Source of the DNA: a virus
Lineage: Duplodnaviria; Heunggongvirae; Uroviricota; Caudoviricetes
DNA length: 64,000 nt
Reading direction: 5' to 3' (one strand)
Virus record (IMG/VR): IMGVR_UViG_3300012347_000377
Span: 224,674-288,673 of that record
Each line of letters starts with the position of its first letter. Position 1 is the first letter of the stretch. The position numbers were made by a program, and so were the translations under genes. Shown piece by piece: positions 1 through 64,000 of the stretch. The notes beneath the pieces are model-generated. The model ran no database searches and was not told the origin of the DNA. It saw only the letters and a list, made by a program, of their open reading frames with translations.

Positions 1-702
1 AATTCAGGACAAGTCCTTGTAGATACTCTAACAACTTATTATAACAATGGGTTATTAGATATGGTAAATGATGTTACGATTTTGTTTCAAGAAGTATCTG
101 AAGAAGATATTAAAATCGCATCACATTTTGGAATTGATTGTATTGGTTTACAACAAAATATAGGTATTGGTAAAGGATTCAAACGATTAACTGAAAATGC
201 ACAAACTGATTATGTTTTAATTTTAGAGCACGATTGGAATTTGGTTGAAGATAAAGAAACTACATATAAAACATTAGAAAGTAGTTATAAAGCAATTGAA
301 GATGGGTTAGATGTAGTTCGTCTAAGACATAGAACAAATCCCGGTTATCCACATTTTTCATTTCAATATAGAGGTAGAGAATTGGAATATTATGATGATT
401 GGCATGAATTGACATCACCGCATCTTTTAGATTCAGTTCATTGGTGTGAACCAGATGTTAGATTTCCAGATCAAATTCAAAAATCTGAAGATATGTTTTA
501 TACCACCTCTCGTTATGGCAATTGGACAAATAATCCATGTTTATATAAAAAACAATTTTATTTAGATACAATTGAACCATTTATGGGTGAGGGTATTGAT
601 TTAGAACGAAAAATTGCATATTGGTGGCCAAGACAAGATTTCAAAGTTGGGCACAACGAAGGATTATTCAAACATAACGATTGGCAAAAATACGGAAGAT
701 AA
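1..702 (+). CDS. GT-A/GT2-like glycosyltransferase (5'-partial; frame open from window start)
   Basis: QNIGIGKG...YVLILEHDW resembles GT2 N-terminal and DxD-like motifs; frame 1 is open upstream of ATG 61. Confidence 0.55.
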   Translation, partial: NSGQVLVDTLTTYYNNGLLDMVNDVTILFQEVSEEDIKIASHFGIDCIGLQQNIGIGKGFKRLTENAQTDYVLILEHDWNLVEDKETTYKTLESSYKAIEDGLDVVRLRHRTNPGYPHFSFQYRGRELEYYDDWHELTSPHLLDSVHWCEPDVRFPDQIQKSEDMFYTTSRYGNWTNNPCLYKKQFYLDTIEPFMGEGIDLERKIAYWWPRQDFKVGHNEGLFKHNDWQKYGR

Positions 703-1493
703 TGGAATATACGATAGTAGGATGTATAACTAATTATGGAGTTGACGATGTAAAACCATTTGTAGAATCAATTGAACAAAGTGGTTATAAGGGTAAGAAA
801 TTGATGTTAGTGTATGATATAACATCTGACACGATTGAATATCTTAAAAGTAAAGGATGGGATTTATATGGTTCACAATTAGAACAACATATAATAGTTC
901 AGAGATTTAGAGATATGTATGTTTTATTGCAATCTTTACAAACTGATGTAATTATATGGTGTGATGTGAAAGACATTATATTTCAAAAAAATCCAACTGA
1001 ATGGTTAGATAAACATATGAAAGGTGATATACTTGCTTTTTCAGAATCATTAATATTTAATCACGATGCTTGGGCACATATAAATGCAGGAACATCTTTT
1101 CCAATAGAATGGGAATGGTTGAAGTTTGAAGAAATATATTGTGCAGGAACTATCGTAGGTAGAAAAGATGCTATTAAAGATTTATTCATTGATATTTACC
1201 GATGGTCATTGACAACTTCAAATCCAGGACAATTAGCAGACCAAGCAGCATATAATATTTTATTAAGATTACACCAATTTAAAGATAAAGTGCAGTTTGT
1301 AAAACAACAAGAAGGATTTGCTGCACAATTACATTTAAAAATTAAATTTGATAAACAACATTTATGTAGTGAAGACCTTGCTACTATTCAAAATGGAATT
1401 GTCACAACTACCGATGGTGAACTATTTACAATAGTCCATCAGTATGATAGAGATTTAGAACTTAAAAAATTAATCCAAAACAGATACAAATGA
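681..1493 (+). CDS. Putative glycosyltransferase (GT-A fold)
   Basis: IIWCDVKDIIFQKNP (DxxD), DQAAYN and C-terminal IVHQYDR motifs; true start probably 702. Confidence 0.6.
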   Translation: MAKIRKIMEYTIVGCITNYGVDDVKPFVESIEQSGYKGKKLMLVYDITSDTIEYLKSKGWDLYGSQLEQHIIVQRFRDMYVLLQSLQTDVIIWCDVKDIIFQKNPTEWLDKHMKGDILAFSESLIFNHDAWAHINAGTSFPIEWEWLKFEEIYCAGTIVGRKDAIKDLFIDIYRWSLTTSNPGQLADQAAYNILLRLHQFKDKVQFVKQQEGFAAQLHLKIKFDKQHLCSEDLATIQNGIVTTTDGELFTIVHQYDRDLELKKLIQNRYK

Positions 1494-2383
1494 ATATAGT
1501 ATTATCAACGTTTATATTACCACATGAAATTGATGATTTAGAGCAAGTTCTTTTACAATTAAAAAAATCATCATTGTTATTGGATTCTAAAATTGATTTT
1601 TCAATTGATGTAGCAATGACAATTGCAGATGATATGATTGATTGGAAAAAATCATCACTACCAAAGGGTTATTTTTTAGATAGATTATTAAAATTATCGT
1701 TTCAAACTGATTGGTGTAGTAAAACATTCAATGCAAGTGAAACCATTAAGGGATGTATATCACATAAAAGAGATGTATTATCGAGATATGAAGATGCTGA
1801 TTATTTTATTTGGTTAGATAGTGATATTGTTTTTGATGAAAGAACTTTAGCGTATATGATTACCAGTCTAAATACTTTATTAGAATACGATTATACAATT
1901 GTAACTCCTGAGATTGTTAAACTTTGGGATACAACTTGGGATTGTTTAGTTAATGAGAAATTTTTAGATAAACCTTTAAATTACCACTTAACTAATGATC
2001 CATATAAAGATAGTGGCGTGAAGGGTGAAGTTTCGTTGGAATCTGTATCAAACAATGTACCAGAGCAACCATCATATAAATTTGCAGGAGGTTGGTTTAC
2101 CGCTATTAGTGCTAAATTATTAAATCGAATTGGTATACCAGAATCATTTGGTCACTATGGCCCTGCAGATGATACATTTATTATGTGGGCATCTGAAAAA
2201 ATATCAAAAATAGACAACAACCCTGTTAGACAATTTAAATTAAAAAACTTAGTTGTTTGTGAAAATTACAAATACAGAAATCAAGGACACTATATAAACT
2301 ATATGAGTATATTCAACCGAAAGGATGAATTTAAGAAAATAGCAACCTCAAATTTAATAGAAGAATTCAATAAACTCACTTAA
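1490..2383 (+). CDS. Putative glycosyltransferase (GT2-like)
   Basis: YFIWLDSDIVF DxD motif; KFAGGWF...YGPADDTF. Confidence 0.55.
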   Translation: MNIVLSTFILPHEIDDLEQVLLQLKKSSLLLDSKIDFSIDVAMTIADDMIDWKKSSLPKGYFLDRLLKLSFQTDWCSKTFNASETIKGCISHKRDVLSRYEDADYFIWLDSDIVFDERTLAYMITSLNTLLEYDYTIVTPEIVKLWDTTWDCLVNEKFLDKPLNYHLTNDPYKDSGVKGEVSLESVSNNVPEQPSYKFAGGWFTAISAKLLNRIGIPESFGHYGPADDTFIMWASEKISKIDNNPVRQFKLKNLVVCENYKYRNQGHYINYMSIFNRKDEFKKIATSNLIEEFNKLT

Positions 2384-2400
2384 TAGTGAGTTTTTTGTTT
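2372..2400 (+). terminator. Intrinsic terminator
   Basis: AAACTCACT-taat-AGTGAGTTT hairpin followed by a T-run. Confidence 0.75.
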
Positions 2401-2491
2401 TTAAATGAATATTTATATTTACAATTTACAAAATGTTATATAAATCTGTTTCATAAATAAAGGTTACCCTAATCCACTAACAGGAGGTAAC

Positions 2492-2992
2492 GTGAAATAC
2501 GGTCTATTAAATTTAATTAAAATATTTTGCATCTGCACAATATTAATATTTGTATCAGATTCATCTCAAGAAGGGAAAAAAATCAAAATTGGTGAAATAA
2601 CTAATGAAATTCGATTGGGCCCATTTGCCGGACAACGTAATATGGCAGTGGGTGTGAAGAATATATTAGAAGAATTGTTTCAAGATTTAGATTATCAATT
2701 AACTCCCGATGCGGAGGATGAAATAACAATCCGTTTAGTATTTTTTGATGTAAAGAATATCGGTCAAAATATCGGTATTTATCACAATGATGTGTCTTTA
2801 ACTGAAATCATTGCAATTGGTGAATTAAGAAGAAATGGTAAAGTTATACGAAAAACAACTCAAAAAGGTCAAAGTAAAGAAATTTCAACTTCTACTTTGA
2901 TAGTTGCAGAGGATGGTTCATTTAATCAACAAACAGCAAGTATAGCACTTAAAAAAGTATGTGAAAACATAGTAAAGGATTTAACAAAATGA
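2492..2992 (+). CDS. Exported protein, degenerate CsgG/LpoB-like alpha/beta domain
   Basis: Hydrophobic N-terminus; GVKNILEELFQD...ASIALKKVCENIV parallels 9444 (GVTNMVIEYLE...RKALETASARIV); GTG start with AGGAGG upstream. Confidence 0.4.
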   Translation: MKYGLLNLIKIFCICTILIFVSDSSQEGKKIKIGEITNEIRLGPFAGQRNMAVGVKNILEELFQDLDYQLTPDAEDEITIRLVFFDVKNIGQNIGIYHNDVSLTEIIAIGELRRNGKVIRKTTQKGQSKEISTSTLIVAEDGSFNQQTASIALKKVCENIVKDLTK

Positions 2993-4641
2993 AAAAACTA
3001 ATTTTATTTTTAGGGATATTTTTAATATCACTATCTTCATTCGCTCAATTGACAATAAGTCAATCATTAACACCTACTGCAGGTTTGAAAGTTGGGGATA
3101 CTATTACTGTCAAATATAATCTAATAAAAGGACAAGTGATTAAGAATCCTCGTTATCTTTGGTTTAGATACCAGTATAATAATAAAGCATTAACTTATGT
3201 ATCTACTACATTTAATCAAGGAACATCTGCACAAACATTTTATACCGGTTGGAGTAATTATAAATTTACTTTCAATGGTGGTGCAAGTGATAATGATTTG
3301 AATGTTCAGTATGGATTAACTCCGTGGAATTATGCATCAAACGCAGATTGGAACGTTGGACAATTAACGGTTCAAAGAGCAGATGCATCTATTAGTGGTT
3401 TAATTGCTACTCAAAAATATATTCTAAAAGACCAAAATACTTACAACAATATATTCAAAATAGATTTAGCAACTGGTACTGATACTACTGGTGCAAATGT
3501 TGGAACTATCTATGGTGGAGGTTCATCATCTATAACAGGTGTAACTGGTAATACATCTCAATTTAAAGTAAAAGTTCTATATCCGCAAGGATACAACATT
3601 ACTGATCATAGTGTTCAATTGATGAATTTGAAATCGGATGGAAGCGGAGATATAGATTGGTCACGAGCTCCTATTGCTCAATTACCATTGGATGCAACGG
3701 GTGAGGCTTTATTCACAACACAAGTTAAGGTTGGTGATTCAGTTGGTGTATTTGTAGGAGCAGCATTCCAAAAAAGTTGGATGAATAATATTGTGACAGT
3801 GTCAGATGCATATAAAGCATTTTTAGGACATTCGCAAACTGATATTAGTGGAACTTCAAACTTCTTTACATTACCTGCGTTGGAAAAGAAAGTTGGTAAA
3901 GTTAGTTTAGGTAATACTACATTTGGAGAAGCAGATTCATATGCGTTATTTGCACATGTAATGGGACAAGATGTATCATCAACTGCTATGATTCCAACAT
4001 CAACTTCATCATCAGTAAGATGGTATAGTGGTTTATTAAATCAAAATTGGTTGGATGGTGTTGTTAAAAACAGAGTAGTAATCACACAACCAATACAAGA
4101 AGTTTATGCAGTATTTGCTTGGGGTGGAGATTTAAACTGGTCTCATTCATCAGACCCAGCAGTAATTGCAACTAAAATATCAGCAGGACAATTTACAAAC
4201 GCAGTAAGTAATAAAACTACAAACGGAATTAAATCTATGAGTAGTGTTCCAATGGCTTATCAAACTCTAGCAGTAGAAAAAGCAACATTAGGTATAGCAT
4301 CTAAATTGGAAAATGGTAAAGTAATATTAACAACTACGTTGACAAAAGCAGAATTAGCTGGATTACAAGTAGTAATGAATTACGATGAATCAAAATTAAA
4401 TTTGGATAATGTGATATTTGATACTGGTAATACAATTACAAACTTCTCTACACATGAAAATGGTAGATTAACATTTGGTTCAATTGACCAATTAAAAACT
4501 GCAAGAATTAAAGTGGGAACACCATATAAGTTAGTATTCACACCAAAAACAACATTAACAAATACTGCTGGATTATTTTACTTCGTTCTATCGGATGCAG
4601 TGGATTCTAAAGGTAATAAAATCGATTTAATAGTTGAATAA
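2989..4641 (+). CDS. Secreted protein with N- and C-terminal cohesin-like domains and a degenerate dockerin-like segment
   Basis: Sec signal peptide (SSFA|Q); KVGDTITVKY..FRYQYNNKALTY; IVTVSDAYKAF; GDLNWSHS; LAGLQVVMNYDESKLNL. Confidence 0.55.
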   Translation: MKKLILFLGIFLISLSSFAQLTISQSLTPTAGLKVGDTITVKYNLIKGQVIKNPRYLWFRYQYNNKALTYVSTTFNQGTSAQTFYTGWSNYKFTFNGGASDNDLNVQYGLTPWNYASNADWNVGQLTVQRADASISGLIATQKYILKDQNTYNNIFKIDLATGTDTTGANVGTIYGGGSSSITGVTGNTSQFKVKVLYPQGYNITDHSVQLMNLKSDGSGDIDWSRAPIAQLPLDATGEALFTTQVKVGDSVGVFVGAAFQKSWMNNIVTVSDAYKAFLGHSQTDISGTSNFFTLPALEKKVGKVSLGNTTFGEADSYALFAHVMGQDVSSTAMIPTSTSSSVRWYSGLLNQNWLDGVVKNRVVITQPIQEVYAVFAWGGDLNWSHSSDPAVIATKISAGQFTNAVSNKTTNGIKSMSSVPMAYQTLAVEKATLGIASKLENGKVILTTTLTKAELAGLQVVMNYDESKLNLDNVIFDTGNTITNFSTHENGRLTFGSIDQLKTARIKVGTPYKLVFTPKTTLTNTAGLFYFVLSDAVDSKGNKIDLIVE

Positions 4642-4647
4642 AATATT

Positions 4648-6939
4648 ATGAAAAAAATAGTTACATTTTTATTAATACTAATATCATTTATAGGGTTCGG
4701 ACAGAGTGTATCTGCTCCGGACTCTAAATCATTTACACAATCCACATCTGGACAAGATGGTAGTGGGTTTTCATTAAATGGATTTAACTCAACAGATGTA
4801 TTACTTGCATCAATTAGTTTGGTAAATCCACCAAGTGGAACAACCTTTTATTTGAGTAGTTATAATGGATTAACTGCTGCAAGTGGATTTACATTGACAG
4901 GAAATAAGACTCGTTTGGTAATAACCGGAACAATGAGTAATATTAATACTGCCTTAGCATCCCTAAAAATAAACACAGGTTCAGTAAAAGGAAATGTTTT
5001 ATTATCAGTAGCAGCAACGGTCAATCCAACTGGATATTTTTACAATGGTGTAAATGGTCACTTTTATAGACCAATATCAATGGGAAACACTTATACAGGT
5101 GCAAGAACTGCAGCATTAAATACAACATTCAAAGGCCAACAAGGATATTTAGTGACGATAACTTCTGCTGATGAAGATGCATTTATTTACAATAATGTTC
5201 CTCAATCTCAAATATGGTTTGCATTAACCGATGAGGTGGTAGAAGGTCAATGGAGAATTGATGCAGGACCTGAAAAGGGAACTCTAATCAAAACATCAAA
5301 TGGTCAAACTGCCGGAAATATATCCGGTCAATACAACAATTGGGCGGGTGGTGAACCAAACAATAGTGGTAATGAGGATTATGCAGTAACAAAGTGGAAT
5401 GGAACTCAATGGAATGATTTACCCAATCAGTTCAATTGTCCTTATGTAATTGAATATGGAACTTGGTCTAACCCCGATGATGCAACATTTACAGAATTTT
5501 ATACTAATTCAGTATCACATTCAAATGGGGAAGTTTTAACTGCTAAATTTAATATTGATTTTGGTGGTAATGTAGATGAAACCAAATTTTCAGCAAAAGC
5601 AAACACATATGTAAATAATGTATGGGGAGTAACAACCAACACATCAAGGGCAATAAGTGGATTAGGTAAAGTTGATTTAACAAATGATTTAGATGTAGTT
5701 AAATTAGATGGTAATGGTGTAAAAGCAACCACAACTACTGGTGGAGTAGAATGGTGTGTAATATATGATTATGATGTAACCAATCAACGATACAGAATTG
5801 GTATAGATAGTAGAGAAGTGAATGGTATTCTTTCAAACCCATCTACAATTAGTAGTTTACAATTATTTGATTTATGGAATGGACCTGTAACATTTAATTC
5901 GTATGACCCAAATGGGTGGACAGAAGTTTATGTTTATACTCAAACTCAATTTAACTTTTCTGGTTCATCTTTTGCATCATTTATTAGAGCAGGAAATGGT
6001 GCATATGGTTTAAGAGCTGAATTCACATTTTCACCTATTCAAAATTATAAACAACATGGTATTGATATAATCGCTAATAACCAAACGGAACTAAACAATC
6101 TATACAATAGTATTGTAACTGTAACGGATGTTTATTTGGCATTTAAGGAATTATCAAATGGTGGAATATTTGGAAACGAGAGTGGATTAGAATTTACATC
6201 AGGTTTACAATATATGAACGCAGATGTAGATGGTAATGGAGTATTCAATGAAACAGATACTTACAAATTATTACAACATCTAACAGGTGTTCAACCACTT
6301 ACACAATATTCGGCATTGACTTATTTGATGAAACTTTATAGTAAATCAGATTATGATGCAATAACCAAATCAAATTGGAATACACAATTCAATTTAACAA
6401 GAAGTTTGTATCCATTTAATTTGAATAGTGGAGTATTGAATAATACCTACAATGTGAATGTAACTTGGTTAGGTGATGTAAACTTATCACATTCTGCACA
6501 ACAAACCCAAAGTAGTATTGCAAGTAATTCAATGAGAACAATGAGTTTATCAACTCAATCGGTTTCTAATCAAATCAACGCATATCTAATGGGTGAAAAT
6601 GTTGGTGGTAAATTAATAGTAACGATTTCAGTAGACCCATTACAACAAGAATTAGTAGGAACTCAATTTAATTTAAACTATGATAATACTACTCTAAAAT
6701 TTGAAAAGGTAGAATTCACTACAAAGGGAACACCTATCAATTTTGGAACTGATAGAGATACATACATAACATTGGGTTCATTAATAACAGATGGTTCAAC
6801 TACATTAGATAAAAAAACTGAATATAAAATAACATTCTTACCTCTAATGGGATTACATAGTATATTGGGATTGACTTCGATTTCAAATACCGATGCAGTA
6901 AGTAAGAATGGAACACAATTAAAAGTAAAGGTGAATTAA
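4648..6939 (+). CDS. Secreted C-type lectin + dockerin-like + cohesin-like protein
   Basis: Signal peptide (GFG|Q); CTLD motifs GYLVTITSADEDAFI, WFALTD..EGQW, YNNWAGGEPNN, QWNDLP; dockerin-like ADVDGNGVFNETDTYKLLQHL; cohesin-like LVGTQFNLNYDNTTLKF. Confidence 0.7.
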   Translation: MKKIVTFLLILISFIGFGQSVSAPDSKSFTQSTSGQDGSGFSLNGFNSTDVLLASISLVNPPSGTTFYLSSYNGLTAASGFTLTGNKTRLVITGTMSNINTALASLKINTGSVKGNVLLSVAATVNPTGYFYNGVNGHFYRPISMGNTYTGARTAALNTTFKGQQGYLVTITSADEDAFIYNNVPQSQIWFALTDEVVEGQWRIDAGPEKGTLIKTSNGQTAGNISGQYNNWAGGEPNNSGNEDYAVTKWNGTQWNDLPNQFNCPYVIEYGTWSNPDDATFTEFYTNSVSHSNGEVLTAKFNIDFGGNVDETKFSAKANTYVNNVWGVTTNTSRAISGLGKVDLTNDLDVVKLDGNGVKATTTTGGVEWCVIYDYDVTNQRYRIGIDSREVNGILSNPSTISSLQLFDLWNGPVTFNSYDPNGWTEVYVYTQTQFNFSGSSFASFIRAGNGAYGLRAEFTFSPIQNYKQHGIDIIANNQTELNNLYNSIVTVTDVYLAFKELSNGGIFGNESGLEFTSGLQYMNADVDGNGVFNETDTYKLLQHLTGVQPLTQYSALTYLMKLYSKSDYDAITKSNWNTQFNLTRSLYPFNLNSGVLNNTYNVNVTWLGDVNLSHSAQQTQSSIASNSMRTMSLSTQSVSNQINAYLMGENVGGKLIVTISVDPLQQELVGTQFNLNYDNTTLKFEKVEFTTKGTPINFGTDRDTYITLGSLITDGSTTLDKKTEYKITFLPLMGLHSILGLTSISNTDAVSKNGTQLKVKVN

Positions 6940-7280
6940 TGAAAAAGATAATATTAATATCATTGATTTTATTGGCAGGATGTAGTAAACCAGATTTACC
7001 AACTCCAACTATGCCAATTGAAAAAATATTTGATGTAGGTGAAAGTAAAGTATTAAATGGTCAATCTATACACTTTGATTTACCATCGGCAGGAACATAT
7101 ACATTAACTTTAATGGATAAAGAAAGTGGGCAGGTAATTAGTAGAGAACGATTTATTGGTCAATATGGAGAAAATGTAAAGAAAATATACACTAAATCAA
7201 TTTCAGTTAAATACTTATATTTGATATTAGAAGACGTTACTAAAAAAGAAATAAGTAAAACAACGATAATAATCAATTAG
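6939..7280 (+). CDS. Lipoprotein with T9SS-CTD/FlgD-Ig-like domain
   Basis: Lipobox LAGC; GTYTLTLMDKESGQVI...LYLIL...TTIIIN. Confidence 0.55.
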   Translation: MKKIILISLILLAGCSKPDLPTPTMPIEKIFDVGESKVLNGQSIHFDLPSAGTYTLTLMDKESGQVISRERFIGQYGENVKKIYTKSISVKYLYLILEDVTKKEISKTTIIIN

Positions 7281-7289
7281 GAGAAACAA

Positions 7290-7658
7290 ATGAAAAAAAT
7301 ATTTACACTGGTATTTGTTACTGCAATTTTAGTAGGATGCTCAAAGGAGGATATATTACCAACACCTCAAGTTGTATCCGAAGAACTTAAAATGACAAGT
7401 TCAGTAGGTATTAAATTACAAACACCATTTGTAACATCGGAAGTTGCAATGAATGTTAAAACCGAAACTTCAGGATCGGTAACAATAAAAATATTTGATA
7501 TTGCAAATAGAGTAGTATCAAAAGAAACTATGAATGTGGTGGCTGGAGATAATATACTTAAAGTATATACATCTGCATTACCATCATCTGCATATAGAAT
7601 CGGATTATTCGATTCAAATGGTAATCAATTAGGGATTACAGATTTTAACAAACTATAA
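7290..7658 (+). CDS. Lipoprotein with T9SS type A sorting-domain-like Ig fold
   Basis: Lipobox LVGC; VTIKIFDIANRVV...GDNILKVYTSALPSSAYRIGL. Confidence 0.65.
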   Translation: MKKIFTLVFVTAILVGCSKEDILPTPQVVSEELKMTSSVGIKLQTPFVTSEVAMNVKTETSGSVTIKIFDIANRVVSKETMNVVAGDNILKVYTSALPSSAYRIGLFDSNGNQLGITDFNKL

Positions 7659-7681
7659 TTTAAAAATGAAGGAATAAAATT

Positions 7682-8539
7682 ATGTTACTAAAAAAAGGAG
7701 ATAATAACGAGAATGTAAAATTATTACAGAAAAAACTCGGATTAGAACCAGTAGGTAATTTCGGTCCAAAAACCGAAGAAGCTGTAAAAGCATTTCAAAA
7801 GAAGAATGGATTAACGGCAGATGGTATTGTAGGTGATGGGACATGGGGTAAAATCATGGGAACTACATCAACACCTGCACCAGCAGTGAATCCAACACCA
7901 GCCCCACAACCATCCAAACCTGCACCACAAGTAGCAGGATTAAAATTGGATAAACTTAAAGGTCACGTTCCTCAAGTTGTAATTGATTCAATACCAGAAG
8001 TTGCTTCTAAATTTGGAATCAATACTCCATTAAGAGTTGCACACTTTTTGGCACAATGTGGACATGAGAGTGGTGGATTTAAAGTAACTCAAGAAAATCT
8101 AAATTATTCTGCAAAAGGATTGAGAGGTATATTTAAAAAATATTTCCCAACTGATGCTATAGCAAATGCATATCAAAGAAATCCACAAAAGATTGCGAAC
8201 AAAGTTTATTCAAACCGAATGGGTAATGGTTCAGAAGCAAGTGGAGAAGGATATAAGTTTAGAGGCAGAGGATACATTCAATTGACAGGTAAAGAAAACT
8301 ACACTGCATTCGGTAAGTCAATCGGTGTAGATATTCCATCTAATCCAGATTTAGTTGCTACAACTTATGCATTGGCATCAGCAGCATGGTTCTTTTCAAA
8401 GAACGGATTACATAGAATTGCAGATGAAGGTGCAAGTGATGTAGTTGTAACTAAAATCACAAAAAGAGTAAATGGTGGGACAATTGGCTTACCAGATAGA
8501 ATCAAGCATTTTAAAGAGTATTATCATTTATTATCATAA
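7682..8539 (+). CDS. Endolysin: PG_binding_1 domain + GH19 (chitinase-like muramidase) domain
   Basis: LKKGDN..VKLLQKKL..FGPKTEEAVKAFQ..GLTADGIVG; HFLAQCGHESGGF; YKFRGRGYIQLTGKENY; ITKRVNGGTIGLPDR. Confidence 0.92.
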   Translation: MLLKKGDNNENVKLLQKKLGLEPVGNFGPKTEEAVKAFQKKNGLTADGIVGDGTWGKIMGTTSTPAPAVNPTPAPQPSKPAPQVAGLKLDKLKGHVPQVVIDSIPEVASKFGINTPLRVAHFLAQCGHESGGFKVTQENLNYSAKGLRGIFKKYFPTDAIANAYQRNPQKIANKVYSNRMGNGSEASGEGYKFRGRGYIQLTGKENYTAFGKSIGVDIPSNPDLVATTYALASAAWFFSKNGLHRIADEGASDVVVTKITKRVNGGTIGLPDRIKHFKEYYHLLS

Positions 8540-8551
8540 GGAGAACAAACA

Positions 8552-8860
8552 ATGGCAGAAGAACAAGAAAATGGTGGTGGAACATCACTTAAAAGTATTT
8601 TAATCGGTTTAGTGAGCACAATTACAATTGCAGTTGGTGGATTTATTACTAACAAATTAACTGGCGAAGGTGGAAACGAACCTGCTCCGGTACAACAAGC
8701 AGCACCTGTAATTAATATTACAAACTCTAACCAACAACAACAAAGTGCTGGAAAGACAGTAATTATTAAAGAAAAGGCTGCACCTGCATCTGCAAGTGGT
8801 AATCAAGCAAAACCAGTTGAAAAAGCAAAACCAAAAGAAAAAGAAGACGAAGAGTGGTAA
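8552..8860 (+). CDS. Single-pass membrane protein with low-complexity tail
   Basis: TM segment SILIGLVSTITIAVGGFI followed by a Q/P/K/E-rich tail. Confidence 0.5.
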   Translation: MAEEQENGGGTSLKSILIGLVSTITIAVGGFITNKLTGEGGNEPAPVQQAAPVINITNSNQQQQSAGKTVIIKEKAAPASASGNQAKPVEKAKPKEKEDEEW

Positions 8861-8934
8861 AATAAAAAATAAAGGTTGTATTAATTGTTTCATAGAGGGG
8901 TTATGGTAAATAAATAAAAAAGGAGAAACAAATA

Positions 8935-9192
8935 ATGGCATTTAAAGACATTTTTAAAGACAGTAACGAATATAACGAAAAATCAATCGTTGGATTCGCA
9001 TCATTTGCAGTTATGGTAGTATTTGCAGGAGCAGATATAGTAACTGGTATAATGGGACAACAATTGGAAATTAGTGATACTATTTTCAATTCATTCGTAA
9101 TTATTACATTGGGTGCATTTGGTATCGCTGAAGCTGGTAAAGTATTTAGTGATAAAAAATCATCTGATTCTAATGAAGAAGAATTAGGATAA
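8935..9192 (+). CDS. Putative holin (two TM helices, charged termini)
   Basis: 85 aa, two hydrophobic segments, acidic C-tail, close to the endolysin. Confidence 0.5.
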   Translation: MAFKDIFKDSNEYNEKSIVGFASFAVMVVFAGADIVTGIMGQQLEISDTIFNSFVIITLGAFGIAEAGKVFSDKKSSDSNEEELG

Positions 9193-9197
9193 TTAGT

Positions 9198-9428
9198 ATG
9201 AAAAAGTTACTACAATATTGGAAAGACAACCAGCAATGGTTGGCTTTCTTGTTGATGATAATATATCTAAATGGGTTTTTTATTATTTTAGAAGAACAAA
9301 TGAGAACCATATACTGGTTACCTATTGTTTGGTTATTTCAATTTTTTGGATTAGCCGGATGGTATTCATATGTTGCTAATAAAAAAGGATGGAAACTACC
9401 TAGAGATATAAAGAATACACATAGTTAA
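9198..9428 (+). CDS. Small membrane protein
   Basis: Two hydrophobic, aromatic-rich segments. Confidence 0.45.
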   Translation: MKKLLQYWKDNQQWLAFLLMIIYLNGFFIILEEQMRTIYWLPIVWLFQFFGLAGWYSYVANKKGWKLPRDIKNTHS

Positions 9429-9443
9429 AATAAAGGATACTTA

Positions 9444-10160
9444 ATGAAAAAAATCATATTACTATTAGTATGCGTATTATTTACACATATTACATTTGCA
9501 CAAATCGGAACTATTAAAGCAGAAAAATATCAATCGGAGTTTGAAAAAAAACAATCAATTGAAGACGTATCTGATTATGATGGTAAACCAATCCCAATCG
9601 CATTATTAAACATCTCAGCAACAGATGAGGTATATCAAATGTGGCCAGATTTAAAAGATGCTAGAATTGGGTTGGGTGTAACTAATATGGTAATTGAATA
9701 TTTAGAATATACCAATCGTTTTCAATTTGTAGAAGAAAAATCTGAAATTAAAAACAGAATGAAAGACCAATGGAAAGCATCTAAAAAAGGTGTATCTGAA
9801 AATGAAGTTTATGGGTTTGGTAAAATTAAATTAGCAAACTATTTTGTTACGATTGAGATATATGATTTTTCAGTTTCGGAAGATGAAGTTCTTTCTTTAA
9901 AAGAAGGTTCTAAACAAACACAAACAACAAGATTAGGATTACAAGTTCGTTTTACTAATGCAATCGATGGAACATATTTCGTAGGTTCTGGATTAGGGGA
10001 AGCAAATACCGTTAAAACTCAAGAAGGTATTTTGGGTTTAGATGTTGAGGAAATTAAATTTAGACAATCTGCAATTGGAGTTACTACTCGTAAAGCATTA
10101 GAAACTGCATCTGCACGTATTGTAAGTAGATTAATTAAAAAAGGTGTATTCCCTAACTAA
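9444..10160 (+). CDS. CsgG/HfaB-family envelope protein
   Basis: Signal peptide; LGVTNMVIEYLEYTNRFQFVEE; YFVTIEIYDF; RLGLQVRFTNAIDGTY..GSGLGEA. Confidence 0.7.
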   Translation: MKKIILLLVCVLFTHITFAQIGTIKAEKYQSEFEKKQSIEDVSDYDGKPIPIALLNISATDEVYQMWPDLKDARIGLGVTNMVIEYLEYTNRFQFVEEKSEIKNRMKDQWKASKKGVSENEVYGFGKIKLANYFVTIEIYDFSVSEDEVLSLKEGSKQTQTTRLGLQVRFTNAIDGTYFVGSGLGEANTVKTQEGILGLDVEEIKFRQSAIGVTTRKALETASARIVSRLIKKGVFPN

Positions 10161-10162
10161 AT

Positions 10163-11626
10163 GTGATAAAAAAATTATTATTCATATTATTATTATCATT
10201 CATAGGTTTGAGTGGGTATGGTCAAACTACCTTTACTCAAACCTTTGTTGATAGATGCACGGGTGATGTAAAAGTAGTTACTGCAACATTTGTAAATGGA
10301 AGAGCAACTATAGCTTTTTATAATCGAATTAGAGTATTTACTCAACAAGAAGTAACCAACGGAACACTTCAACTTTGGTTAACCGAAACTTATAATTGGT
10401 GGTATGCACTTTCACCATGTTCGGTTGCAACTCAACAAGCACAACAAGCTCAACAAACTGCTCAACAAGCCCAACAAGCAGCTCAAACTGCATCTCAAGC
10501 AGCATCACAGGCTGCATCTGCCGCATCTGCCGCATCATCTGCAGTTTCAAATATACCCGCAGTTCCACCGGTGAATGTTCCACCTCCACCACCCGCAACA
10601 CCACCATCAACACCTGCATCTCCACCACCTACAAATAGTAGTTCACCACCTCCTGCACAAAATGGGGGTAGTTCTTCATCATCATCTTCATCATCATCTT
10701 CATCATCATCTTCGTCTTCATCATCTTCAGCATCTGAAACTAAGACAGAAACAAAAACTGAAACTAAAACAGAAACTAAGACCGAGACAAAAACTGAAGA
10801 AAAGAAAACAGAATCTAAAACAGAAACTAAAGAAGAGAAAAAGGAAGAATCCAAATCCGAAACTAAAGAAGAAAAGAAAGAGGAAAAAAAGGAAGAAACT
10901 AAAGAAGAGAAAAAGGAAGAGAAGAAGGAAGAAAAGAAAAAAGAGGATAAGAAAAAGGAAAAACAACAAAAACGTGCATCTGCACCACCTATAATGGTAA
11001 GTGGTGATATGATTGGAATGCAAAGTTTAACAGGTGGAATTGATGCAGTTCTTTCGGTTGGTATGAGTAAATCATCTATATTTGGTGATAGAAGTTATAA
11101 CGTAGGAACTATGATATGGTCTAATCTCCAACAATTCAGTTTATCAGCATCTACTGCTAAGATTTATATGACATCTGATTACAGAGTAAGTGGTATAGAA
11201 TCAGTATCAATTTCATATTCAAATAATTTTGGAACTAACGCAACATCTATGTCAATGAGTTGGATTGAACCTATGAGTGGTAGAAAAGGAACGTTTGGAA
11301 TTGGTTTTAATGGTTCTGCAGTTTGGGGTGATATGATGGATTATGGAACTTATAATATTGGTTGGAATGCATTATATACAAATTCGTTTAAGGTTGGTAG
11401 AAATATAACATATTCCCCAGCGTTTATTATAACCAATACACCTATTAATGCAGTAAATCAAAAACAAGAATTTAATGGTGATGCTATGTTTATTTTATCC
11501 AACGGATTTACTATACAATTAACTAAACGATTTGTTGTCAATTTCAATTGGACTGGTATAAAATCTACTAATGAATCATTACCCCTTATAAATTCATTCA
11601 TTATAGGATCAAAAATAAATTTATAA
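10163..11626 (+). CDS. Exported protein with long low-complexity stalk and C-terminal outer-membrane beta-barrel-like domain
   Basis: Signal peptide; AQQ repeats, poly-Pro, poly-Ser, (ETKT)n/(EEKK)n; C-terminal ~210 aa of alternating beta-strand pattern ending SFIIGSKINL. Confidence 0.55.
   Translation: MIKKLLFILLLSFIGLSGYGQTTFTQTFVDRCTGDVKVVTATFVNGRATIAFYNRIRVFTQQEVTNGTLQLWLTETYNWWYALSPCSVATQQAQQAQQTAQQAQQAAQTASQAASQAASAASAASSAVSNIPAVPPVNVPPPPPATPPSTPASPPPTNSSSPPPAQNGGSSSSSSSSSSSSSSSSSSSSASETKTETKTETKTETKTETKTEEKKTESKTETKEEKKEESKSETKEEKKEEKKEETKEEKKEEKKEEKKKEDKKKEKQQKRASAPPIMVSGDMIGMQSLTGGIDAVLSVGMSKSSIFGDRSYNVGTMIWSNLQQFSLSASTAKIYMTSDYRVSGIESVSISYSNNFGTNATSMSMSWIEPMSGRKGTFGIGFNGSAVWGDMMDYGTYNIGWNALYTNSFKVGRNITYSPAFIITNTPINAVNQKQEFNGDAMFILSNGFTIQLTKRFVVNFNWTGIKSTNESLPLINSFIIGSKINL
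10670..10965 (+). repeat. Coding low-complexity repeats (poly-Ser TCA/TCT; ETKT and EEKK units)
   Basis: Visible in the DNA and in the translation of 10163. Confidence 0.9.
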
Positions 11627-11657
11627 CATACTTAAATAAAAGATAGTTACGATTACG

Positions 11658-12470
11658 ATGAAAAAAGCAATATTCTTAGGAGCATCAAATACACATGGAG
11701 TTTCATTACATTATTTTAGAGAACTATATAATGATTATGAAAATGTAAATCCTGAATGGCCATACCCTAAAAACTTAGACGATGAGTTATTTATAGAAAC
11801 AAATCGATTCTCAAAACAACTTTCAACTTATTTAAATGTTCAAGAGATAAATCTCTCTAGAGCAGGTGGATCACCAGCGGAATCTTTATATCTACTTTCT
11901 CAAACAGATTTATCTGATGTAGAATATATAGTATTTGAATTATCGGGCTTTTATAATTACTTTGATAGGTTTTTTCACCCTAATAAAGATGAAGCAACAT
12001 CACAAATGTTGCCAAGAACACCATCTGAAATTGAATCTTTTTTAACTAATAATAAAAATGATAATATTGAATTAAAAAACAAAATTATCGAATGGGTTAT
12101 AAATTACAATCCACATGAATTTATGAATGAAGTTTTTATAAAACTCAAAGATTTTATAAATACAAATCCACATATAAAAATTTCAATATTACTTTGGAGA
12201 GATACTTTAGATTTTACCAATATAAATTTACAATTTTTAGAAAAATATATTGTAAAATTTCCCCTAATAAATGATAATGATAATATTTTAGTTGAAAAAT
12301 ATTTAATAGAAAATAAACATAGAGTGTGTGATGAATTTAAATGGGCAAATAAAATAAAATTACCGAAAAATTCATCTGATATACATCCATCATTAAACGG
12401 TCACAATAAAATATTTAAAATACTAAAAAGTTATATAGATGAAAGAAACACTCTTAATAATTGGAGATAG
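11658..12470 (+). CDS. SGNH/GDSL-fold protein (paralog 1)
   Basis: FLGASNTHG; NLSRAGGS; DIHPSLNGH. Confidence 0.7.
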   Translation: MKKAIFLGASNTHGVSLHYFRELYNDYENVNPEWPYPKNLDDELFIETNRFSKQLSTYLNVQEINLSRAGGSPAESLYLLSQTDLSDVEYIVFELSGFYNYFDRFFHPNKDEATSQMLPRTPSEIESFLTNNKNDNIELKNKIIEWVINYNPHEFMNEVFIKLKDFINTNPHIKISILLWRDTLDFTNINLQFLEKYIVKFPLINDNDNILVEKYLIENKHRVCDEFKWANKIKLPKNSSDIHPSLNGHNKIFKILKSYIDERNTLNNWR

Positions 12471-13008
12471 TTTTGCTGCTGATTGGAGTAGTAAATCAAA
12501 CTCATTGGGTTGGGTTAATAAATTAGAATCGGATTATGATGTTACTAATTTAGCACAAGCAGGAGTTAGTGAGTATAAATTATATTTACAACTCCAATCA
12601 GTAAACCCAAAAAATTATGATCAGATAATTGTATCCCATACATCGGCATATAGAATCCCCATAGAAGAACATCCAATCCATAAAGGTGATTCTCTTCATA
12701 ATAATTGTGATATTATATTTTCAGATGTAAAAGAACATTTGGATAATCCTATAATGAAAACTGCATATGATTTTTATTCTGAAATATTTTACGCAGATTA
12801 TTTTTGCTTTGTCAATGATTTAATCTTTGATAAGATATATAAGGAAATTCCATCAGCAACCCATATAACCTTTTTCGATTCATTTTATTCAGATAAGGTA
12901 ATTAAATTTGAAGATATTTTTCTTAACCATAGGGGTAATACCAATCATTTAACTGATGTTGGAAATGAATATATCTACAATAGTATTAAAAAATTATTAG
13001 GTAAATAA
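12439..13008 (+). CDS. SGNH/GDSL-fold protein (paralog 2)
   Basis: IIGDSF; NLAQAGVSE; NHLTDVGN. Confidence 0.7.
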   Translation: MKETLLIIGDSFAADWSSKSNSLGWVNKLESDYDVTNLAQAGVSEYKLYLQLQSVNPKNYDQIIVSHTSAYRIPIEEHPIHKGDSLHNNCDIIFSDVKEHLDNPIMKTAYDFYSEIFYADYFCFVNDLIFDKIYKEIPSATHITFFDSFYSDKVIKFEDIFLNHRGNTNHLTDVGNEYIYNSIKKLLGK

Positions 13009-13029
13009 ACCTATAAATAAACATTTCTA

Positions 13030-13037
13030 TATTTATA
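13030..13037 (+). promoter_or_regulatory. Putative phage late promoter motif TATTTATA (also at 2410, 15952, 19528, 19834, 27752, 50341; variants at 26083, 41422)
   Basis: Recurrent intergenic 8-mer about 5-75 nt upstream of starts that lack the host-type promoter. Confidence 0.55.
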
Positions 13038-13072
13038 TAAGTTAAAATAGATAGAATACAAAGGAACAAAAT

Positions 13073-14056
13073 ATGAAATTATCTCAAGTAAAATCAGCAG
13101 TAAAACAGACAATTAGAGAAAACTTTAAACAATCTCTTTCCGAAGCATCATATAATTTAGGTAGTGAACAATATACTAAGAAAAATTTAACACCAACCGA
13201 AATTTTAGATTTGGCAATGGCATACGCAAAAGTACCCGGTAAAGGTAATCCTATGTATGGTAAAAAAATGCCAAAGATGATAGTTGTTGCTAATGATTTG
13301 GCTAAACTAAACGGAACTATCCAACAAAATGCCAGTATTCGTAGTAAAGAACCTGCACTTATATTAACTTTAATGAAAAATGGATTAATTACTAAAGATG
13401 AGTATGTTAAACTATATAAGAACTTATTAGAAAAACAAATAAGTGTTATTGGTGCATTGAAAAACGCAGACCCTGCCTCAAGAATGGTAGGTGGTGCAGC
13501 AGCAAGACAGGCACATAAAGATATGAAGGGTGAATTTGAAGAATCGGTTAATGAAGGATTAAAACATCTTATTCACGTAGAAACCCCCAAAGAAATATTA
13601 TCAAAATCAGTTGCATCACAAATTATGGCATTAGCCAAAAAAGGGGTTCGTTCAAGTGAAATTGGATTGAATATGGGATTCATAGGTAATAATAACGCAG
13701 CAGTTGATTCTTTTCAAAAAGTTAAAAATAAAATATATTTTTCATTGGATAAACGAAACGAATCAGTAAACGAATCTTTTGTAAAAGGTAAAACTTATGG
13801 TGGAACTAAATGTGAAGGTGGTTGTTTCATTGGTAAGCAAGGTTTGATGAAAATAATCAAAATTTCAAAAGAATCACCAAACAATACATTTATATTCAGA
13901 CAAGATAATTTTTCTGGATTACAACCTCATTTTATTAAGAATGGTGTAATTGGAAAAGCAACTACACTTAATCCATCGTATGATTTAGATAGAAATAAAG
14001 TAAGAAACTTAAAAATCACTAACGATATTATTCTTTCAATTCAATTGTTTGACTAA
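13073..14056 (+). CDS. Putative head-associated multi-module protein
   Basis: Modules separated by EESVNE/NESVNE; preceded by the late motif. Confidence 0.4.
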   Translation: MKLSQVKSAVKQTIRENFKQSLSEASYNLGSEQYTKKNLTPTEILDLAMAYAKVPGKGNPMYGKKMPKMIVVANDLAKLNGTIQQNASIRSKEPALILTLMKNGLITKDEYVKLYKNLLEKQISVIGALKNADPASRMVGGAAARQAHKDMKGEFEESVNEGLKHLIHVETPKEILSKSVASQIMALAKKGVRSSEIGLNMGFIGNNNAAVDSFQKVKNKIYFSLDKRNESVNESFVKGKTYGGTKCEGGCFIGKQGLMKIIKISKESPNNTFIFRQDNFSGLQPHFIKNGVIGKATTLNPSYDLDRNKVRNLKITNDIILSIQLFD

Positions 14057-14071
14057 TTTAATTTTATTAAA

Positions 14072-14533
14072 ATGATAAATTTATCAAATATTTTAGAAAA
14101 AAAATATCATTACGATACTGGATTATCTGGTGATGAGAAATCACATGCAGAAACTCAATTCAATCAACATCATCATGCTTCGATGTATGCAAAACATTTT
14201 GGAATAACTGCAGATAAAGAAACGGTTGATTTTGATGACGATGATGAGGATAGAAATCCTGGTAAAGTAGTTCCATATGATTCTAAAAAAGATAAAATCG
14301 ATAGAGGATATGAACCATTATCAACAAGAAAACTAAAATCAGAATATCATCATAATACACCAAACGAAAGAATTAAATCTTACACCGAGCGTATTAAGAA
14401 TATAAAAGATAAATTACAAAGTATTGAAGATAAAACATCGGATACTTATAAATTACAACAAGGAAAATTAAAGGCAGTTATACAAACACTTTCGAACTAC
14501 AAACAACAACAAAGTATTAAGAAAACAAAATAA
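14072..14533 (+). CDS. Hypothetical protein with MINLSNILE leader
   Basis: Shared N-terminal leader; coiled-coil C-terminus. Confidence 0.4.
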   Translation: MINLSNILEKKYHYDTGLSGDEKSHAETQFNQHHHASMYAKHFGITADKETVDFDDDDEDRNPGKVVPYDSKKDKIDRGYEPLSTRKLKSEYHHNTPNERIKSYTERIKNIKDKLQSIEDKTSDTYKLQQGKLKAVIQTLSNYKQQQSIKKTK

Positions 14534-14832
14534 TGATAAGTTTAAAAAACATAATGAAGGGTGGTAAATGGAGTGGTAGAGATATCGAGTTCGGTAAAGT
14601 CTATTCAAACCCATACCATACTGCATTTAAACCATTAAAGGAAGAGGAAGACCATGAAGTATTTATGGGGCAATCTCTCTTAGATGACATTATTAAAAAT
14701 GCAACTGAATTAAAAGAAAAAATAGGAGAATCGGAAACTGATATTCCGGCATGGATTCAAGACCATATATCCCAGTCACAAAATTTTATTAACCAAGCAA
14801 ATACCGGTTACTATGATAGCAACTCCAAATAA
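14533..14832 (+). CDS. Hypothetical protein with MISLKNIM leader
   Basis: Shared leader; DIPAWIQDHISQ helical motif. Confidence 0.4.
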   Translation: MISLKNIMKGGKWSGRDIEFGKVYSNPYHTAFKPLKEEEDHEVFMGQSLLDDIIKNATELKEKIGESETDIPAWIQDHISQSQNFINQANTGYYDSNSK

Positions 14833-14843
14833 GTGAGTTAGAT

Positions 14844-15467
14844 ATGGAATTAAAATATATGGAAACAATCACAACGGTAGTAATAGCATTAATAACGGCA
14901 GTTTTAGGTCCTGCAACATTAGAGTGGGTACGTGTTAAATTAAAGAAAGATACGATGCCAGACCCAATCCGAAATGAATTAGAATCTGCTAAAATAATTG
15001 ATGAAGATATTGAAGATATTAGAGAGCATTTAAACGCTGATAGAATCTGGGTATCGATGTTTCACAATGGTGGACATTTTTTACATTCAAATAAATCCAT
15101 ACAGAAATTTTCAATAATGTATGAGACATCAAAAAATGGTGTATCTAAAATAGCACCAACCTTTACAAATATACCAGTATCCTTATTCTTAAAATCTAAT
15201 GAGGAAATCTTAAACTCTGGTCATATTTTTATTTCCAACTTTGATGACCCAACTCAAGCAACATTTGGATTAAAAGAAGCTGCAACAGCAAGTGGTGCTA
15301 AAGCAACATATGCAGTTGGATTATTTGATATTAAAACGGAAATTTGTATAGGAACATTGGGTATTGATTATCTAACTACGAAAAAACTAACAATAGAACA
15401 AAAATCATTCTTAATTGAACGTTGTAATCGTTTATCTGGATATATCTCAATCTTCTTAAAAAGTTAA
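14844..15467 (+). CDS. N-terminal TM + GAF-like domain protein (candidate T4-T-type holin)
   Basis: TM ITTVVIALITAVLGP; LNADRIWVSMFHNGG...IGTLGIDY GAF-like pattern. Confidence 0.45.
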   Translation: MELKYMETITTVVIALITAVLGPATLEWVRVKLKKDTMPDPIRNELESAKIIDEDIEDIREHLNADRIWVSMFHNGGHFLHSNKSIQKFSIMYETSKNGVSKIAPTFTNIPVSLFLKSNEEILNSGHIFISNFDDPTQATFGLKEAATASGAKATYAVGLFDIKTEICIGTLGIDYLTTKKLTIEQKSFLIERCNRLSGYISIFLKS

Positions 15468-15481
15468 ATAACATAATATAT

Positions 15482-15510
15482 AACCCATTGATTTTCAATG
15501 GGTTTTTTAT
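15482..15510 (+). terminator. Intrinsic terminator
   Basis: AACCCATTG-atttt-CAATGGGTT followed by a T-run. Confidence 0.8.
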
Positions 15511-15533
15511 TGCCCAAAATAACCCCTTTTTTA

Positions 15534-15567
15534 TTTGGAAATCTCATATATTTTTTGTATATTTATA
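15534..15567 (+). promoter_or_regulatory. Host-type (-33/-7) promoter variant
   Basis: TTTG-N20-TATATTTA. Confidence 0.55.
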
Positions 15568-15584
15568 GTATAAATGATGAGAAT

Positions 15585-15947
15585 ATGAATCAAAATGAAA
15601 TACAAAAAATAGTGTTTGATGTCTATGAAAAAATCACCAAACATTATGGAGAATCCAAACATCAAAAATCAACTCCTTATATCGTATTTGAAGATTCCCC
15701 ATACGATGATGCCGATGATAAAGATTTAATTGGTGAGTATTGTTCAATGATGAATGAAATAGTGGTTTATTGGAAGAATATCCCCTCGTCAGAGGTTTTA
15801 ATTAGAACAATGGTTCACGAATACCAACATTACTTACAATCTCCCTCTTGGATGACTAGATACTATAATATGGGATATGGATACAATGACCACCCATATG
15901 AAGTTCAAGCGTATAGTGAAGAGGAAAATTGGGTAAAGTTTGTTTAA
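15585..15947 (+). CDS. Small HExxH zinc metallopeptidase-like protein
   Basis: TMVHEYQHYLQ...HPYEVQAY; start moved to 15585 because the ORF's upstream part is terminator and promoter. Confidence 0.7.
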   Translation: MNQNEIQKIVFDVYEKITKHYGESKHQKSTPYIVFEDSPYDDADDKDLIGEYCSMMNEIVVYWKNIPSSEVLIRTMVHEYQHYLQSPSWMTRYYNMGYGYNDHPYEVQAYSEEENWVKFV

Positions 15948-15981
15948 TTTATATTTATAGTATAGAATAAAGGAAATCAAT

Positions 15982-16236
15982 ATGAAATTAACAGAATTAT
16001 TAAACGAAGTGAGTTTAACTCCAAAGGCAGCTAAATTCTTAGATGCTATTCAAATACACGATAGAGGTATTAAAGATTTGAAACATATCACTGTCGATGC
16101 ATCACCTCAAGGAAACTGGTCCGTTTATTATAAAGGTAAAAGATTAGGCACTGTCAACGCTCGTTTATTAGACGATGAGACTATTAGAAAATATGGTTTA
16201 GAACATTACGAACATTCTTATTTTGGAAGAAATTAA
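15982..16236 (+). CDS. Hypothetical protein with MKLTELLNE leader
   Basis: Shared leader; late motif at 15952. Confidence 0.45.
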   Translation: MKLTELLNEVSLTPKAAKFLDAIQIHDRGIKDLKHITVDASPQGNWSVYYKGKRLGTVNARLLDDETIRKYGLEHYEHSYFGRN

Positions 16237-16242
16237 AATATC

Positions 16243-16569
16243 ATGATAACATTAAAATCAATTATTGCAGAGGCAAAAATAACACCAAGTATTAAGGAAG
16301 TGAGTGATACATATTTCAACTCATTTACTGATGCAGTAAATTACGCTAGAAAAGCTACTGAAAAAAGAGGATTTGAAATCAATGAAGATGATTGGCAAAC
16401 TCAAATTGCTTTAGGTGGTAAATATTCTCGTTCAAGACCAAGTGTTGGTAAAACTAATACATTTAGTGTTGGTTTATTAAAAGGTGGTAAACCTCAAAGA
16501 AAAAACCTTAACATTTCAGTATATGGAATGGAGAGTGGTAAGTTTGAATTAACTCATTATATAAACTAA
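16243..16569 (+). CDS. Hypothetical phage protein with MITLKSIIAE leader
   Basis: Shared leader; compact domain ending VYGMESGKFELTHYIN. Confidence 0.45.
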   Translation: MITLKSIIAEAKITPSIKEVSDTYFNSFTDAVNYARKATEKRGFEINEDDWQTQIALGGKYSRSRPSVGKTNTFSVGLLKGGKPQRKNLNISVYGMESGKFELTHYIN

Positions 16570-16573
16570 TCTT

Positions 16574-16849
16574 ATGATAAAGTTAGCAAATTTATTAAAC
16601 GAAAACTTTCCAGGTAAAGGTGCAGTTGTATCTACAAAGGATATTGATTCCAAAATGATGGATTACTTTGATAGAACAAATGTGAAATTAGAAGTAACTC
16701 CTATTAGTGGAAAGAAATATTCAGCATCAGTTGGTCAACGATTTGGTGATATTTTCTTTTTCGGAGCTGGAGTACCTGATAAATCAACTTGGCAATTACA
16801 ATTGAAACAAATTAAATCTGTAAAGATTTTAGGATATTACGGAGATTAA
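16574..16849 (+). CDS. Hypothetical protein with MIKLANLLNE leader
   Basis: Shared leader. Confidence 0.45.
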   Translation: MIKLANLLNENFPGKGAVVSTKDIDSKMMDYFDRTNVKLEVTPISGKKYSASVGQRFGDIFFFGAGVPDKSTWQLQLKQIKSVKILGYYGD

Positions 16850-16864
16850 CAAATAATTCATAAG

Positions 16865-17140
16865 ATGAAATTAACATTCAAATTAAACGGAAAGCCAAAT
16901 GTGGTTGAATTTAATACCGCACCAAATCAATCGGGTGGTATTTCTTGTATGGCTAAAACATCAAAGGATTTGGATGTATTACAATATATTATTTCAGAAT
17001 CACCTGCAATGGTTGTTCCAAAAGCAATACAACAATATATTGAAAAAACTTTAAAATTACCAATTGAGATTGATAGAGATTATAGAGGTGCCGGATTCGC
17101 ATTCAAATTGGATATGTATGAATTGGTAAAAAAATTATAA
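16865..17140 (+). CDS. Hypothetical protein
   Basis: ORF in operon context. Confidence 0.4.
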   Translation: MKLTFKLNGKPNVVEFNTAPNQSGGISCMAKTSKDLDVLQYIISESPAMVVPKAIQQYIEKTLKLPIEIDRDYRGAGFAFKLDMYELVKKL

Positions 17141-17322
17141 TGATTAACTTAATTGATATATTAAAAGAAATTGTCAAAAACAGCGTAGTTTACTGCGATG
17201 GATGTGATTGGTCATGGAATTTATCAGATGGTGGAAATGATCCATATATTTGTCATAAATGTGGCCACGATAATACACCAAATACTGAAAATAAAGAATT
17301 TAAGGAAACCCCAACTAAATAA
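17140..17322 (+). CDS. Zinc-ribbon mini-protein with MINLIDILKE leader
   Basis: CDGC...CHKC. Confidence 0.55.
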   Translation: MINLIDILKEIVKNSVVYCDGCDWSWNLSDGGNDPYICHKCGHDNTPNTENKEFKETPTK

Positions 17323-18090
17323 ATGGAAGTAAGAGGATACGTTCACCCATATAAGAATTTTGCAACTATTGCAGAGTGGGAACGTATTGCCAAAGAATTT
17401 ATTGCGTTAGAACAAAAAGGGTTTGATACGAGAGGTGGTATGATTGATAATAATCCACAACTAATATCACTTGTCAATCAATGGTTTGGATTTCAATTAT
17501 ATGTAGAAACTCAGCGATACCCACAACTTAAACAAAAAATGGTTTTAGATTTCATCGAAGATTTTGTAAATCATAGAGTTTGGGGATTAAAAGATGAATT
17601 TAAGGATTATATTGTTAATATAAACAATGATAAGTTTGCATTCTTTTATAGTAGAGGTGCAATTGAACCATATATCCTCCTAGATAAGAGTTTTACCGAA
17701 GATGTCTATGGAACTACCAATGAGATAGTTAAAACCTTACATTGGACAAATAAAGAGGGTTTAGCAAACATCATAGATGGTATTCAAAATAATTCACAAT
17801 TTTCAATATCAACATTCACTACTCAGGCTAAAGAGTTCTTCAGACCGGATAGTAATATCTTAGTTAGAATTAAGGGTAGATTAGTTGCAGCATTTAAATC
17901 CGATGTAAAATCTTTGGTAGTTGATAATGGTGATAGAGCAGCAAACTTATTTAGATTCGCATATCAAGATGAAGAATCCAACTTATGTAAGAAAGTTGAA
18001 GATTGTAGAGAAAATAAGACTAATTTGTGGAACGAAATTATCATAAAACCAACTGGAATAATTGATTATAAAGTTATAAAAAAATACTAA
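17323..18090 (+). CDS. Hypothetical protein
   Basis: 255-aa ORF starting in frame directly after the stop of 17140. Confidence 0.45.
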   Translation: MEVRGYVHPYKNFATIAEWERIAKEFIALEQKGFDTRGGMIDNNPQLISLVNQWFGFQLYVETQRYPQLKQKMVLDFIEDFVNHRVWGLKDEFKDYIVNINNDKFAFFYSRGAIEPYILLDKSFTEDVYGTTNEIVKTLHWTNKEGLANIIDGIQNNSQFSISTFTTQAKEFFRPDSNILVRIKGRLVAAFKSDVKSLVVDNGDRAANLFRFAYQDEESNLCKKVEDCRENKTNLWNEIIIKPTGIIDYKVIKKY

Positions 18091-18095
18091 TAAAA

Positions 18096-18135
18096 TTTGG
18101 TAATATCAGATTTTTTTACTATATTAGCTTTATAA
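18096..18135 (+). promoter_or_regulatory. Early-type promoter, TTAGCT class
   Basis: TTTGG...TATATTAGCTTTATAA with TTTG-N20-TA spacing. Confidence 0.75.
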
Positions 18136-18150
18136 ACGTTAAGAGATAAA

Positions 18151-18954
18151 ATGATAAAATTAAGAGATTTATTGAAAGAGGAAACCTCAAAAAATCCATT
18201 AATCAACCGATTGTTGGTAGAATTGAAACCTCTAATTGCTGATATTATTGAAGATACTAAACAACGTTATAAAAAAGACGATAAAGAGTTTACTGATTAT
18301 GATGCTCATTATACCGAAATTGTATTGAAATACGATATGGTTAGAGCATTAGAAAAATACACTCTACCTACTGATAAAATGAGTGATGTTGTGGTAAGAA
18401 ACTCTTCAAAGGGTGCGTTCCAAATCAAATGTATAGTAGAACGAGATGGTAATAAATACCCATTCAACACCGAAGTAATTTATGCAGGTGGATACAACAT
18501 TCAGAAATTACACTTTCGTTATTTAACCAAAACATCATTACCGCAAACAGGTCAATCCGCTGAAACTCAAAAGTTGAAAGCTGAATTGATGAAAATGAGT
18601 AAGGGTGAGAAATTACAGAAAGATATTGAAAGACTTAAAAAACGTATCGAATTAAATCAAAAAGAAATCGATGCTAATTCCAAATTTAACGATAAACAAA
18701 TTTTGGATAAAGTTAATGCCGGTGATAATGTAGTTGGGAAACCATTTGTTTGGCCATCGTGGGAAGAGATAGTTAAGAGAGGTGCTGATAAAAACTACAA
18801 TAATGATGAAAAGTATTACAACCAACGAAAGAAGGAATCGGAAGAAGGTAGTATAGAGTTTTGGAAAAAAAAGAATATCATTTGGAAGCAGCAAGATATT
18901 GCTAGTTCTAAAAAAGAAATTGAAAAGGCACAAAAAAAATTGGATAATTTATAA
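18151..18954 (+). CDS. Hypothetical protein with MIKLRDLLKEE leader
   Basis: Shared leader; IYAGGYNIQKLHFRYL motif; coiled coil. Confidence 0.45.
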   Translation: MIKLRDLLKEETSKNPLINRLLVELKPLIADIIEDTKQRYKKDDKEFTDYDAHYTEIVLKYDMVRALEKYTLPTDKMSDVVVRNSSKGAFQIKCIVERDGNKYPFNTEVIYAGGYNIQKLHFRYLTKTSLPQTGQSAETQKLKAELMKMSKGEKLQKDIERLKKRIELNQKEIDANSKFNDKQILDKVNAGDNVVGKPFVWPSWEEIVKRGADKNYNNDEKYYNQRKKESEEGSIEFWKKKNIIWKQQDIASSKKEIEKAQKKLDNL

Positions 18955-19502
18955 TGATAAAATTAAAAGATATGATAAGTAGAAGTTTATTCGTAGAATC
19001 AAAAAAATTAAGGATATTTGATTTTGATGATACTCTTGTTAAAACAACATCTTTCATATACATCACACATTCAGATGGTAGAAAATCAAAATTAACTCCT
19101 GGTCAATATGCAGTGTATGTAGAAAGACCGGGTGATGTATTCGATTTCAAAGATTTTAATCAGGTTAAGAATCCTCAAGAAATTACTAAAATAACAAATA
19201 TTCTTAGAAACATAGTTAGAGTTAGTGGTGGTGAGGGTGTTTATATTTTAACCGCTCGTTCTGCAGCAGAACCAATTAAAAAATATCTAAGAGATATTGG
19301 AATTAATTCTAATAAAATATTTGTAGTTGCATTAGCATCTAACAATCCAAAAGATAAAGCAGATTGGATTGAGAACAAAATTGACAACGAAGGATATGAT
19401 GATATTTACTTCGCAGATGATTCTGAAAAGAATGTTGAAACTGCAAAACAAATGTTAAGAAGAAAAGATGTTCGTTGGAGAGTTCAACAAATAAAACACT
19501 AA
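18954..19502 (+). CDS. HAD-superfamily phosphatase (PNKP-phosphatase/RNA-repair-like) with MIKLKD leader
   Basis: IFDFDDTLV (motif I), ILTAR (II), K, FADDSEKN (IV). Confidence 0.75.
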   Translation: MIKLKDMISRSLFVESKKLRIFDFDDTLVKTTSFIYITHSDGRKSKLTPGQYAVYVERPGDVFDFKDFNQVKNPQEITKITNILRNIVRVSGGEGVYILTARSAAEPIKKYLRDIGINSNKIFVVALASNNPKDKADWIENKIDNEGYDDIYFADDSEKNVETAKQMLRRKDVRWRVQQIKH

Positions 19503-19558
19503 ATTATATTTTGTAATCATTTTCTGATATTTATATAAAAATAAAGGGAGTATGATAC

Positions 19559-19780
19559 ATGAAAAGGTTTTTAACAAAATGTTCGGAGTTATTATTTAAA
19601 GGATTTTTAGTATTCACTTTTATGTGGATTTCATTTGCATTGATATTCGATGCATTCTTTGTCTACCTACACTTCACTAATCCAGAAAAAGGACAATACT
19701 ATTCAAATGAAATAATGGTGAGAATCGATGGAACGTATAAAAACAATCCTAAAAGTATTTGGTATGTAAACCAAAAATAA
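19559..19780 (+). CDS. Small membrane protein
   Basis: One long TM segment. Confidence 0.4.
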   Translation: MKRFLTKCSELLFKGFLVFTFMWISFALIFDAFFVYLHFTNPEKGQYYSNEIMVRIDGTYKNNPKSIWYVNQK

Positions 19781-19867
19781 TTATTTAGATTGTATCTTCA
19801 ATCAAATTAAATAACGGAAAACTCTAATTTATATATTTATATCATATAAAGAAATATTCTTAGTATT

Positions 19868-21433
19868 ATGCCGTCATCATCAAAACAACAACAGAAATTT
19901 ATGGGTATGGTTCATGCACTTCAAAAAGGTGATATGAAACAATCTGATGCATCCCCTGAATTAAAGAAGGTAGCAAAGGATATGAATCCATCTGATGTTA
20001 AAGATTTTGCATCTACTAAACATAGTGGATTACCAAAAAGAGTAAAGCAAGAAATTGTAAAAAGATTAAAAGAATATGCAATGATGATTCCCAATCATCA
20101 AACACAACCATCTGCTCCCGCAGATTCTTTACGTTCCGATGATGAAATGGATGTAAATGAAAATTTCCCGGCAAATTGGTTAGTAGGTAGAGTTTCTGAT
20201 CAACATAGTAAGTTGGGAACAACTCCTAGAGAAGATTACGATGATACTAATTTTGATAAAGAGGATTCTGGACAAGAAGATTTAGAAAACGAAAATATGA
20301 ACGAAGCACCTGAAATTAAAACCATCACTAAAAAAGAATGGTCAAAGATTAAAAATTTCAATAAACACATCGGACAAGATGGAACTCATTATGTAATGGC
20401 TTATAATGATAAAATTGGAACACATTTAAATCCAGTAAAAATTGTAAAAGAATCTACATTAAACGAAGATAATTGGAAAGCTGAGAAGAATTCTATTTTC
20501 TTAAATGGTAGTAAAGTTGGTGATTATTCATATGATAGAGATTCTGATGCTTTTTGGATGGATAATATTAAAGGTTCAGGTCAAAAATCATTTGATACAA
20601 CTAAAGAAATGCTTCAATTTATACAAAAACATAAATCTGATTATCTAAAAGCTAGAAAGGCTTATATTGGTAAAGGATATATGAAAGAAACTACTAATCC
20701 GGCTGATATTATAAAAGATTTGGATAAAGTAAGACACGATTTGATTAAAAAGGTAGATGTATTAATTGCTAAAAAGAAAAAACTTTATTCTAATGTTGAT
20801 ATTGAATCACCAATGTCTGCAGATGAAAAACAATTAGATAAAGATATACAATCTATATTCTCACAAATACAACAACTAATTCAACAAAAAAGAAAAATAA
20901 AGACTGAATCATTAAACGATGAACTTTCTGGTAATGATTTGGAAATGGTTGTTGGTATAATTGATATTTTAAAACAAGTTAAAGATAAAGAAAATAGAAA
21001 AGAAATTGCTTTAAATATGATTAAGCAATTTAAAGAAGAGGATATTGATTTTGATTATTCTAAATTCTTATCACAATTAAAAGAGTATGGTTCTAATTTA
21101 ACCGATACTTTCTTATTACCACGTCATTCTGATAAATTACCTGGTACACCTGCAGATAAAAATGCAATTGATAATCCAGATTCCGAAAGTGGTAATTTAT
21201 ATGAAGTAGGATTGGGTGATTGGCATTTCAAAGCAATTCAAAAATTATATCAAAAAGCAGGTTCATTTGGTAGAAAGAAAATAGCAGCAGTAATTACTAA
21301 AAATCCAAATTCGAATTGGAGTAAAATCGAAAGAGAATTACAAGATTCAGACTATTACGAAATTTCAGATTATAGTGATAAATTAGGATTGAGTGAAGTT
21401 GTTGAAAATTTGATTAAAAGAAAAAATAAGTAG
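19868..21433 (+). CDS. DUF3008-like N-terminal domain, multi-module putative head protein
   Basis: MPSSSKQQQKFMGMVHALQKG...VKDFASTKHSGLP; many xNE/xKE junctions. Confidence 0.55.
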   Translation: MPSSSKQQQKFMGMVHALQKGDMKQSDASPELKKVAKDMNPSDVKDFASTKHSGLPKRVKQEIVKRLKEYAMMIPNHQTQPSAPADSLRSDDEMDVNENFPANWLVGRVSDQHSKLGTTPREDYDDTNFDKEDSGQEDLENENMNEAPEIKTITKKEWSKIKNFNKHIGQDGTHYVMAYNDKIGTHLNPVKIVKESTLNEDNWKAEKNSIFLNGSKVGDYSYDRDSDAFWMDNIKGSGQKSFDTTKEMLQFIQKHKSDYLKARKAYIGKGYMKETTNPADIIKDLDKVRHDLIKKVDVLIAKKKKLYSNVDIESPMSADEKQLDKDIQSIFSQIQQLIQQKRKIKTESLNDELSGNDLEMVVGIIDILKQVKDKENRKEIALNMIKQFKEEDIDFDYSKFLSQLKEYGSNLTDTFLLPRHSDKLPGTPADKNAIDNPDSESGNLYEVGLGDWHFKAIQKLYQKAGSFGRKKIAAVITKNPNSNWSKIERELQDSDYYEISDYSDKLGLSEVVENLIKRKNK

Positions 21434-21458
21434 TTATATTAATAAAAAAGGTTACGAA

Positions 21459-22283
21459 ATGATTATTTCTTCAAAAATATACCCTACGGATACTAATGTA
21501 TTTATAACAATACAAAAAGTTGCATCCACCTTATTGGGTAGTTTATTTGATGACTCGGAAAAAACAGGTATGGGATTCGATTATTCTATCGATATTCAAA
21601 ACAAAAAAATAATTTGTGCAGAAAATGTAATTGGAACATTACAACAAAAAGTTTTAAATGAGTTTGATGCTATTTTTTCTAACACATCTGATAAAAATAT
21701 AATAATTCTTTATAGAAATCCCATAAATAGATTAAAATCATCCATAATTGAAGATTTTAATAGTATAATTACCAGCACAGATCATACTGATTTTACTCAA
21801 GATTTATTATTTAAATTATTTGATGCATCTCCTAGAGTACAAGAATTTATAAAAGTTAATGCAGATTCTTTTTATTTATCAGAATTTGATGAAACTGATG
21901 ATGAAATAATTAATTTTTTAAAAAAATCATTTTCTTTTTATATAGAATTTTTATCTAATTCAAATTTTAATAATGCCCACTCCAATGATTATTTGAAAAA
22001 TTTCTACAATCTAATTCATTCGAATATTTTTGATGAACGTAGGATAATTTTATGTGATATTGATTCCAAACTACTAACCCCATTATTGAATAAATTTTCA
22101 ATATTTCCTGATTATGAAAATCATACACATAGTAATGGTATATTTTTACCAATTATAGATCAAATACTATCAGATATAACTAATACTAATATTTATTCAA
22201 AATATACTGAAAAAATACAATCAGAATATGAATATTATGAGTTATTAAAAAAACATACAAATAATTTTAAAATAGAAAAATAA
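21459..22283 (+). CDS. Sulfotransferase (Sulfotransfer_2-like)
   Basis: 5'-PSB-like ITIQKVASTLL and 3'-PB-like LYRNPINRLKSSI; adjacent to APS kinase. Confidence 0.55.
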   Translation: MIISSKIYPTDTNVFITIQKVASTLLGSLFDDSEKTGMGFDYSIDIQNKKIICAENVIGTLQQKVLNEFDAIFSNTSDKNIIILYRNPINRLKSSIIEDFNSIITSTDHTDFTQDLLFKLFDASPRVQEFIKVNADSFYLSEFDETDDEIINFLKKSFSFYIEFLSNSNFNNAHSNDYLKNFYNLIHSNIFDERRIILCDIDSKLLTPLLNKFSIFPDYENHTHSNGIFLPIIDQILSDITNTNIYSKYTEKIQSEYEYYELLKKHTNNFKIEK

Positions 22284-22284
22284 T

Positions 22285-22755
22285 ATGGTATATTGGTTTA
22301 CGGGTCAACCTGGTGCCGGTAAAACGGTTTTAGGTAAAAAGTTACATAAGTTTTTAGAAACAGAAAAACGCAATTGGCGTAAAAACGTATTTCACTTAGA
22401 TGGTGATAATCTTAGAGATATTACTAATAACAAAGATTATTCCGAAGAAGGTAGAAAGAACAACATCAGAACTGCACAGACAATAGTCGAATATCTACAC
22501 TTAAATAGATGCGATGTTGTCGTTTCATTAGTTGCACCATTCATAGAATTAAGAGAAGAGTTGAAAGACAAAATAGGACCTGATATGGTTGAAATTTTCG
22601 TGCATACAACCGAACCAAGAGAACGTGATCATTTTCATGTTAAAGATTACGAACCACCTCAAGTAAATTTTATCGATATAAACACTACAAAGGATTCGCC
22701 TGATATTTCATTTTCAAAATTAATCAATCATTTGAACAAATTAAAGAAATTGTAA
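22285..22755 (+). CDS. cysC: Adenylylsulfate (APS) kinase
   Basis: WFTGQPGAGKT; LDGDNLR; DYSEEGRKNNI; VSLVAPF; YEPP. Confidence 0.88.
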   Translation: MVYWFTGQPGAGKTVLGKKLHKFLETEKRNWRKNVFHLDGDNLRDITNNKDYSEEGRKNNIRTAQTIVEYLHLNRCDVVVSLVAPFIELREELKDKIGPDMVEIFVHTTEPRERDHFHVKDYEPPQVNFIDINTTKDSPDISFSKLINHLNKLKKL

Positions 22756-23543
22756 TGAATGAAATTATCTGTATAGGAACATCATTTACCGAAGGTGGTG
22801 GGTTATATGATACTGAAGTTAAGGAATATTATAAAAAACTTAACATCATATATGATAAACAATCTGAAGTGGCGTGGCCATCTCATTTAGGTAAGTTATT
22901 AAACATCCCAACAAGAAATTTGGGTAAATGTGGAAGTGGTATTGATTACTTAATCAGAAATGTAGAAGAAATCATAGAACACGAAGATGTATCCGATAAA
23001 TTATTTATTTTGGAATACTCTGGTTGGGGTAGAACTGAACTATGGGATAGTAATCGTAATAAATACATTATTACTAATTGGGGCCCACGCGATGGTAATG
23101 ACCCTAAAAACGAAGGTTATGCAGTGATGATGACTACTGATTATACCTATGGTGAACAATTGGAACATAGCAAATTTAAATTATGGGAATCGTTTTTAGA
23201 TTCACATTTCAATGAAGCAGATTATTTAATCAGTAGAGATAAACAATTCATAAATTTATTATATAAACTACAACACAAGCAAATTAAATTTTTAGTAATA
23301 TATCTTGAAAGTTGTTTTTGGGAAGGATTATATGATGAATCTGTAATAATTGAAAATTCTTTATTTATGACAAAAGATAATACTAAAGTATCGCATTCAG
23401 TTCCGTTTGGATTATCGTATTTAGTATCAAATAATGGTAATCGTATATCTGATATGTTACCTGAAATAAATGATACACATCCTAATATAGAAGGTCATAT
23501 TAGTATTGCAAATGAAATATACACTAAATTAAAAAAAATATAA
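22755..23543 (+). CDS. SGNH/GDSL-fold protein (paralog 3)
   Basis: IGTSFTEGGG; NLGKCGSG; DTHPNIEGH. Confidence 0.72.
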   Translation: MNEIICIGTSFTEGGGLYDTEVKEYYKKLNIIYDKQSEVAWPSHLGKLLNIPTRNLGKCGSGIDYLIRNVEEIIEHEDVSDKLFILEYSGWGRTELWDSNRNKYIITNWGPRDGNDPKNEGYAVMMTTDYTYGEQLEHSKFKLWESFLDSHFNEADYLISRDKQFINLLYKLQHKQIKFLVIYLESCFWEGLYDESVIIENSLFMTKDNTKVSHSVPFGLSYLVSNNGNRISDMLPEINDTHPNIEGHISIANEIYTKLKKI

Positions 23544-23923
23544 TGAACAAAAAATACGCACTTTACATCGGTAGATGGCAAAATTGGCATTCAGGTCATC
23601 AATGGTTAATAGACCAACAATTTCAAAAAGGTAATAACGTTTGGATTGCTATTAGAGATGTTGATAGAGATGATAATAATCCTAAAACTGCAAAAGAGAT
23701 ATTGGATAATCTGACAGAAGAATTAAAAGGTTATTTATCAACAGGTAGATTGTACATTTCAATTATTCCAGATATTGAATCGGTAAATTATGGTAGAGGT
23801 GTAGGTTATGATGTAATCTACCACGAACCACCAACTGATATTGCATCAATTAGTGGAACTGCGATTCGTACGGGACATATGAAAGCAGATGGAACTCTTA
23901 CTTATGATGAAAATAAAGGATAA
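23543..23923 (+). CDS. HIGH-superfamily nucleotidyltransferase (cytidyltransferase-like)
   Basis: IGRWQNWHSGH (HxGH) and ISGTAIR. Confidence 0.8.
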   Translation: MNKKYALYIGRWQNWHSGHQWLIDQQFQKGNNVWIAIRDVDRDDNNPKTAKEILDNLTEELKGYLSTGRLYISIIPDIESVNYGRGVGYDVIYHEPPTDIASISGTAIRTGHMKADGTLTYDENKG

Positions 23924-24144
23924 TGTTAGTAGAGAAAAAACGGCACATTGCTAAAACCATCTCATATCGTGTTTTAAGCACGCTTGTAGGGTTTCTTTTA
24001 ATGTGGTGGATAAGTGGTTCAATTAAAGTTGGAACTGCATTTGGTATTGCAGAATTAGTATATAAACCGATTCAATATTATCTCCACGAACGTTTATGGT
24101 ATAAGTGGATTAAATTCGGATTGAAGAAAGATGACAAAAATTAA
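23923..24144 (+). CDS. DUF2061-like small membrane protein
   Basis: RHIAKTISYR...YYLHERLW. Confidence 0.75.
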   Translation: MLVEKKRHIAKTISYRVLSTLVGFLLMWWISGSIKVGTAFGIAELVYKPIQYYLHERLWYKWIKFGLKKDDKN

Positions 24145-25009
24145 ATATATAAATTGTTTCGGAACATCTAATACTGCAGGTGGTGGGTTTGAATTTGATT
24201 CACCAACTCAAGGTTGGTTCATCAATAGCTTATATGGGCACATACCAAACGAAGAAAAAACAATTTTCAATTTTTCTTACCCAGGTCAATTACAAAAGTT
24301 AGTTTCCAAAAATATAAAGGTTAATAACTATGGTAAACAGGGGTGTGGCAATGAACGTGTAGTTCGAAAATCATATGAAATCATCGATGGCTGGGGATTT
24401 AATAAAGATGAACATATTTTTATATTTGAAATTACTGGTTTAGGTAGGAGAGAATTTTTCTTTAATAAACTCAATGAACATATAATATGTAATTATCAAA
24501 TTGATGAAAATAATAAAGCAGTTTTCACAGCAACTGCAAATCATTATAACTATGATTCAGATGAAACTATTAAATTATTAGAATCATATGACCCGTTTTT
24601 CAAAACTTATTTAACTGATTTTTTTGATATTAAAAATGAAGTTGATGAACATAGAAGAACGATAGATTTTTTTCTAGCATATTTAGATTCTAAAAATATA
24701 AATTATTATTTTACTATGACTCCTACAACACATGAATATCGAAAATCATGTGAATTTTTATTTGGAGATGGTAAGTATTTTCAGCAAACAAATGATATGA
24801 TGGATTTTTCATTCTTTAATAAATTAACAATTAAAGATGAAACCAATAAACAATCGAATGATATGCATATTGGGTTGAAGGGAAATAAAATAATTGCAAA
24901 TGTAATTTATAATAAACTTGTAACCGATGGTTTATTAAATACTCCAATTAAGGAAATTGATTGGGAGACATACAAAAACACAAAATATATTATACCAAAA
25001 GTTATATAA
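24131..25009 (+). CDS. SGNH/GDSL-fold protein (paralog 4)
   Basis: FGTSNTAGGG; NYGKQGCGN; DMHIGLKGN. Confidence 0.7.
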   Translation: MTKIKYINCFGTSNTAGGGFEFDSPTQGWFINSLYGHIPNEEKTIFNFSYPGQLQKLVSKNIKVNNYGKQGCGNERVVRKSYEIIDGWGFNKDEHIFIFEITGLGRREFFFNKLNEHIICNYQIDENNKAVFTATANHYNYDSDETIKLLESYDPFFKTYLTDFFDIKNEVDEHRRTIDFFLAYLDSKNINYYFTMTPTTHEYRKSCEFLFGDGKYFQQTNDMMDFSFFNKLTIKDETNKQSNDMHIGLKGNKIIANVIYNKLVTDGLLNTPIKEIDWETYKNTKYIIPKVI

Positions 25010-25012
25010 GTT

Positions 25013-26050
25013 ATGGAATTGATAAAACCAAATGTCCGAAACGAGTGGGGACAATTAAGAGAGATTATTGTTGGAACTGCAGAATACGCACAAGTTCCAA
25101 CCAAAGGAGATAAATGTTTACATTCAATTGATTATGCACACCTTTCGGATGAAGAGTTTGCAAATAGACCAAGTGGATTATATCCTCAAAAGTTAATTGA
25201 TGAAACAAGAGAAGATTTAGATGGTATTGCAGATACACTTCGTTCATTGGGAGTGAAAGTTCATAGACCAGAGGTTAGGGATTTCTCACAACCTATTATA
25301 ACTGAAAATTGGGAAGTAGATGGTTATTACAATTATTGTCCAAGAGATTCAATGTTTGTGGTAAATGATAAGGTAATCGCAACACCTATGACATTACGTC
25401 ATCGTTCAAACGAAGCAGAAACTTGCAAACCATTATTTGATCAAAATCATTGGGTAGATGCACCGAAACCAAAATTGTTAGATTCTATATATCAGAGAGA
25501 AGACCTTTCACGTCCAACTCTTTTAGATGGAGAACCAGTATTCGATGCAGCTAATGTAATTAAACATAATAACGATATTCTTTATTTAGTTTCCAATACA
25601 GGTAATAAAGATGGTGCTAAATGGTTAGAAACTTATTGTAAAGAAACATTTGGTAATGAATACAACGTTCATTTAGCAGAAAATGTTTATGCATATATTC
25701 ACATCGATACTACTTTTGTATTTTTAGGTGAAGGTAAAGTTCTATTGAATCCATCTCGAGTTAGATGGCAAAACCTACCTGAATTCTTAAAAGATTTTGA
25801 TAAGATTTGGGCACCAGAACCATATCCAACACAAGTATTAAATGATTGGTGTCCTGCATCACCCTGGTTAGGTATGAATATTTTACCAATTAATGATAAA
25901 TTATGTATGGTAGAAGAACATCAAACTTTACTAATGATGGAATTGAAAAAGTGGGGTATTGAATCTATACCAACAAAGATGAGACATGCACGAACATTTA
26001 GTGGTGGTCCTCATTGTGTCACGTTGGATGTAGTTAGAGATGAAAAATAA
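25013..26050 (+). CDS. Amidinotransferase (glycine/inosamine-phosphate amidinotransferase family)
   Basis: NEWGQLREIIVG; YCPRD; FDAAN; HIDTT; GGPHCVTLD. Confidence 0.9.
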   Translation: MELIKPNVRNEWGQLREIIVGTAEYAQVPTKGDKCLHSIDYAHLSDEEFANRPSGLYPQKLIDETREDLDGIADTLRSLGVKVHRPEVRDFSQPIITENWEVDGYYNYCPRDSMFVVNDKVIATPMTLRHRSNEAETCKPLFDQNHWVDAPKPKLLDSIYQREDLSRPTLLDGEPVFDAANVIKHNNDILYLVSNTGNKDGAKWLETYCKETFGNEYNVHLAENVYAYIHIDTTFVFLGEGKVLLNPSRVRWQNLPEFLKDFDKIWAPEPYPTQVLNDWCPASPWLGMNILPINDKLCMVEEHQTLLMMELKKWGIESIPTKMRHARTFSGGPHCVTLDVVRDEK

Positions 26051-26105
26051 CGGAAACTCTATCAAAAAATTATAATACACTATACTTATATTAAATAACA
26101 TTAGT

Positions 26106-26672
26106 ATGGAAAATAATAAACACGATAAAATATTCCCAAATTACGATCCAACATCCGATTTATCTCAAGCAAGTAAATCACGAAGATTGAAACGTGGATT
26201 GGGTGCACAACCTCTGTTAGAATCAGAAATCAAAGCAGTTCAACAAAAGGCTCGTTCCGCAATGGAAGCAGCACGTATCTTAGGAGTGTCATTCAACACA
26301 TATAAAAAATACGCACGAAAATATGGTATATTCGATGATTTAAAAAATCCCGATGGTATTGGTATTCGTAAAGGATATAATATTAAAAGAGGTAAATTTT
26401 CATTAGATGATATTCTAAAAGGAAAATATCCAGAATATCCCGTATGGAAATTAAAACAAAGATTATTACTTAATGGTTATATGTTAGAAAAATGTAATAA
26501 TTGTGGATTTGAAGAACGCAGAATTACTGACAATAAAGTTCCATTAGTATTAGATTTTTTAGATGGGAATAAGACAAATCATTTATATGATAATTTGAGA
26601 ATGTTATGTTTCAATTGTTCATTCTTAGTAAATGGAAATCTAACCGGTCCTAAAGCAGAATATAATTACTAA
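26106..26672 (+). CDS. HTH + Zn-binding HNH-like protein, catalytic His apparently substituted
   Basis: SAMEAARILGVSFNTYKKY; CNNC...LVLDFLDGNKTNHLYDNLRMLCFNC. Confidence 0.65.
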   Translation: MENNKHDKIFPNYDPTSDLSQASKSRRLKRGLGAQPLLESEIKAVQQKARSAMEAARILGVSFNTYKKYARKYGIFDDLKNPDGIGIRKGYNIKRGKFSLDDILKGKYPEYPVWKLKQRLLLNGYMLEKCNNCGFEERRITDNKVPLVLDFLDGNKTNHLYDNLRMLCFNCSFLVNGNLTGPKAEYNY

Positions 26673-26676
26673 AATA

Positions 26677-26708
26677 TTTGGAAATACCAAAAAGTTTTCG
26701 TATCTTTG
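26677..26708 (+). promoter_or_regulatory. Bacteroidota primary-sigma promoter
   Basis: TTTG-N20-TATCTTTG. Confidence 0.8.
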
Positions 26709-26728
26709 TATAAATTAAATAAGAAACT

Positions 26729-27043
26729 ATGAGTTATATTATCGGAAAGACATGCGATGGAGTATGTGATACTGCATGTGTCACTGTCTGTCCAGTAGAT
26801 GTCATCAATGGCCCTATACACATCGATGGTGTGGGTAAAGAGGTACATGGTATGAGTGATGAGGAAAAGAAAGGATTGCAACTTTACATAAACCCAGAGG
26901 AATGTATTTTATGTGGTGCCTGTATTCCTGAATGTCCGGTTGATGCAATATTCGAAACTGAAGAAGAAGCAATTGCAGCAGAAGGAAATGATGAATCCGT
27001 TCGTAAAAATTACGCATTCTATGGTATGGAATGGAAAGGGTAA
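26729..27043 (+). CDS. Ferredoxin (4Fe-4S dicluster type)
   Basis: CDGVCDTACVTVCP and CILCGACIPECP. Confidence 0.9.
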   Translation: MSYIIGKTCDGVCDTACVTVCPVDVINGPIHIDGVGKEVHGMSDEEKKGLQLYINPEECILCGACIPECPVDAIFETEEEAIAAEGNDESVRKNYAFYGMEWKG

Positions 27044-27060
27044 AAAAATAATAAAAAAAG

Positions 27061-27092
27061 TTTGGTAAATTCAAATTTTTTTAGTATCTTTG
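27061..27092 (+). promoter_or_regulatory. Bacteroidota primary-sigma promoter
   Basis: TTTG-N20-TATCTTTG. Confidence 0.8.
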
Positions 27093-27135
27093 TAAAATAA
27101 ATAAATATATAATAATATAATCTAAAAAACAAGTT

Positions 27136-27348
27136 ATGAACAAGTATTTTGAAGTAATCGTTGAAGTGGTAGTTGCAACACAAAAAAATGGCAAAGACAA
27201 GAAAGCAAAAGAAATCTATTTAGTAGATGCACAATCTGTGACTGAAGCAGAAGCAAGAGTAGTAAAAGATTTTGAAGAGGCTGGAGTTCAAATTGATTAC
27301 AAAGTTAGTGGAGCAAAGGAATCCCGCGTAATTAGGGTAATTGAATAA
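27136..27348 (+). CDS. DUF4494-like protein (single domain)
   Basis: NGKDKKAKEIYLVDAQSVTEAEARV. Confidence 0.7.
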   Translation: MNKYFEVIVEVVVATQKNGKDKKAKEIYLVDAQSVTEAEARVVKDFEEAGVQIDYKVSGAKESRVIRVIE

Positions 27349-27349
27349 A

Positions 27350-27616
27350 ATGGCAAAGACCGTTCAAATTAAAGAAGAAGAAATAAAAACTAAAGTTGCT
27401 AAGAGAATGCCACCGGGTGACCGATGGCAACCTCTTGACAACCCAAACGTTTTATTAGAATCCCTCACCGAAGTATTAGAATATGTTTATCAGAAAAATG
27501 GTAAAACACAATTCTTTATGGATGCTAGAGAAGGTTTTGTTTATATCGTAGATACTGAAGAAGTAATGATAGAACCAGAACCGGAGAAGAAGTGGAGTCT
27601 ATATGGAGAAGATTAA
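27350..27616 (+). CDS. Hypothetical protein
   Basis: ORF; RMPPGDRW. Confidence 0.45.
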   Translation: MAKTVQIKEEEIKTKVAKRMPPGDRWQPLDNPNVLLESLTEVLEYVYQKNGKTQFFMDAREGFVYIVDTEEVMIEPEPEKKWSLYGED

Positions 27617-27781
27617 AAAAATAGCATATTCTATATTATTCATATATGCTATGAATTTTCCTGCGTCAAGATTAATAATTGACATGAAAACATTAAATGA
27701 TCCAGATGATTCTGATGACATTCATCTTTTTATCTAATCAAACAATACTTATATTTATATTAAATTAAAACACACACAATT

Positions 27782-28042
27782 ATGGGATTATTTACATTTA
27801 TTAAAAATCTTTTTGTAAAAGCAGAACAGATTGAAGAAGCAGTAGAAACTTTTGTAGAACAAGTAGAAGAAATTGTACCTGAAACTAAAAAAATGACTAA
27901 AAAAGCTAAAGATGGTATTACTAAAGCAAAAACCGCTACTAAAAAAGCAAAAGAAGTTGTTATTGAAAACGAAGTTGCAATCAATGCAGTAGAAGCAGTT
28001 GCAAAGACAGTAAAGACAAAAAGAGCATCTGCAAAAAAATAA
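27782..28042 (+). CDS. Small Lys/Ala-rich protein
   Basis: KKAK/TKKA-rich C-terminal half; late motif at 27752. Confidence 0.45.
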   Translation: MGLFTFIKNLFVKAEQIEEAVETFVEQVEEIVPETKKMTKKAKDGITKAKTATKKAKEVVIENEVAINAVEAVAKTVKTKRASAKK

Positions 28043-28063
28043 TATCTTCACAATAGGAGTATA

Positions 28064-28882
28064 ATGAGCGTAAAAAATAACCTTACCGAAGCTAAGATTG
28101 TAAAATCTATGTTTGAGTTGGAAACAGAAATGTTGTCACTCAAAGAATCTATATTAGAACAATTAATATTAGAAGGAGTAGATGATCCAGGTATTCTAAA
28201 ATGTGTATTTTTAGCAGGAGGGCCGGGTAGTGGTAAATCATTTACTGCTAAGGAAATCTTCGGTGTAGGTAAATCATTTACATCCTCATTCTCATCTTAC
28301 GGATTAAAATTAGTAAATTCAGATACTGCTTTTGAAGCAGAACTTAAAAAGAATGGTATTAATCCAAAAGATTTGGGTAAAATTGAAAAAGAAGACCCTA
28401 CGTTATGGGATATGATTACTAAAAATCCCGGTGGTATTAGAGATAAAGCAAAAAACATTACCCAACAACAACAATCTTTTTACGAAGCAGGTAGATTAGG
28501 ATTGATTATTGATGGAACGGGTGATGAATATTCAAAAATTAAAAAGAAAAAAGACCATGCTGAAAGTTTAGGATACGATTGTTATATGGTATTTGTAAAC
28601 ACATCATTGGAGGTTGCACAAGAACGAAACGCGAAGAGAGATAGAACTCTTCCCGAATCATTGGTTTCAGAGATATGGAAAGCATGTCAACAAAACTTAG
28701 GAAAATTCCATAATTTATTTGGTGGTAATTTTGCTATTGTAGATAATACTGTCTACAAACCCGTTGATACCGCAGTCCAAAAAGCAGTTACTCAATTTAT
28801 TACAAAACCAATTAAAAACAGAATTGGTTTGAAATGGGTTGATACTGCAAGAGCTTTAAAGAAAAGTAATATTATCAAATAA
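28064..28882 (+). CDS. P-loop kinase (zeta-toxin/AAA_33-like)
   Basis: FLAGGPGSGKS; VNSD; LIIDGTG; VNTSLEVAQERNAKRDR. Confidence 0.75.
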   Translation: MSVKNNLTEAKIVKSMFELETEMLSLKESILEQLILEGVDDPGILKCVFLAGGPGSGKSFTAKEIFGVGKSFTSSFSSYGLKLVNSDTAFEAELKKNGINPKDLGKIEKEDPTLWDMITKNPGGIRDKAKNITQQQQSFYEAGRLGLIIDGTGDEYSKIKKKKDHAESLGYDCYMVFVNTSLEVAQERNAKRDRTLPESLVSEIWKACQQNLGKFHNLFGGNFAIVDNTVYKPVDTAVQKAVTQFITKPIKNRIGLKWVDTARALKKSNIIK

Positions 28883-28914
28883 TCAATCAGGAGACTCGAT
28901 GAGAGTTACGTTAA

Positions 28915-29061
28915 ATGGCAAAAGCTAAAGGTGGTGCAACTACATCAACTGCTCACAAAACAACAAAAGTATCAAGACCAGGTGTTCACGCTAAAACTAA
29001 AACATCGGTTCACAAACATAGTAAAAACTACAAAAAGGCTTATAGAGGTCAAGGTAGATAA
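28915..29061 (+). CDS. 48-aa highly basic phage protein (not in ORF track)
   Basis: Manual translation MAKAKGGATTSTAHKTTKVSRPGVHAKTKTSVHKHSKNYKKAYRGQGR. Confidence 0.7.
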   Translation: MAKAKGGATTSTAHKTTKVSRPGVHAKTKTSVHKHSKNYKKAYRGQGR

Positions 29062-29076
29062 TAATAAAAATTAGTT

Positions 29077-30000
29077 ATGAGGTATAGGAATATTGCTTTC
29101 TTTGGTGATTCCTTTACTTGGGGTGAAGGGTTGGAGTTATATTCATCTAACCAAAAATGGATAACGCAACGCAATAACAAATCAACTTGGATGGAAATTC
29201 AACCAATTCAAGATGAGGAATCTATATTATTTAGAGAATCAAATCGATTTCCAAAACTCGTAACAACTCATTTCAAATCAAATTTACTAATTGATCATCA
29301 GAATGGTGGTTCATTTCGTAGTTTAATGGTAAAATTAAATCCAATACTCAACGATTTAAATAAACCCGAAATCCTCATATATCAATTCTCATCATTTAAC
29401 AGAAATGATATATGTTTTGAAGAAGATTCTAGCAATTTCAATTGTAAATGTAATATATGTGAGGTTAGTGCTAAGTATGATGCTTCCTGGCCAATTACAT
29501 TCGATGTGATATATAAGATTATTAGCGATATACACTATGGTAATCTAACGGAGTATCAACAACATCTAAAAAAACAATTTTCTATTAAATACGATATTGA
29601 TTTTAATTTACCAATTGATGTTTTAATTGATTCAGTTAAAACTATTGAAATAAAGAAATCAAAAATACATTTAGAATATTTGTTTAATACTTACTTTAAG
29701 AAATTAGAATCCGATGGTGTAGCTATATTTTTTATTGATACGTGGGATAATCTGGCTAGAGAATCTTTATTTAAAAATGAATATTTTGTAGAAAGAGTAA
29801 TTCCATTGATTGGGTATGATGATAATTCTTATGTAAATTATTCAGAATGGGAATCTACATTTGAATATAGAAGAATTGTAGATGAATTCCCAAAAACAGA
29901 AAACGCACATCCAACGTTATTACAACATCAGTATATTGGAAAATCAATAATTGATTTTTTAGAGAAAAAAAACATTAAAAATAAAATTAAGTATATTTAA
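29077..30000 (+). CDS. SGNH/GDSL-fold protein (paralog 5)
   Basis: FFGDSFTWGEG; QNGGS; NAHPTLLQH. Confidence 0.72.
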   Translation: MRYRNIAFFGDSFTWGEGLELYSSNQKWITQRNNKSTWMEIQPIQDEESILFRESNRFPKLVTTHFKSNLLIDHQNGGSFRSLMVKLNPILNDLNKPEILIYQFSSFNRNDICFEEDSSNFNCKCNICEVSAKYDASWPITFDVIYKIISDIHYGNLTEYQQHLKKQFSIKYDIDFNLPIDVLIDSVKTIEIKKSKIHLEYLFNTYFKKLESDGVAIFFIDTWDNLARESLFKNEYFVERVIPLIGYDDNSYVNYSEWESTFEYRRIVDEFPKTENAHPTLLQHQYIGKSIIDFLEKKNIKNKIKYI

Positions 30001-30033
30001 TCATATTAAACTAACGAGGGATATATTGATTAT

Positions 30034-30195
30034 ATGACAAATTTAACTGAAGAAATCGGCAGAATCTGTAATTTATTAGAGGATGCATACGAAGAACAAA
30101 ACTGGCAGATAGTAAAAAAAATGATAGAAGCTTTAGATAAAATCTATAATGATTTAGATAGAGCAGATAATGGTTTCATAGATTATGAAGATTAA
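30034..30195 (+). CDS. Small acidic hypothetical protein (53 aa, not in track)
   Basis: Manual translation MTNLTEEIGRICNLLEDAYEEQNW... Confidence 0.5.
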   Translation: MTNLTEEIGRICNLLEDAYEEQNWQIVKKMIEALDKIYNDLDRADNGFIDYED

Positions 30196-30574
30196 CGTAG
30201 ATATACGATTACCAAAAAAAGTAGAAAAAATTTGGGGTTATGAATTATGGATACACAATGATTCCGAATATTGTGGAAAATTGTTAGTATTCAATAATGA
30301 AGGTGATAAATTTTCAATGCATTATCATTTGAAGAAAAAAGAAAGTTGGTTTGTTCAAAACGGGTCTTTCATTTTTGATTGGATAGATGTTGAAGAAGCC
30401 AAACTATGTTCAAAGGTAATCAAACCCGGTGATTCCGTTTTAATTGAAAGAGGATTACCACATCAATTAGTTGCATTAGAATCCGGTTCTACTATATTTG
30501 AGGTGAGCACTGAACATTTTGATGAAGATTCATACCGAATTTATAGAGATACACCCAACGATTTAAAAAAATAA
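30185..30574 (+). CDS. Cupin (sugar-phosphate isomerase-like)
   Basis: VEKIWGYELW; FSMHYHLKKKESW; GLPHQL; EVST. Confidence 0.8.
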   Translation: MKINVDIRLPKKVEKIWGYELWIHNDSEYCGKLLVFNNEGDKFSMHYHLKKKESWFVQNGSFIFDWIDVEEAKLCSKVIKPGDSVLIERGLPHQLVALESGSTIFEVSTEHFDEDSYRIYRDTPNDLKK

Positions 30575-30575
30575 T

Positions 30576-30749
30576 ATGTCATACATTGTAAAGTATTTAT
30601 CAAATATTGAAGATTTGAAAAGGGAATTGGAAACAACACCTGAAAATATCAGATATTATGCTAAATATGAAGGGTTCGAGGGTTCATCTGAATCCATTGA
30701 TTACATTGATGAGAAATTAGCAGAATACATTCTAAACAAATCTAAATGA
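30576..30749 (+). CDS. Small hypothetical protein (57 aa, not in track)
   Basis: Manual translation MSYIVKYLSNIEDLKRELE...; stop overlaps the next ATG. Confidence 0.5.
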   Translation: MSYIVKYLSNIEDLKRELETTPENIRYYAKYEGFEGSSESIDYIDEKLAEYILNKSK

Positions 30750-32071
30750 TATATCCATTTTCTATATTGGATACTCGTACTAAGGAATGGAAAGATAGAA
30801 AAAATTGGTGGATACAAACCCACAATATTCAATCTGAACTTGGTAGAGAAGAAACTCAATCTAAAACCATATTTTGGGAATCGGAAACAAACGTATCAGT
30901 TTTCGATCCATTTTTATGCGAGTTGATGTATGATTGGTTTTGTCCAAAAAATGGTAGAGTATTAGACCCATTTGCAGGAGGAAGTGTAAGAGGAATCGTA
31001 GCATCAGAAATGGGATTTAACTATACCGGTATTGATATATCCTATACACAAATAAAAGCAAATAAATTGCAATCTTATAAACCCGATTGGATAATTGGCG
31101 ATAGTAATGTTGTATTAGATTATTTAAGTGATGATGAATATGATTTTGTATTTACTTGCCCACCATACCATGATTTAGAAATATATTCAGATAATCCAAA
31201 AGATATTTCAACTATGGGTTATGATGAGTTTTTAGTATCATTGGAATCTATATTATCTAAATCAGTTTTCAAATTGAAAAACAATCGATTTGTCGGTATA
31301 GTTGTATCTGAAATCAGAGAACAATCTAAGACCGGAGATTATAAGATTGGTAAGTATCGAGGGTTCGTCCCATCCGTTATTCAAATGTGTGAAAAAATGG
31401 GATTATCATTTTACAATGATATGATACTAATGAATTCACAGCATCAGGCAAGTAGAGTTGCAAAGACATACTTTGATAGAAATAGAAAAACGGCATCAAT
31501 TCACCAAAACATCTTAATTTTCGTAAAAGGAAATCCCGATATAGCAACAGAACTAATTACAAATGGAAACAATTTCATATGTTCTGTTGATGGTATTCAG
31601 TATCGTTCATTTAGAGAAGCAGCAATATCAATCAATCCCAACGAATTGGTTGCATCTGAAGTTGAAAGAAGATGTCGTTCCACTAAATCCAAATATAAAG
31701 ATTGGCAAATCATCGGTGAAGAAACGAATCCACATATAAAATACGAAGTAGATGGTATTCCATTTGAAAATCCTAAACAAATATCAGATTTAATAGGAGG
31801 AGATTTTACCGAAACTATGGCTAGAAACCGAATTGAATCCAATAACCCACAATACAGACATTGGAAAAGGGTAGATATTAAAGATATTACTTATATGAAT
31901 ATGAAAGAAATGTGGGAACAGAATATCCGGTTGGATTTACCTACAATTTCATGCGAAGGTATTGAGTTTCAATCAATTAAGGATGCAGCTAAATACTTCA
32001 ATTTATCTGATGAAAGGATTAGACAAAAATTGAAAGACCCCAACGAAAAAAACTTCAAAACTTTATACTAA
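30746..32071 (+). CDS. Amino-DNA methyltransferase (N6A/N4C type) with C-terminal NUMOD1-like HTH repeats
   Basis: VLDPFAGGS (motif I); FTCPPY (motif IV); repeats DGIQYRSFREAA / DGIPFENPKQIS / EGIEFQSIKDAAKYF. Confidence 0.75.
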   Translation: MIYPFSILDTRTKEWKDRKNWWIQTHNIQSELGREETQSKTIFWESETNVSVFDPFLCELMYDWFCPKNGRVLDPFAGGSVRGIVASEMGFNYTGIDISYTQIKANKLQSYKPDWIIGDSNVVLDYLSDDEYDFVFTCPPYHDLEIYSDNPKDISTMGYDEFLVSLESILSKSVFKLKNNRFVGIVVSEIREQSKTGDYKIGKYRGFVPSVIQMCEKMGLSFYNDMILMNSQHQASRVAKTYFDRNRKTASIHQNILIFVKGNPDIATELITNGNNFICSVDGIQYRSFREAAISINPNELVASEVERRCRSTKSKYKDWQIIGEETNPHIKYEVDGIPFENPKQISDLIGGDFTETMARNRIESNNPQYRHWKRVDIKDITYMNMKEMWEQNIRLDLPTISCEGIEFQSIKDAAKYFNLSDERIRQKLKDPNEKNFKTLY

Positions 32072-32075
32072 AAAA

Positions 32076-32115
32076 TTTGGATATATGGAAAAAAGGTCGT
32101 ATATTAGCTTTATAA
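32076..32115 (+). promoter_or_regulatory. Early-type promoter, TTAGCT class
   Basis: TTTG-N20-TATATTAGCTTTATAA. Confidence 0.8.
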
Positions 32116-32146
32116 GATTGAGAGATAATAATTAAAACTTAAACAT

Positions 32147-34249
32147 ATGACACAATATTCAAACAAATCACATTCATCTTACTGGTTACGCGATTGGGAC
32201 GAAGATGAAATCATTTCAAAAAGCTTTACTGAAAACGAACGTAAAACACATGACCTTTATAAGTTATCAGGTGTTCAACGTGCTATTTCCAACTTCGTAA
32301 ATATCGTAACGAATCAACAAATTCCTGTGAAGTTTAACACTCGTGGTAATTCTTACACCGATGGTGAGGTTGTTGTTATTGGTGCTAATGTAGTTGAACC
32401 GAAAGATTTTGATGTGGCAGTAGGTTTGGCACTTCACGAAGGTTCTCACATTAAATTATCCGATTTTAACTTACTACAAAACATTTATAGTTTAGTTCCC
32501 AAATCGGTTACGGATGATGCAATTAAATTGGGAATTTATAATTCAATTGCTACCATCAAAAATCTTTGGAATTATGTTGAAGATAGACGAATTGATAATT
32601 TTGTATTCAACTCAGCTCCTGGTTATCGTGAGTATTATCGTTCTATGTATGATAAGTATTTCAATGACCCGATGATTGATAAAGGTTTGACATCAGATGA
32701 ATATACAGATGAAACAATTGATTCATATATGTTCCGAATCATCAACCTTCATAACAAAAATACTGACATTACTAAATTAAAAGGATTACCTGAAATTTAC
32801 AAATTGGTTGGATTGGGTTCGATTGACCGATTAAAATCTTCACAAGATACATTCGATGTTGCGTTAGACATCTTTAAAGTTATGTTGAATAATTTAACAC
32901 CAATTCCACAAGATGATACTAAAGATGATTCTGGTGAGGGTGAAACTGATGAAACTCAAGAAGGTGAAGGTGAAACTACTGAAGGACAAAATGGTGGTGG
33001 TGATTCAAATGAAAATGGTGAAGATTCTCCGGCTGATTCAAATGGTGGTGGTTCATCTCAAATGAGTGGTGATTCAAATGAAACTGATAATGGTGATGGT
33101 TCTATGGATGCTAGTGATGCTCCTACTATGGGTGGTAAAGAAACTAATTCAAATAGTAATGATGGTAAACCTTCAGACCTTACTCAAAAACAAAAGGACT
33201 TACTTAAAAAGAAAATCCAAAAACAAAATGATTTTATGAATGGTAATTTGACTAAAAAATCAATTACTAAAACAGAATCGAATTCATTGGATGCAATCGA
33301 AGAAGCTGGTTCTGAAGTTAAGACGGTTGGTAATGAAGTTCAAAACCCACATGGTAGATTTCAGAAGGGTACGGGATGTATCGTTATTAATAAATTAACT
33401 AAGAAGTTGTTAAACTCTGATATTTTTCCATTAACCTACATCGATTGGAATACTAAAGAGGCACGTAGACAATATGAATCTGAAGTTAATAAAGGTATTC
33501 AAATTGGAACTATCTTAGGTAAGAGATTACAGGTTAGAAGTGAATCAAGAACAACGATTTACAACAGACAGAGAGTTGGTAAAATTGATAAACGTTTAAT
33601 TTCAACATTAGGTTTTGGTAATGAAAATGTGTTTAGTATTTTCGAAACCGATTCATATAAGAAAGCCAATTTACATATTTCATTAGATGCATCTGGTTCA
33701 ATGAGTGGTGATAAATGGAGACAGACAGTAGTTAATACAATGGCTTTAATTAAGGCGGTTGATATGATTCAAAACCTTTCGGTTCAAGTTTCAATCCGAA
33801 CTACTAATAACAATTCAGTTCCTTATGTAGTTATGGCTTATGATTCTCGTGTTGATAAGATTTCTAAGGCTAAAGAAGTTTTCACTTGTATCACTCCCGG
33901 TGGAACTACTCCAGAAGGATTATGTTTCGAAGCAATTTCCAATCGATTCATCTCTGCAGGTGGTGATTTTGATTCATACTTCTTAAACATTTCAGATGGT
34001 GAACCATATTTTGAGGGTGCTGGATTTACTTATCAAGGTGAGGCTGCTTTCAATCACACTGCAAAGATGGTGAAACAAATTGAAGGAATGGGTATTAAAA
34101 CACTTTCTTACTTTGTTGCTGAAGGTGGTTATTCAAATGAACCATCGAGAGGATTCCGTAAGATGTATGGTAAAGGTGCTAAGGCTATCGATGTGACAAA
34201 CGTAGCACAAATTACTAAGACAATGAACGAGTTATTCCTTACAAAATAA
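32147..34249 (+). CDS. Metallopeptidase-like (HExxH) + acidic linker + VWA protein (CobT-like MoxR partner)
   Basis: GLALHEGSH; WNYVEDRRID; D/E/G/S linker; MIDAS LDASGSM, GGTTP, ISDGEP. Confidence 0.85.
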   Translation: MTQYSNKSHSSYWLRDWDEDEIISKSFTENERKTHDLYKLSGVQRAISNFVNIVTNQQIPVKFNTRGNSYTDGEVVVIGANVVEPKDFDVAVGLALHEGSHIKLSDFNLLQNIYSLVPKSVTDDAIKLGIYNSIATIKNLWNYVEDRRIDNFVFNSAPGYREYYRSMYDKYFNDPMIDKGLTSDEYTDETIDSYMFRIINLHNKNTDITKLKGLPEIYKLVGLGSIDRLKSSQDTFDVALDIFKVMLNNLTPIPQDDTKDDSGEGETDETQEGEGETTEGQNGGGDSNENGEDSPADSNGGGSSQMSGDSNETDNGDGSMDASDAPTMGGKETNSNSNDGKPSDLTQKQKDLLKKKIQKQNDFMNGNLTKKSITKTESNSLDAIEEAGSEVKTVGNEVQNPHGRFQKGTGCIVINKLTKKLLNSDIFPLTYIDWNTKEARRQYESEVNKGIQIGTILGKRLQVRSESRTTIYNRQRVGKIDKRLISTLGFGNENVFSIFETDSYKKANLHISLDASGSMSGDKWRQTVVNTMALIKAVDMIQNLSVQVSIRTTNNNSVPYVVMAYDSRVDKISKAKEVFTCITPGGTTPEGLCFEAISNRFISAGGDFDSYFLNISDGEPYFEGAGFTYQGEAAFNHTAKMVKQIEGMGIKTLSYFVAEGGYSNEPSRGFRKMYGKGAKAIDVTNVAQITKTMNELFLTK

Positions 34250-34272
34250 AAGATTGATAATCAATAACTTAT

Positions 34273-34301
34273 AACCCATCAATCGATGGGTTATTTTTTT
34301 T
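34273..34301 (+). terminator. Intrinsic terminator
   Basis: AACCCATC-aatc-GATGGGTT followed by a T-run. Confidence 0.8.
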
Positions 34302-34334
34302 TGTAAAAATAATCAAAAAATAATTGAATAAATG

Positions 34335-34374
34335 TTTGGATAATTCAGAAAAAAGCCCTATATTAGCTTTATAA
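34335..34374 (+). promoter_or_regulatory. Early-type promoter, TTAGCT class
   Basis: TTTG-N20-TATATTAGCTTTATAA. Confidence 0.8.
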
Positions 34375-34385
34375 GAATGAGAGAT

Positions 34386-34451
34386 ATGAAATATATGATT
34401 TTTGATTTAATGATGATGGGATTTCGGGTGTTAAAAATGTTAGGATATTAA
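34386..34451 (+). CDS. 21-aa hydrophobic micro-peptide (not in track)
   Basis: MKYMIFDLMMMGFRVLKMLGY directly behind its own promoter, GAGATATG start context. Confidence 0.45.
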   Translation: MKYMIFDLMMMGFRVLKMLGY

Positions 34452-34471
34452 CAAAAATAAACCCAAAATAA

Positions 34472-34520
34472 TTTGGATAATTCAGCATTAATTCGTATAT
34501 TAGCTAAGTAATAAGAGATA
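34472..34520 (+). promoter_or_regulatory. Early-type promoter, TTAGCT class
   Basis: TTTG-N20-TATATTAGCTAAGTAATAAGAGATA. Confidence 0.8.
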
Positions 34521-34549
34521 AACATTTAAACATATAAACAATAAACATT

Positions 34550-35761
34550 ATGAAAAAAGATTTTAATTTCGGTTTAGTAGCCAATGAGGTTTACAAAGTA
34601 GAGGCGTTCGGTAATTCATTTAAGTTAATCGATACAAAAGGTAATAAGGTTGGAACATTAGGTGCAACAACTATGACTCGTAAAGATGCCTTTAATGAAG
34701 GTAAAGCGGTTCAAGCGTTTGTGAACAAAAATGGTAAGAAAACATTCCGAAAAGTAAGTATGGATGTTTATAATAATTTAGTTGCTCCAATGAATACTGA
34801 TAATGGTAAGGTTCAATTGGAAGATAATTTTGACCATTCTGCTATTAAGGATTTTATCCACAAAAGTTCTGTATCACTTAAACCACAAGAGATGGTTATT
34901 ACGGATTTGAAATGGAAATACTTAATCCGTTCAGCAGTTCGTGCTAAAAACATTATGATGACTGGTCCTGCTGGTTGTGGTAAAACTATGGCTGCAAAGG
35001 CATTGGTTAAAGCATTAGATAGACCTGATTTCTACTTTAACTTAGGTGCAACACAAGACCCGCGTGCTACCTTAATCGGTAATACTCACTTCGATAAAAA
35101 TAAGGGAACGTTCTTCTCTCAATCAGCATTCGTTTCGGCAATCAAAACTCCAAATGCAGTAATCTTATTAGATGAGTTGAGCCGTGCTCACCCTGATGCT
35201 TGGAATATCTTAATGACCGTTTTAGATGGTGGACAACGTTATTTACGTTTGGATGAGGCAGATGGTTCACCGATTGTAAAAGTTGCTGATGGTGTAACGT
35301 TCATCGCAACTGCCAACATCGGTAATGAATATACTTCTACTCGTGTGATGGATAGAGCGATTTTAGACCGTTTCGTAACGATTGAAATGGATGTTCTAAA
35401 TGATGAACAAGAATACGGATTATTAAAATATATGTTTCCAGAAGTATCTGATGACAACTTAAAAGCAATTTCAGAAATTGCTCATCACACTCGAGTTCAA
35501 TCTCTAAGTGATGCTGGAAAAGTGACATCGATGGTTTCAACTAGAGCATCAGTTGAAATGGCTGGATTAATCTACGATGGATTTGATTTGTTCGAAGCCG
35601 CTGAGATTTCAATCTTCCCATTCTTCTCAAATGATGGTGGGGTTGATTCTGAAAGAACTTACATCAAACAATTGGTTCAAAAGTATATTAAGGATGAGAA
35701 AGCTGACCCGTTATTCAATGAGATTCCGGTGAATGAAGTTGACGAAATCCCAATGTTCTAA
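34550..35761 (+). CDS. MoxR/CobS-like AAA+ ATPase (AAA_5)
   Basis: GPAGCGKT; ILLDELSRA; FIATANIG; DRAILDRF; STR sensor. Confidence 0.9.
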   Translation: MKKDFNFGLVANEVYKVEAFGNSFKLIDTKGNKVGTLGATTMTRKDAFNEGKAVQAFVNKNGKKTFRKVSMDVYNNLVAPMNTDNGKVQLEDNFDHSAIKDFIHKSSVSLKPQEMVITDLKWKYLIRSAVRAKNIMMTGPAGCGKTMAAKALVKALDRPDFYFNLGATQDPRATLIGNTHFDKNKGTFFSQSAFVSAIKTPNAVILLDELSRAHPDAWNILMTVLDGGQRYLRLDEADGSPIVKVADGVTFIATANIGNEYTSTRVMDRAILDRFVTIEMDVLNDEQEYGLLKYMFPEVSDDNLKAISEIAHHTRVQSLSDAGKVTSMVSTRASVEMAGLIYDGFDLFEAAEISIFPFFSNDGGVDSERTYIKQLVQKYIKDEKADPLFNEIPVNEVDEIPMF

Positions 35762-35776
35762 GAACTAAATACTAAA

Positions 35777-35803
35777 TAAAAAGGGATGTAATATCCCTTT
35801 TTT
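35777..35803 (+). terminator. Intrinsic terminator
   Basis: AAAAGGGAT-gtaat-ATCCCTTTT followed by a T-run. Confidence 0.8.
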
Positions 35804-35817
35804 TAATTTGTTTGAAA

Positions 35818-36057
35818 ATGAGTAATTATAATCATTTTAGTGAAAATCATAAGTGGTTTTTTCCTAAGTTTATGGAGTGGTATTGGAAATCAATTCAGAA
35901 CGAAGATCCAAATTTTATATTGGGATTTCATGCTGATGTATCAATTGCAGATTATGAATTTATATATTCTTTATGGCGAAATGGGGTAGATTCATATGAT
36001 GATAAGATGAAGGAAAGATTAAATAAATTACGTGGAATTTATATTGCAAATAATTAG
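35818..36057 (+). CDS. Small protein of the 'Y..LN..R..Y' paralog family
   Basis: GVDSYDDKMKERLNKLRGIY. Confidence 0.5.
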   Translation: MSNYNHFSENHKWFFPKFMEWYWKSIQNEDPNFILGFHADVSIADYEFIYSLWRNGVDSYDDKMKERLNKLRGIYIANN

Positions 36058-36085
36058 GATATATGGAAAACATTTCGTATATTTG
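36054..36085 (+). promoter_or_regulatory. Host-type promoter
   Basis: TTAG-N20-TATATTTG. Confidence 0.7.
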
Positions 36086-36106
36086 CTATGTAATAAAAGA
36101 TAAGAT

Positions 36107-36523
36107 ATGAGCAAATACAAATTCAAAAATCGCAAGTTCCCAAAACAATTTCAAAAAGTTGTGGATTTCATCAAAGCTAAAAAAGGTATTGATGTTCAAT
36201 TATCACAATCGACTTGTTTTATGGGTCACTTCACTCGCGTGATTAATATTCATCACAATTACGATTTGAATAATAACGGATTGTTTGCTTTATTACATGA
36301 ATGTGGTCATTCATTACAACCGGCTAACAATGTTGGTGTGAATGCTTATAAGAATATTGATTCCGATGAACATCCTAAGAAATTTGTATTAGGTCGATTA
36401 ATGAATGAGATTGATGCATGGAATAGAGGATTGGAAATTGCTTCTGATTTAGGTTTAGAAATCGATATGAAACAATGGGAGAAAGAAAAAGAAGAAGCAT
36501 TAGTAACTTATTTAGAACTATAA
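36107..36523 (+). CDS. Small HExxH metallopeptidase-like protein (ImmA/IrrE-like)
   Basis: ALLHECGHSLQ...NEIDAWNRG. Confidence 0.7.
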   Translation: MSKYKFKNRKFPKQFQKVVDFIKAKKGIDVQLSQSTCFMGHFTRVINIHHNYDLNNNGLFALLHECGHSLQPANNVGVNAYKNIDSDEHPKKFVLGRLMNEIDAWNRGLEIASDLGLEIDMKQWEKEKEEALVTYLEL

Positions 36524-36524
36524 T

Positions 36525-36734
36525 ATGAAATCACTTTTACGAACTGAATGGATTAACGATCCGGAGTTAAAAAAATGGAATGGTGTAAGTTGTGTTGAAA
36601 TCAATATCTGTAATTGTAATACATCAGATCATCAAATAGAACTATGTGAACATGATTCATGTAGTATAGGTAGAATCGATACTACTATTTGCACTGAATG
36701 CAATGTAATTGTGGGGTTTGATATAATCCGTTAA
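36525..36734 (+). CDS. Cys-rich small protein (probable Zn-binding)
   Basis: CNC...C...C...CTEC. Confidence 0.45.
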   Translation: MKSLLRTEWINDPELKKWNGVSCVEINICNCNTSDHQIELCEHDSCSIGRIDTTICTECNVIVGFDIIR

Positions 36735-37015
36735 ACAATAAAAAAATGATAGAACAACTAATAGTATTTGCAATTGTATGTGTATTATTGACACCGATTA
36801 TGTGGTTATGGGTAAAAGGCATTGATTATATGCAAGAGAATCATCCTGATTATAAAGGTGATGATTTATTTGGCAACTTTGAAGAAGATAAAATTAAAGA
36901 TTAAATATGGATAAAAAAGACCAGTGGATGGAAGATTTGGTAAAAAAATATAAAATACCAACCGAACCTGCTACACCAAAAATTTTAACAGAACAACAAA
37001 TAAAAATTATCAAAG

Positions 37016-37324
37016 ATGGGAAAACTAAAAAATGAGATGTTTGACAATTTATCTCAACAAGAATTAGATGAAATATTTTTTAATCAAATAAAGATGGATG
37101 AGTCAGATTATCAGGCTTGGTTAGAATCGGATGATTACATTAATATGGTTAATGAACAATTAGATGCATGTAAACCATCGTATTCAGATATGGATGTGTA
37201 TCATGCTCTACAATACGCTTTAGATTCCATGAGTGTATATCCAGAAGAAGTTGGTAAGGATGTGTATGGTAAATTAATTCACGAAAAAGTATTTGAATAC
37301 TTAAACAATCAAAATGGATTATAA
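37016..37324 (+). CDS. Hypothetical protein
   Basis: Acidic ORF in operon. Confidence 0.45.
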   Translation: MGKLKNEMFDNLSQQELDEIFFNQIKMDESDYQAWLESDDYINMVNEQLDACKPSYSDMDVYHALQYALDSMSVYPEEVGKDVYGKLIHEKVFEYLNNQNGL

Positions 37325-37811
37325 AAAATATATAGATAATATTAAAGATTTTCCAAAGGAAGGTATTATGTTTAGAGATATTCAACCTCTTTTGGCAAAT
37401 GGTAAAGTATTTGAATCTGCAATCGATGAGATGGGTAATCTTATTAAAGAAAGACCTAAATATTGGGTTGGAATTGAATCTCGAGGATTCATCTTTGCAA
37501 CTGCTTTAGCAATGAGATTTGGTGGTGGAGTTCGATTAATCAGAAAACCAGATAAATTACCAAACTCGTCTAAAATGTCCATCGGTTATAATTTGGAATA
37601 TGGTAATGATATTTTAGAAATCGGAATGTATAAAGATACTATGGGTGAAGGAACTTGTGTAATTGTAGATGATGCATATGCAACAGGTGGTAGTATGGAA
37701 ACTGCTTCAAAATTATGTGAAGCACAAGGATTTCAAATATTAGATAAACTTTGTTTAATTGATATTGGAATCAAAAAAGGACACGATGTTAAATGTTTAA
37801 TTAAATATTAA
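37314..37811 (+). CDS. apt: Adenine phosphoribosyltransferase
   Basis: DFPKEGIMFRDIQPLL; GIESRGF; IRKPDKLP; LEYG; IVDDAYATGGS. Confidence 0.9.
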   Translation: MDYKKYIDNIKDFPKEGIMFRDIQPLLANGKVFESAIDEMGNLIKERPKYWVGIESRGFIFATALAMRFGGGVRLIRKPDKLPNSSKMSIGYNLEYGNDILEIGMYKDTMGEGTCVIVDDAYATGGSMETASKLCEAQGFQILDKLCLIDIGIKKGHDVKCLIKY

Positions 37812-37815
37812 AACT

Positions 37816-38214
37816 ATGAAACCAGTTGCTAAATACACAATTGATAAAGTTAGAAACTTACGAGTTAATCGAAAAAGATTAAAAACAAATGGTTCATCCG
37901 GTATATTTTCTACCGATACTGAATATCAGGCATTCTTAGGTGAATTGAAAGGAGCAGGTCATTTACAGGTAAACGGATTCGAATCATTACAAGTTGAGAT
38001 AGATAGAGGATTCCCATCATTTACTAATCAGCCATCAAAACCACAACAAAGAAAGACCTATACAATGAAATATAACATTGGTGTTGAAAATGGTGATAAA
38101 CCACATTTTAGTGGGTATGTTCAATCTGCTTCAAATGCTGATAGAAAACCTTACAAAGTAAATGCATGGATAAATGAAGGTGGTAATATTAGAATTGAAA
38201 TCGTAGAAAGATAA
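37816..38214 (+). CDS. Hypothetical protein, C-terminus possibly ssDNA-binding (DUF736-like)
   Basis: KPHFSGYV...YKVNAW. Confidence 0.3.
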   Translation: MKPVAKYTIDKVRNLRVNRKRLKTNGSSGIFSTDTEYQAFLGELKGAGHLQVNGFESLQVEIDRGFPSFTNQPSKPQQRKTYTMKYNIGVENGDKPHFSGYVQSASNADRKPYKVNAWINEGGNIRIEIVER

Positions 38215-38217
38215 ATT

Positions 38218-38463
38218 ATGGAAGAGCAAGGAATACTTTTAGAAGAAGCATCATTCAAATTCTCACAAGATGCTAATTGTCTATCGGATAGAGATGAGTA
38301 TGAATTTTTAGAAATTGAAGCCGTTTCAAGTTTAGGAATAGATAGAGATACTGAATGTTTCTTTGTCTTAAAAACTGAAAAATGGTCTGTGGATTCTGCA
38401 GAGGATTTAGAAAAATTATTTGATAGAATTAGAAAAATAGTAATTAAAAAAAATGAAGGGTAA
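38218..38463 (+). CDS. Hypothetical protein
   Basis: FFVLKTEKWSVD; ORF in operon. Confidence 0.45.
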   Translation: MEEQGILLEEASFKFSQDANCLSDRDEYEFLEIEAVSSLGIDRDTECFFVLKTEKWSVDSAEDLEKLFDRIRKIVIKKNEG

Positions 38464-39031
38464 ATTAATATTAATCTCAGCAGCACCAATAGAACATGGT
38501 GGATTAAAACATATGGATGGAATACCAATCTTTCAAGTAGGGGTTGGTAAAATTAGTGCAGCATCAAATTTAACTGAAATTCTTTGGAATGAAGAACCTG
38601 ATATTGTTGTCAATTTTGGTTCTTGTGGAAATTTAAAAGGTCATTCAGTTGGTGATTTGTTAGAAGTTGGAACTGTCCATAATAATATAGATGCAAGACC
38701 CTTTGCAGAATACGGACATACTCCATTTACTAACTTTGGGCCAATCGTTTTAAATCCACATTCAAATGTAGAATGTTTTACTACCGATCAATTTTATGAT
38801 TCACATAGAACTGATTATTCAGAAAAATATTTAGAGATGATTAATCGATGTGATATTGTAGATATGGAGTGTTATGCATTAGCACAGGTATGTAAACAAA
38901 GGAATATTCCATTTTATTCTTATAAATGGATTAGTGATGATGGGGAATCGGATAAGTGGGAAGAGAATGCTGCAATTGGATTTAAGAAATTTAGATACAA
39001 ACTTTTAGAACATTTCTTTGGAGAATACTAA
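38453..39031 (+). CDS. MTA/SAH nucleosidase-like (PNP_UDP_1 family)
   Basis: GVGKISAA; VNFGSCG; TTDQF; VDMECYALA; KWISD. Confidence 0.85.
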   Translation: MKGKLILISAAPIEHGGLKHMDGIPIFQVGVGKISAASNLTEILWNEEPDIVVNFGSCGNLKGHSVGDLLEVGTVHNNIDARPFAEYGHTPFTNFGPIVLNPHSNVECFTTDQFYDSHRTDYSEKYLEMINRCDIVDMECYALAQVCKQRNIPFYSYKWISDDGESDKWEENAAIGFKKFRYKLLEHFFGEY

Positions 39032-39048
39032 AAAATTTCGTATATTTG
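39017..39048 (+). promoter_or_regulatory. Bacteroidota primary-sigma promoter
   Basis: TTTG-N20-TATATTTG. Confidence 0.8.
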
Positions 39049-39072
39049 TATAAACTTTAAAACTTAAAACTT

Positions 39073-39564
39073 ATGGCGTATAATAAATTCAGATGGTGGA
39101 CAAAGGGAAGACCAAGTAAACCATTAAAATCTAACGCTCCACTCTTATTAAAAATCCGCAATGGTGACTTTGATTATTCTTATATGTTTAGTGAAGCTAG
39201 GTTGGTTAGGGAATCTGCCGAGATGGCTTACCAGAACACTTATAAGAATTATGGGGGGACGAACGAGCAGAATCGTATCGAGGCTGCTTTGGAAGAAAAA
39301 CAACGATACAACAAACGAGCATTAAAATTAGATGAAAGTGCGTTTATCGATGAAAACCGAATCCTTTGGAAACTTAGAAAGGAATTGGAATCTGAATTTG
39401 ACAAAGACCTATGGGAAAAATCATTAGAACGTCAGAGAGGTAAAGGAACATTAGAAGACCTTTATTTTTGGTATAAGAAACAAGTAAAACAAACCACTAC
39501 CAAATCCGAAATGGATATAATATATAAAAGAACAAACACAAAAGGATTAGAACATTTATTTTAA
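39073..39564 (+). CDS. Hypothetical protein
   Basis: MAYNKFRWW...LLKIRNGDFDYS. Confidence 0.5.
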   Translation: MAYNKFRWWTKGRPSKPLKSNAPLLLKIRNGDFDYSYMFSEARLVRESAEMAYQNTYKNYGGTNEQNRIEAALEEKQRYNKRALKLDESAFIDENRILWKLRKELESEFDKDLWEKSLERQRGKGTLEDLYFWYKKQVKQTTTKSEMDIIYKRTNTKGLEHLF

Positions 39565-39581
39565 ACAAAAACAAAAAAATT

Positions 39582-40181
39582 ATGAGTTTAGTAGGAAGAG
39601 TATTCCCAGATATTACAAAGAAAGCAATTGATGAAATGGGCGATACATTTGAGTTAAATGTATTGAATCAAGCAGTAGAAGGTAAACAAAAAGTATTACT
39701 ATTCTGGTATCCAAAGGATTTTACATTCGTATGTCCAACCGAAATTCATGCATTTCAATCAAAATTAGAAGAGTTTGAGAAACGAAATTGTAAGGTCATT
39801 GGTGCAAGTTGTGATTCTGCAGAGGTTCACTTTGCTTGGTTGACAACACCAAAAGATAATGGTGGAATTGAAGGAGTAACGTTTCCTTTAATATCAGATA
39901 CAAATCGTCAGTTATCAGGTACATTGGATATTTTAAATGATGCAGAAGATGATTTAGTATCATATCGAGCAACATATTTAATTGATGAAGATGGTATAAT
40001 TTTCCACGAATCAGTAAATGATATGCCAATTGGTAGAAACGTGGATGAGTATCTACGATTATTAGATGCTAAAATTCACAATGAAAAACATGGTGAAGTT
40101 TGTCCTGCAAATTGGGAAGAAGGTAAAGAAGCAATGAATGCAACCAAAGATGGTGTTGCTAACTATTTAACAAATAGCTAA
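39582..40181 (+). CDS. ahpC: 2-Cys peroxiredoxin
   Basis: YPKDFTFVCPTE; GRNVDE; GEVCPANW. Confidence 0.95.
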   Translation: MSLVGRVFPDITKKAIDEMGDTFELNVLNQAVEGKQKVLLFWYPKDFTFVCPTEIHAFQSKLEEFEKRNCKVIGASCDSAEVHFAWLTTPKDNGGIEGVTFPLISDTNRQLSGTLDILNDAEDDLVSYRATYLIDEDGIIFHESVNDMPIGRNVDEYLRLLDAKIHNEKHGEVCPANWEEGKEAMNATKDGVANYLTNS

Positions 40182-40185
40182 TAAT

Positions 40186-40497
40186 ATGATAGAATTAGGA
40201 TTAGATAATTTATTAGAATATGTTTCTAATAACAATAAAGTAATGGTTCAGTTTGGAGCCGGATGGTGCGGTAATTGTAAAATCACAAAACCAAAATTTA
40301 AACGTTTAGCAACTGAAAATACTGATATTACATTTGTGTATGTAGATGCAGAAAAGTTTCCAGAAAGTAGAAAATTAGCAAACGTATCTAACTTACCAAC
40401 CTTCGCAGGATTCGTTGGTGGTAATTTAGTAAAAGAATTACAGGGTAATAAAGAAGACACTATTAAAGAGGTATTGAATGAGGTTGCCAATAATTAA
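40186..40497 (+). CDS. Thioredoxin family protein
   Basis: WCGNC; NLPTF. Confidence 0.9.
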   Translation: MIELGLDNLLEYVSNNNKVMVQFGAGWCGNCKITKPKFKRLATENTDITFVYVDAEKFPESRKLANVSNLPTFAGFVGGNLVKELQGNKEDTIKEVLNEVANN

Positions 40498-40729
40498 ACA
40501 TTTAGTGGAACGTTTCGATGAGGATTATATGGAAGAAACCTTGCTGGTTTTGGAACACCTCATCGATGCTCCTGGTATAACTGATGAAGAACTTGATGTA
40601 ATAGGTGAATTAATTTCAAATATCGAAGGTGCTAAAGCAGTTAGAGAGGATATGCGTGACAATAAAACAGAATTAAAACCTGCATTGAATAGTTTTATGA
40701 AACGTGTTTTAGGTTCTATCGATAAATAA
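40478..40729 (+). CDS. Conserved Bacteroidota-type small protein following Trx (DUF6952-like)
   Basis: MRLPIIKHL...EELDVIGELISNIEGA...ALNSFMKRVLGSIDK. Confidence 0.6.
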   Translation: MRLPIIKHLVERFDEDYMEETLLVLEHLIDAPGITDEELDVIGELISNIEGAKAVREDMRDNKTELKPALNSFMKRVLGSIDK

Positions 40730-40741
40730 AAAATATCTAAT

Positions 40742-41392
40742 ATGGCAACAATATGGACATTCGGTGATAGTTTAACAGAACGATTCAATCCATTTTTTAA
40801 ATGGTCAAGAGAATATATTGAGTGGAAGGGGTATATACCAAAGGTATATGGTAATTTTATTGCCGAAACCCTAAACTATGATTTGAAAAATTTAGGTAAA
40901 GCTGGATGTGATAATTATACCATATTTGAAACATTTTGTAAAACATATCCAAAGATTAAAGATGGTGATATTATTATAATAGGATGGACAAACGTCAGTA
41001 GATTTAGATTGGTTAATAAATATGATGAATGGAATACTATAAATCCTCATTTTGATACTCCAATGAGTAGTTTTGAACATATATCTAAAAATACAATTGA
41101 TGAGATTTTTGTAAATAGAGATAGTAGACATTATATAACTGAAGTTAATAATTGGATACAATTCATAAATTCAGCATCTGTAAATAAAAATGTAGTTCAT
41201 TGGAGCACAATAAAAGGAAAGAATGAATTAAATACCCATCATTTTTTTCAAATGGAAAGAATAAATGCAGAAACTAATGGTTTGATTGATGATTCACATT
41301 TTTCAGAAACAGGACAGAGAGATTTAGCATTAGAATTAATAAAAATTATTTCTGCAGGTGGAGGGGGTGGTTATACTAACAAATTGATATAG
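40742..41392 (+). CDS. SGNH/GDSL-fold protein (paralog 6)
   Basis: TFGDSLT; NLGKAGCDN; DSHFSETGQ. Confidence 0.75.
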   Translation: MATIWTFGDSLTERFNPFFKWSREYIEWKGYIPKVYGNFIAETLNYDLKNLGKAGCDNYTIFETFCKTYPKIKDGDIIIIGWTNVSRFRLVNKYDEWNTINPHFDTPMSSFEHISKNTIDEIFVNRDSRHYITEVNNWIQFINSASVNKNVVHWSTIKGKNELNTHHFFQMERINAETNGLIDDSHFSETGQRDLALELIKIISAGGGGGYTNKLI

Positions 41393-41426
41393 TATAAAGA
41401 CCACTTATTTTAATTTTAATATATTT

Positions 41427-41642
41427 ATGTATATGAAAGGTTTTAGTATAAAACTCATAGAGGGACTTATCAACAAAATGGGAACTGATTATAAAAAACT
41501 TATTGCGGTTATTCGTTCTATGGATAATACCATTCATATCAACGCAGTGCGTGAATATATTAATTTATATTACAAAAAAAATGGTGTAAAAAATAGAGAT
41601 ATGATTGAACACTATTTTAAAGTGAAAAAAAGAAATTTATAG
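41427..41642 (+). CDS. Hypothetical protein
   Basis: ORF in operon. Confidence 0.4.
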   Translation: MYMKGFSIKLIEGLINKMGTDYKKLIAVIRSMDNTIHINAVREYINLYYKKNGVKNRDMIEHYFKVKKRNL

Positions 41643-41645
41643 GTT

Positions 41646-41921
41646 ATGGAAATAATTAAAAGTCGTTATGGAAGCGATAGAGTTATAGAAAAAATATCAC
41701 CTAACAAACTTAGAGTTATGGGTGAAACTCTTTTTGGTAGAACATCTACCGATGATTCTAATAATCTAATTATGTTTGATTTTGAAGGTGGACCTTGTCT
41801 TATGGTTGATACTAAAATCAACTACTTAAAATCAAATTGGATTATAAAAAAAATTACCAGAGAAGAATCATCACAAGAAAATTTAGTATCAATCTTATTG
41901 GAGGTGGAATTATCTAACTAA
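41646..41921 (+). CDS. Hypothetical phage protein
   Basis: KSRYG...MFDFEGGP. Confidence 0.5.
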   Translation: MEIIKSRYGSDRVIEKISPNKLRVMGETLFGRTSTDDSNNLIMFDFEGGPCLMVDTKINYLKSNWIIKKITREESSQENLVSILLEVELSN

Positions 41922-42247
41922 TGGATGAACCTAAAAAAATATTAACTGTCTATATTGGAGAAGAAGATATTTTTCAATGGACAATGGGAGTTGGTAAAAC
42001 TATCTTAATGCCTGAATTATTAGTTGGTTGTGAAGAATTGCTTTACAATGATTTGGATGAGGTTAAGTGTGCAAGAATTGAAGCTGTAATACGTGGTAAA
42101 GCTAAAGCATTTGATTTCAATGTTAAGCAAGATGGAATTGAAGATACTTTAGAGAAAATAATGCAATGGGCATTGGAAACCGAAGAATATGAAATGTGTC
42201 AAAGAGTTCAAAATCTAAATGAATATTTAGGTAAGGATGATTTTTAA
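41921..42247 (+). CDS. Protein with C-terminal UVR (UvrB/C-like) motif
   Basis: ALETEEYEMCQRV. Confidence 0.5.
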   Translation: MDEPKKILTVYIGEEDIFQWTMGVGKTILMPELLVGCEELLYNDLDEVKCARIEAVIRGKAKAFDFNVKQDGIEDTLEKIMQWALETEEYEMCQRVQNLNEYLGKDDF

Positions 42248-42256
42248 AAAAATATA

Positions 42257-42988
42257 ATGAAAATTTTAGTTATAGGAGATAGTTGCACTGATGTATTCGT
42301 TTACGGATATTGTAAACGATTGTGTCCTGAAGGACCCGTTCCAATATTTGAACCATCACGAACCATAACTAATCAAGGTATGAGTGGGAATGTGGTTGCA
42401 AACTTAAAATCTTTAGGTGCAACGAAGGTAGAGTTAATCACCAACAAAGAACAAATAACAAAGACTAGATATGTTGAAGAGAAAGCAAATCATATGATTA
42501 TCAGAATTGATAGTAATGATAAGGTTTCCAATTCATTTGATATTAAGAGAGTTCCTTTTTCTGATTATGATGCAGTGATTGTATCTGATTATGATAAGGG
42601 ATATTTGACGTATAAAGATATACAAGTAATATCAGAATCACATCCACTAACCTTTATTGATACTAAAAAGCCTCTTAATGAAAGAATGAGAGATTATACG
42701 TTTATTAAAATAAATGAGGTAGAGTGGGAAAATTGTAAAGGTGAGGAATATGAAAATTGGCAAGATAAGTTAATTGTGACCATGTCCGAAAGAGGTGCGA
42801 TGTATAATGGTAAAACATTCCCTGTCAATAACGATATTGAGGTTAGAGATTTAAGTGGTGCAGGTGATACATTTATGGCATCATTGGTGGTGAGTTATTT
42901 AAAAACGTTAGATATAGAACAAAGTATTATATATGCCAATGAAATGGCATCATTAGTAGTTCAGAAAAAAGGAGTAGTTACGATATGA
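42257..42988 (+). CDS. PfkB-family sugar kinase, HldE/RfaE kinase-domain-like
   Basis: LVIGDSCTD..G..RLCPEGPVP; NVVANL; TKTR; SDYDKG; DLSGAGDTF. Confidence 0.85.
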   Translation: MKILVIGDSCTDVFVYGYCKRLCPEGPVPIFEPSRTITNQGMSGNVVANLKSLGATKVELITNKEQITKTRYVEEKANHMIIRIDSNDKVSNSFDIKRVPFSDYDAVIVSDYDKGYLTYKDIQVISESHPLTFIDTKKPLNERMRDYTFIKINEVEWENCKGEEYENWQDKLIVTMSERGAMYNGKTFPVNNDIEVRDLSGAGDTFMASLVVSYLKTLDIEQSIIYANEMASLVVQKKGVVTI

Positions 42989-44103
42989 AAAAAACATTAA
43001 TTATATTACCAAAATTTCATTACAAAATAGATTTGGAATTTTATAAAAAATTAGAATTAGACAATGTAGAAATTCAATTTATGAACGATCGTGAAAGCGA
43101 TTCTAAGTTAGGATTTGAAGATAAACATAAAATTGAAAATTTTCAATTATATGAAAATGTTTTGGTAATATTTGGTGAGATTCATATGCAAACATTTATT
43201 GCGGGGTTTTATAGAGATATTAATATAAAAAATGATTTGAGAATTGATACTGATAGAATTAAAACATATTTTCAAGATTTACCACCATCTACTAAATATA
43301 TATATCTTGATAACAATGGTGAACAGACATATCCGATTACCGGTGATATATTATTAGAATGGTTAAATTTATCTGAATTATCAACTTATGCAATTTCATC
43401 TAGATATTATAAACTAAGTCATCCAAAATTAATTAATAGTTTGACATATCTACCCATTTTGTTTATGTTTTTACAACAAAATTTCAAACAATTTCCAATG
43501 CTTAGATATTCCCCACCATCTAATCCAGAAAATGATTTCATAACCTATTTGGGCCAAACTGAAAAACAATATGGCCGAAATCTTCGATATGATATGTTGA
43601 ATAAATTTTTTAAAAATGATTTAACAAGTATAGATTATAAAGAAATAGAAAATTTTGAAACTACTACTGATTTATATGGTCCGGGTAAACCTGGTCATTA
43701 TTGGAATATATTGAATTCATTATCTGCTAAAATTCAAATAATTTTTGAAACAATAACATTTTCCCCAACAGATGAAATTCCTCCCACAGAATATGAACAT
43801 TTTTTCTTTACTGAAAAGATTATGAAATGTTTCGTTCTACCGCATCCATATTTGTTAATTGTTAATAGAATGTGGTTAGAGCAATTAGAAAAATTTGGGT
43901 TTAAATTTAATGATTCAAATAAGGCTGATACTATTGAAGATTTTGAAAAAATTATTGAAAATATAAAATCCGATATAGATGGTTGGATTGAGGAAAATAG
44001 ACCTTATTTCGAACATAATCAACGTAAATTATATGAACTTGGAAAATCTACAACACTACCACATCATGAATTTTTAAGTAAAATAATACTAAATAATATA
44101 TAA
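42985..44103 (+). CDS. Putative glycan-modifying enzyme (GT-B/GT10-like C-terminus)
   Basis: IIFET...FFTEKIMK..PHP. Confidence 0.35.
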   Translation: MKKTLIILPKFHYKIDLEFYKKLELDNVEIQFMNDRESDSKLGFEDKHKIENFQLYENVLVIFGEIHMQTFIAGFYRDINIKNDLRIDTDRIKTYFQDLPPSTKYIYLDNNGEQTYPITGDILLEWLNLSELSTYAISSRYYKLSHPKLINSLTYLPILFMFLQQNFKQFPMLRYSPPSNPENDFITYLGQTEKQYGRNLRYDMLNKFFKNDLTSIDYKEIENFETTTDLYGPGKPGHYWNILNSLSAKIQIIFETITFSPTDEIPPTEYEHFFFTEKIMKCFVLPHPYLLIVNRMWLEQLEKFGFKFNDSNKADTIEDFEKIIENIKSDIDGWIEENRPYFEHNQRKLYELGKSTTLPHHEFLSKIILNNI

Positions 44104-44507
44104 TGAAAACAAGAAAATATTTACCCACATTGGGAGAACTAATTGATAGATTATCAATTATTCAGTTAAAAGAAGTATTCATCACCGAGCATAAAAGTGA
44201 ATACGGACAGGAAATTAAAGACATCGTACATGATATTGATTTGATTCTAAAATCGAGTGATTATGAATTAGATGGTGAATTCATCCGAGCAATCGTAGTT
44301 CTTTCACAAATGAATTTACATATTTGGACTAATGAATCCAATGCAAGAGCAGGAATTGATGCAGGTAATAAATTGTTATTAACTCATGGTTTAAACGGAA
44401 TCAGAAACACTGCAAAGAATCAAATTCAATCTAAAGTTGGTGGTAGAAAAGATTATAAAATCGATTGTATCGCAGATGAATTTAAAGATTGGGAAATTAG
44501 TTGGTAA
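44103..44507 (+). CDS. Helical protein, DUF4254/DUF6165-like
   Basis: TLGELIDRLSIIQLKE; NLHIW.NE; LNGIRN. Confidence 0.45.
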   Translation: MKTRKYLPTLGELIDRLSIIQLKEVFITEHKSEYGQEIKDIVHDIDLILKSSDYELDGEFIRAIVVLSQMNLHIWTNESNARAGIDAGNKLLLTHGLNGIRNTAKNQIQSKVGGRKDYKIDCIADEFKDWEISW

Positions 44508-44518
44508 ACAATGTATAT

Positions 44519-45433
44519 ATGAAATCTGAAAAGATAATTATATCAACCGGCTGTAGTTATGCATTAGGATTGGATAGTTTTAAGAACGATAATATACACA
44601 ATCGTCATTTAACTAATGTAAAAAATTTTAGTGCACCCGCATCTTCTATACAATTTACAAAAGAATTGATTATTCACTTAGTTAATCATACACTAAATGC
44701 TGGATACTCTACTGATAAGATATATGTAGTATTTGATTGCACTCAAATAGGTAGAAATACTAAACGAGTTCCAATTGAATATGTAAATCCTATATTAAAT
44801 AATCTTTCACCTAAAATGAATTCTAGAGATTGGGGAAACCTAATATATGATTCATATTCTGAAGGATATTATAAATTAAATAACAATCTATACACAACAT
44901 TTTCAGATGGTAATATAAATAAATTTCCATATGAAATTAAACAATGGATTGAAGATGAAACTGAATACTCAAATAAAAAAGATATAATCGATCATATTCA
45001 AGAATACATTGAAACTATACTCATAATTCAACATTTTTTAAAGAATAAAAATATTGACTATTCTGCTTTTTTTATGAGTAATGTAATTGAAGGATGGTAT
45101 TATGACTCTTTTTTAAAACATAGATATTCGGGTATCAAAACTTATAATTTACCAAATTTAAAAAATGATTTGAATATTTCAGAAATATCAGAACCTATAA
45201 AAATATTATTTAATAATATTGATTTTGATAAGTTTGTTTTACATCAAAACCCAAATCAAACATTTGGTGGATTAGATGAATTTACGATTGATAATTATGA
45301 TAAAACAGCTTTTAAAGATTACAATTTGGAAATGATTGAAAATCGATTAGGTATGCATCCAAATAATCAAGTAGAAATTTCATTTGAAGAAACATATTTA
45401 AAACCAAAATTACAATCATTTTTAAATAAATAA
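44519..45433 (+). CDS. SGNH/GDSL-fold protein (paralog 7)
   Basis: ISTGCSYA; NFSAPASS; GMHPN. Confidence 0.65.
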   Translation: MKSEKIIISTGCSYALGLDSFKNDNIHNRHLTNVKNFSAPASSIQFTKELIIHLVNHTLNAGYSTDKIYVVFDCTQIGRNTKRVPIEYVNPILNNLSPKMNSRDWGNLIYDSYSEGYYKLNNNLYTTFSDGNINKFPYEIKQWIEDETEYSNKKDIIDHIQEYIETILIIQHFLKNKNIDYSAFFMSNVIEGWYYDSFLKHRYSGIKTYNLPNLKNDLNISEISEPIKILFNNIDFDKFVLHQNPNQTFGGLDEFTIDNYDKTAFKDYNLEMIENRLGMHPNNQVEISFEETYLKPKLQSFLNK

Positions 45434-45435
45434 CT

Positions 45436-46224
45436 ATGATTAATAAAAAATTGGAATGGGAACGAACCAAAACCGAAGATGGATTTGGTAGAGTTGTAAT
45501 TGATAATTTCTTAGATGAAGAAACTTGTATCAAACTTTATGAAGAGTGTATGAACGCTCCGAAAGGTGGATGGACAGTATTCACCCGTGCAGGTTCTCGT
45601 ATGGAAGAATTCAATGATTTAATTTCCCTACCAACTGCACACAGAGTGACATATGATATAATGCATTCAGGTGAGTTTTTATATCAACTTGAAAATATGA
45701 CTGGAATTGTGGGATTATTACCAGACCCACACTTAGTTGGTGCAGGATATTCAATCATTAGAAATGGTAAAACACTTGGTTGCCATTATGATTTCAATTG
45801 GAATGATAGAATCCGTTTACATCGAAAATTAACATCACTACTATACATAACTCCAAACTGGCAAGATGAATGGGGTGGTCATATTCAATATTACGATGAT
45901 AATATTGACATCAATCCTAATTCAAAATTAATAGAATCAGTATCACCTAAATTTAACAGATTTGTGATTAACGAAAATGTTAAACAAGGACCACATCATC
46001 GAGTAAGTGAAATAAATGCACCTGATGATGTATATGGTAGGTGTGCAATCCGTTTCTTTTATTATGTTTCATCATCCGAACCTGATAAAGAAAATCCACC
46101 ACATCGTAGCACTTATAAATCAAATGAATATTCGCATCACAAACTACATGAAGAAGAAAGTTGGGATGGACATTTCGTAGGACAAGGTGGTGAGGAATAT
46201 GGGTATAATCCTAAAATCAAGTAA
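45436..46224 (+). CDS. 2OG-Fe(II) oxygenase
   Basis: LLPDPHLVGAGY; HYDFN; HHRVS; RCAIRFFYY. Confidence 0.88.
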   Translation: MINKKLEWERTKTEDGFGRVVIDNFLDEETCIKLYEECMNAPKGGWTVFTRAGSRMEEFNDLISLPTAHRVTYDIMHSGEFLYQLENMTGIVGLLPDPHLVGAGYSIIRNGKTLGCHYDFNWNDRIRLHRKLTSLLYITPNWQDEWGGHIQYYDDNIDINPNSKLIESVSPKFNRFVINENVKQGPHHRVSEINAPDDVYGRCAIRFFYYVSSSEPDKENPPHRSTYKSNEYSHHKLHEEESWDGHFVGQGGEEYGYNPKIK

Positions 46225-46225
46225 A

Positions 46226-47158
46226 ATGAAATATGTTATAACAACAGGTTGTTCGTTTACCAATAATTTAAGATTGAACCCAGATAGAGTAAATTTGGAT
46301 TTGGATGAAAATCGATTATCCTGGCCATATTATTTACAAAAAGAATTGGGTGATGAATACCAAGTCCTAAATTATGGAGGTGCAACCAATGATAATGTAT
46401 CTATGTGCAGAATTCAATTGTATCATATAGATAGATTAATCAATGAGGGCGTTAATCCAAAAGATATATCAATTATTACGCAATGGTCAGACCCTACAAG
46501 ACAGGCAATTTACTTACATAAAGAGTTCAAAAAAGAACACCATCATTTAGGACATACGTTGGTTTATACTCCAAAATGGGAAGAAACTAAAGGAGTGTTT
46601 TATTTAACAGGTGGGTTCATGCCACCAGATGGACCGGATTCTGCCATGCATTTATTCGGAATAGAAAATTCTATAAAATATTGGGAATTAGACATCAATT
46701 GGGATAATATAATCAATCAGACAATGCATTGGTTAGAGTTGTGGTTATTATTGGAAAAAACTTGTAAAGATTTGGGCATTGAAACTTATTATATGAGTAT
46801 GAGAAATCCATATTCAAAAGAATCAAAAGAATGTCATTTCGGTGCACCGGATAATGATTCAAACATTCCAACAAAATCAATATGGTTTGAAGATTATTCA
46901 GTTTTAAAACCATATATTGATAAATTGCCAATAGATACACCAAACCACTGGCATTATAAAAATTATTGTGGGTTATTAGAGTGGACTATGGATAATAGAA
47001 CCGATGATATACAATTATTTCAAGAATTTGTATGGGATAATGTTAAAACATACGATGAGTATTTAAAAATACAACCTAATGGTTGGGGTCATCCATCTCC
47101 TCAAATGATGGAAAAATTTGTTAAAGAAGAATTCATGAAGTTATGGAAAAATATATAA
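46226..47158 (+). CDS. SGNH/GDSL-fold protein (paralog 8)
   Basis: TTGCSFT; NYGGATNDN; QWS; GHPSP. Confidence 0.72.
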   Translation: MKYVITTGCSFTNNLRLNPDRVNLDLDENRLSWPYYLQKELGDEYQVLNYGGATNDNVSMCRIQLYHIDRLINEGVNPKDISIITQWSDPTRQAIYLHKEFKKEHHHLGHTLVYTPKWEETKGVFYLTGGFMPPDGPDSAMHLFGIENSIKYWELDINWDNIINQTMHWLELWLLLEKTCKDLGIETYYMSMRNPYSKESKECHFGAPDNDSNIPTKSIWFEDYSVLKPYIDKLPIDTPNHWHYKNYCGLLEWTMDNRTDDIQLFQEFVWDNVKTYDEYLKIQPNGWGHPSPQMMEKFVKEEFMKLWKNI

Positions 47159-47766
47159 TTAATGACCCGTGGGATTGGGTTACGCATTTTGAAAGTGAAA
47201 TAGCAAATTATTGTGGTTCTAAATATGCAGTAGCATGTGATTCAAATTCAAACGCAATTCGTTTGGTTTTACACTACTTAGATATAGTAGGACAAGAAAT
47301 TGTAATACCTTCAAGAACATACGTTTCTGTCCCAAACCAAATAATACTTTCAGGTAACAAACCAGTGTTCGATGATTATGAATGGGGTGGTTTATATAAA
47401 TTCGGTGGTGCACCAATAGTTGATGCAGCAACTGCATTCTATGAAGGGATGTATGATAATGAAAATTTTATGATACTTTCTTTTCATCTTAAAAAAATCC
47501 TAAACATTGGAACGGGTGGGATGATATTGACAAACGATGAACACTTTAATAAGTGGGCAAGACCAATGATATACGATGGAAGACATACGAATAAAATGTA
47601 TGTAGATGATGAATTTGAATGCATTGGTTGGCATATGTATATGACACCTGAACAAGCAAAAAGAGGTTTAGAAATTTTCCATTCACCAAAAATTCATTCT
47701 ACTAATCCACATTGTGGTGGTAGTTGGATGTATAAAGATTTGAGCAATCAACCGATATACAGATGA
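47143..47766 (+). CDS. Short DegT/DnrJ/EryC1/StrS-family PLP enzyme
   Basis: FESEIANYCGSKYAVACDS; VDAA; SFHLKKILNIGTGGMIL. Confidence 0.82.
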   Translation: MEKYIINDPWDWVTHFESEIANYCGSKYAVACDSNSNAIRLVLHYLDIVGQEIVIPSRTYVSVPNQIILSGNKPVFDDYEWGGLYKFGGAPIVDAATAFYEGMYDNENFMILSFHLKKILNIGTGGMILTNDEHFNKWARPMIYDGRHTNKMYVDDEFECIGWHMYMTPEQAKRGLEIFHSPKIHSTNPHCGGSWMYKDLSNQPIYR

Positions 47767-47779
47767 TAATAAGTAATTT

Positions 47780-48610
47780 ATGAAAAAAGTATTAGTTTCA
47801 ATAGCAAATTTGGAATATGTAAAATACTTTTTACCCCTAATTAAAAGTGCACGTAAGAAAGGTAATTGGGATGGTGATTTTTGTTTAATTATACCTAATG
47901 ATATTGATGTTGAATTGACAACTGAAATGAAATTTTATAGGATTCATTTATTTAAAGCACCATTATTACCTGAAAATCCACCAATACATTTTTATAAAAT
48001 GTATTTGTTTGATGAATATTTTAAAAAATGGGAATGGATATTATATTCAGATTTAGATGTCCTTTTTTTAAATCCAATAGAGTTAAAATTGAATAAGTTG
48101 GATAAAAATTATTTATATACCAAAAAAGATTCATATTCTTTTATGGAACATTTTTACAACAATTCAGAGGTAATTTTAACAGATGAACAAATAGAAGAAA
48201 AGGATAAAATTTTTAAAAAATACGGAGATGGTGATGCATTTCAAACTTGTTTTCTGTTATACCATTATAGTATGATTGAAAATGGGTATTTTAAAAAATT
48301 ATATCGTGCATATCTATACTACTATTGTTATTATGAATTAGCAAGAACTAAATGGTGGGACCAATCCATATTTAATATCGTATTTTTTGAAAAATGGTTA
48401 GATATTGGTGATGAGTTTGTCAATAGAAATCCTGCAATGGATGATATTGAATGGGATTTAAGTAAATTAGAAAGCGGATATATGGATACGAACAATTACA
48501 CATCCACATCAGCATTACATTTTTTTAGTTTTTTTCCGCCATGGGATGAGAGAAACTTAAAATTTTACCCAATATGGAATGGGTATAATAAAAAAATAGA
48601 TTTAATATGA
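47780..48610 (+). CDS. Glycosyltransferase family 8-like
   Basis: KMYLF..YSDLDVL; DQSIFN; ALHF..PPW. Confidence 0.75.
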   Translation: MKKVLVSIANLEYVKYFLPLIKSARKKGNWDGDFCLIIPNDIDVELTTEMKFYRIHLFKAPLLPENPPIHFYKMYLFDEYFKKWEWILYSDLDVLFLNPIELKLNKLDKNYLYTKKDSYSFMEHFYNNSEVILTDEQIEEKDKIFKKYGDGDAFQTCFLLYHYSMIENGYFKKLYRAYLYYYCYYELARTKWWDQSIFNIVFFEKWLDIGDEFVNRNPAMDDIEWDLSKLESGYMDTNNYTSTSALHFFSFFPPWDERNLKFYPIWNGYNKKIDLI

Positions 48611-49314
48611 GAACAATTTTATATAGTCATGGAGATTCGGTAGTTTGGGGAGCAGAATTAGAAACAAAACAAACCCAACGATTTTCACATCATATAGCAA
48701 ATCACTATGGATGGGAGGATTGTAATAATGCTTCTGCAGGAGTTTCAAACGATTATATCTATCGCCAAACTATGCGTGATGTTTCACATTGGTTAGAAAA
48801 TAAAGTAGTTTGGAGTGAAGAAACTGGTTGGGTAAAATCTGATAATTTATTTGTGATAGTTGGATGGACATCCCCTACTAGATTTGAATGGTGGAATGGT
48901 GGTGGGTATGAACAAGAACGTTTGTGGGTAGGATATGATAAGTGGGGTGAGAATGATACACATCGAACTACTGAAGACCAATTTGTTTTAAACCAAACTG
49001 AAGATATACCATCATATATCAGAACTTTTAATCACATAATTGGATTAGCATCATTTTTAGATAAAAACGATATACCATATTATTTTTTCAATACATTCTA
49101 TGATTATAAATTTCCATCAGAACCAGAAACTTTGATTGATTCATATGGAAGACCAACCCATCAATTAGATTTAAAATCACTTTGGAAACAATTACCACCC
49201 GAATTCAAAAACGAAACTATGTATAGTTATATCAAAGATAATGGTGGTAAATTATTAGAAAGAAATCACCCATCAGCAATATCGCATGAAATTTGGGCAA
49301 ACCATTTAATTTAA
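48607..49314 (+). CDS. SGNH/GDSL-fold protein (paralog 9)
   Basis: SHGDSVVWGAE; NNASAGVSNDY; VGWT; NHPSAISH. Confidence 0.75.
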   Translation: MRTILYSHGDSVVWGAELETKQTQRFSHHIANHYGWEDCNNASAGVSNDYIYRQTMRDVSHWLENKVVWSEETGWVKSDNLFVIVGWTSPTRFEWWNGGGYEQERLWVGYDKWGENDTHRTTEDQFVLNQTEDIPSYIRTFNHIIGLASFLDKNDIPYYFFNTFYDYKFPSEPETLIDSYGRPTHQLDLKSLWKQLPPEFKNETMYSYIKDNGGKLLERNHPSAISHEIWANHLI

Positions 49315-49484
49315 AAATATGAACGAAACCAAAAAATCAGAAGTCGTAAGTTTTAACATACGAGAGGAAAGACTTAAAGCAAAAAAGGATTCGAAAATCA
49401 AACCAAAAATGATTGATTCGATAAAAGAACAAGCAAAAAAACATTTTGAAGAGATTTTTAATCGATTCTAATATCTAAATTTAG

Positions 49485-49754
49485 ATGACAGTAGAACAAA
49501 TAGACCGTATCATTGAAATGGCTTGGGAAGATCGAACCCCATTTGAAGCAATATCATTTCAATTTGGATTAACCGAATCCGATGTAATAAAATTGATGCG
49601 GAGTGAACTAAAAGAGAGTAGTTTTAAACTATGGCGAAAACGAGTAAACGAAGGAGTAAGTCAAAAACATCTTAAAAAGAGAAACGAAGACATTGTCAGA
49701 TTTAAATGCAGTAGACAAACAAACATTTCAAATAACAAAATAAGTAAAAGATAA
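49485..49754 (+). CDS. TIGR03643/DUF2805 family protein
   Basis: IIEMAWEDRTPFEAI..QFGL.E..VIKLMR..LK.SSFKLWRKRV. Confidence 0.85.
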   Translation: MTVEQIDRIIEMAWEDRTPFEAISFQFGLTESDVIKLMRSELKESSFKLWRKRVNEGVSQKHLKKRNEDIVRFKCSRQTNISNNKISKR

Positions 49755-49755
49755 C

Positions 49756-50322
49756 ATGAAAAATCTGATAATAATATCACATCCTAACAAAAATAGTTTT
49801 TGTTATAATGGTATTCAAAAAACAATTAACAATACTTTAAAATCAAATAACGAAGAGGTTTATACAATTGATTTGTATGCAGAAAACACATCATTTGATT
49901 TTGGAAAGGATAAAGTAAGAGAATACAAAGAATTAATTCAATGGGCAGATAGAATTTATATTATATCACCCGTATGGTGGTTTAGATGCACACCGGCATT
50001 AGAATCGTTTTTTGACCAAATATTCACACCTGGATTTGCATACAATTTCATACCCCTAACTAAACTATACGGATACCCAAAACCATTATTGAGTGATAAA
50101 AAAGTTAGAACGTATTTAACACATGGTGCACCTGCATTACCGGTTGTTTCATTATATTTGAATTCTGTAAAATTGAGATTAGTGATGGGAGTTTATTCAT
50201 TTGTGTTCGGATGGTTTAAAACAAAAACACGTCAATTTTGGAGTGTTCCATTTGTATCACAAAAACAACGAGAAAAGTATCTAAAAAGAGTCAAATTAGA
50301 TGTTATAAGTGATTTATTTTAA
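49756..50322 (+). CDS. NAD(P)H-dependent oxidoreductase, flavodoxin_2 family
   Basis: SHPNKNSF; WAD..ISPVWW; FFDQIFTPGFAY. Confidence 0.85.
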   Translation: MKNLIIISHPNKNSFCYNGIQKTINNTLKSNNEEVYTIDLYAENTSFDFGKDKVREYKELIQWADRIYIISPVWWFRCTPALESFFDQIFTPGFAYNFIPLTKLYGYPKPLLSDKKVRTYLTHGAPALPVVSLYLNSVKLRLVMGVYSFVFGWFKTKTRQFWSVPFVSQKQREKYLKRVKLDVISDLF

Positions 50323-50352
50323 GTTATTTTTACTTTAACATATTTATATATA

Positions 50353-50592
50353 ATGACACCTGAAGAATTTTATCATATGGATCATATACAACGTTCAGAT
50401 GCGTTTGAGATGCGAATAACTTCTTTGGGATGGATGTTGGATTGCTACCGAAAGGGAACAATTCGAAAAAAAACAATATTAGGTCTTATACCACTAATTC
50501 AGTTGATTGAAATATTAGAATGGTTGGAAGATGAGGAACGTTATGAAGATTGTGTTATAGTAAAAAACATATTAGATGAAATATATCAATAA
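50353..50592 (+). CDS. Small UVR-motif protein
   Basis: LEDEERYEDCVIVK. Confidence 0.5.
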   Translation: MTPEEFYHMDHIQRSDAFEMRITSLGWMLDCYRKGTIRKKTILGLIPLIQLIEILEWLEDEERYEDCVIVKNILDEIYQ

Positions 50593-51133
50593 AAAGACTC
50601 TGATAATAGGTGGGGTAATTCTTACTCTGGTACTCCTATTTTTTTTATTTAAATCTTTAAATAAAGAAACTCCCTTCAGTCGAATTCAATTAAGTCCAAG
50701 TAATATCATATTCAATAGCACTTCAAATTCCTATATGGATACGATTGTTAGTGTGGGATTGAATGAATTGAAAATTAAAGATGTAGTTGTTGTAATTCGT
50801 CCAATTACTCCTGACATTTTGGATATGTTAAAATCCAAAGAACCTTCATTAGATATTAAGGCATTCATAATTGGTAGGGAAGACAACTATGTAATTTATG
50901 TAGTCAATTTAAGTAGAACTACTGCAATCGAAGTCCTATCACACGAATTAATACACTTGCAACAAACCGAAACCGGTAAGTTAATCAAAGGAACTAAATC
51001 TGTCAAATGGGAAGGTATTGAATATAGTCCAGAATTACCATACGAAGAACGACCATGGGAAAAGGAAGCGTTTGATAAACAAAATGGTTTATTGAATGAT
51101 ATAAAAACCACATTATACCAAGAAATCCAATAA
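50576..51133 (+). CDS. Membrane-anchored HExxH metallopeptidase-like protein
   Basis: N-terminal TM; VLSHELIHLQQ...RPWEKEAF. Confidence 0.75.
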   Translation: MKYINKKTLIIGGVILTLVLLFFLFKSLNKETPFSRIQLSPSNIIFNSTSNSYMDTIVSVGLNELKIKDVVVVIRPITPDILDMLKSKEPSLDIKAFIIGREDNYVIYVVNLSRTTAIEVLSHELIHLQQTETGKLIKGTKSVKWEGIEYSPELPYEERPWEKEAFDKQNGLLNDIKTTLYQEIQ

Positions 51134-51276
51134 TTAAGTTATGGCACTATTTAAGGAATTGAAGCAGTATAATGAAAGACTAAGACAATTACAAAGTTAT
51201 AAACCCTCGTATCCATTAGGTAAGTGGATTGTGGATATTAAAATCCAAAACGTGAAATACAGAATAAACAAAATCC

Positions 51277-51504
51277 TTGCGGAAATACGAAGAAGACATG
51301 GGAATAGGTAAAAAAATCATATCCACTATTAAAAAATGGGGATTTGTAGAATGGATAATCAATTTCAGATACTTAGGTTATTTAATAATACTAATTCATG
51401 CGTGGATGAAAATGGATATAAGTAAAGAAGAGTATATTGGATATGGTGCAGTTATTCTTATAATGGAACGAGTATCAAAAACAGCAATTAAAAAAACAAA
51501 ATAG
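51277..51504 (+). CDS. Small membrane protein
   Basis: Two hydrophobic segments; start probably 51298. Confidence 0.35.
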   Translation: MRKYEEDMGIGKKIISTIKKWGFVEWIINFRYLGYLIILIHAWMKMDISKEEYIGYGAVILIMERVSKTAIKKTK

Positions 51505-51507
51505 GTT

Positions 51508-51684
51508 ATGTTAGACAGATTATTGAGTAGAATTACAATGGTTCATAATGATACCAAGCCAGGATTTATGGATAAAGTAAGTGGTAAGTTGGTAAGGTAT
51601 TGGATGGATTGGAATTGTCAAGAATGGTTGGCGAGTAATAAATGGAGTAGAAGAGTTAAAGTAGAACCTAAAACGAAACGATAA
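51508..51684 (+). CDS. Small hypothetical protein (58 aa, not in track)
   Basis: Manual translation MLDRLLSRITMVHNDTKPGFMDKVSGKLVRYWMDW... Confidence 0.45.
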   Translation: MLDRLLSRITMVHNDTKPGFMDKVSGKLVRYWMDWNCQEWLASNKWSRRVKVEPKTKR

Positions 51685-51685
51685 T

Positions 51686-51811
51686 ATGAGCAGTAAATTT
51701 TTTGGTAATAAGAATGAAAAGAAACCCCTAACAACAAAGGGAGTTAAAACTACACAACCAAAATCAGTGCCTAAACAAACACAAGTAAGAAAGACCGGAA
51801 GAGGGAAATAG
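51686..51811 (+). CDS. 41-aa basic peptide (not in track)
   Basis: MSSKFFGNKNEKKPLTTKGVKTTQPKSVPKQTQVRKTGRGK. Confidence 0.5.
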   Translation: MSSKFFGNKNEKKPLTTKGVKTTQPKSVPKQTQVRKTGRGK

Positions 51812-51813
51812 AT

Positions 51814-51927
51814 ATGATATGTAAGTGTGGAGAAATAATGCGTAGAATTCAAACACCAAGTGGAGTGTATTGGATATGTGCGAAATGTAATGAAGTTAAA
51901 ATAGAATCCAACCAACCATCGGTATGA
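51814..51927 (+). CDS. 37-aa zinc-ribbon peptide (not in track)
   Basis: MICKCGEIM...YWICAKCNE; ATGA overlap with the next gene. Confidence 0.55.
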   Translation: MICKCGEIMRRIQTPSGVYWICAKCNEVKIESNQPSV

Positions 51928-52088
51928 AAATCAATCTAAATGATATTACTAAATTGGATGAGAGTGAAAGACCCCAAAAACCTCGAATCAAACCCACTAA
52001 ACCTCGCGTAAAATATGAAGAGGATATAAAGGAAAAGAAAAGAGATAGTTGGATAGGTATTAATAAGAGACTAGAAAATAGAAGGTAA
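51924..52088 (+). CDS. 54-aa basic hypothetical protein (not in track)
   Basis: MKINLNDITKLDESERPQKPRIK... Confidence 0.5.
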   Translation: MKINLNDITKLDESERPQKPRIKPTKPRVKYEEDIKEKKRDSWIGINKRLENRR

Positions 52089-52104
52089 TAAAACAAAATC
52101 GGTT

Positions 52105-52404
52105 ATGATATTAAAGAGACGTTTCCCCAATTTTATGGATTTAGGTCCAGAATTTTGGACAGAACATCAAATCAATTCCATTGAAGATATACACAATATA
52201 GAATGGATGGGAGATTGGTTGCGTAACCCTATATGGTATTCAGATAATAATCCCTACTTAAACCCAACAAAATATCCATATAACTTAATCGGTTCAATAC
52301 AAGATGAATCATACAAAACTCGGTATTTGGTAATAGGATTGTTCACCGAAGATCCATCCCAATTAGGAATACCTAAATTTCAAAAACCAAACGAAAATTC
52401 GTAG
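52105..52404 (+). CDS. Hypothetical protein
   Basis: ORF. Confidence 0.45.
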   Translation: MILKRRFPNFMDLGPEFWTEHQINSIEDIHNIEWMGDWLRNPIWYSDNNPYLNPTKYPYNLIGSIQDESYKTRYLVIGLFTEDPSQLGIPKFQKPNENS

Positions 52405-52553
52405 TAATACTACCTATATCCAATAAAAACTAAACCAATGGTAAGGAAATCATAAATGAACAACCAACACAACCAAAACGATAGTATCACTACTATAATC
52501 ATAGGTATGACAATAATAATAATCTTATTAGTCTTATTCACTCCCCTATCTAT

Positions 52554-52663
52554 ATAATCCCCACTACCGTAGGCCGGGACGAGAGACCCACCAACGAGAG
52601 TATCCCCATAATCCCCATAATAGATTAAATTTCTTTTAATCTTAATAATCCCCTATAATCCCC
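52554..52663 (+). repeat. Iteron-like direct repeats ATAATCCCC x4
   Basis: Exact copies at 52554, 52608, 52645, 52655, plus a partial ATCCCC at 52602. Confidence 0.75.
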
Positions 52664-53318
52664 TTATACTTAACTAATCTCGATTTGGTCTTAATCGTCC
52701 GGCCGAAGTCGTCAACTAGATTTTTTTTGATAGTATTTCCCCAATATTGGCGTATGATGAGTAGGAGTTGCGTAGAAAGGATTGAGATAAAAATCCGAAT
52801 TGCGTAACACTAACCCTTATTCAGACTCAGATAGTAGTAATTCCTATATAGGGGATAGTAATCAATAAGACTATATAGGGAACTAACTCTCTAATGAAAA
52901 GAGAACTCAATCCCTTATAAGTCAATAGGATAGAACACCCCATCCCCATAAACACTATACACATAAGAGTATAAAAGAAAGAGTATCAACCCTTCACTCA
53001 TGAGCTCACAACTCACACTACTGGGGGAGTTGGGGAACTGAAAATACTGACCTGCATAGAAGGGTTTTAACACCGCTGAGATTGTATCCGTATCACATTA
53101 TTACACTACATTAGAATTAACCTCCTATACCCCTTAAATGAACACGTCGAGGGGGTTATGGGTGGGGACTCCTTCTTTACTAATTGCTATATGGGGTCTA
53201 TATCATATTTCATTATGGCAAAGTATGTTATAATATATCGGGAGTAGTTAGGGTAGCGTAATAAAATGGAGGCACAAGCACGTCCTTTCGCTTGCTATAT
53301 TTTTTCTCGAGTGGAGTA

Positions 53319-53568
53319 TGACACATTGTCACTCCCCCCTATTGTTTACAATTGTGAATCCATTGCACGAATTGCAAAAGAAGTTCATATTCCTTGATGA
53401 TATGACAAATCGCACTAATCGGACACATTGTCATACTTTTTATTTGGAAATGTAAATTTTTTTTCGTATCTTTATAGGGTGGTAGGGCGGGAATAGATTT
53501 TCATTTCAATTCAGAATAGAAAAGTTTTGTCCAAGTGTGCAGTAGATCCAATTTATGACACATTGTCA
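53319..53568. promoter_or_regulatory. Three palindromic operator-like sites TGACA-CAT-TGTCA
   Basis: 53319-53331 and 53556-53568 exact; 53421-53433 with one mismatch; the latter two lie 9 and 21 nt upstream of promoters. Confidence 0.65.
53443..53474 (+). promoter_or_regulatory. Host-type promoter variant
   Basis: TTTG-N20-TATCTTTA. Confidence 0.6.
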
Positions 53569-53589
53569 GTACCATTTTTTTAAAATCAA

Positions 53590-53621
53590 TTTGGTAAAAT
53601 AAAATAATTTTCGTATCTTTG
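53590..53621 (+). promoter_or_regulatory. Bacteroidota primary-sigma promoter
   Basis: TTTG-N20-TATCTTTG. Confidence 0.8.
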
Positions 53622-53638
53622 TTTTAAATAATTCCAGA

Positions 53639-53950
53639 ATGTTTATACCCAAACACGATACCATGATGAGTTGGTGTCAGAAAAAGTTAGGAAAATCCCG
53701 ATGTAAAAGAATAAAGCTGTGTTACAGGAAGGATAAATGGTTAGGTGAGTGGGATTGGGAAGGAACTATACGTTTGAATATCAATCAGTTACACTCTACG
53801 ACTTCCCTATATAGGACACTTGCTCATGAATGGACTCATGCACAACAGAGGTATAAGGATTATGTTAGGTTAGATAAGATATACAAATATGAGCATCATC
53901 CTTTGGAAGTTCACGCACGAAGGGTTGAAAATTCTCTTTGGAAAAAATAA
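53639..53950 (+). CDS. Small HExxH metallopeptidase-like protein
   Basis: TLAHEWTHAQQ...HPLEVHA. Confidence 0.7.
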   Translation: MFIPKHDTMMSWCQKKLGKSRCKRIKLCYRKDKWLGEWDWEGTIRLNINQLHSTTSLYRTLAHEWTHAQQRYKDYVRLDKIYKYEHHPLEVHARRVENSLWKK

Positions 53951-53961
53951 ATGGAAAAAGA

Positions 53962-54001
53962 TTTGGATATGTGGAATATTTGTTGTATATTAGCTTTATA
54001 A
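53962..54001 (+). promoter_or_regulatory. Early-type promoter, TTAGCT class
   Basis: TTTG-N20-TATATTAGCTTTATAA. Confidence 0.8.
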
Positions 54002-54019
54002 GATTAAAAGATACGAATT

Positions 54020-54217
54020 ATGAAAAACTATCAACTATTATTATTCTCCGGATTTTGGTTCTTTATTGTTGCCCAGATTGGGACAGGTAAATACACTCAT
54101 ATGTTCGCAAGTGATTGGAACGAAATGGGTTGTGTTGTCATCGCACTCACATTAGGGGTATTATCCTTATTAGCAGTGAATTGGAAGAAATTCGGTACGT
54201 GGTTAGTATCATACTAA
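54020..54217 (+). CDS. Small two-TM early membrane protein
   Basis: Two hydrophobic segments; own promoter and terminator. Confidence 0.55.
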   Translation: MKNYQLLLFSGFWFFIVAQIGTGKYTHMFASDWNEMGCVVIALTLGVLSLLAVNWKKFGTWLVSY

Positions 54218-54343
54218 AATAACAAAGAAGACGATTGAGATTTCCTCTAGTCCTTTTTAAGTCATCAAATGGTTGTTGGGGAACAATCTATTTGAGTTGA
54301 GACCTCATATTCTCTCTCCTATTCCAAGAGTTCTCTCTGAACC

Positions 54344-54382
54344 ACCCACTACAAATTGGTCTCCGTAGTGGGTTATTTTTTG
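54344..54382 (+). terminator. Intrinsic terminator
   Basis: ACCCACTAC-loop-GTAGTGGGT followed by a T-run. Confidence 0.7.
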
Positions 54383-54415
54383 CCTAAAAATAAATGAAAA
54401 ATAAATCCATTTTTA

Positions 54416-54464
54416 TTTGGATATATGGAAATAATGTTGTATGTTAGCTGAGTAATAAGAGATA
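54416..54464 (+). promoter_or_regulatory. Early-type promoter, TTAGCT class
   Basis: TTTG-N20-TATGTTAGCTGAGTAATAAGAGATA. Confidence 0.8.
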
Positions 54465-54470
54465 AGAGAT

Positions 54471-54650
54471 ATGACAAACGAATTAGAGATTAACCCGATT
54501 TTATTAGATGAGAGATACGATGAACAGATAATGAACTTATTGATGTTCGAACGTTTTGATGGTAAGATATTCGATAGTGGCAAAAGTGGTTCGGAACGTA
54601 TCTATGAGGTATTGGGTGATATTGAATTAGGATTAGGTGTTAAATTATAA
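54471..54650 (+). CDS. 59-aa acidic early protein (not in track)
   Basis: MTNELEINPILLDERYDEQIMNLLMFERFDG... Confidence 0.55.
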   Translation: MTNELEINPILLDERYDEQIMNLLMFERFDGKIFDSGKSGSERIYEVLGDIELGLGVKL

Positions 54651-54661
54651 AATATAAAGAT

Positions 54662-54901
54662 ATGAGTAATAATAAGATGATTGAATTGATGACAATGATT
54701 GGTGAGACTACATCAGAGAACTTCTCTCCTACATTACGTGCTAAGTTAGTTAAGGTAAATGAGAAGACTGGGGTATGTACTATGGAGGTGGTTGAGTCTC
54801 CTTATACATCTATGAAAACTATGGGTTCGTTAAATGAGGATAGAATAGGTGAGAAATATAAAGCTCCTGTATATCGTATATGGAACGCATTCTTTTATTA
54901 A
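54662..54901 (+). CDS. Small early hypothetical protein
   Basis: ORF with AAAGATATG start context. Confidence 0.5.
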   Translation: MSNNKMIELMTMIGETTSENFSPTLRAKLVKVNEKTGVCTMEVVESPYTSMKTMGSLNEDRIGEKYKAPVYRIWNAFFY

Positions 54902-54918
54902 AAATAAATGGTAAATTA

Positions 54919-54967
54919 TTTGGATATATCAGATAAATGTTGTATGTTAGCTAAGTAATAAGAGATA
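54919..54967 (+). promoter_or_regulatory. Early-type promoter, TTAGCT class
   Basis: TTTG-N20-TATGTTAGCTAAGTAATAAGAGATA. Confidence 0.8.
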
Positions 54968-54973
54968 AGAGAT

Positions 54974-55195
54974 ATGAATACTACACTATTAAGTAACCGC
55001 GAGAATCCCCATTATTTCATCTGTCAAGGTGACATTAACATTATCAACAGAGATACTACTCTAATCGATACTCTACCATTTAAGGATTGGAGTGTTGCCA
55101 GTAAGTATGCTAAGAGTTTAGGTAAGAACTACTTCGCAGTATTCGCCTCACATATGGAGTGGGAGAAGATGGTAGGATATTGGGGCATAAAATAA
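54974..55195 (+). CDS. Small early hypothetical protein
   Basis: Has its own promoter. Confidence 0.5.
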   Translation: MNTTLLSNRENPHYFICQGDINIINRDTTLIDTLPFKDWSVASKYAKSLGKNYFAVFASHMEWEKMVGYWGIK

Positions 55196-55217
55196 ATCAA
55201 AAATAAACCGCTAATTA

Positions 55218-55266
55218 TTTGGATATGTGAAATATTCTTCGTATGTTAGCTAAGTAATAAGAGATA
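55218..55266 (+). promoter_or_regulatory. Early-type promoter, TTAGCT class
   Basis: TTTG-N20-TATGTTAGCTAAGTAATAAGAGATA. Confidence 0.8.
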
Positions 55267-55286
55267 AACATTAAAATATAAAAGAC

Positions 55287-55862
55287 ATGAAATCATCTAA
55301 AAAAATCAACGTAGTAGTAGAAGGAGTTAAAATGAGTTTACCTGCCAATGTGATTCAATATCGCAATGATGGTGTTACTCCTTATGTATGGGGTAGAGGT
55401 CCTATCGCTTCCTCTATGGTTAAACAATATGTGAAAGCCAAATATCCTCAAGTGGTATGTTCTGTTAAATCATCATCCTTTGCGAATGGTTCTTCTTTAG
55501 ATGTGTATGTTAGTAATCCTAATGGTTCTGAAGTTGAGAAGAGTATCTATCAAGATGTTGCTCGTTTCGCTGATTCATTTGAATACGGACGTTATAACGG
55601 AATGGAAGAAACATTTGAATACTACGAAGCTTCTGGAGTTAAGACTGAGAAGGGTATGGAAATCGAAGCTGGTGTGAAATACGTTCATACTAATAACCAA
55701 CCCGCGTTTGGAACTCCTGGAGATTGTGTGAGAATGTTAAGAGGTATGATGGCTGGTGAGTATGTATTCGGACCAGTAACCTTAGAGAAAGCAATCCAAC
55801 GAATCTTATCATACAAAATTCCTCAATCTAACATCGATAAGGCTTTACCATACCTTGCGTAA
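55287..55862 (+). CDS. LPD29-like (large polyvalent protein-associated domain) protein
   Basis: VKAKYPQVVCSVKSSSFANGSSLDV...FEYGRYNGMEETFEY. Confidence 0.55.
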   Translation: MKSSKKINVVVEGVKMSLPANVIQYRNDGVTPYVWGRGPIASSMVKQYVKAKYPQVVCSVKSSSFANGSSLDVYVSNPNGSEVEKSIYQDVARFADSFEYGRYNGMEETFEYYEASGVKTEKGMEIEAGVKYVHTNNQPAFGTPGDCVRMLRGMMAGEYVFGPVTLEKAIQRILSYKIPQSNIDKALPYLA

Positions 55863-55902
55863 CACTAACAACAATAACGACTCAATATAAACTATACTAT
55901 AT

Positions 55903-56172
55903 ATGAACACACAAGAAATAAAACACAGAAATTGTATTATCACTCCTACACCAACAGAGAAGTTTCCCCAAATGGTGACTATCACTAAAACCCCAAAGGT
56001 AAAGGAAATCTTTAATACCCGTAAGTATGTAACCCAATCACACGCAGTAATTGCGATAGATACGTGGGAAGCAGAATCCCTTATAGGAAGAGGAAGTAAG
56101 AAAGTAAGAGAAGAACTAATCGAGTTAGGGTTAGATACGGAAGAACCTCTGGACTTTGTGGACGAAAACTAA
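55903..56172 (+). CDS. Hypothetical protein
   Basis: ORF. Confidence 0.5.
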   Translation: MNTQEIKHRNCIITPTPTEKFPQMVTITKTPKVKEIFNTRKYVTQSHAVIAIDTWEAESLIGRGSKKVREELIELGLDTEEPLDFVDEN

Positions 56173-56366
56173 GGGAAGGGCGTAGGGGAGTGGCCACCCT
56201 TCGAGTTTCTTGTAAATGGGCAAATTCGAATTGGGGGCGGGGAGGCACGGATACGTTTATTTGTGCGGGCTAGCTTTTTTCTCCCTAGGAAAAGACAGGC
56301 TGGTTACCCCTATGGGGAAGGAAGATATATCAAAAGATTAAATGAGTCAATTAAATATGTAGTGTT

Positions 56367-56693
56367 ATGGATTCGGCAGAATTAAGACAAATGAGTATTA
56401 CAAACGCTAAACTAGCAATGAACCAAAATAATCCCTTTAATAACGATCCCACAAAGTTTTTATCCCATACTCAGCAACATTGTATTGGGACGATGATGAG
56501 TTTCTTTAAAAGAAAACGTGGAGAGAAGTTCCCATTAATGGATGCTAAATCAGGTAAGTGTATTGACGTCTCCGGTTGGAACATCTATGAATGGTTAGAG
56601 GTGGTATTAGCGAAGGGGAGTTATATTGATTCCCAAAAGGATATTTTAAACAATATTCGACAATGTTGGTTGGATGTAAGGGTAAAGGGTTAG
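56367..56693 (+). CDS. 'Y..LN..R..Y' paralog family protein
   Basis: GSYIDSQKDILNNIRQCW. Confidence 0.5.
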   Translation: MDSAELRQMSITNAKLAMNQNNPFNNDPTKFLSHTQQHCIGTMMSFFKRKRGEKFPLMDAKSGKCIDVSGWNIYEWLEVVLAKGSYIDSQKDILNNIRQCWLDVRVKG

Positions 56694-56730
56694 TTGCGGG
56701 TTGATACTCTTTTTTTAAAAAATATATGAT

Positions 56731-57030
56731 ATGAGTTTTAAGAAATATAATAGGGGATTAATGATGAAAGCCAATGTTCCCCATATGGTTAAGTTACATC
56801 CTAAACAAATGGAATGGTTAGAATGGGTCTTTACTTCACATCCCGGTAGGAAGTTTTTGAATTGGTGTAATTTCAATGAGGATACACACGAGGCATTTAA
56901 GTGGATATGGATATGTGAGGAATACGATAAGGCAAATGATAGTGGAATCCTTAATGATATAGTAGGGTTGTATAAGGAATGGATGAGTGATAATAGACGA
57001 GAACAGAGGTTTAAAAAGATTACAGTATAG
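56731..57030 (+). CDS. 'Y..LN..R..Y' paralog family protein
   Basis: LHPKQMEWLEW; EYDKANDSGILNDIVGLY. Confidence 0.5.
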   Translation: MSFKKYNRGLMMKANVPHMVKLHPKQMEWLEWVFTSHPGRKFLNWCNFNEDTHEAFKWIWICEEYDKANDSGILNDIVGLYKEWMSDNRREQRFKKITV

Positions 57031-57031
57031 T

Positions 57032-57337
57032 ATGGATAAGAAAGATATTATTGAGATTGATTACGATAAGATGGGATTCTTATTAACGATGAAGAATTGG
57101 TTTACTAACATAGAGAATATAGAAGGTCCTTTTGTAGTGTGGAGTTCTACTACCTTCGGTTCGAAACATGCTGGGGATGTTTATACTACTTCTATCATAA
57201 AATATATAGAGGGTATTATAGATAGGGGTTGGTATAGTGATATAGAGAATAAAGATATTTTGAATTGGATGAGAGAGTTGTATATAGTTAATCATAAAAG
57301 ACCTCACATACATACTCCTCTTATTACTACTATATAG
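57032..57337 (+). CDS. 'Y..LN..R..Y' paralog family protein
   Basis: GWYSDIENKDILNWMRELY. Confidence 0.5.
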   Translation: MDKKDIIEIDYDKMGFLLTMKNWFTNIENIEGPFVVWSSTTFGSKHAGDVYTTSIIKYIEGIIDRGWYSDIENKDILNWMRELYIVNHKRPHIHTPLITTI

Positions 57338-57404
57338 TGAGTCATTAATAAGATTGGTGTTACGCAAAGGGTTGAAAACTTTAAAATAAAACTTTACGAC
57401 AATA

Positions 57405-57704
57405 ATGGAATACAAATATACAAAGGAACAAATGGATGGTATTGAGAAGATGTTGGAATGGTTTCATTCTAAATCTAAAATCGAATTCAAAGTCACCGAT
57501 GAGAGATGGGGAATGGGAAATGGAAACGATGGGGTTCTTATCAATACCACCGGTAAACAAATTGTGGAATGGATGACACGAAAGGTTACCGAATTGCAAT
57601 ACGACGAAAGGGAAAAAATACTATGGAACGCAATAAGGGAACTTTATATGGATAATCATAAAGATGAGAATCCGTATATGGTTACTCAAATAGTTCATAC
57701 ATAA
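57405..57704 (+). CDS. 'Y..LN..R..Y' paralog family protein
   Basis: YTKEQMDGIEKMLEW; QYDEREKILWNAIRELY. Confidence 0.5.
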   Translation: MEYKYTKEQMDGIEKMLEWFHSKSKIEFKVTDERWGMGNGNDGVLINTTGKQIVEWMTRKVTELQYDEREKILWNAIRELYMDNHKDENPYMVTQIVHT

Positions 57705-57705
57705 A

Positions 57706-57737
57706 TTTGGAAATGTGGATTTTTTTTACTATATTTG
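57706..57737 (+). promoter_or_regulatory. Bacteroidota primary-sigma promoter
   Basis: TTTG-N20-TATATTTG. Confidence 0.75.
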
Positions 57738-57741
57738 AATT

Positions 57742-57999
57742 ATGAAAGATTTGTTAGATATTCAAAAGAACTGGGTTGATTGGTTATTGAAAACCCATAA
57801 TGGTAGAGAGTGGTTGGATACGCATATCGATTCACCGACAAACATACAAAGATTACATAGAGTAACCATTCATAAACAATATGATAGTGTGAGTGAGTTT
57901 TTACTTAATTACTTATTGGGAGCATTCAATAGGGATGCGGATATTAAATCTAAATGGGTAAATGATATGAGTGAAGGTAAATTAATCCGTAGAAGGTAA
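57742..57999 (+). CDS. 'Y..LN..R..Y' paralog family protein
   Basis: LLDIQKNWVDW; QYDSVSEFLLNYL. Confidence 0.45.
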   Translation: MKDLLDIQKNWVDWLLKTHNGREWLDTHIDSPTNIQRLHRVTIHKQYDSVSEFLLNYLLGAFNRDADIKSKWVNDMSEGKLIRRR

Positions 58000-58030
58000 A
58001 AAACGTTTTTAACGACTGAATTAAAAGTAG

Positions 58031-58306
58031 ATGTATATACTGACTAATGATAGAAGAGAAGGACTTGATTGGTTACGTGGATTTGTGATAAATAAACCAT
58101 TGTATTGGCATCTCGCGTTTATTATCTCAAGGAATTCACCGAATCATGTGGGTGGGATAAAAAAAGAATCACAAACCAGAAATGAGGTATTGACAATGAT
58201 TGATACTATTTTACAAGTCGGTTCATATAGTGAGTGGGAAAGATTAAGATTGAATCGATTACGAACCTTATGTCTTATGAATGATAAAACTAATATTAAA
58301 ATATAA
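58031..58306 (+). CDS. 'Y..LN..R..Y' paralog family protein
   Basis: LTNDRREGLDW; GSYSEWERLRLNRLRTL. Confidence 0.5.
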   Translation: MYILTNDRREGLDWLRGFVINKPLYWHLAFIISRNSPNHVGGIKKESQTRNEVLTMIDTILQVGSYSEWERLRLNRLRTLCLMNDKTNIKI

Positions 58307-58310
58307 AACT

Positions 58311-58487
58311 ATGAATTTAAGTGAATTGAAAAAGGAAGTTTTGAAAATGATTGATATGCATCCCAAACATACCGAAGAGTTAAGGGAGTTGTATTTCCTT
58401 GCCCTAAGTGAGGTTGAGGATGGTGGTTCAGAACCCCACGAGTGTGAACTTGCATATAGTGATATGGAAGAGGTAATAAAAGGGTAA
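58311..58487 (+). CDS. Small acidic hypothetical protein
   Basis: HPKHTEEL...EVEDGGSEPHE. Confidence 0.5.
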   Translation: MNLSELKKEVLKMIDMHPKHTEELRELYFLALSEVEDGGSEPHECELAYSDMEEVIKG

Positions 58488-58492
58488 AAAGA

Positions 58493-58524
58493 TTTGGAAA
58501 TGTGAAAATATTTTCGTATATTTA
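58493..58524 (+). promoter_or_regulatory. Host-type promoter variant
   Basis: TTTG-N20-TATATTTA. Confidence 0.65.
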
Positions 58525-58561
58525 CAAAGTAAAAAAAGATAAACATTAAAATTTAAAAGCA

Positions 58562-59119
58562 ATGAGTTTATACAATATGTTATTTGGAACGAATCCAGCA
58601 TCTTCATTCTTAATGGGGTCTATGGGATTTGATGGAACACCACCACAAGATTTCTTTGAACGATTAGAAAAGTTCGATGAAAGTGGATATGGTGAGTATG
58701 ATTTATATAGTAATGAAGCTAAAGCTTTATTACAAGAAGCAGTAGATTCTAAATTCTATCCAACTGGTAGATTTAGAGATATTTACTTTGAGAACGAAGA
58801 AGGTGGAATTCCAAAGGTAGTTCTTTACACTCGTAATGGTGGTGGTAATAGAGAAGCATATGAGTATGTGTTTGAACTATTATCCCAACATCCATTGTAT
58901 CTAACTGATTACGATGATGATTTTGATTGCACTTATGCATACATCGAATTCAAAGCTCCACAAAACGTAATTGATTTCTTCGAAGATGTTAAGGGTGAGA
59001 GATTCGAAAGAGTTGGTGAGAGATTTCAAACCGAAATCACTGCGTTGGATAATGGTAAAGAATTAAATCCACAACTTAAAAAGTTTATGGAAGGGTTTGT
59101 AGAAGCATTAAATAAATAA
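58562..59119 (+). CDS. Hypothetical phage protein
   Basis: MSLYNMLFG; GRFRD; YTRNGGGNR; DDFDCTYA. Confidence 0.55.
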   Translation: MSLYNMLFGTNPASSFLMGSMGFDGTPPQDFFERLEKFDESGYGEYDLYSNEAKALLQEAVDSKFYPTGRFRDIYFENEEGGIPKVVLYTRNGGGNREAYEYVFELLSQHPLYLTDYDDDFDCTYAYIEFKAPQNVIDFFEDVKGERFERVGERFQTEITALDNGKELNPQLKKFMEGFVEALNK

Positions 59120-59120
59120 G

Positions 59121-59453
59121 ATGGATAAGGTAATATACAATATCGGTTATAACGGTCTAAGTAATTCGGGTGTTCTGTCGTGGTATCCCGAATCATTTGA
59201 TTGCACATTTTCAGAATTTGCTGAAGGACTTAGAGAACAAGAAACCATTGAAGAATTTTTTCAATTTGCAAAAGATTGTCATGTTCCACCATCAATGATG
59301 TTATTACTCATTCGTATTGAAGATGAAACTAATTATTGGGAATATACGATTAAGATGATTAATATTAGAGAGTATAGACAACATTGGGAGAAGGTATATG
59401 ATAAGACTTGGAAAGAGCCAATTCCATTAGTTCCACTTATAGATGTTAAATAA
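59121..59453 (+). CDS. Hypothetical protein
   Basis: ORF. Confidence 0.45.
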   Translation: MDKVIYNIGYNGLSNSGVLSWYPESFDCTFSEFAEGLREQETIEEFFQFAKDCHVPPSMMLLLIRIEDETNYWEYTIKMINIREYRQHWEKVYDKTWKEPIPLVPLIDVK

Positions 59454-59457
59454 AGAT

Positions 59458-59607
59458 ATGAAATTAGAAAAATTAAATAAAGATGATTTGTGGGTATGGA
59501 TTACATATGGTGTGATGAGTATATCGATATGTGTCCTAATGTATGAAGTAATTACTCTTAAAGAAGAGATTAAGACGTTAAAAGAAATTAGAATTAAAAG
59601 TAAATAA
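59458..59607 (+). CDS. 49-aa single-TM protein (not in track)
   Basis: MKLEKLNKDDLWVWITYGVMSISICVLMYEV... Confidence 0.45.
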   Translation: MKLEKLNKDDLWVWITYGVMSISICVLMYEVITLKEEIKTLKEIRIKSK

Positions 59608-59610
59608 GAT

Positions 59611-59673
59611 ATGTTAGTAGGATTAATAGAATCGATTACAAAGTTATTAATAATACTATTCAAAAAGAAATAA
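59611..59673 (+). CDS. 20-aa amphipathic micro-peptide
   Basis: MLVGLIESITKLLIILFKKK; paralog at 60352. Confidence 0.5.
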   Translation: MLVGLIESITKLLIILFKKK

Positions 59674-59674
59674 A

Positions 59675-59998
59675 ATGAATAAGCAAACAATAGAATATTA
59701 CGATTGGTTCGATATTCAAAAAGAAATCTGTAAAGAGATGGACATTGAAGAACAATACTTCAGAGATTACCATAAATTAGTTGGTGGTGAGTATAAAGAT
59801 TTATGGCATATTTGGTTGGAGTATTTTGAGTCCGTTCCAAATAATGATACTATTGTCTTTAATGATTTGGGTGAGGAAATGTCCAGTAAAATAGAATGGA
59901 TAACAATAAAGGGCGATGTTTGGACAAGTCCATTCGTTGAAGCCGTTTATAAGGTTTGGGATGAATTTGAAATTGAATATATTAAATATAGTTGGTAA
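59675..59998 (+). CDS. Hypothetical protein
   Basis: ORF. Confidence 0.5.
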   Translation: MNKQTIEYYDWFDIQKEICKEMDIEEQYFRDYHKLVGGEYKDLWHIWLEYFESVPNNDTIVFNDLGEEMSSKIEWITIKGDVWTSPFVEAVYKVWDEFEIEYIKYSW

Positions 59999-60348
59999 TG
60001 GAAGAAACACTTGAAGAAGTTGAAAAACTTGCGTTTAAAAAAAGAGATGAATTAGGTCTAAAAGGAACTATTGATGGTTTTATTGCCGGTTATAAACTCG
60101 CAAAAGAACAAGACAAGAAAATGTATAGTGAGGAAGAAACACTTGAATATGGAATACTACAACATATTAAAACTTGTCTTCAATGTAATAATGAATCACA
60201 AGCTATAAGATTGCTTGAGAAGTATGGTTTTGAAAAACAAGAGGAAAGATATAGTGAGGAAGAAGTTATGGATATGTTTCATAATCTTAGTATGCATCTC
60301 CCCTTACATTATGAATTTTTAGTTAAAGAACAATTTAAAAAGAAATAA
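59998..60348 (+). CDS. Protein with internal (M/R)YSEEE repeats
   Basis: KMYSEEETLE and ERYSEEEVMD; ends EQFKKK. Confidence 0.55.
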   Translation: MEETLEEVEKLAFKKRDELGLKGTIDGFIAGYKLAKEQDKKMYSEEETLEYGILQHIKTCLQCNNESQAIRLLEKYGFEKQEERYSEEEVMDMFHNLSMHLPLHYEFLVKEQFKKK

Positions 60349-60351
60349 GAT

Positions 60352-60435
60352 ATGTTAGTAGGGGTATTTGATTTAATTTGGTTAATAATAGAATCAACTG
60401 CAAAGTTACTAATAAAACTATTCAAAAAGAAATAA
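60352..60435 (+). CDS. 27-aa amphipathic micro-peptide
   Basis: MLVGVFDLIWLIIESTAKLLIKLFKKK. Confidence 0.5.
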   Translation: MLVGVFDLIWLIIESTAKLLIKLFKKK

Positions 60436-60438
60436 GAT

Positions 60439-60639
60439 ATGAAGTTAGGATTATTTGATCTGTTTGACCAAATGGTAGCAGAAGAGTTAGGTGTGGATGT
60501 AGAAACTTACATCAAAACAATAGAATCTGATAATGTATCGGATGAAGAACAAAAAGAAATCATTATGGGAATGTTAGGTGATGATGTAGAAACCTTTCAA
60601 AAATCAAAAGAACTATTCGAGTCAAAATTAAATAAATAG
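60439..60639 (+). CDS. Small acidic hypothetical protein
   Basis: ORF. Confidence 0.45.
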   Translation: MKLGLFDLFDQMVAEELGVDVETYIKTIESDNVSDEEQKEIIMGMLGDDVETFQKSKELFESKLNK

Positions 60640-60641
60640 TA

Positions 60642-61226
60642 ATGGAAGAGAAAGATGATTTATATAAACAATTCGTAGAAAAGGGATTGCGTGGAATGAT
60701 TACTAATTCGTCCTATGGTTCTATGATTTCCGCAATCAAAGATTTACAAGATGAGATGGATAGATACTCTACTCCATCATCCCATTCGTTTGATGATACT
60801 CTTAACGAAAAGGTTTTGACCGATGAGTATATAGAATCATTGGTAGATAAGTTTTATTCATCTGGTAATCTATCCACTACAACTAATCCTACACCTAAGA
60901 CTAAACTAAAAACCTTTTATACTTTAACGCAAGATATGGGTTATTTCGTTTATTGGTTAATGATGAATTATTCTTATATTGAAGAGAATGGGTATTCATC
61001 CCAAAATTGGAGAATCACCAATAACATATTTACTACGTGGGGTAAGACTATTATCTACGAAGGTAAGTATAATGAAACGGATAGAGATTTCTTAAATCAT
61101 GTTAAAAGTTGGTTAAACGAAAACAATTGGGTATATAAGAAACCGGAATTAAATGAACACAACGACTTTTATGAACGGATACAATCCCTATCTAACTCAG
61201 CAAAACCATCCAAACAACTTATATAA
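60642..61226 (+). CDS. Protein containing the 'Y..LN' family domain
   Basis: LTQDMGYFVYW; GKYNETDRDFLNHVKSWL. Confidence 0.45.
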   Translation: MEEKDDLYKQFVEKGLRGMITNSSYGSMISAIKDLQDEMDRYSTPSSHSFDDTLNEKVLTDEYIESLVDKFYSSGNLSTTTNPTPKTKLKTFYTLTQDMGYFVYWLMMNYSYIEENGYSSQNWRITNNIFTTWGKTIIYEGKYNETDRDFLNHVKSWLNENNWVYKKPELNEHNDFYERIQSLSNSAKPSKQLI

Positions 61227-61230
61227 TTAA

Positions 61231-61560
61231 ATGTATCCCTTAACAAAAGAACAAAAACAATTCCTAAGTTGGTTAAATCGTAATTACGAGTGGCTAAAAT
61301 CCAGAGGGTTCAACGCAGAACCACAACCCTTTCAACATACCATACATCGTATTATGGTCGATGGGATGTACTCCAATACAGATAAGAACACAATCTTAAA
61401 AACTATTAAATTCATTAATGGTATGGGATTAACTACCTACCATAAGGAATGGACATGGGATAAGTATAATGCAGATTTAGATTGGCTTATCAACGTAAAG
61501 GTAGATACTAATTTCCGTTGTGGAGAAACACTTACCAAACTATGGGGACAACACTTATAA
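61231..61560 (+). CDS. 'Y..LN' paralog family protein
   Basis: LTKEQKQFLSW; GMYSNTDKNTIL. Confidence 0.45.
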   Translation: MYPLTKEQKQFLSWLNRNYEWLKSRGFNAEPQPFQHTIHRIMVDGMYSNTDKNTILKTIKFINGMGLTTYHKEWTWDKYNADLDWLINVKVDTNFRCGETLTKLWGQHL

Positions 61561-61937
61561 TGAAATACTTTACAAGAAAACTAATCCAACCTACGGATTT
61601 AAATAGTAGGGGAACTTTATTCGGTGGCCAACTTCTTAAATGGATTGATGAAGAGGCTGCAATCTTTGCAATCTGTCAATTATCACGGCCGGAAGAAACC
61701 TACCCCCCTCTCATTGTGACCAAACTTATATCGGAGGTAAACTTTTTAAAACCTGTCTTCAACGGAGATATTATCGAGATTGGGTGTGAGTTAAAGGAAT
61801 TTGGTAAAACTTCTATTACTATCGGATGTGTGGTTCGGAATAAGAGGACAAGGGATATGATTGTAAAGATTGAAAACATGGTCTTTGTTATGGTAGATAG
61901 TGAAGGGAAGCCTAAAGTGCATGGGTTTAGCAAATAA
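61560..61937 (+). CDS. Acyl-CoA thioesterase (hotdog fold, YciA-like)
   Basis: DLNSRGTLFGGQLLKWIDEEA; VNFLKP; FGKTSI. Confidence 0.88.
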   Translation: MKYFTRKLIQPTDLNSRGTLFGGQLLKWIDEEAAIFAICQLSRPEETYPPLIVTKLISEVNFLKPVFNGDIIEIGCELKEFGKTSITIGCVVRNKRTRDMIVKIENMVFVMVDSEGKPKVHGFSK

Positions 61938-62001
61938 CTATCAATAGAAAGAGGGGAAAGAAAAAGAAGCGACAAATGAAAAAATTAAAAAATCGACCAC
62001 T

Positions 62002-62571
62002 ATGAATAGAGAACAATATCTGATGAATCAATTTCCAACCAAAGATGGTATGACTTATATCCAATCTCTTGATATGTTTAATGGGAAGCCCAAAGCGATG
62101 AATCACGATGATACGATTGATAGAAAAGTTGGTAAAGAGTTCTTAGAAGAAAGAGGATGGTATGGTATTGAATTCGGTGGTAAATATGATTTGGATTTAA
62201 TGGTGCCCCAATTCCAACGTGGATGTGATGTTGAAATGAATAATTACAATCATTACGAACGATTTCGATTAGAACGTAATTTTAGAATCCCTGCACGGAA
62301 GCAAAAATATTGGTTAGATAGTGGAAGTAGGTATGATGATTGGAAAGTAGATTATATTCAATTTAGTAATAACAATACAGATGAACTACTTTGGTATTCG
62401 TGGAAAACAATAGAACCTTATGTGAATAATACAATCATCATTGATGCATTAAAAAAGTGTGGATATACCGATACACAGGCTACATTCATAGCGATACCAT
62501 TTGATATAGGTAAAGATACTATTCAACATTGGAAACTGATAGGTGGGGTATGGACTAAACTATCTCATTAA
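62002..62571 (+). CDS. Putative PD-(D/E)XK-fold nuclease-like protein
   Basis: KYDLDL...CDVEM...FRIPARKQKY. Confidence 0.35.
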   Translation: MNREQYLMNQFPTKDGMTYIQSLDMFNGKPKAMNHDDTIDRKVGKEFLEERGWYGIEFGGKYDLDLMVPQFQRGCDVEMNNYNHYERFRLERNFRIPARKQKYWLDSGSRYDDWKVDYIQFSNNNTDELLWYSWKTIEPYVNNTIIIDALKKCGYTDTQATFIAIPFDIGKDTIQHWKLIGGVWTKLSH

Positions 62572-62589
62572 AAAATAATCTAAATTTTA

Positions 62590-62630
62590 TTTGGATATGT
62601 GGAAATAATATTGTATATTAGCTTTATAAA
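62590..62630 (+). promoter_or_regulatory. Early-type promoter, TTAGCT class
   Basis: TTTG-N20-TATATTAGCTTTATAA. Confidence 0.8.
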
Positions 62631-62648
62631 CGTTAAAAGTTAAAAGAT

Positions 62649-62837
62649 ATGATAGACAAGATTAAATCCAAATTACTTATGTATCTGTTCAATGATTGGT
62701 TGAAATCAGAAACAGATGTTGAAACTCTTCAACTTACAAAGAAACTCATAACAATTACCGAATCTAAACTAACCGGTGAGGAATTATCTGATGGTAGAAC
62801 TGTCATTGTTGGATTCCGTAATTCAAACATTCAATAG
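62649..62837 (+). CDS. Hypothetical protein
   Basis: Lies behind a promoter. Confidence 0.5.
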   Translation: MIDKIKSKLLMYLFNDWLKSETDVETLQLTKKLITITESKLTGEELSDGRTVIVGFRNSNIQ

Positions 62838-62839
62838 TT

Positions 62840-63142
62840 GTGGGTAAATACAAAAAAATTGTTAAGGAATGGAAAGATGCTTCAAAGTATGAAGTGTTTG
62901 AAGGATTAAGAGATAATTTTATCTTTGGATTCTTAGGTGCAATGTTGGTGGTGTTTATCGCAACCCGAACTGATATTGCAGTATTCATTGGTTATTTAGT
63001 TTATTACTTCTTTATGGGTAAGATTGTAAATAGACCAAAATATATTACCGATTTTGGACAACTCATTGTGTTTCCAATCCCATCTGCATTAGGTGCATTT
63101 ACTGGTTATAAATTATCTTATCTAATATTACATTTAATTTAA
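62840..63142 (+). CDS. Membrane protein
   Basis: Three hydrophobic segments. Confidence 0.5.
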   Translation: MGKYKKIVKEWKDASKYEVFEGLRDNFIFGFLGAMLVVFIATRTDIAVFIGYLVYYFFMGKIVNRPKYITDFGQLIVFPIPSALGAFTGYKLSYLILHLI

Positions 63143-63145
63143 GTT

Positions 63146-63337
63146 ATGATGGGTATTCCAATTGAAACATTAAGAGAATTATTCATTAGCTATCAATCTC
63201 AATTTTATAATGAAAATGAGATGTATGATTTAATAGCACAATCAGATCAGAATAGAGCAATTATTGCAGGAAGTTATGATGAATTTATAATGGAAAATTT
63301 TACAATTAAAAATGGTGGATTAGCCAAAAAGAAATAA
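63146..63337 (+). CDS. Hypothetical protein
   Basis: ORF. Confidence 0.4.
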   Translation: MMGIPIETLRELFISYQSQFYNENEMYDLIAQSDQNRAIIAGSYDEFIMENFTIKNGGLAKKK

Positions 63338-63340
63338 GTT

Positions 63341-63946
63341 ATGATAAACAATTTAAAATTAATTAAACCATTACTTAACTTTGAAAACAAAGGTGATTTT
63401 TATATGCTCTATGTCTTTAAACGTAAGAAAGACCAACCAGAAAGTGAGAGAGATAATCACCAATCAGTAAGAACAATTAAAACTTATTGTATTGAGAGTA
63501 TCGACCATTTGGAACGTAGATATGATGAGATTATTCAATTGTGTGAAATGTTCAAAGCAAGAGCATATATTCATGTACAAAAACAAAATCAGTTTGATGT
63601 GAGTTTGAATATGATGGTTGCACTCGCACAACGAATACAAGATGGAAATCATAATCAAAAAGGGTTATTCGATTCAGTTGTTGGTCAAATCAAAACTCAA
63701 GAGAAAAGATGGATTGTAGATATTGATGTTAAGGATTTTGATTATGTAACTGAATTAGCAGATTACATCGATAGTTTAAGACCTGAGGGTGAAAAAATTG
63801 AAGCAGTTATTCCAACTAAGAGTGGAGTTCATCTAATCACTAAAAGATTTGATGTTAAAACATTTAGTGAAAAATATTCTGACATTGATATTCAAAAAAA
63901 GAATCCAACTTTATTATATTACCCAAAAAGTTTACAAAATAATTAG
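63341..63946 (+). CDS. AEP/Prim-Pol-like catalytic-motif protein
   Basis: RWIVDID (hhhDxD) and IPTKSGVHLI (sxH). Confidence 0.45.
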   Translation: MINNLKLIKPLLNFENKGDFYMLYVFKRKKDQPESERDNHQSVRTIKTYCIESIDHLERRYDEIIQLCEMFKARAYIHVQKQNQFDVSLNMMVALAQRIQDGNHNQKGLFDSVVGQIKTQEKRWIVDIDVKDFDYVTELADYIDSLRPEGEKIEAVIPTKSGVHLITKRFDVKTFSEKYSDIDIQKKNPTLLYYPKSLQNN

Positions 63947-63974
63947 GATATATCAATTTTTTTTCGTATGTTTG
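63943..63974 (+). promoter_or_regulatory. Host-type promoter
   Basis: TTAG-N20-TATGTTTG. Confidence 0.7.
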
Positions 63975-64000
63975 TTATATGAAAGATTACTCACAATTTA

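Follow-up and report, generated by a model that had tools for sequence, protein, structure and literature searches.

Sulfate activation is, to our knowledge, thought to rest on two types of enzymes, Sat and CysDN. Sat and the PAPS synthases contain a HIGH-type nucleotidyltransferase core, whose fusions with APS kinase are known in either domain order, and Sat is characterized by two sulfate-binding signatures, the motif Q.RNP.H..H and a GRD loop. CysD/CysN, composed of a PP-loop ATPase and a GTPase, pairs with the APS kinase CysC, as also seen in CysN-CysC fusions. In viruses, the phage cysC genes were identified by viromics as APS kinases which occur preferentially in large phage genomes and are transcribed in situ, and they were read as part of the assimilatory sulfate reduction of the host (PMC10914622); a term search of the paper revealed no mention of sulfurylase or adenylyltransferase. 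In contrast, the kinase gene of the phage described here resides in a predicted sulfation operon that includes a candidate sulfurylase of its own and a candidate transferase. Full-text searches of the literature yielded no description of a small or non-canonical sulfurylase, of DUF2061 or of a viral cysC accompanied by a nucleotidyltransferase.

The window, i.e. the whole stretch of 64,000 nucleotides that was analysed, belongs to a phage genome of 289 kb that is complete on the basis of direct terminal repeats and a CheckV estimate of 100. Between positions 21459 and 26050 it contains seven ORFs on the + strand, which are separated by 0–3 bases or overlap in their stop and start codons. We somewhat favour the view that this run is an operon by which the phage makes and uses PAPS. 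The five coupled ORFs recognized by the sequence-only reading are all present with tight junctions, namely 22283/22285, ATGA-type overlaps at 22755, 23543 and 23923, and the operon extends beyond their end at 24144 by a second SGNH-like paralogue, linked through a 14-nt overlap (24131–24144), and an amidinotransferase. The gene order sulfotransferase-fold protein, kinase, SGNH, nucleotidyltransferase, DUF2061, amidinotransferase is shared with relatives whose sulfotransferase-fold protein is only 53% identical. When queried by blastn, 50,697 phage records gave no match to the cassette; in a scan of positions 19400–27200 promoter-like sites were fewer than in shuffled sequences and no terminator bounding the operon was detected.

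The second ORF (22285–22755, + strand) encodes an APS kinase of 156 residues, the only one found in the phage genome. The assignment made from the sequence alone is confirmed by the PF01583 score (60.6 bits versus a cut-off of 21.1, E = 2.4e-16) and by the 24 PDB sequence matches, every one of them an APS kinase or an APS-kinase(-like) domain from a sulfate-activating enzyme; the best one is the Synechocystis APS kinase 5cb6 (E = 2.1e-11), and 8a8h was also aligned. The P-loop, the LDGD..R motif, the ISP-type strand and the Arg/Asn of the S..GR..NI segment are retained. The protein is a short form devoid of the KGLY lid segment, with ca. 18 residues deleted as in the short forms of Marinimicrobia and MGIII, and its 60.7 bits against the NCBIfam equivalog TIGR00455 are far below the cut-off of 138.7.

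The first ORF (21459–22283, + strand) encodes a protein of 274 residues, a candidate PAPS-dependent transferase, which belongs to a rare phage family with 10 homologues found. The segments QKVAS (residues 19–23), followed by a threonine (Thr24) in 8 of 9 rows, and YR.P..R..S (residues 85–94) are invariant in the 9 aligned homologues and adopt strand-loop-helix and strand-then-helix conformations, respectively. By analogy with the PAPS contacts of sulfotransferases, their sequences suggest that QKVAS, with its lysine, would correspond to the 5'-phosphosulfate loop and YR.P..R..S, with its arginine and serine, to the 3'-phosphate motif. Superposition of the predicted structure (pLDDT 80) onto 48,161 PDB chains with VIA-align gave PAPS sulfotransferases as the best 16 matches, albeit with Z values of only 6.9–4.7 over 146–190 aligned residues, and an Atlas search gave a TM score of 0.55 to a Sulfotransfer_2 / PF03567 cluster. 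On the other hand, no match to Pfam, PHROG or NCBIfam models and no PDB sequence match was obtained, and Foldseek against the PDB found nothing at E ≤ 0.001 (E ≥ 0.4). The proposed sulfotransferase is backed by its invariant motifs and by the ranking of its structural matches, but not by any family model, and its fold is suggested by VIA-align at low Z.

The fourth ORF (23543–23923, + strand) codes for the 126-residue nucleotidyltransferase (NTase), a candidate minimal sulfate adenylyltransferase. The HxGH and ISGT..R motifs and an AF2 model (pLDDT 92), which matches HIGH-motif nucleotidyltransferases with Z up to 9.8, confirm the enzyme class originally read from the sequence. (Near-)invariant in the family are G10, R11, Q13, H16, G18, H19, R38, P47, D77, G84, R85, V87, G88, Y89, S104, T106 and R109. 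The accompanying claim that NTase descends from Sat by trimming, however, is not borne out. The top structure matches are NMN adenylyltransferase (NMNAT), NadM and PPAT (Z 9.8–9.2), headed by the NMNAT of M. jannaschii (Z 9.8, 30% identity), and the family profile detects archaeal NMNAT in the PDB at E = 1.3e-12, whereas no Sat occurs among its 70 PDB rows (E ≤ 10); PF01747 was not matched at E ≤ 1. Foldseek of the model against the PDB returned nothing at E ≤ 0.001. Along the full length of its model, NTase can be superposed onto the Thermus ATP sulfurylase 1v47 (Z 7.7, rmsd 3.2, 115 residues), followed by PAPSS1 (1x6v, Z 6.9), 4maf (Z 6.6) and 2gks, listed at Z 6.2, in line with the common catalytic core. 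In contrast to NTase, Sat comprises ca. 350–400 residues including a PUA-like N-terminal domain, and a sequence match between the two is not detectable. The histidine motif of NTase, which is of the NMNAT type, reads GRWQNWHSGH and lacks the Sat signature, and the only loop comparable to the GRD loop is the invariant GR.VGY. Since the profile finds NMNAT instead of Sat and the Z values of NMNAT, NadM and PPAT exceed that of Sat, a stripped-down Sat is rejected. NTase probably arose separately from Sat within the superfamily.

The closest relatives are the archaeal/NadM-type NMNATs (MJ0541, pdb-code: 1f9a; 1ej2; 2qjo), with GR(F/W)QP(F/W)H.GH, NP.T and S.T..R as common motifs; the N-terminal GR.QP.H.GH and the C-terminal S.T..R motifs of NMNAT are both found in NTase. 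In NMNAT, the segment after the DIE motif plays a role in holding nicotinamide mononucleotide. There the two proteins deviate, as positions 79–88 of the NTase profile correspond to chain residues 76–110 of 1f9a, such that the stretch of ca. 33 residues which separates the DIE motif of NMNAT from its C-terminal motif shrinks to ca. 8 in NTase, a short loop with the invariant GR.VGY. The scores of NTase against the NMNAT models are 30.4 bits for PRK01153 (cut-off 127) and 27.3 bits for TIGR01527 (cut-off 181.2). NTase might be viewed as an offshoot of the archaeal NMNATs within the HIGH nucleotidyltransferases which would have lost the segment after the DIE motif and gained two invariant arginines, R38 and, in the GR.VGY loop, R85.

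The genomic partners of NTase are APS kinase, sulfotransferases and DUF2061 and not, as for NMNAT, NAD genes. In at least 40 database proteins NTase and a PF01583 APS kinase are domains of one chain, 25 aligned in the order kinase-NTase and 15 in the order NTase-kinase, so that NTase resembles Sat in occurring in both domain orders; many of the fused kinase halves display canonical LDGD and KGLY-lid motifs, and PHROG 10255 represents the same fusion. Bacterial and archaeal loci (n = 80), collected by a profile search of genome contigs with an 11-row NTase alignment, contain an APS kinase fused to NTase or immediately upstream of it in ca. 70 cases. These loci are capsule/EPS regions (Wzz-like, Poly_export, Wzi, epimerases), with Sulfotransfer_5 (E = 4e-48) in 16 loci and Sulfotransfer_3 in 9 loci of Omnitrophota and in loci of Chitinophagaceae/Pyrinomonadaceae; in Nitrospiraceae, NTase follows an Rrf2 regulator and a sulfite reductase. 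As to the co-occurrence with cysC in phages, among 80 phage loci an APS kinase adjoins the NTase-DUF2061 pair in 46, but none is adjacent in 34. The kinase-NTase fusion of Xylella and Stenotrophomonas phages adjoins a COG3236 gene and no annotated sulfotransferase lies nearby; the neighbours of one further fused protein were uninformative.

NTase appears to occupy the slot of Sat in genomes without Sat. The complete phage genome contains one APS kinase, but neither Sat nor CysD was found in it. Likewise, neither was found in 25 of 35 carrier genomes, mostly MAGs/SAGs of unstated completeness; Sat was found in five carriers and CysD or a CysD-like protein in another five, and the replacement is therefore not strict. 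A phylum sample of 121 genomes, 78 of them with APS kinase, revealed Sat or CysD(-like) in 67 of 73 genomes with APS kinase but without NTase and in none of the five with both (Fisher p = 2.2e-5), although these five are unlikely to be independent. They are small Marinimicrobia genomes, all of ca. 0.9–1.0 Mb and apparently of one streamlined group, one being a single chromosome record of 969,550 bp. PAPS reductase did not rise above noise in any of the five and AprA was not found, so that these genomes revealed no alternative known route to APS; a supply of APS by AprAB in small Marinimicrobia genomes was rejected on the same basis.

From comparative genomics we predict, with somewhat better than even confidence, that NTase is an ATP sulfurylase. 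It probably represents a very small, previously undescribed kind which replaces both known kinds in several marine microbes. The reaction would be that of CysD/CysN, whose fold is unrelated. Speaking against the prediction are the closeness of the sequence to NMNAT and the missing Sat signature, the ten carriers with Sat or CysD(-like), the 34 phage loci in which no APS kinase adjoins the pair, the surroundings of the fusion in Xylella and Stenotrophomonas phages, and the lid-less phage kinase with its low equivalog score. Mechanistically, NTase might bind ATP via its HxGH and ISxT..R motifs and transfer AMP to sulfate, forming APS and pyrophosphate. The short APS kinase would then phosphorylate the 3'-OH of APS to PAPS, as expected from its family, and thereby pull the unfavourable sulfurylase reaction forward, and the 274-residue sulfotransferase-fold protein might transfer the sulfate to an acceptor. 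Of the PAPS route envisaged in the sequence-only reading, a candidate APS supply thus persists on several independent, though indirect, lines, namely the kinase fusions, the adjacency, the sulfotransferase neighbours and the failure to find Sat/CysD in the phage and in most carriers, while the descent from Sat is lost; the kinase probably receives its APS from NTase, so that the phage could make PAPS for its own sulfotransferase. In a wider proposal, to which we give about even chances, the family (110–130 residues) constitutes a third class of ATP sulfurylase, which evolved independently out of an NMNAT-like ancestor, and the sole sulfate activator in streamlined marine lineages and in thousands of phage contigs, with DUF2061 as dedicated membrane partner, and phage cysC would mostly indicate that phage-directed products are sulfated, and not that sulfur is assimilated by the host. 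The marine lineages meant are small-genome Marinimicrobia, marine Bacteroidota, MGII/III archaea and others. If true, a third type would explain how PAPS arises in genomes that combine APS kinase with sulfotransferases yet lack a known sulfurylase, change the reading of viral cysC in sulfur-cycle surveys and offer a very small enzyme for PAPS production in vitro.

Alternatively, NTase might keep an NAD/CoA-type role and adenylylate NMN, NaMN or phosphopantetheine; its link to the kinase would then serve the synthesis of nucleotide cofactors, and APS would come from the host. NMNAT, NadM and PPAT are indeed the best sequence and structure matches, the automatic JGI names for NTase are PPAT or NMNAT, and a COG3236 gene adjoins the fusion in the Xylella-type phages. 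We nevertheless consider such a role unlikely in view of the deleted segment after the DIE motif, the score of 30 bits against the NMNAT cut-off of 127, the fusion to APS kinase instead of ribosylnicotinamide or dephospho-CoA kinase, and the finding that most carrier genomes, in spite of their APS kinase, revealed no known means of obtaining APS.

Quite unlikely, in our view, is also that the joint product of NTase and the APS-kinase-like protein is some other 3'-phosphorylated nucleotide donor, from which the sulfotransferase-fold protein would transfer a group other than sulfate. A precedent for a related chemistry is the O-methyl-phosphoramidate pathway of Campylobacter, which uses a CysC homologue to phosphorylate CDP-amidate. 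It fits that the Atlas search with the 274-residue protein lists a Campylobacterota DUF2972 cluster (TM 0.50) among the sulfotransferases, that this protein matches no Pfam sulfotransferase and that the phage kinase is atypical because of its missing lid. However, the sulfotransferases adjoining NTase in cellular genomes are Pfam-confirmed, the neighbour in Nitrospiraceae is a sulfite reductase, many of the kinases fused to NTase are of the canonical APS type, and neither the glutamine kinase nor the amidohydrolase of the phosphoramidate route was found within the window. Least likely is a non-catalytic or regulatory NTase that binds ATP as a partner of APS kinase and/or DUF2061 with APS from the host or another source, which would suit the very small size and the tightest phage partner being DUF2061 and not the kinase (77 versus 46 of 80 loci), but the HxGH and S.T..R signatures and further arginines are (near-)invariant across relatives of 32–60% identity, as is not expected of a degenerate domain.

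Returning to NTase as the predicted sulfurylase, its conserved partner DUF2061 is part of the module and would thereby gain a first functional context. The ORF at 23923–24144 (+ strand) encodes a hydrophobic two-helix protein of 73 residues, whose family, suspected at first reading, is established by PF09834 (57.6 bits versus 23.1, profile positions 1–51 of 52). In the phage loci it is close to NTase in 77 of 80 cases, usually directly after it; moreover, four Chitinophagaceae loci encode it as a fusion with APS kinase, and it lies directly 3' of NTase in the loci L040, L044 and L075. Invariant residues are K6, R7, H8, K11, R16, E44, K48, Y52, H55, E56, R57 and W59. A membrane tether or a sulfate entry route are guesses at its function; the third-class proposal would have it, for example, admit sulfate or site PAPS synthesis at the membrane. 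A predicted complex of NTase and DUF2061 scored 0.01, which speaks neither for nor against binding.

The remaining ORFs probably tailor the same product. The SGNH/GDSL-like protein of 262 residues (22755–23543, + strand) is recognizable at the motif level: FG(T/D)SxTxGxG and D.H are conserved in 12 relatives and a GN(E/D) block in most rows, some relatives have the canonical FGDS, and block V reads D.H instead of D..H. The SGNH assignment is based on these blocks (I, III and V, expected to bear Ser, Asn and Asp/His), but its statistics are weak (Pfam Lipase_GDSL_2, E = 0.13; PDB profile match to a GDSL protein, E = 0.29), and an Atlas search hit only unnamed viral clusters. The second SGNH-like paralogue (24131–25009, + strand, 292 residues) is 25% identical to the first, contains the same conserved blocks and varies in its presence among relatives. 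The run ends with a StrB1-type amidinotransferase of 345 residues (25013–26050, + strand), which matches inosamine-phosphate amidinotransferase (pdb-code: 1bwd) over its full length (E = 1.4e-82) as well as HsvA, SxtG and AGAT. Because this enzyme adjoins the cassette, the product may equally well be a small molecule or an amino-sugar as the sulfated glycan that the sequence-only reading envisaged for decorating the virion or the host surface. DUF2061 or SGNH followed by an amidinotransferase is also found in three other loci (L086, L089 and L167).

The window represents the final 64 kb of a complete virus record of 288,673 bp with direct terminal repeats, and its G+C content is ca. 30%. Seven ORFs on the + strand (21459-26050) are joined by overlapping or almost abutting stop and start codons, which bears out the tightly coupled cassette noted in the sequence-only reading. 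They encode a sulfotransferase-like protein of 274 aa (21459-22283), an APS kinase of 156 aa (22285-22755), an SGNH-like protein of 262 aa (22755-23543), an HxGH nucleotidyltransferase (NTase) of 126 aa (23543-23923), a DUF2061 protein of 73 aa (23923-24144; Pfam DUF2061, 57.6 bits), a second SGNH-like protein of 292 aa (24131-25009) and an amidinotransferase of 345 aa (25013-26050). Pfam, PHROG and NCBIfam searches gave nothing significant for the 274-, 262-, 126- and 292-aa proteins. The order sulfotransferase-like protein, kinase, SGNH-like protein, NTase, DUF2061 and amidinotransferase is conserved in relatives whose sulfotransferase-like proteins are 53-80% identical, and the gene of the 274-aa protein is restricted to the lineage of this phage. 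At 26106-27043 the operon is followed by a gene for an HNH endonuclease (PHROG 14736, E 2.9e-13) together with a small ORF; the same pair, of 189 and 101 aa, stands behind the operon in locus L167, where the 101-aa gene has Fer4 ferredoxin matches. A 441-aa ORF (30746-32071) matches a PHROG annotated as DNA methyltransferase, and two neighbouring ORFs (32147-35761) of 700 and 403 aa match a 'cobalamin biosynthesis protein' PHROG (E 9.8e-8) and 'porphyrin biosynthesis' and AAA ATPase PHROGs, respectively.

Pfam assigns the 156-aa protein to APS_kinase (60.6 bits, E 2.4e-16), and each of its 24 PDB sequence matches is either an APS kinase or the APS-kinase(-like) domain of a sulfate-activating enzyme. 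The alignment shows the P-loop and LDGD..R intact, along with the Arg/Asn of the next segment, but the KGLY lid of about 18 residues is absent. Marinimicrobia and marine group III archaea likewise have a lid-less short kinase adjoining their NTase; elsewhere full-length, lidded kinases partner it. In ORFs of ca. 603-616 aa from seven genomes (G064, G091, G098, G099, G129, G137, G153) the PF01583 match is confined to model positions 2-108, so that these appear to consist of a lid-less APS-kinase-like part joined to another segment.

For the 274-aa protein only 10 homologues were found among 5.8 billion clusters. QKVAS (residues 19-23) and YR.P..R..S (85-94) are invariant in nine aligned sequences and lie, in the AF2 model (pLDDT 80, pTM 0.76), on a strand-loop-helix and on a strand followed by a helix, which matches the arrangement of the two motifs that bind PAPS. 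Foldseek with this model found no significant match in the PDB. An exhaustive VIA-align comparison with 48,161 chains placed PAPS sulfotransferases on all first 16 ranks (Z 6.9-4.7, 146-190 residues aligned), and the ESM Atlas model reaches TM 0.55 to a Sulfotransfer_2 cluster. The proposed sulfotransferase fold is thereby supported with moderate confidence.

The NTase model is confident (pLDDT 92). A 38-member profile matched archaeal NMNAT with an E-value of 1.3e-12, and none of the 70 PDB rows obtained with it was a Sat; structurally, M. jannaschii NMNAT (Z 9.8, 30% identity), NadM (9.3) and PPAT (9.2) rank above Thermus ATP sulfurylase (7.7) and human PAPSS1 (6.9), all five spanning almost the entire model. 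On these profile matches and structural ranks, the NTase shares the superfamily of Sat but appears to descend from the NMNAT branch. Of the 'stripped-down sulfate adenylyltransferase' suggested from the sequence, an origin by trimming of Sat is discarded, and the NTase stays a candidate minimal sulfate adenylyltransferase. Compared with NMNAT, the NTase scores far below the family cut-offs and the segment after the DIE motif, which holds the nicotinamide nucleotide in NMNAT, is shortened from ca. 33 residues in the archaeal enzyme to ca. 8. In the loop that takes its place, GR.VGY is invariant; a further arginine, the near-invariant R38, appears after strand 2.

Several lines of comparative genomics point to sulfate as the probable substrate of the NTase. 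The NTase family is large (7,565 matches in a near-length search; 792 clusters at 50% identity) and repeatedly fused with PF01583 APS kinase in both domain orders; PHROG 10255 represents such a fusion. A prokaryote scan with one genome per species yielded 155 loci in Marinimicrobia, Bacteroidota, Acidobacteriota, Nitrospiraceae, Omnitrophota, Planctomycetota and marine archaea, and among the best 80 of these the kinase is fused or directly upstream in about 70. Cellular neighbours include capsule/exopolysaccharide genes and Pfam-confirmed sulfotransferases, namely Sulfotransfer_5 (16 loci) and, in the loci of Omnitrophota, Chitinophagaceae and Pyrinomonadaceae, Sulfotransfer_3. In Nitrospiraceae an Rrf2 regulator and sulfite reductase precede the NTase. 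In marine Bacteroidota SAGs (L017, L026) and marine group III archaea (L033, L036) the kinase-NTase pair directly adjoins SAM synthetase and S-adenosylhomocysteine hydrolase (ca. 5000-11000).

Among 35 NTase-carrying genomes, mostly MAGs or SAGs, Sat was found in five and CysD or a CysD-like gene in five, a known sulfurylase thus accompanying the NTase in ten; neither was found in the other 25, which belong to several phyla. An APS kinase occurs in 78 of 121 genomes sampled from the phylum of locus L084. Sat or CysD(-like) genes are present in 67 of the 73 with a kinase and no NTase, often as Sat-CysC or CysN-CysC fusions, and in none of the five with both. The Fisher p-value of this complementarity (2.2e-5) overstates independence, since the five genomes (ca. 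0.9-1.0 Mb, one of them recorded as a single chromosome of 969,550 bp) appear to form one streamlined group. In these five, no PAPS reductase above noise and no AprA were found. The complete phage record contains one APS kinase, and neither Sat nor CysD was found in it. A viromics paper interprets phage cysC as assimilatory sulfate reduction and, by term search, mentions neither sulfurylase nor adenylyltransferase (PMC10914622). Full-text searches retrieved no description of the NTase family or of DUF2061 function.

In phages, the kinase lies directly upstream of the NTase in 46 of 80 related loci, and many loci have no adjacent kinase. In about one third (L109, L113, L123-L128, L135 etc.) a UvdE UV-endonuclease gene, not a kinase, precedes the NTase-DUF2061 pair, surrounded by peptide deformylase, Hsp20, 2OG-Fe(II) oxygenase, tryptophan halogenase and carbamoyltransferase genes. 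DUF2061, rich in invariant basic residues, is close to the NTase in 77 of the 80, mostly immediately downstream; bacterial copies are either fused to APS kinase (four Chitinophagaceae loci) or placed immediately after the NTase. Complex prediction for NTase and DUF2061 gave no verdict either way. Cultured Xanthomonadaceae phages (Xylella phage Bacata, L001, 4142-5318; Salvo, Sano, Suzuki, DLP_6) carry a kinase-NTase fusion, in Bacata next to a COG3236/GTP-cyclohydrolase-II-like gene; no annotated sulfotransferase was found near the COG3236-flanked fusion in the Xylella and Stenotrophomonas phages, a context not obviously matched to sulfation.

The closing amidinotransferase is a full-length relative of StrB1 inosamine-phosphate amidinotransferase (1bwd, E 1.4e-82) and also matches HsvA, SxtG and AGAT. 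Cyanobacterial saxitoxin and cylindrospermopsin clusters combine the same set of amidinotransferase, sulfotransferase and APS kinase. The compound made by the phage may be guanidino-sulfated; the amidinotransferase hints that it may derive from an amino-sugar, cyclitol or polyamine, and the glycan decoration proposed earlier is a guess at the acceptor. Three Omnitrophota loci (L057, L064, L066; ca. 4500-9700) share a conserved block of Sulfotransfer_3, an ADI/DDAH-fold gene, an NTase-kinase fusion and methyltransferases; an enzyme of a guanidino-modifying fold, although no close sequence relative of the phage amidinotransferase, therefore recurs beside the module outside phages.
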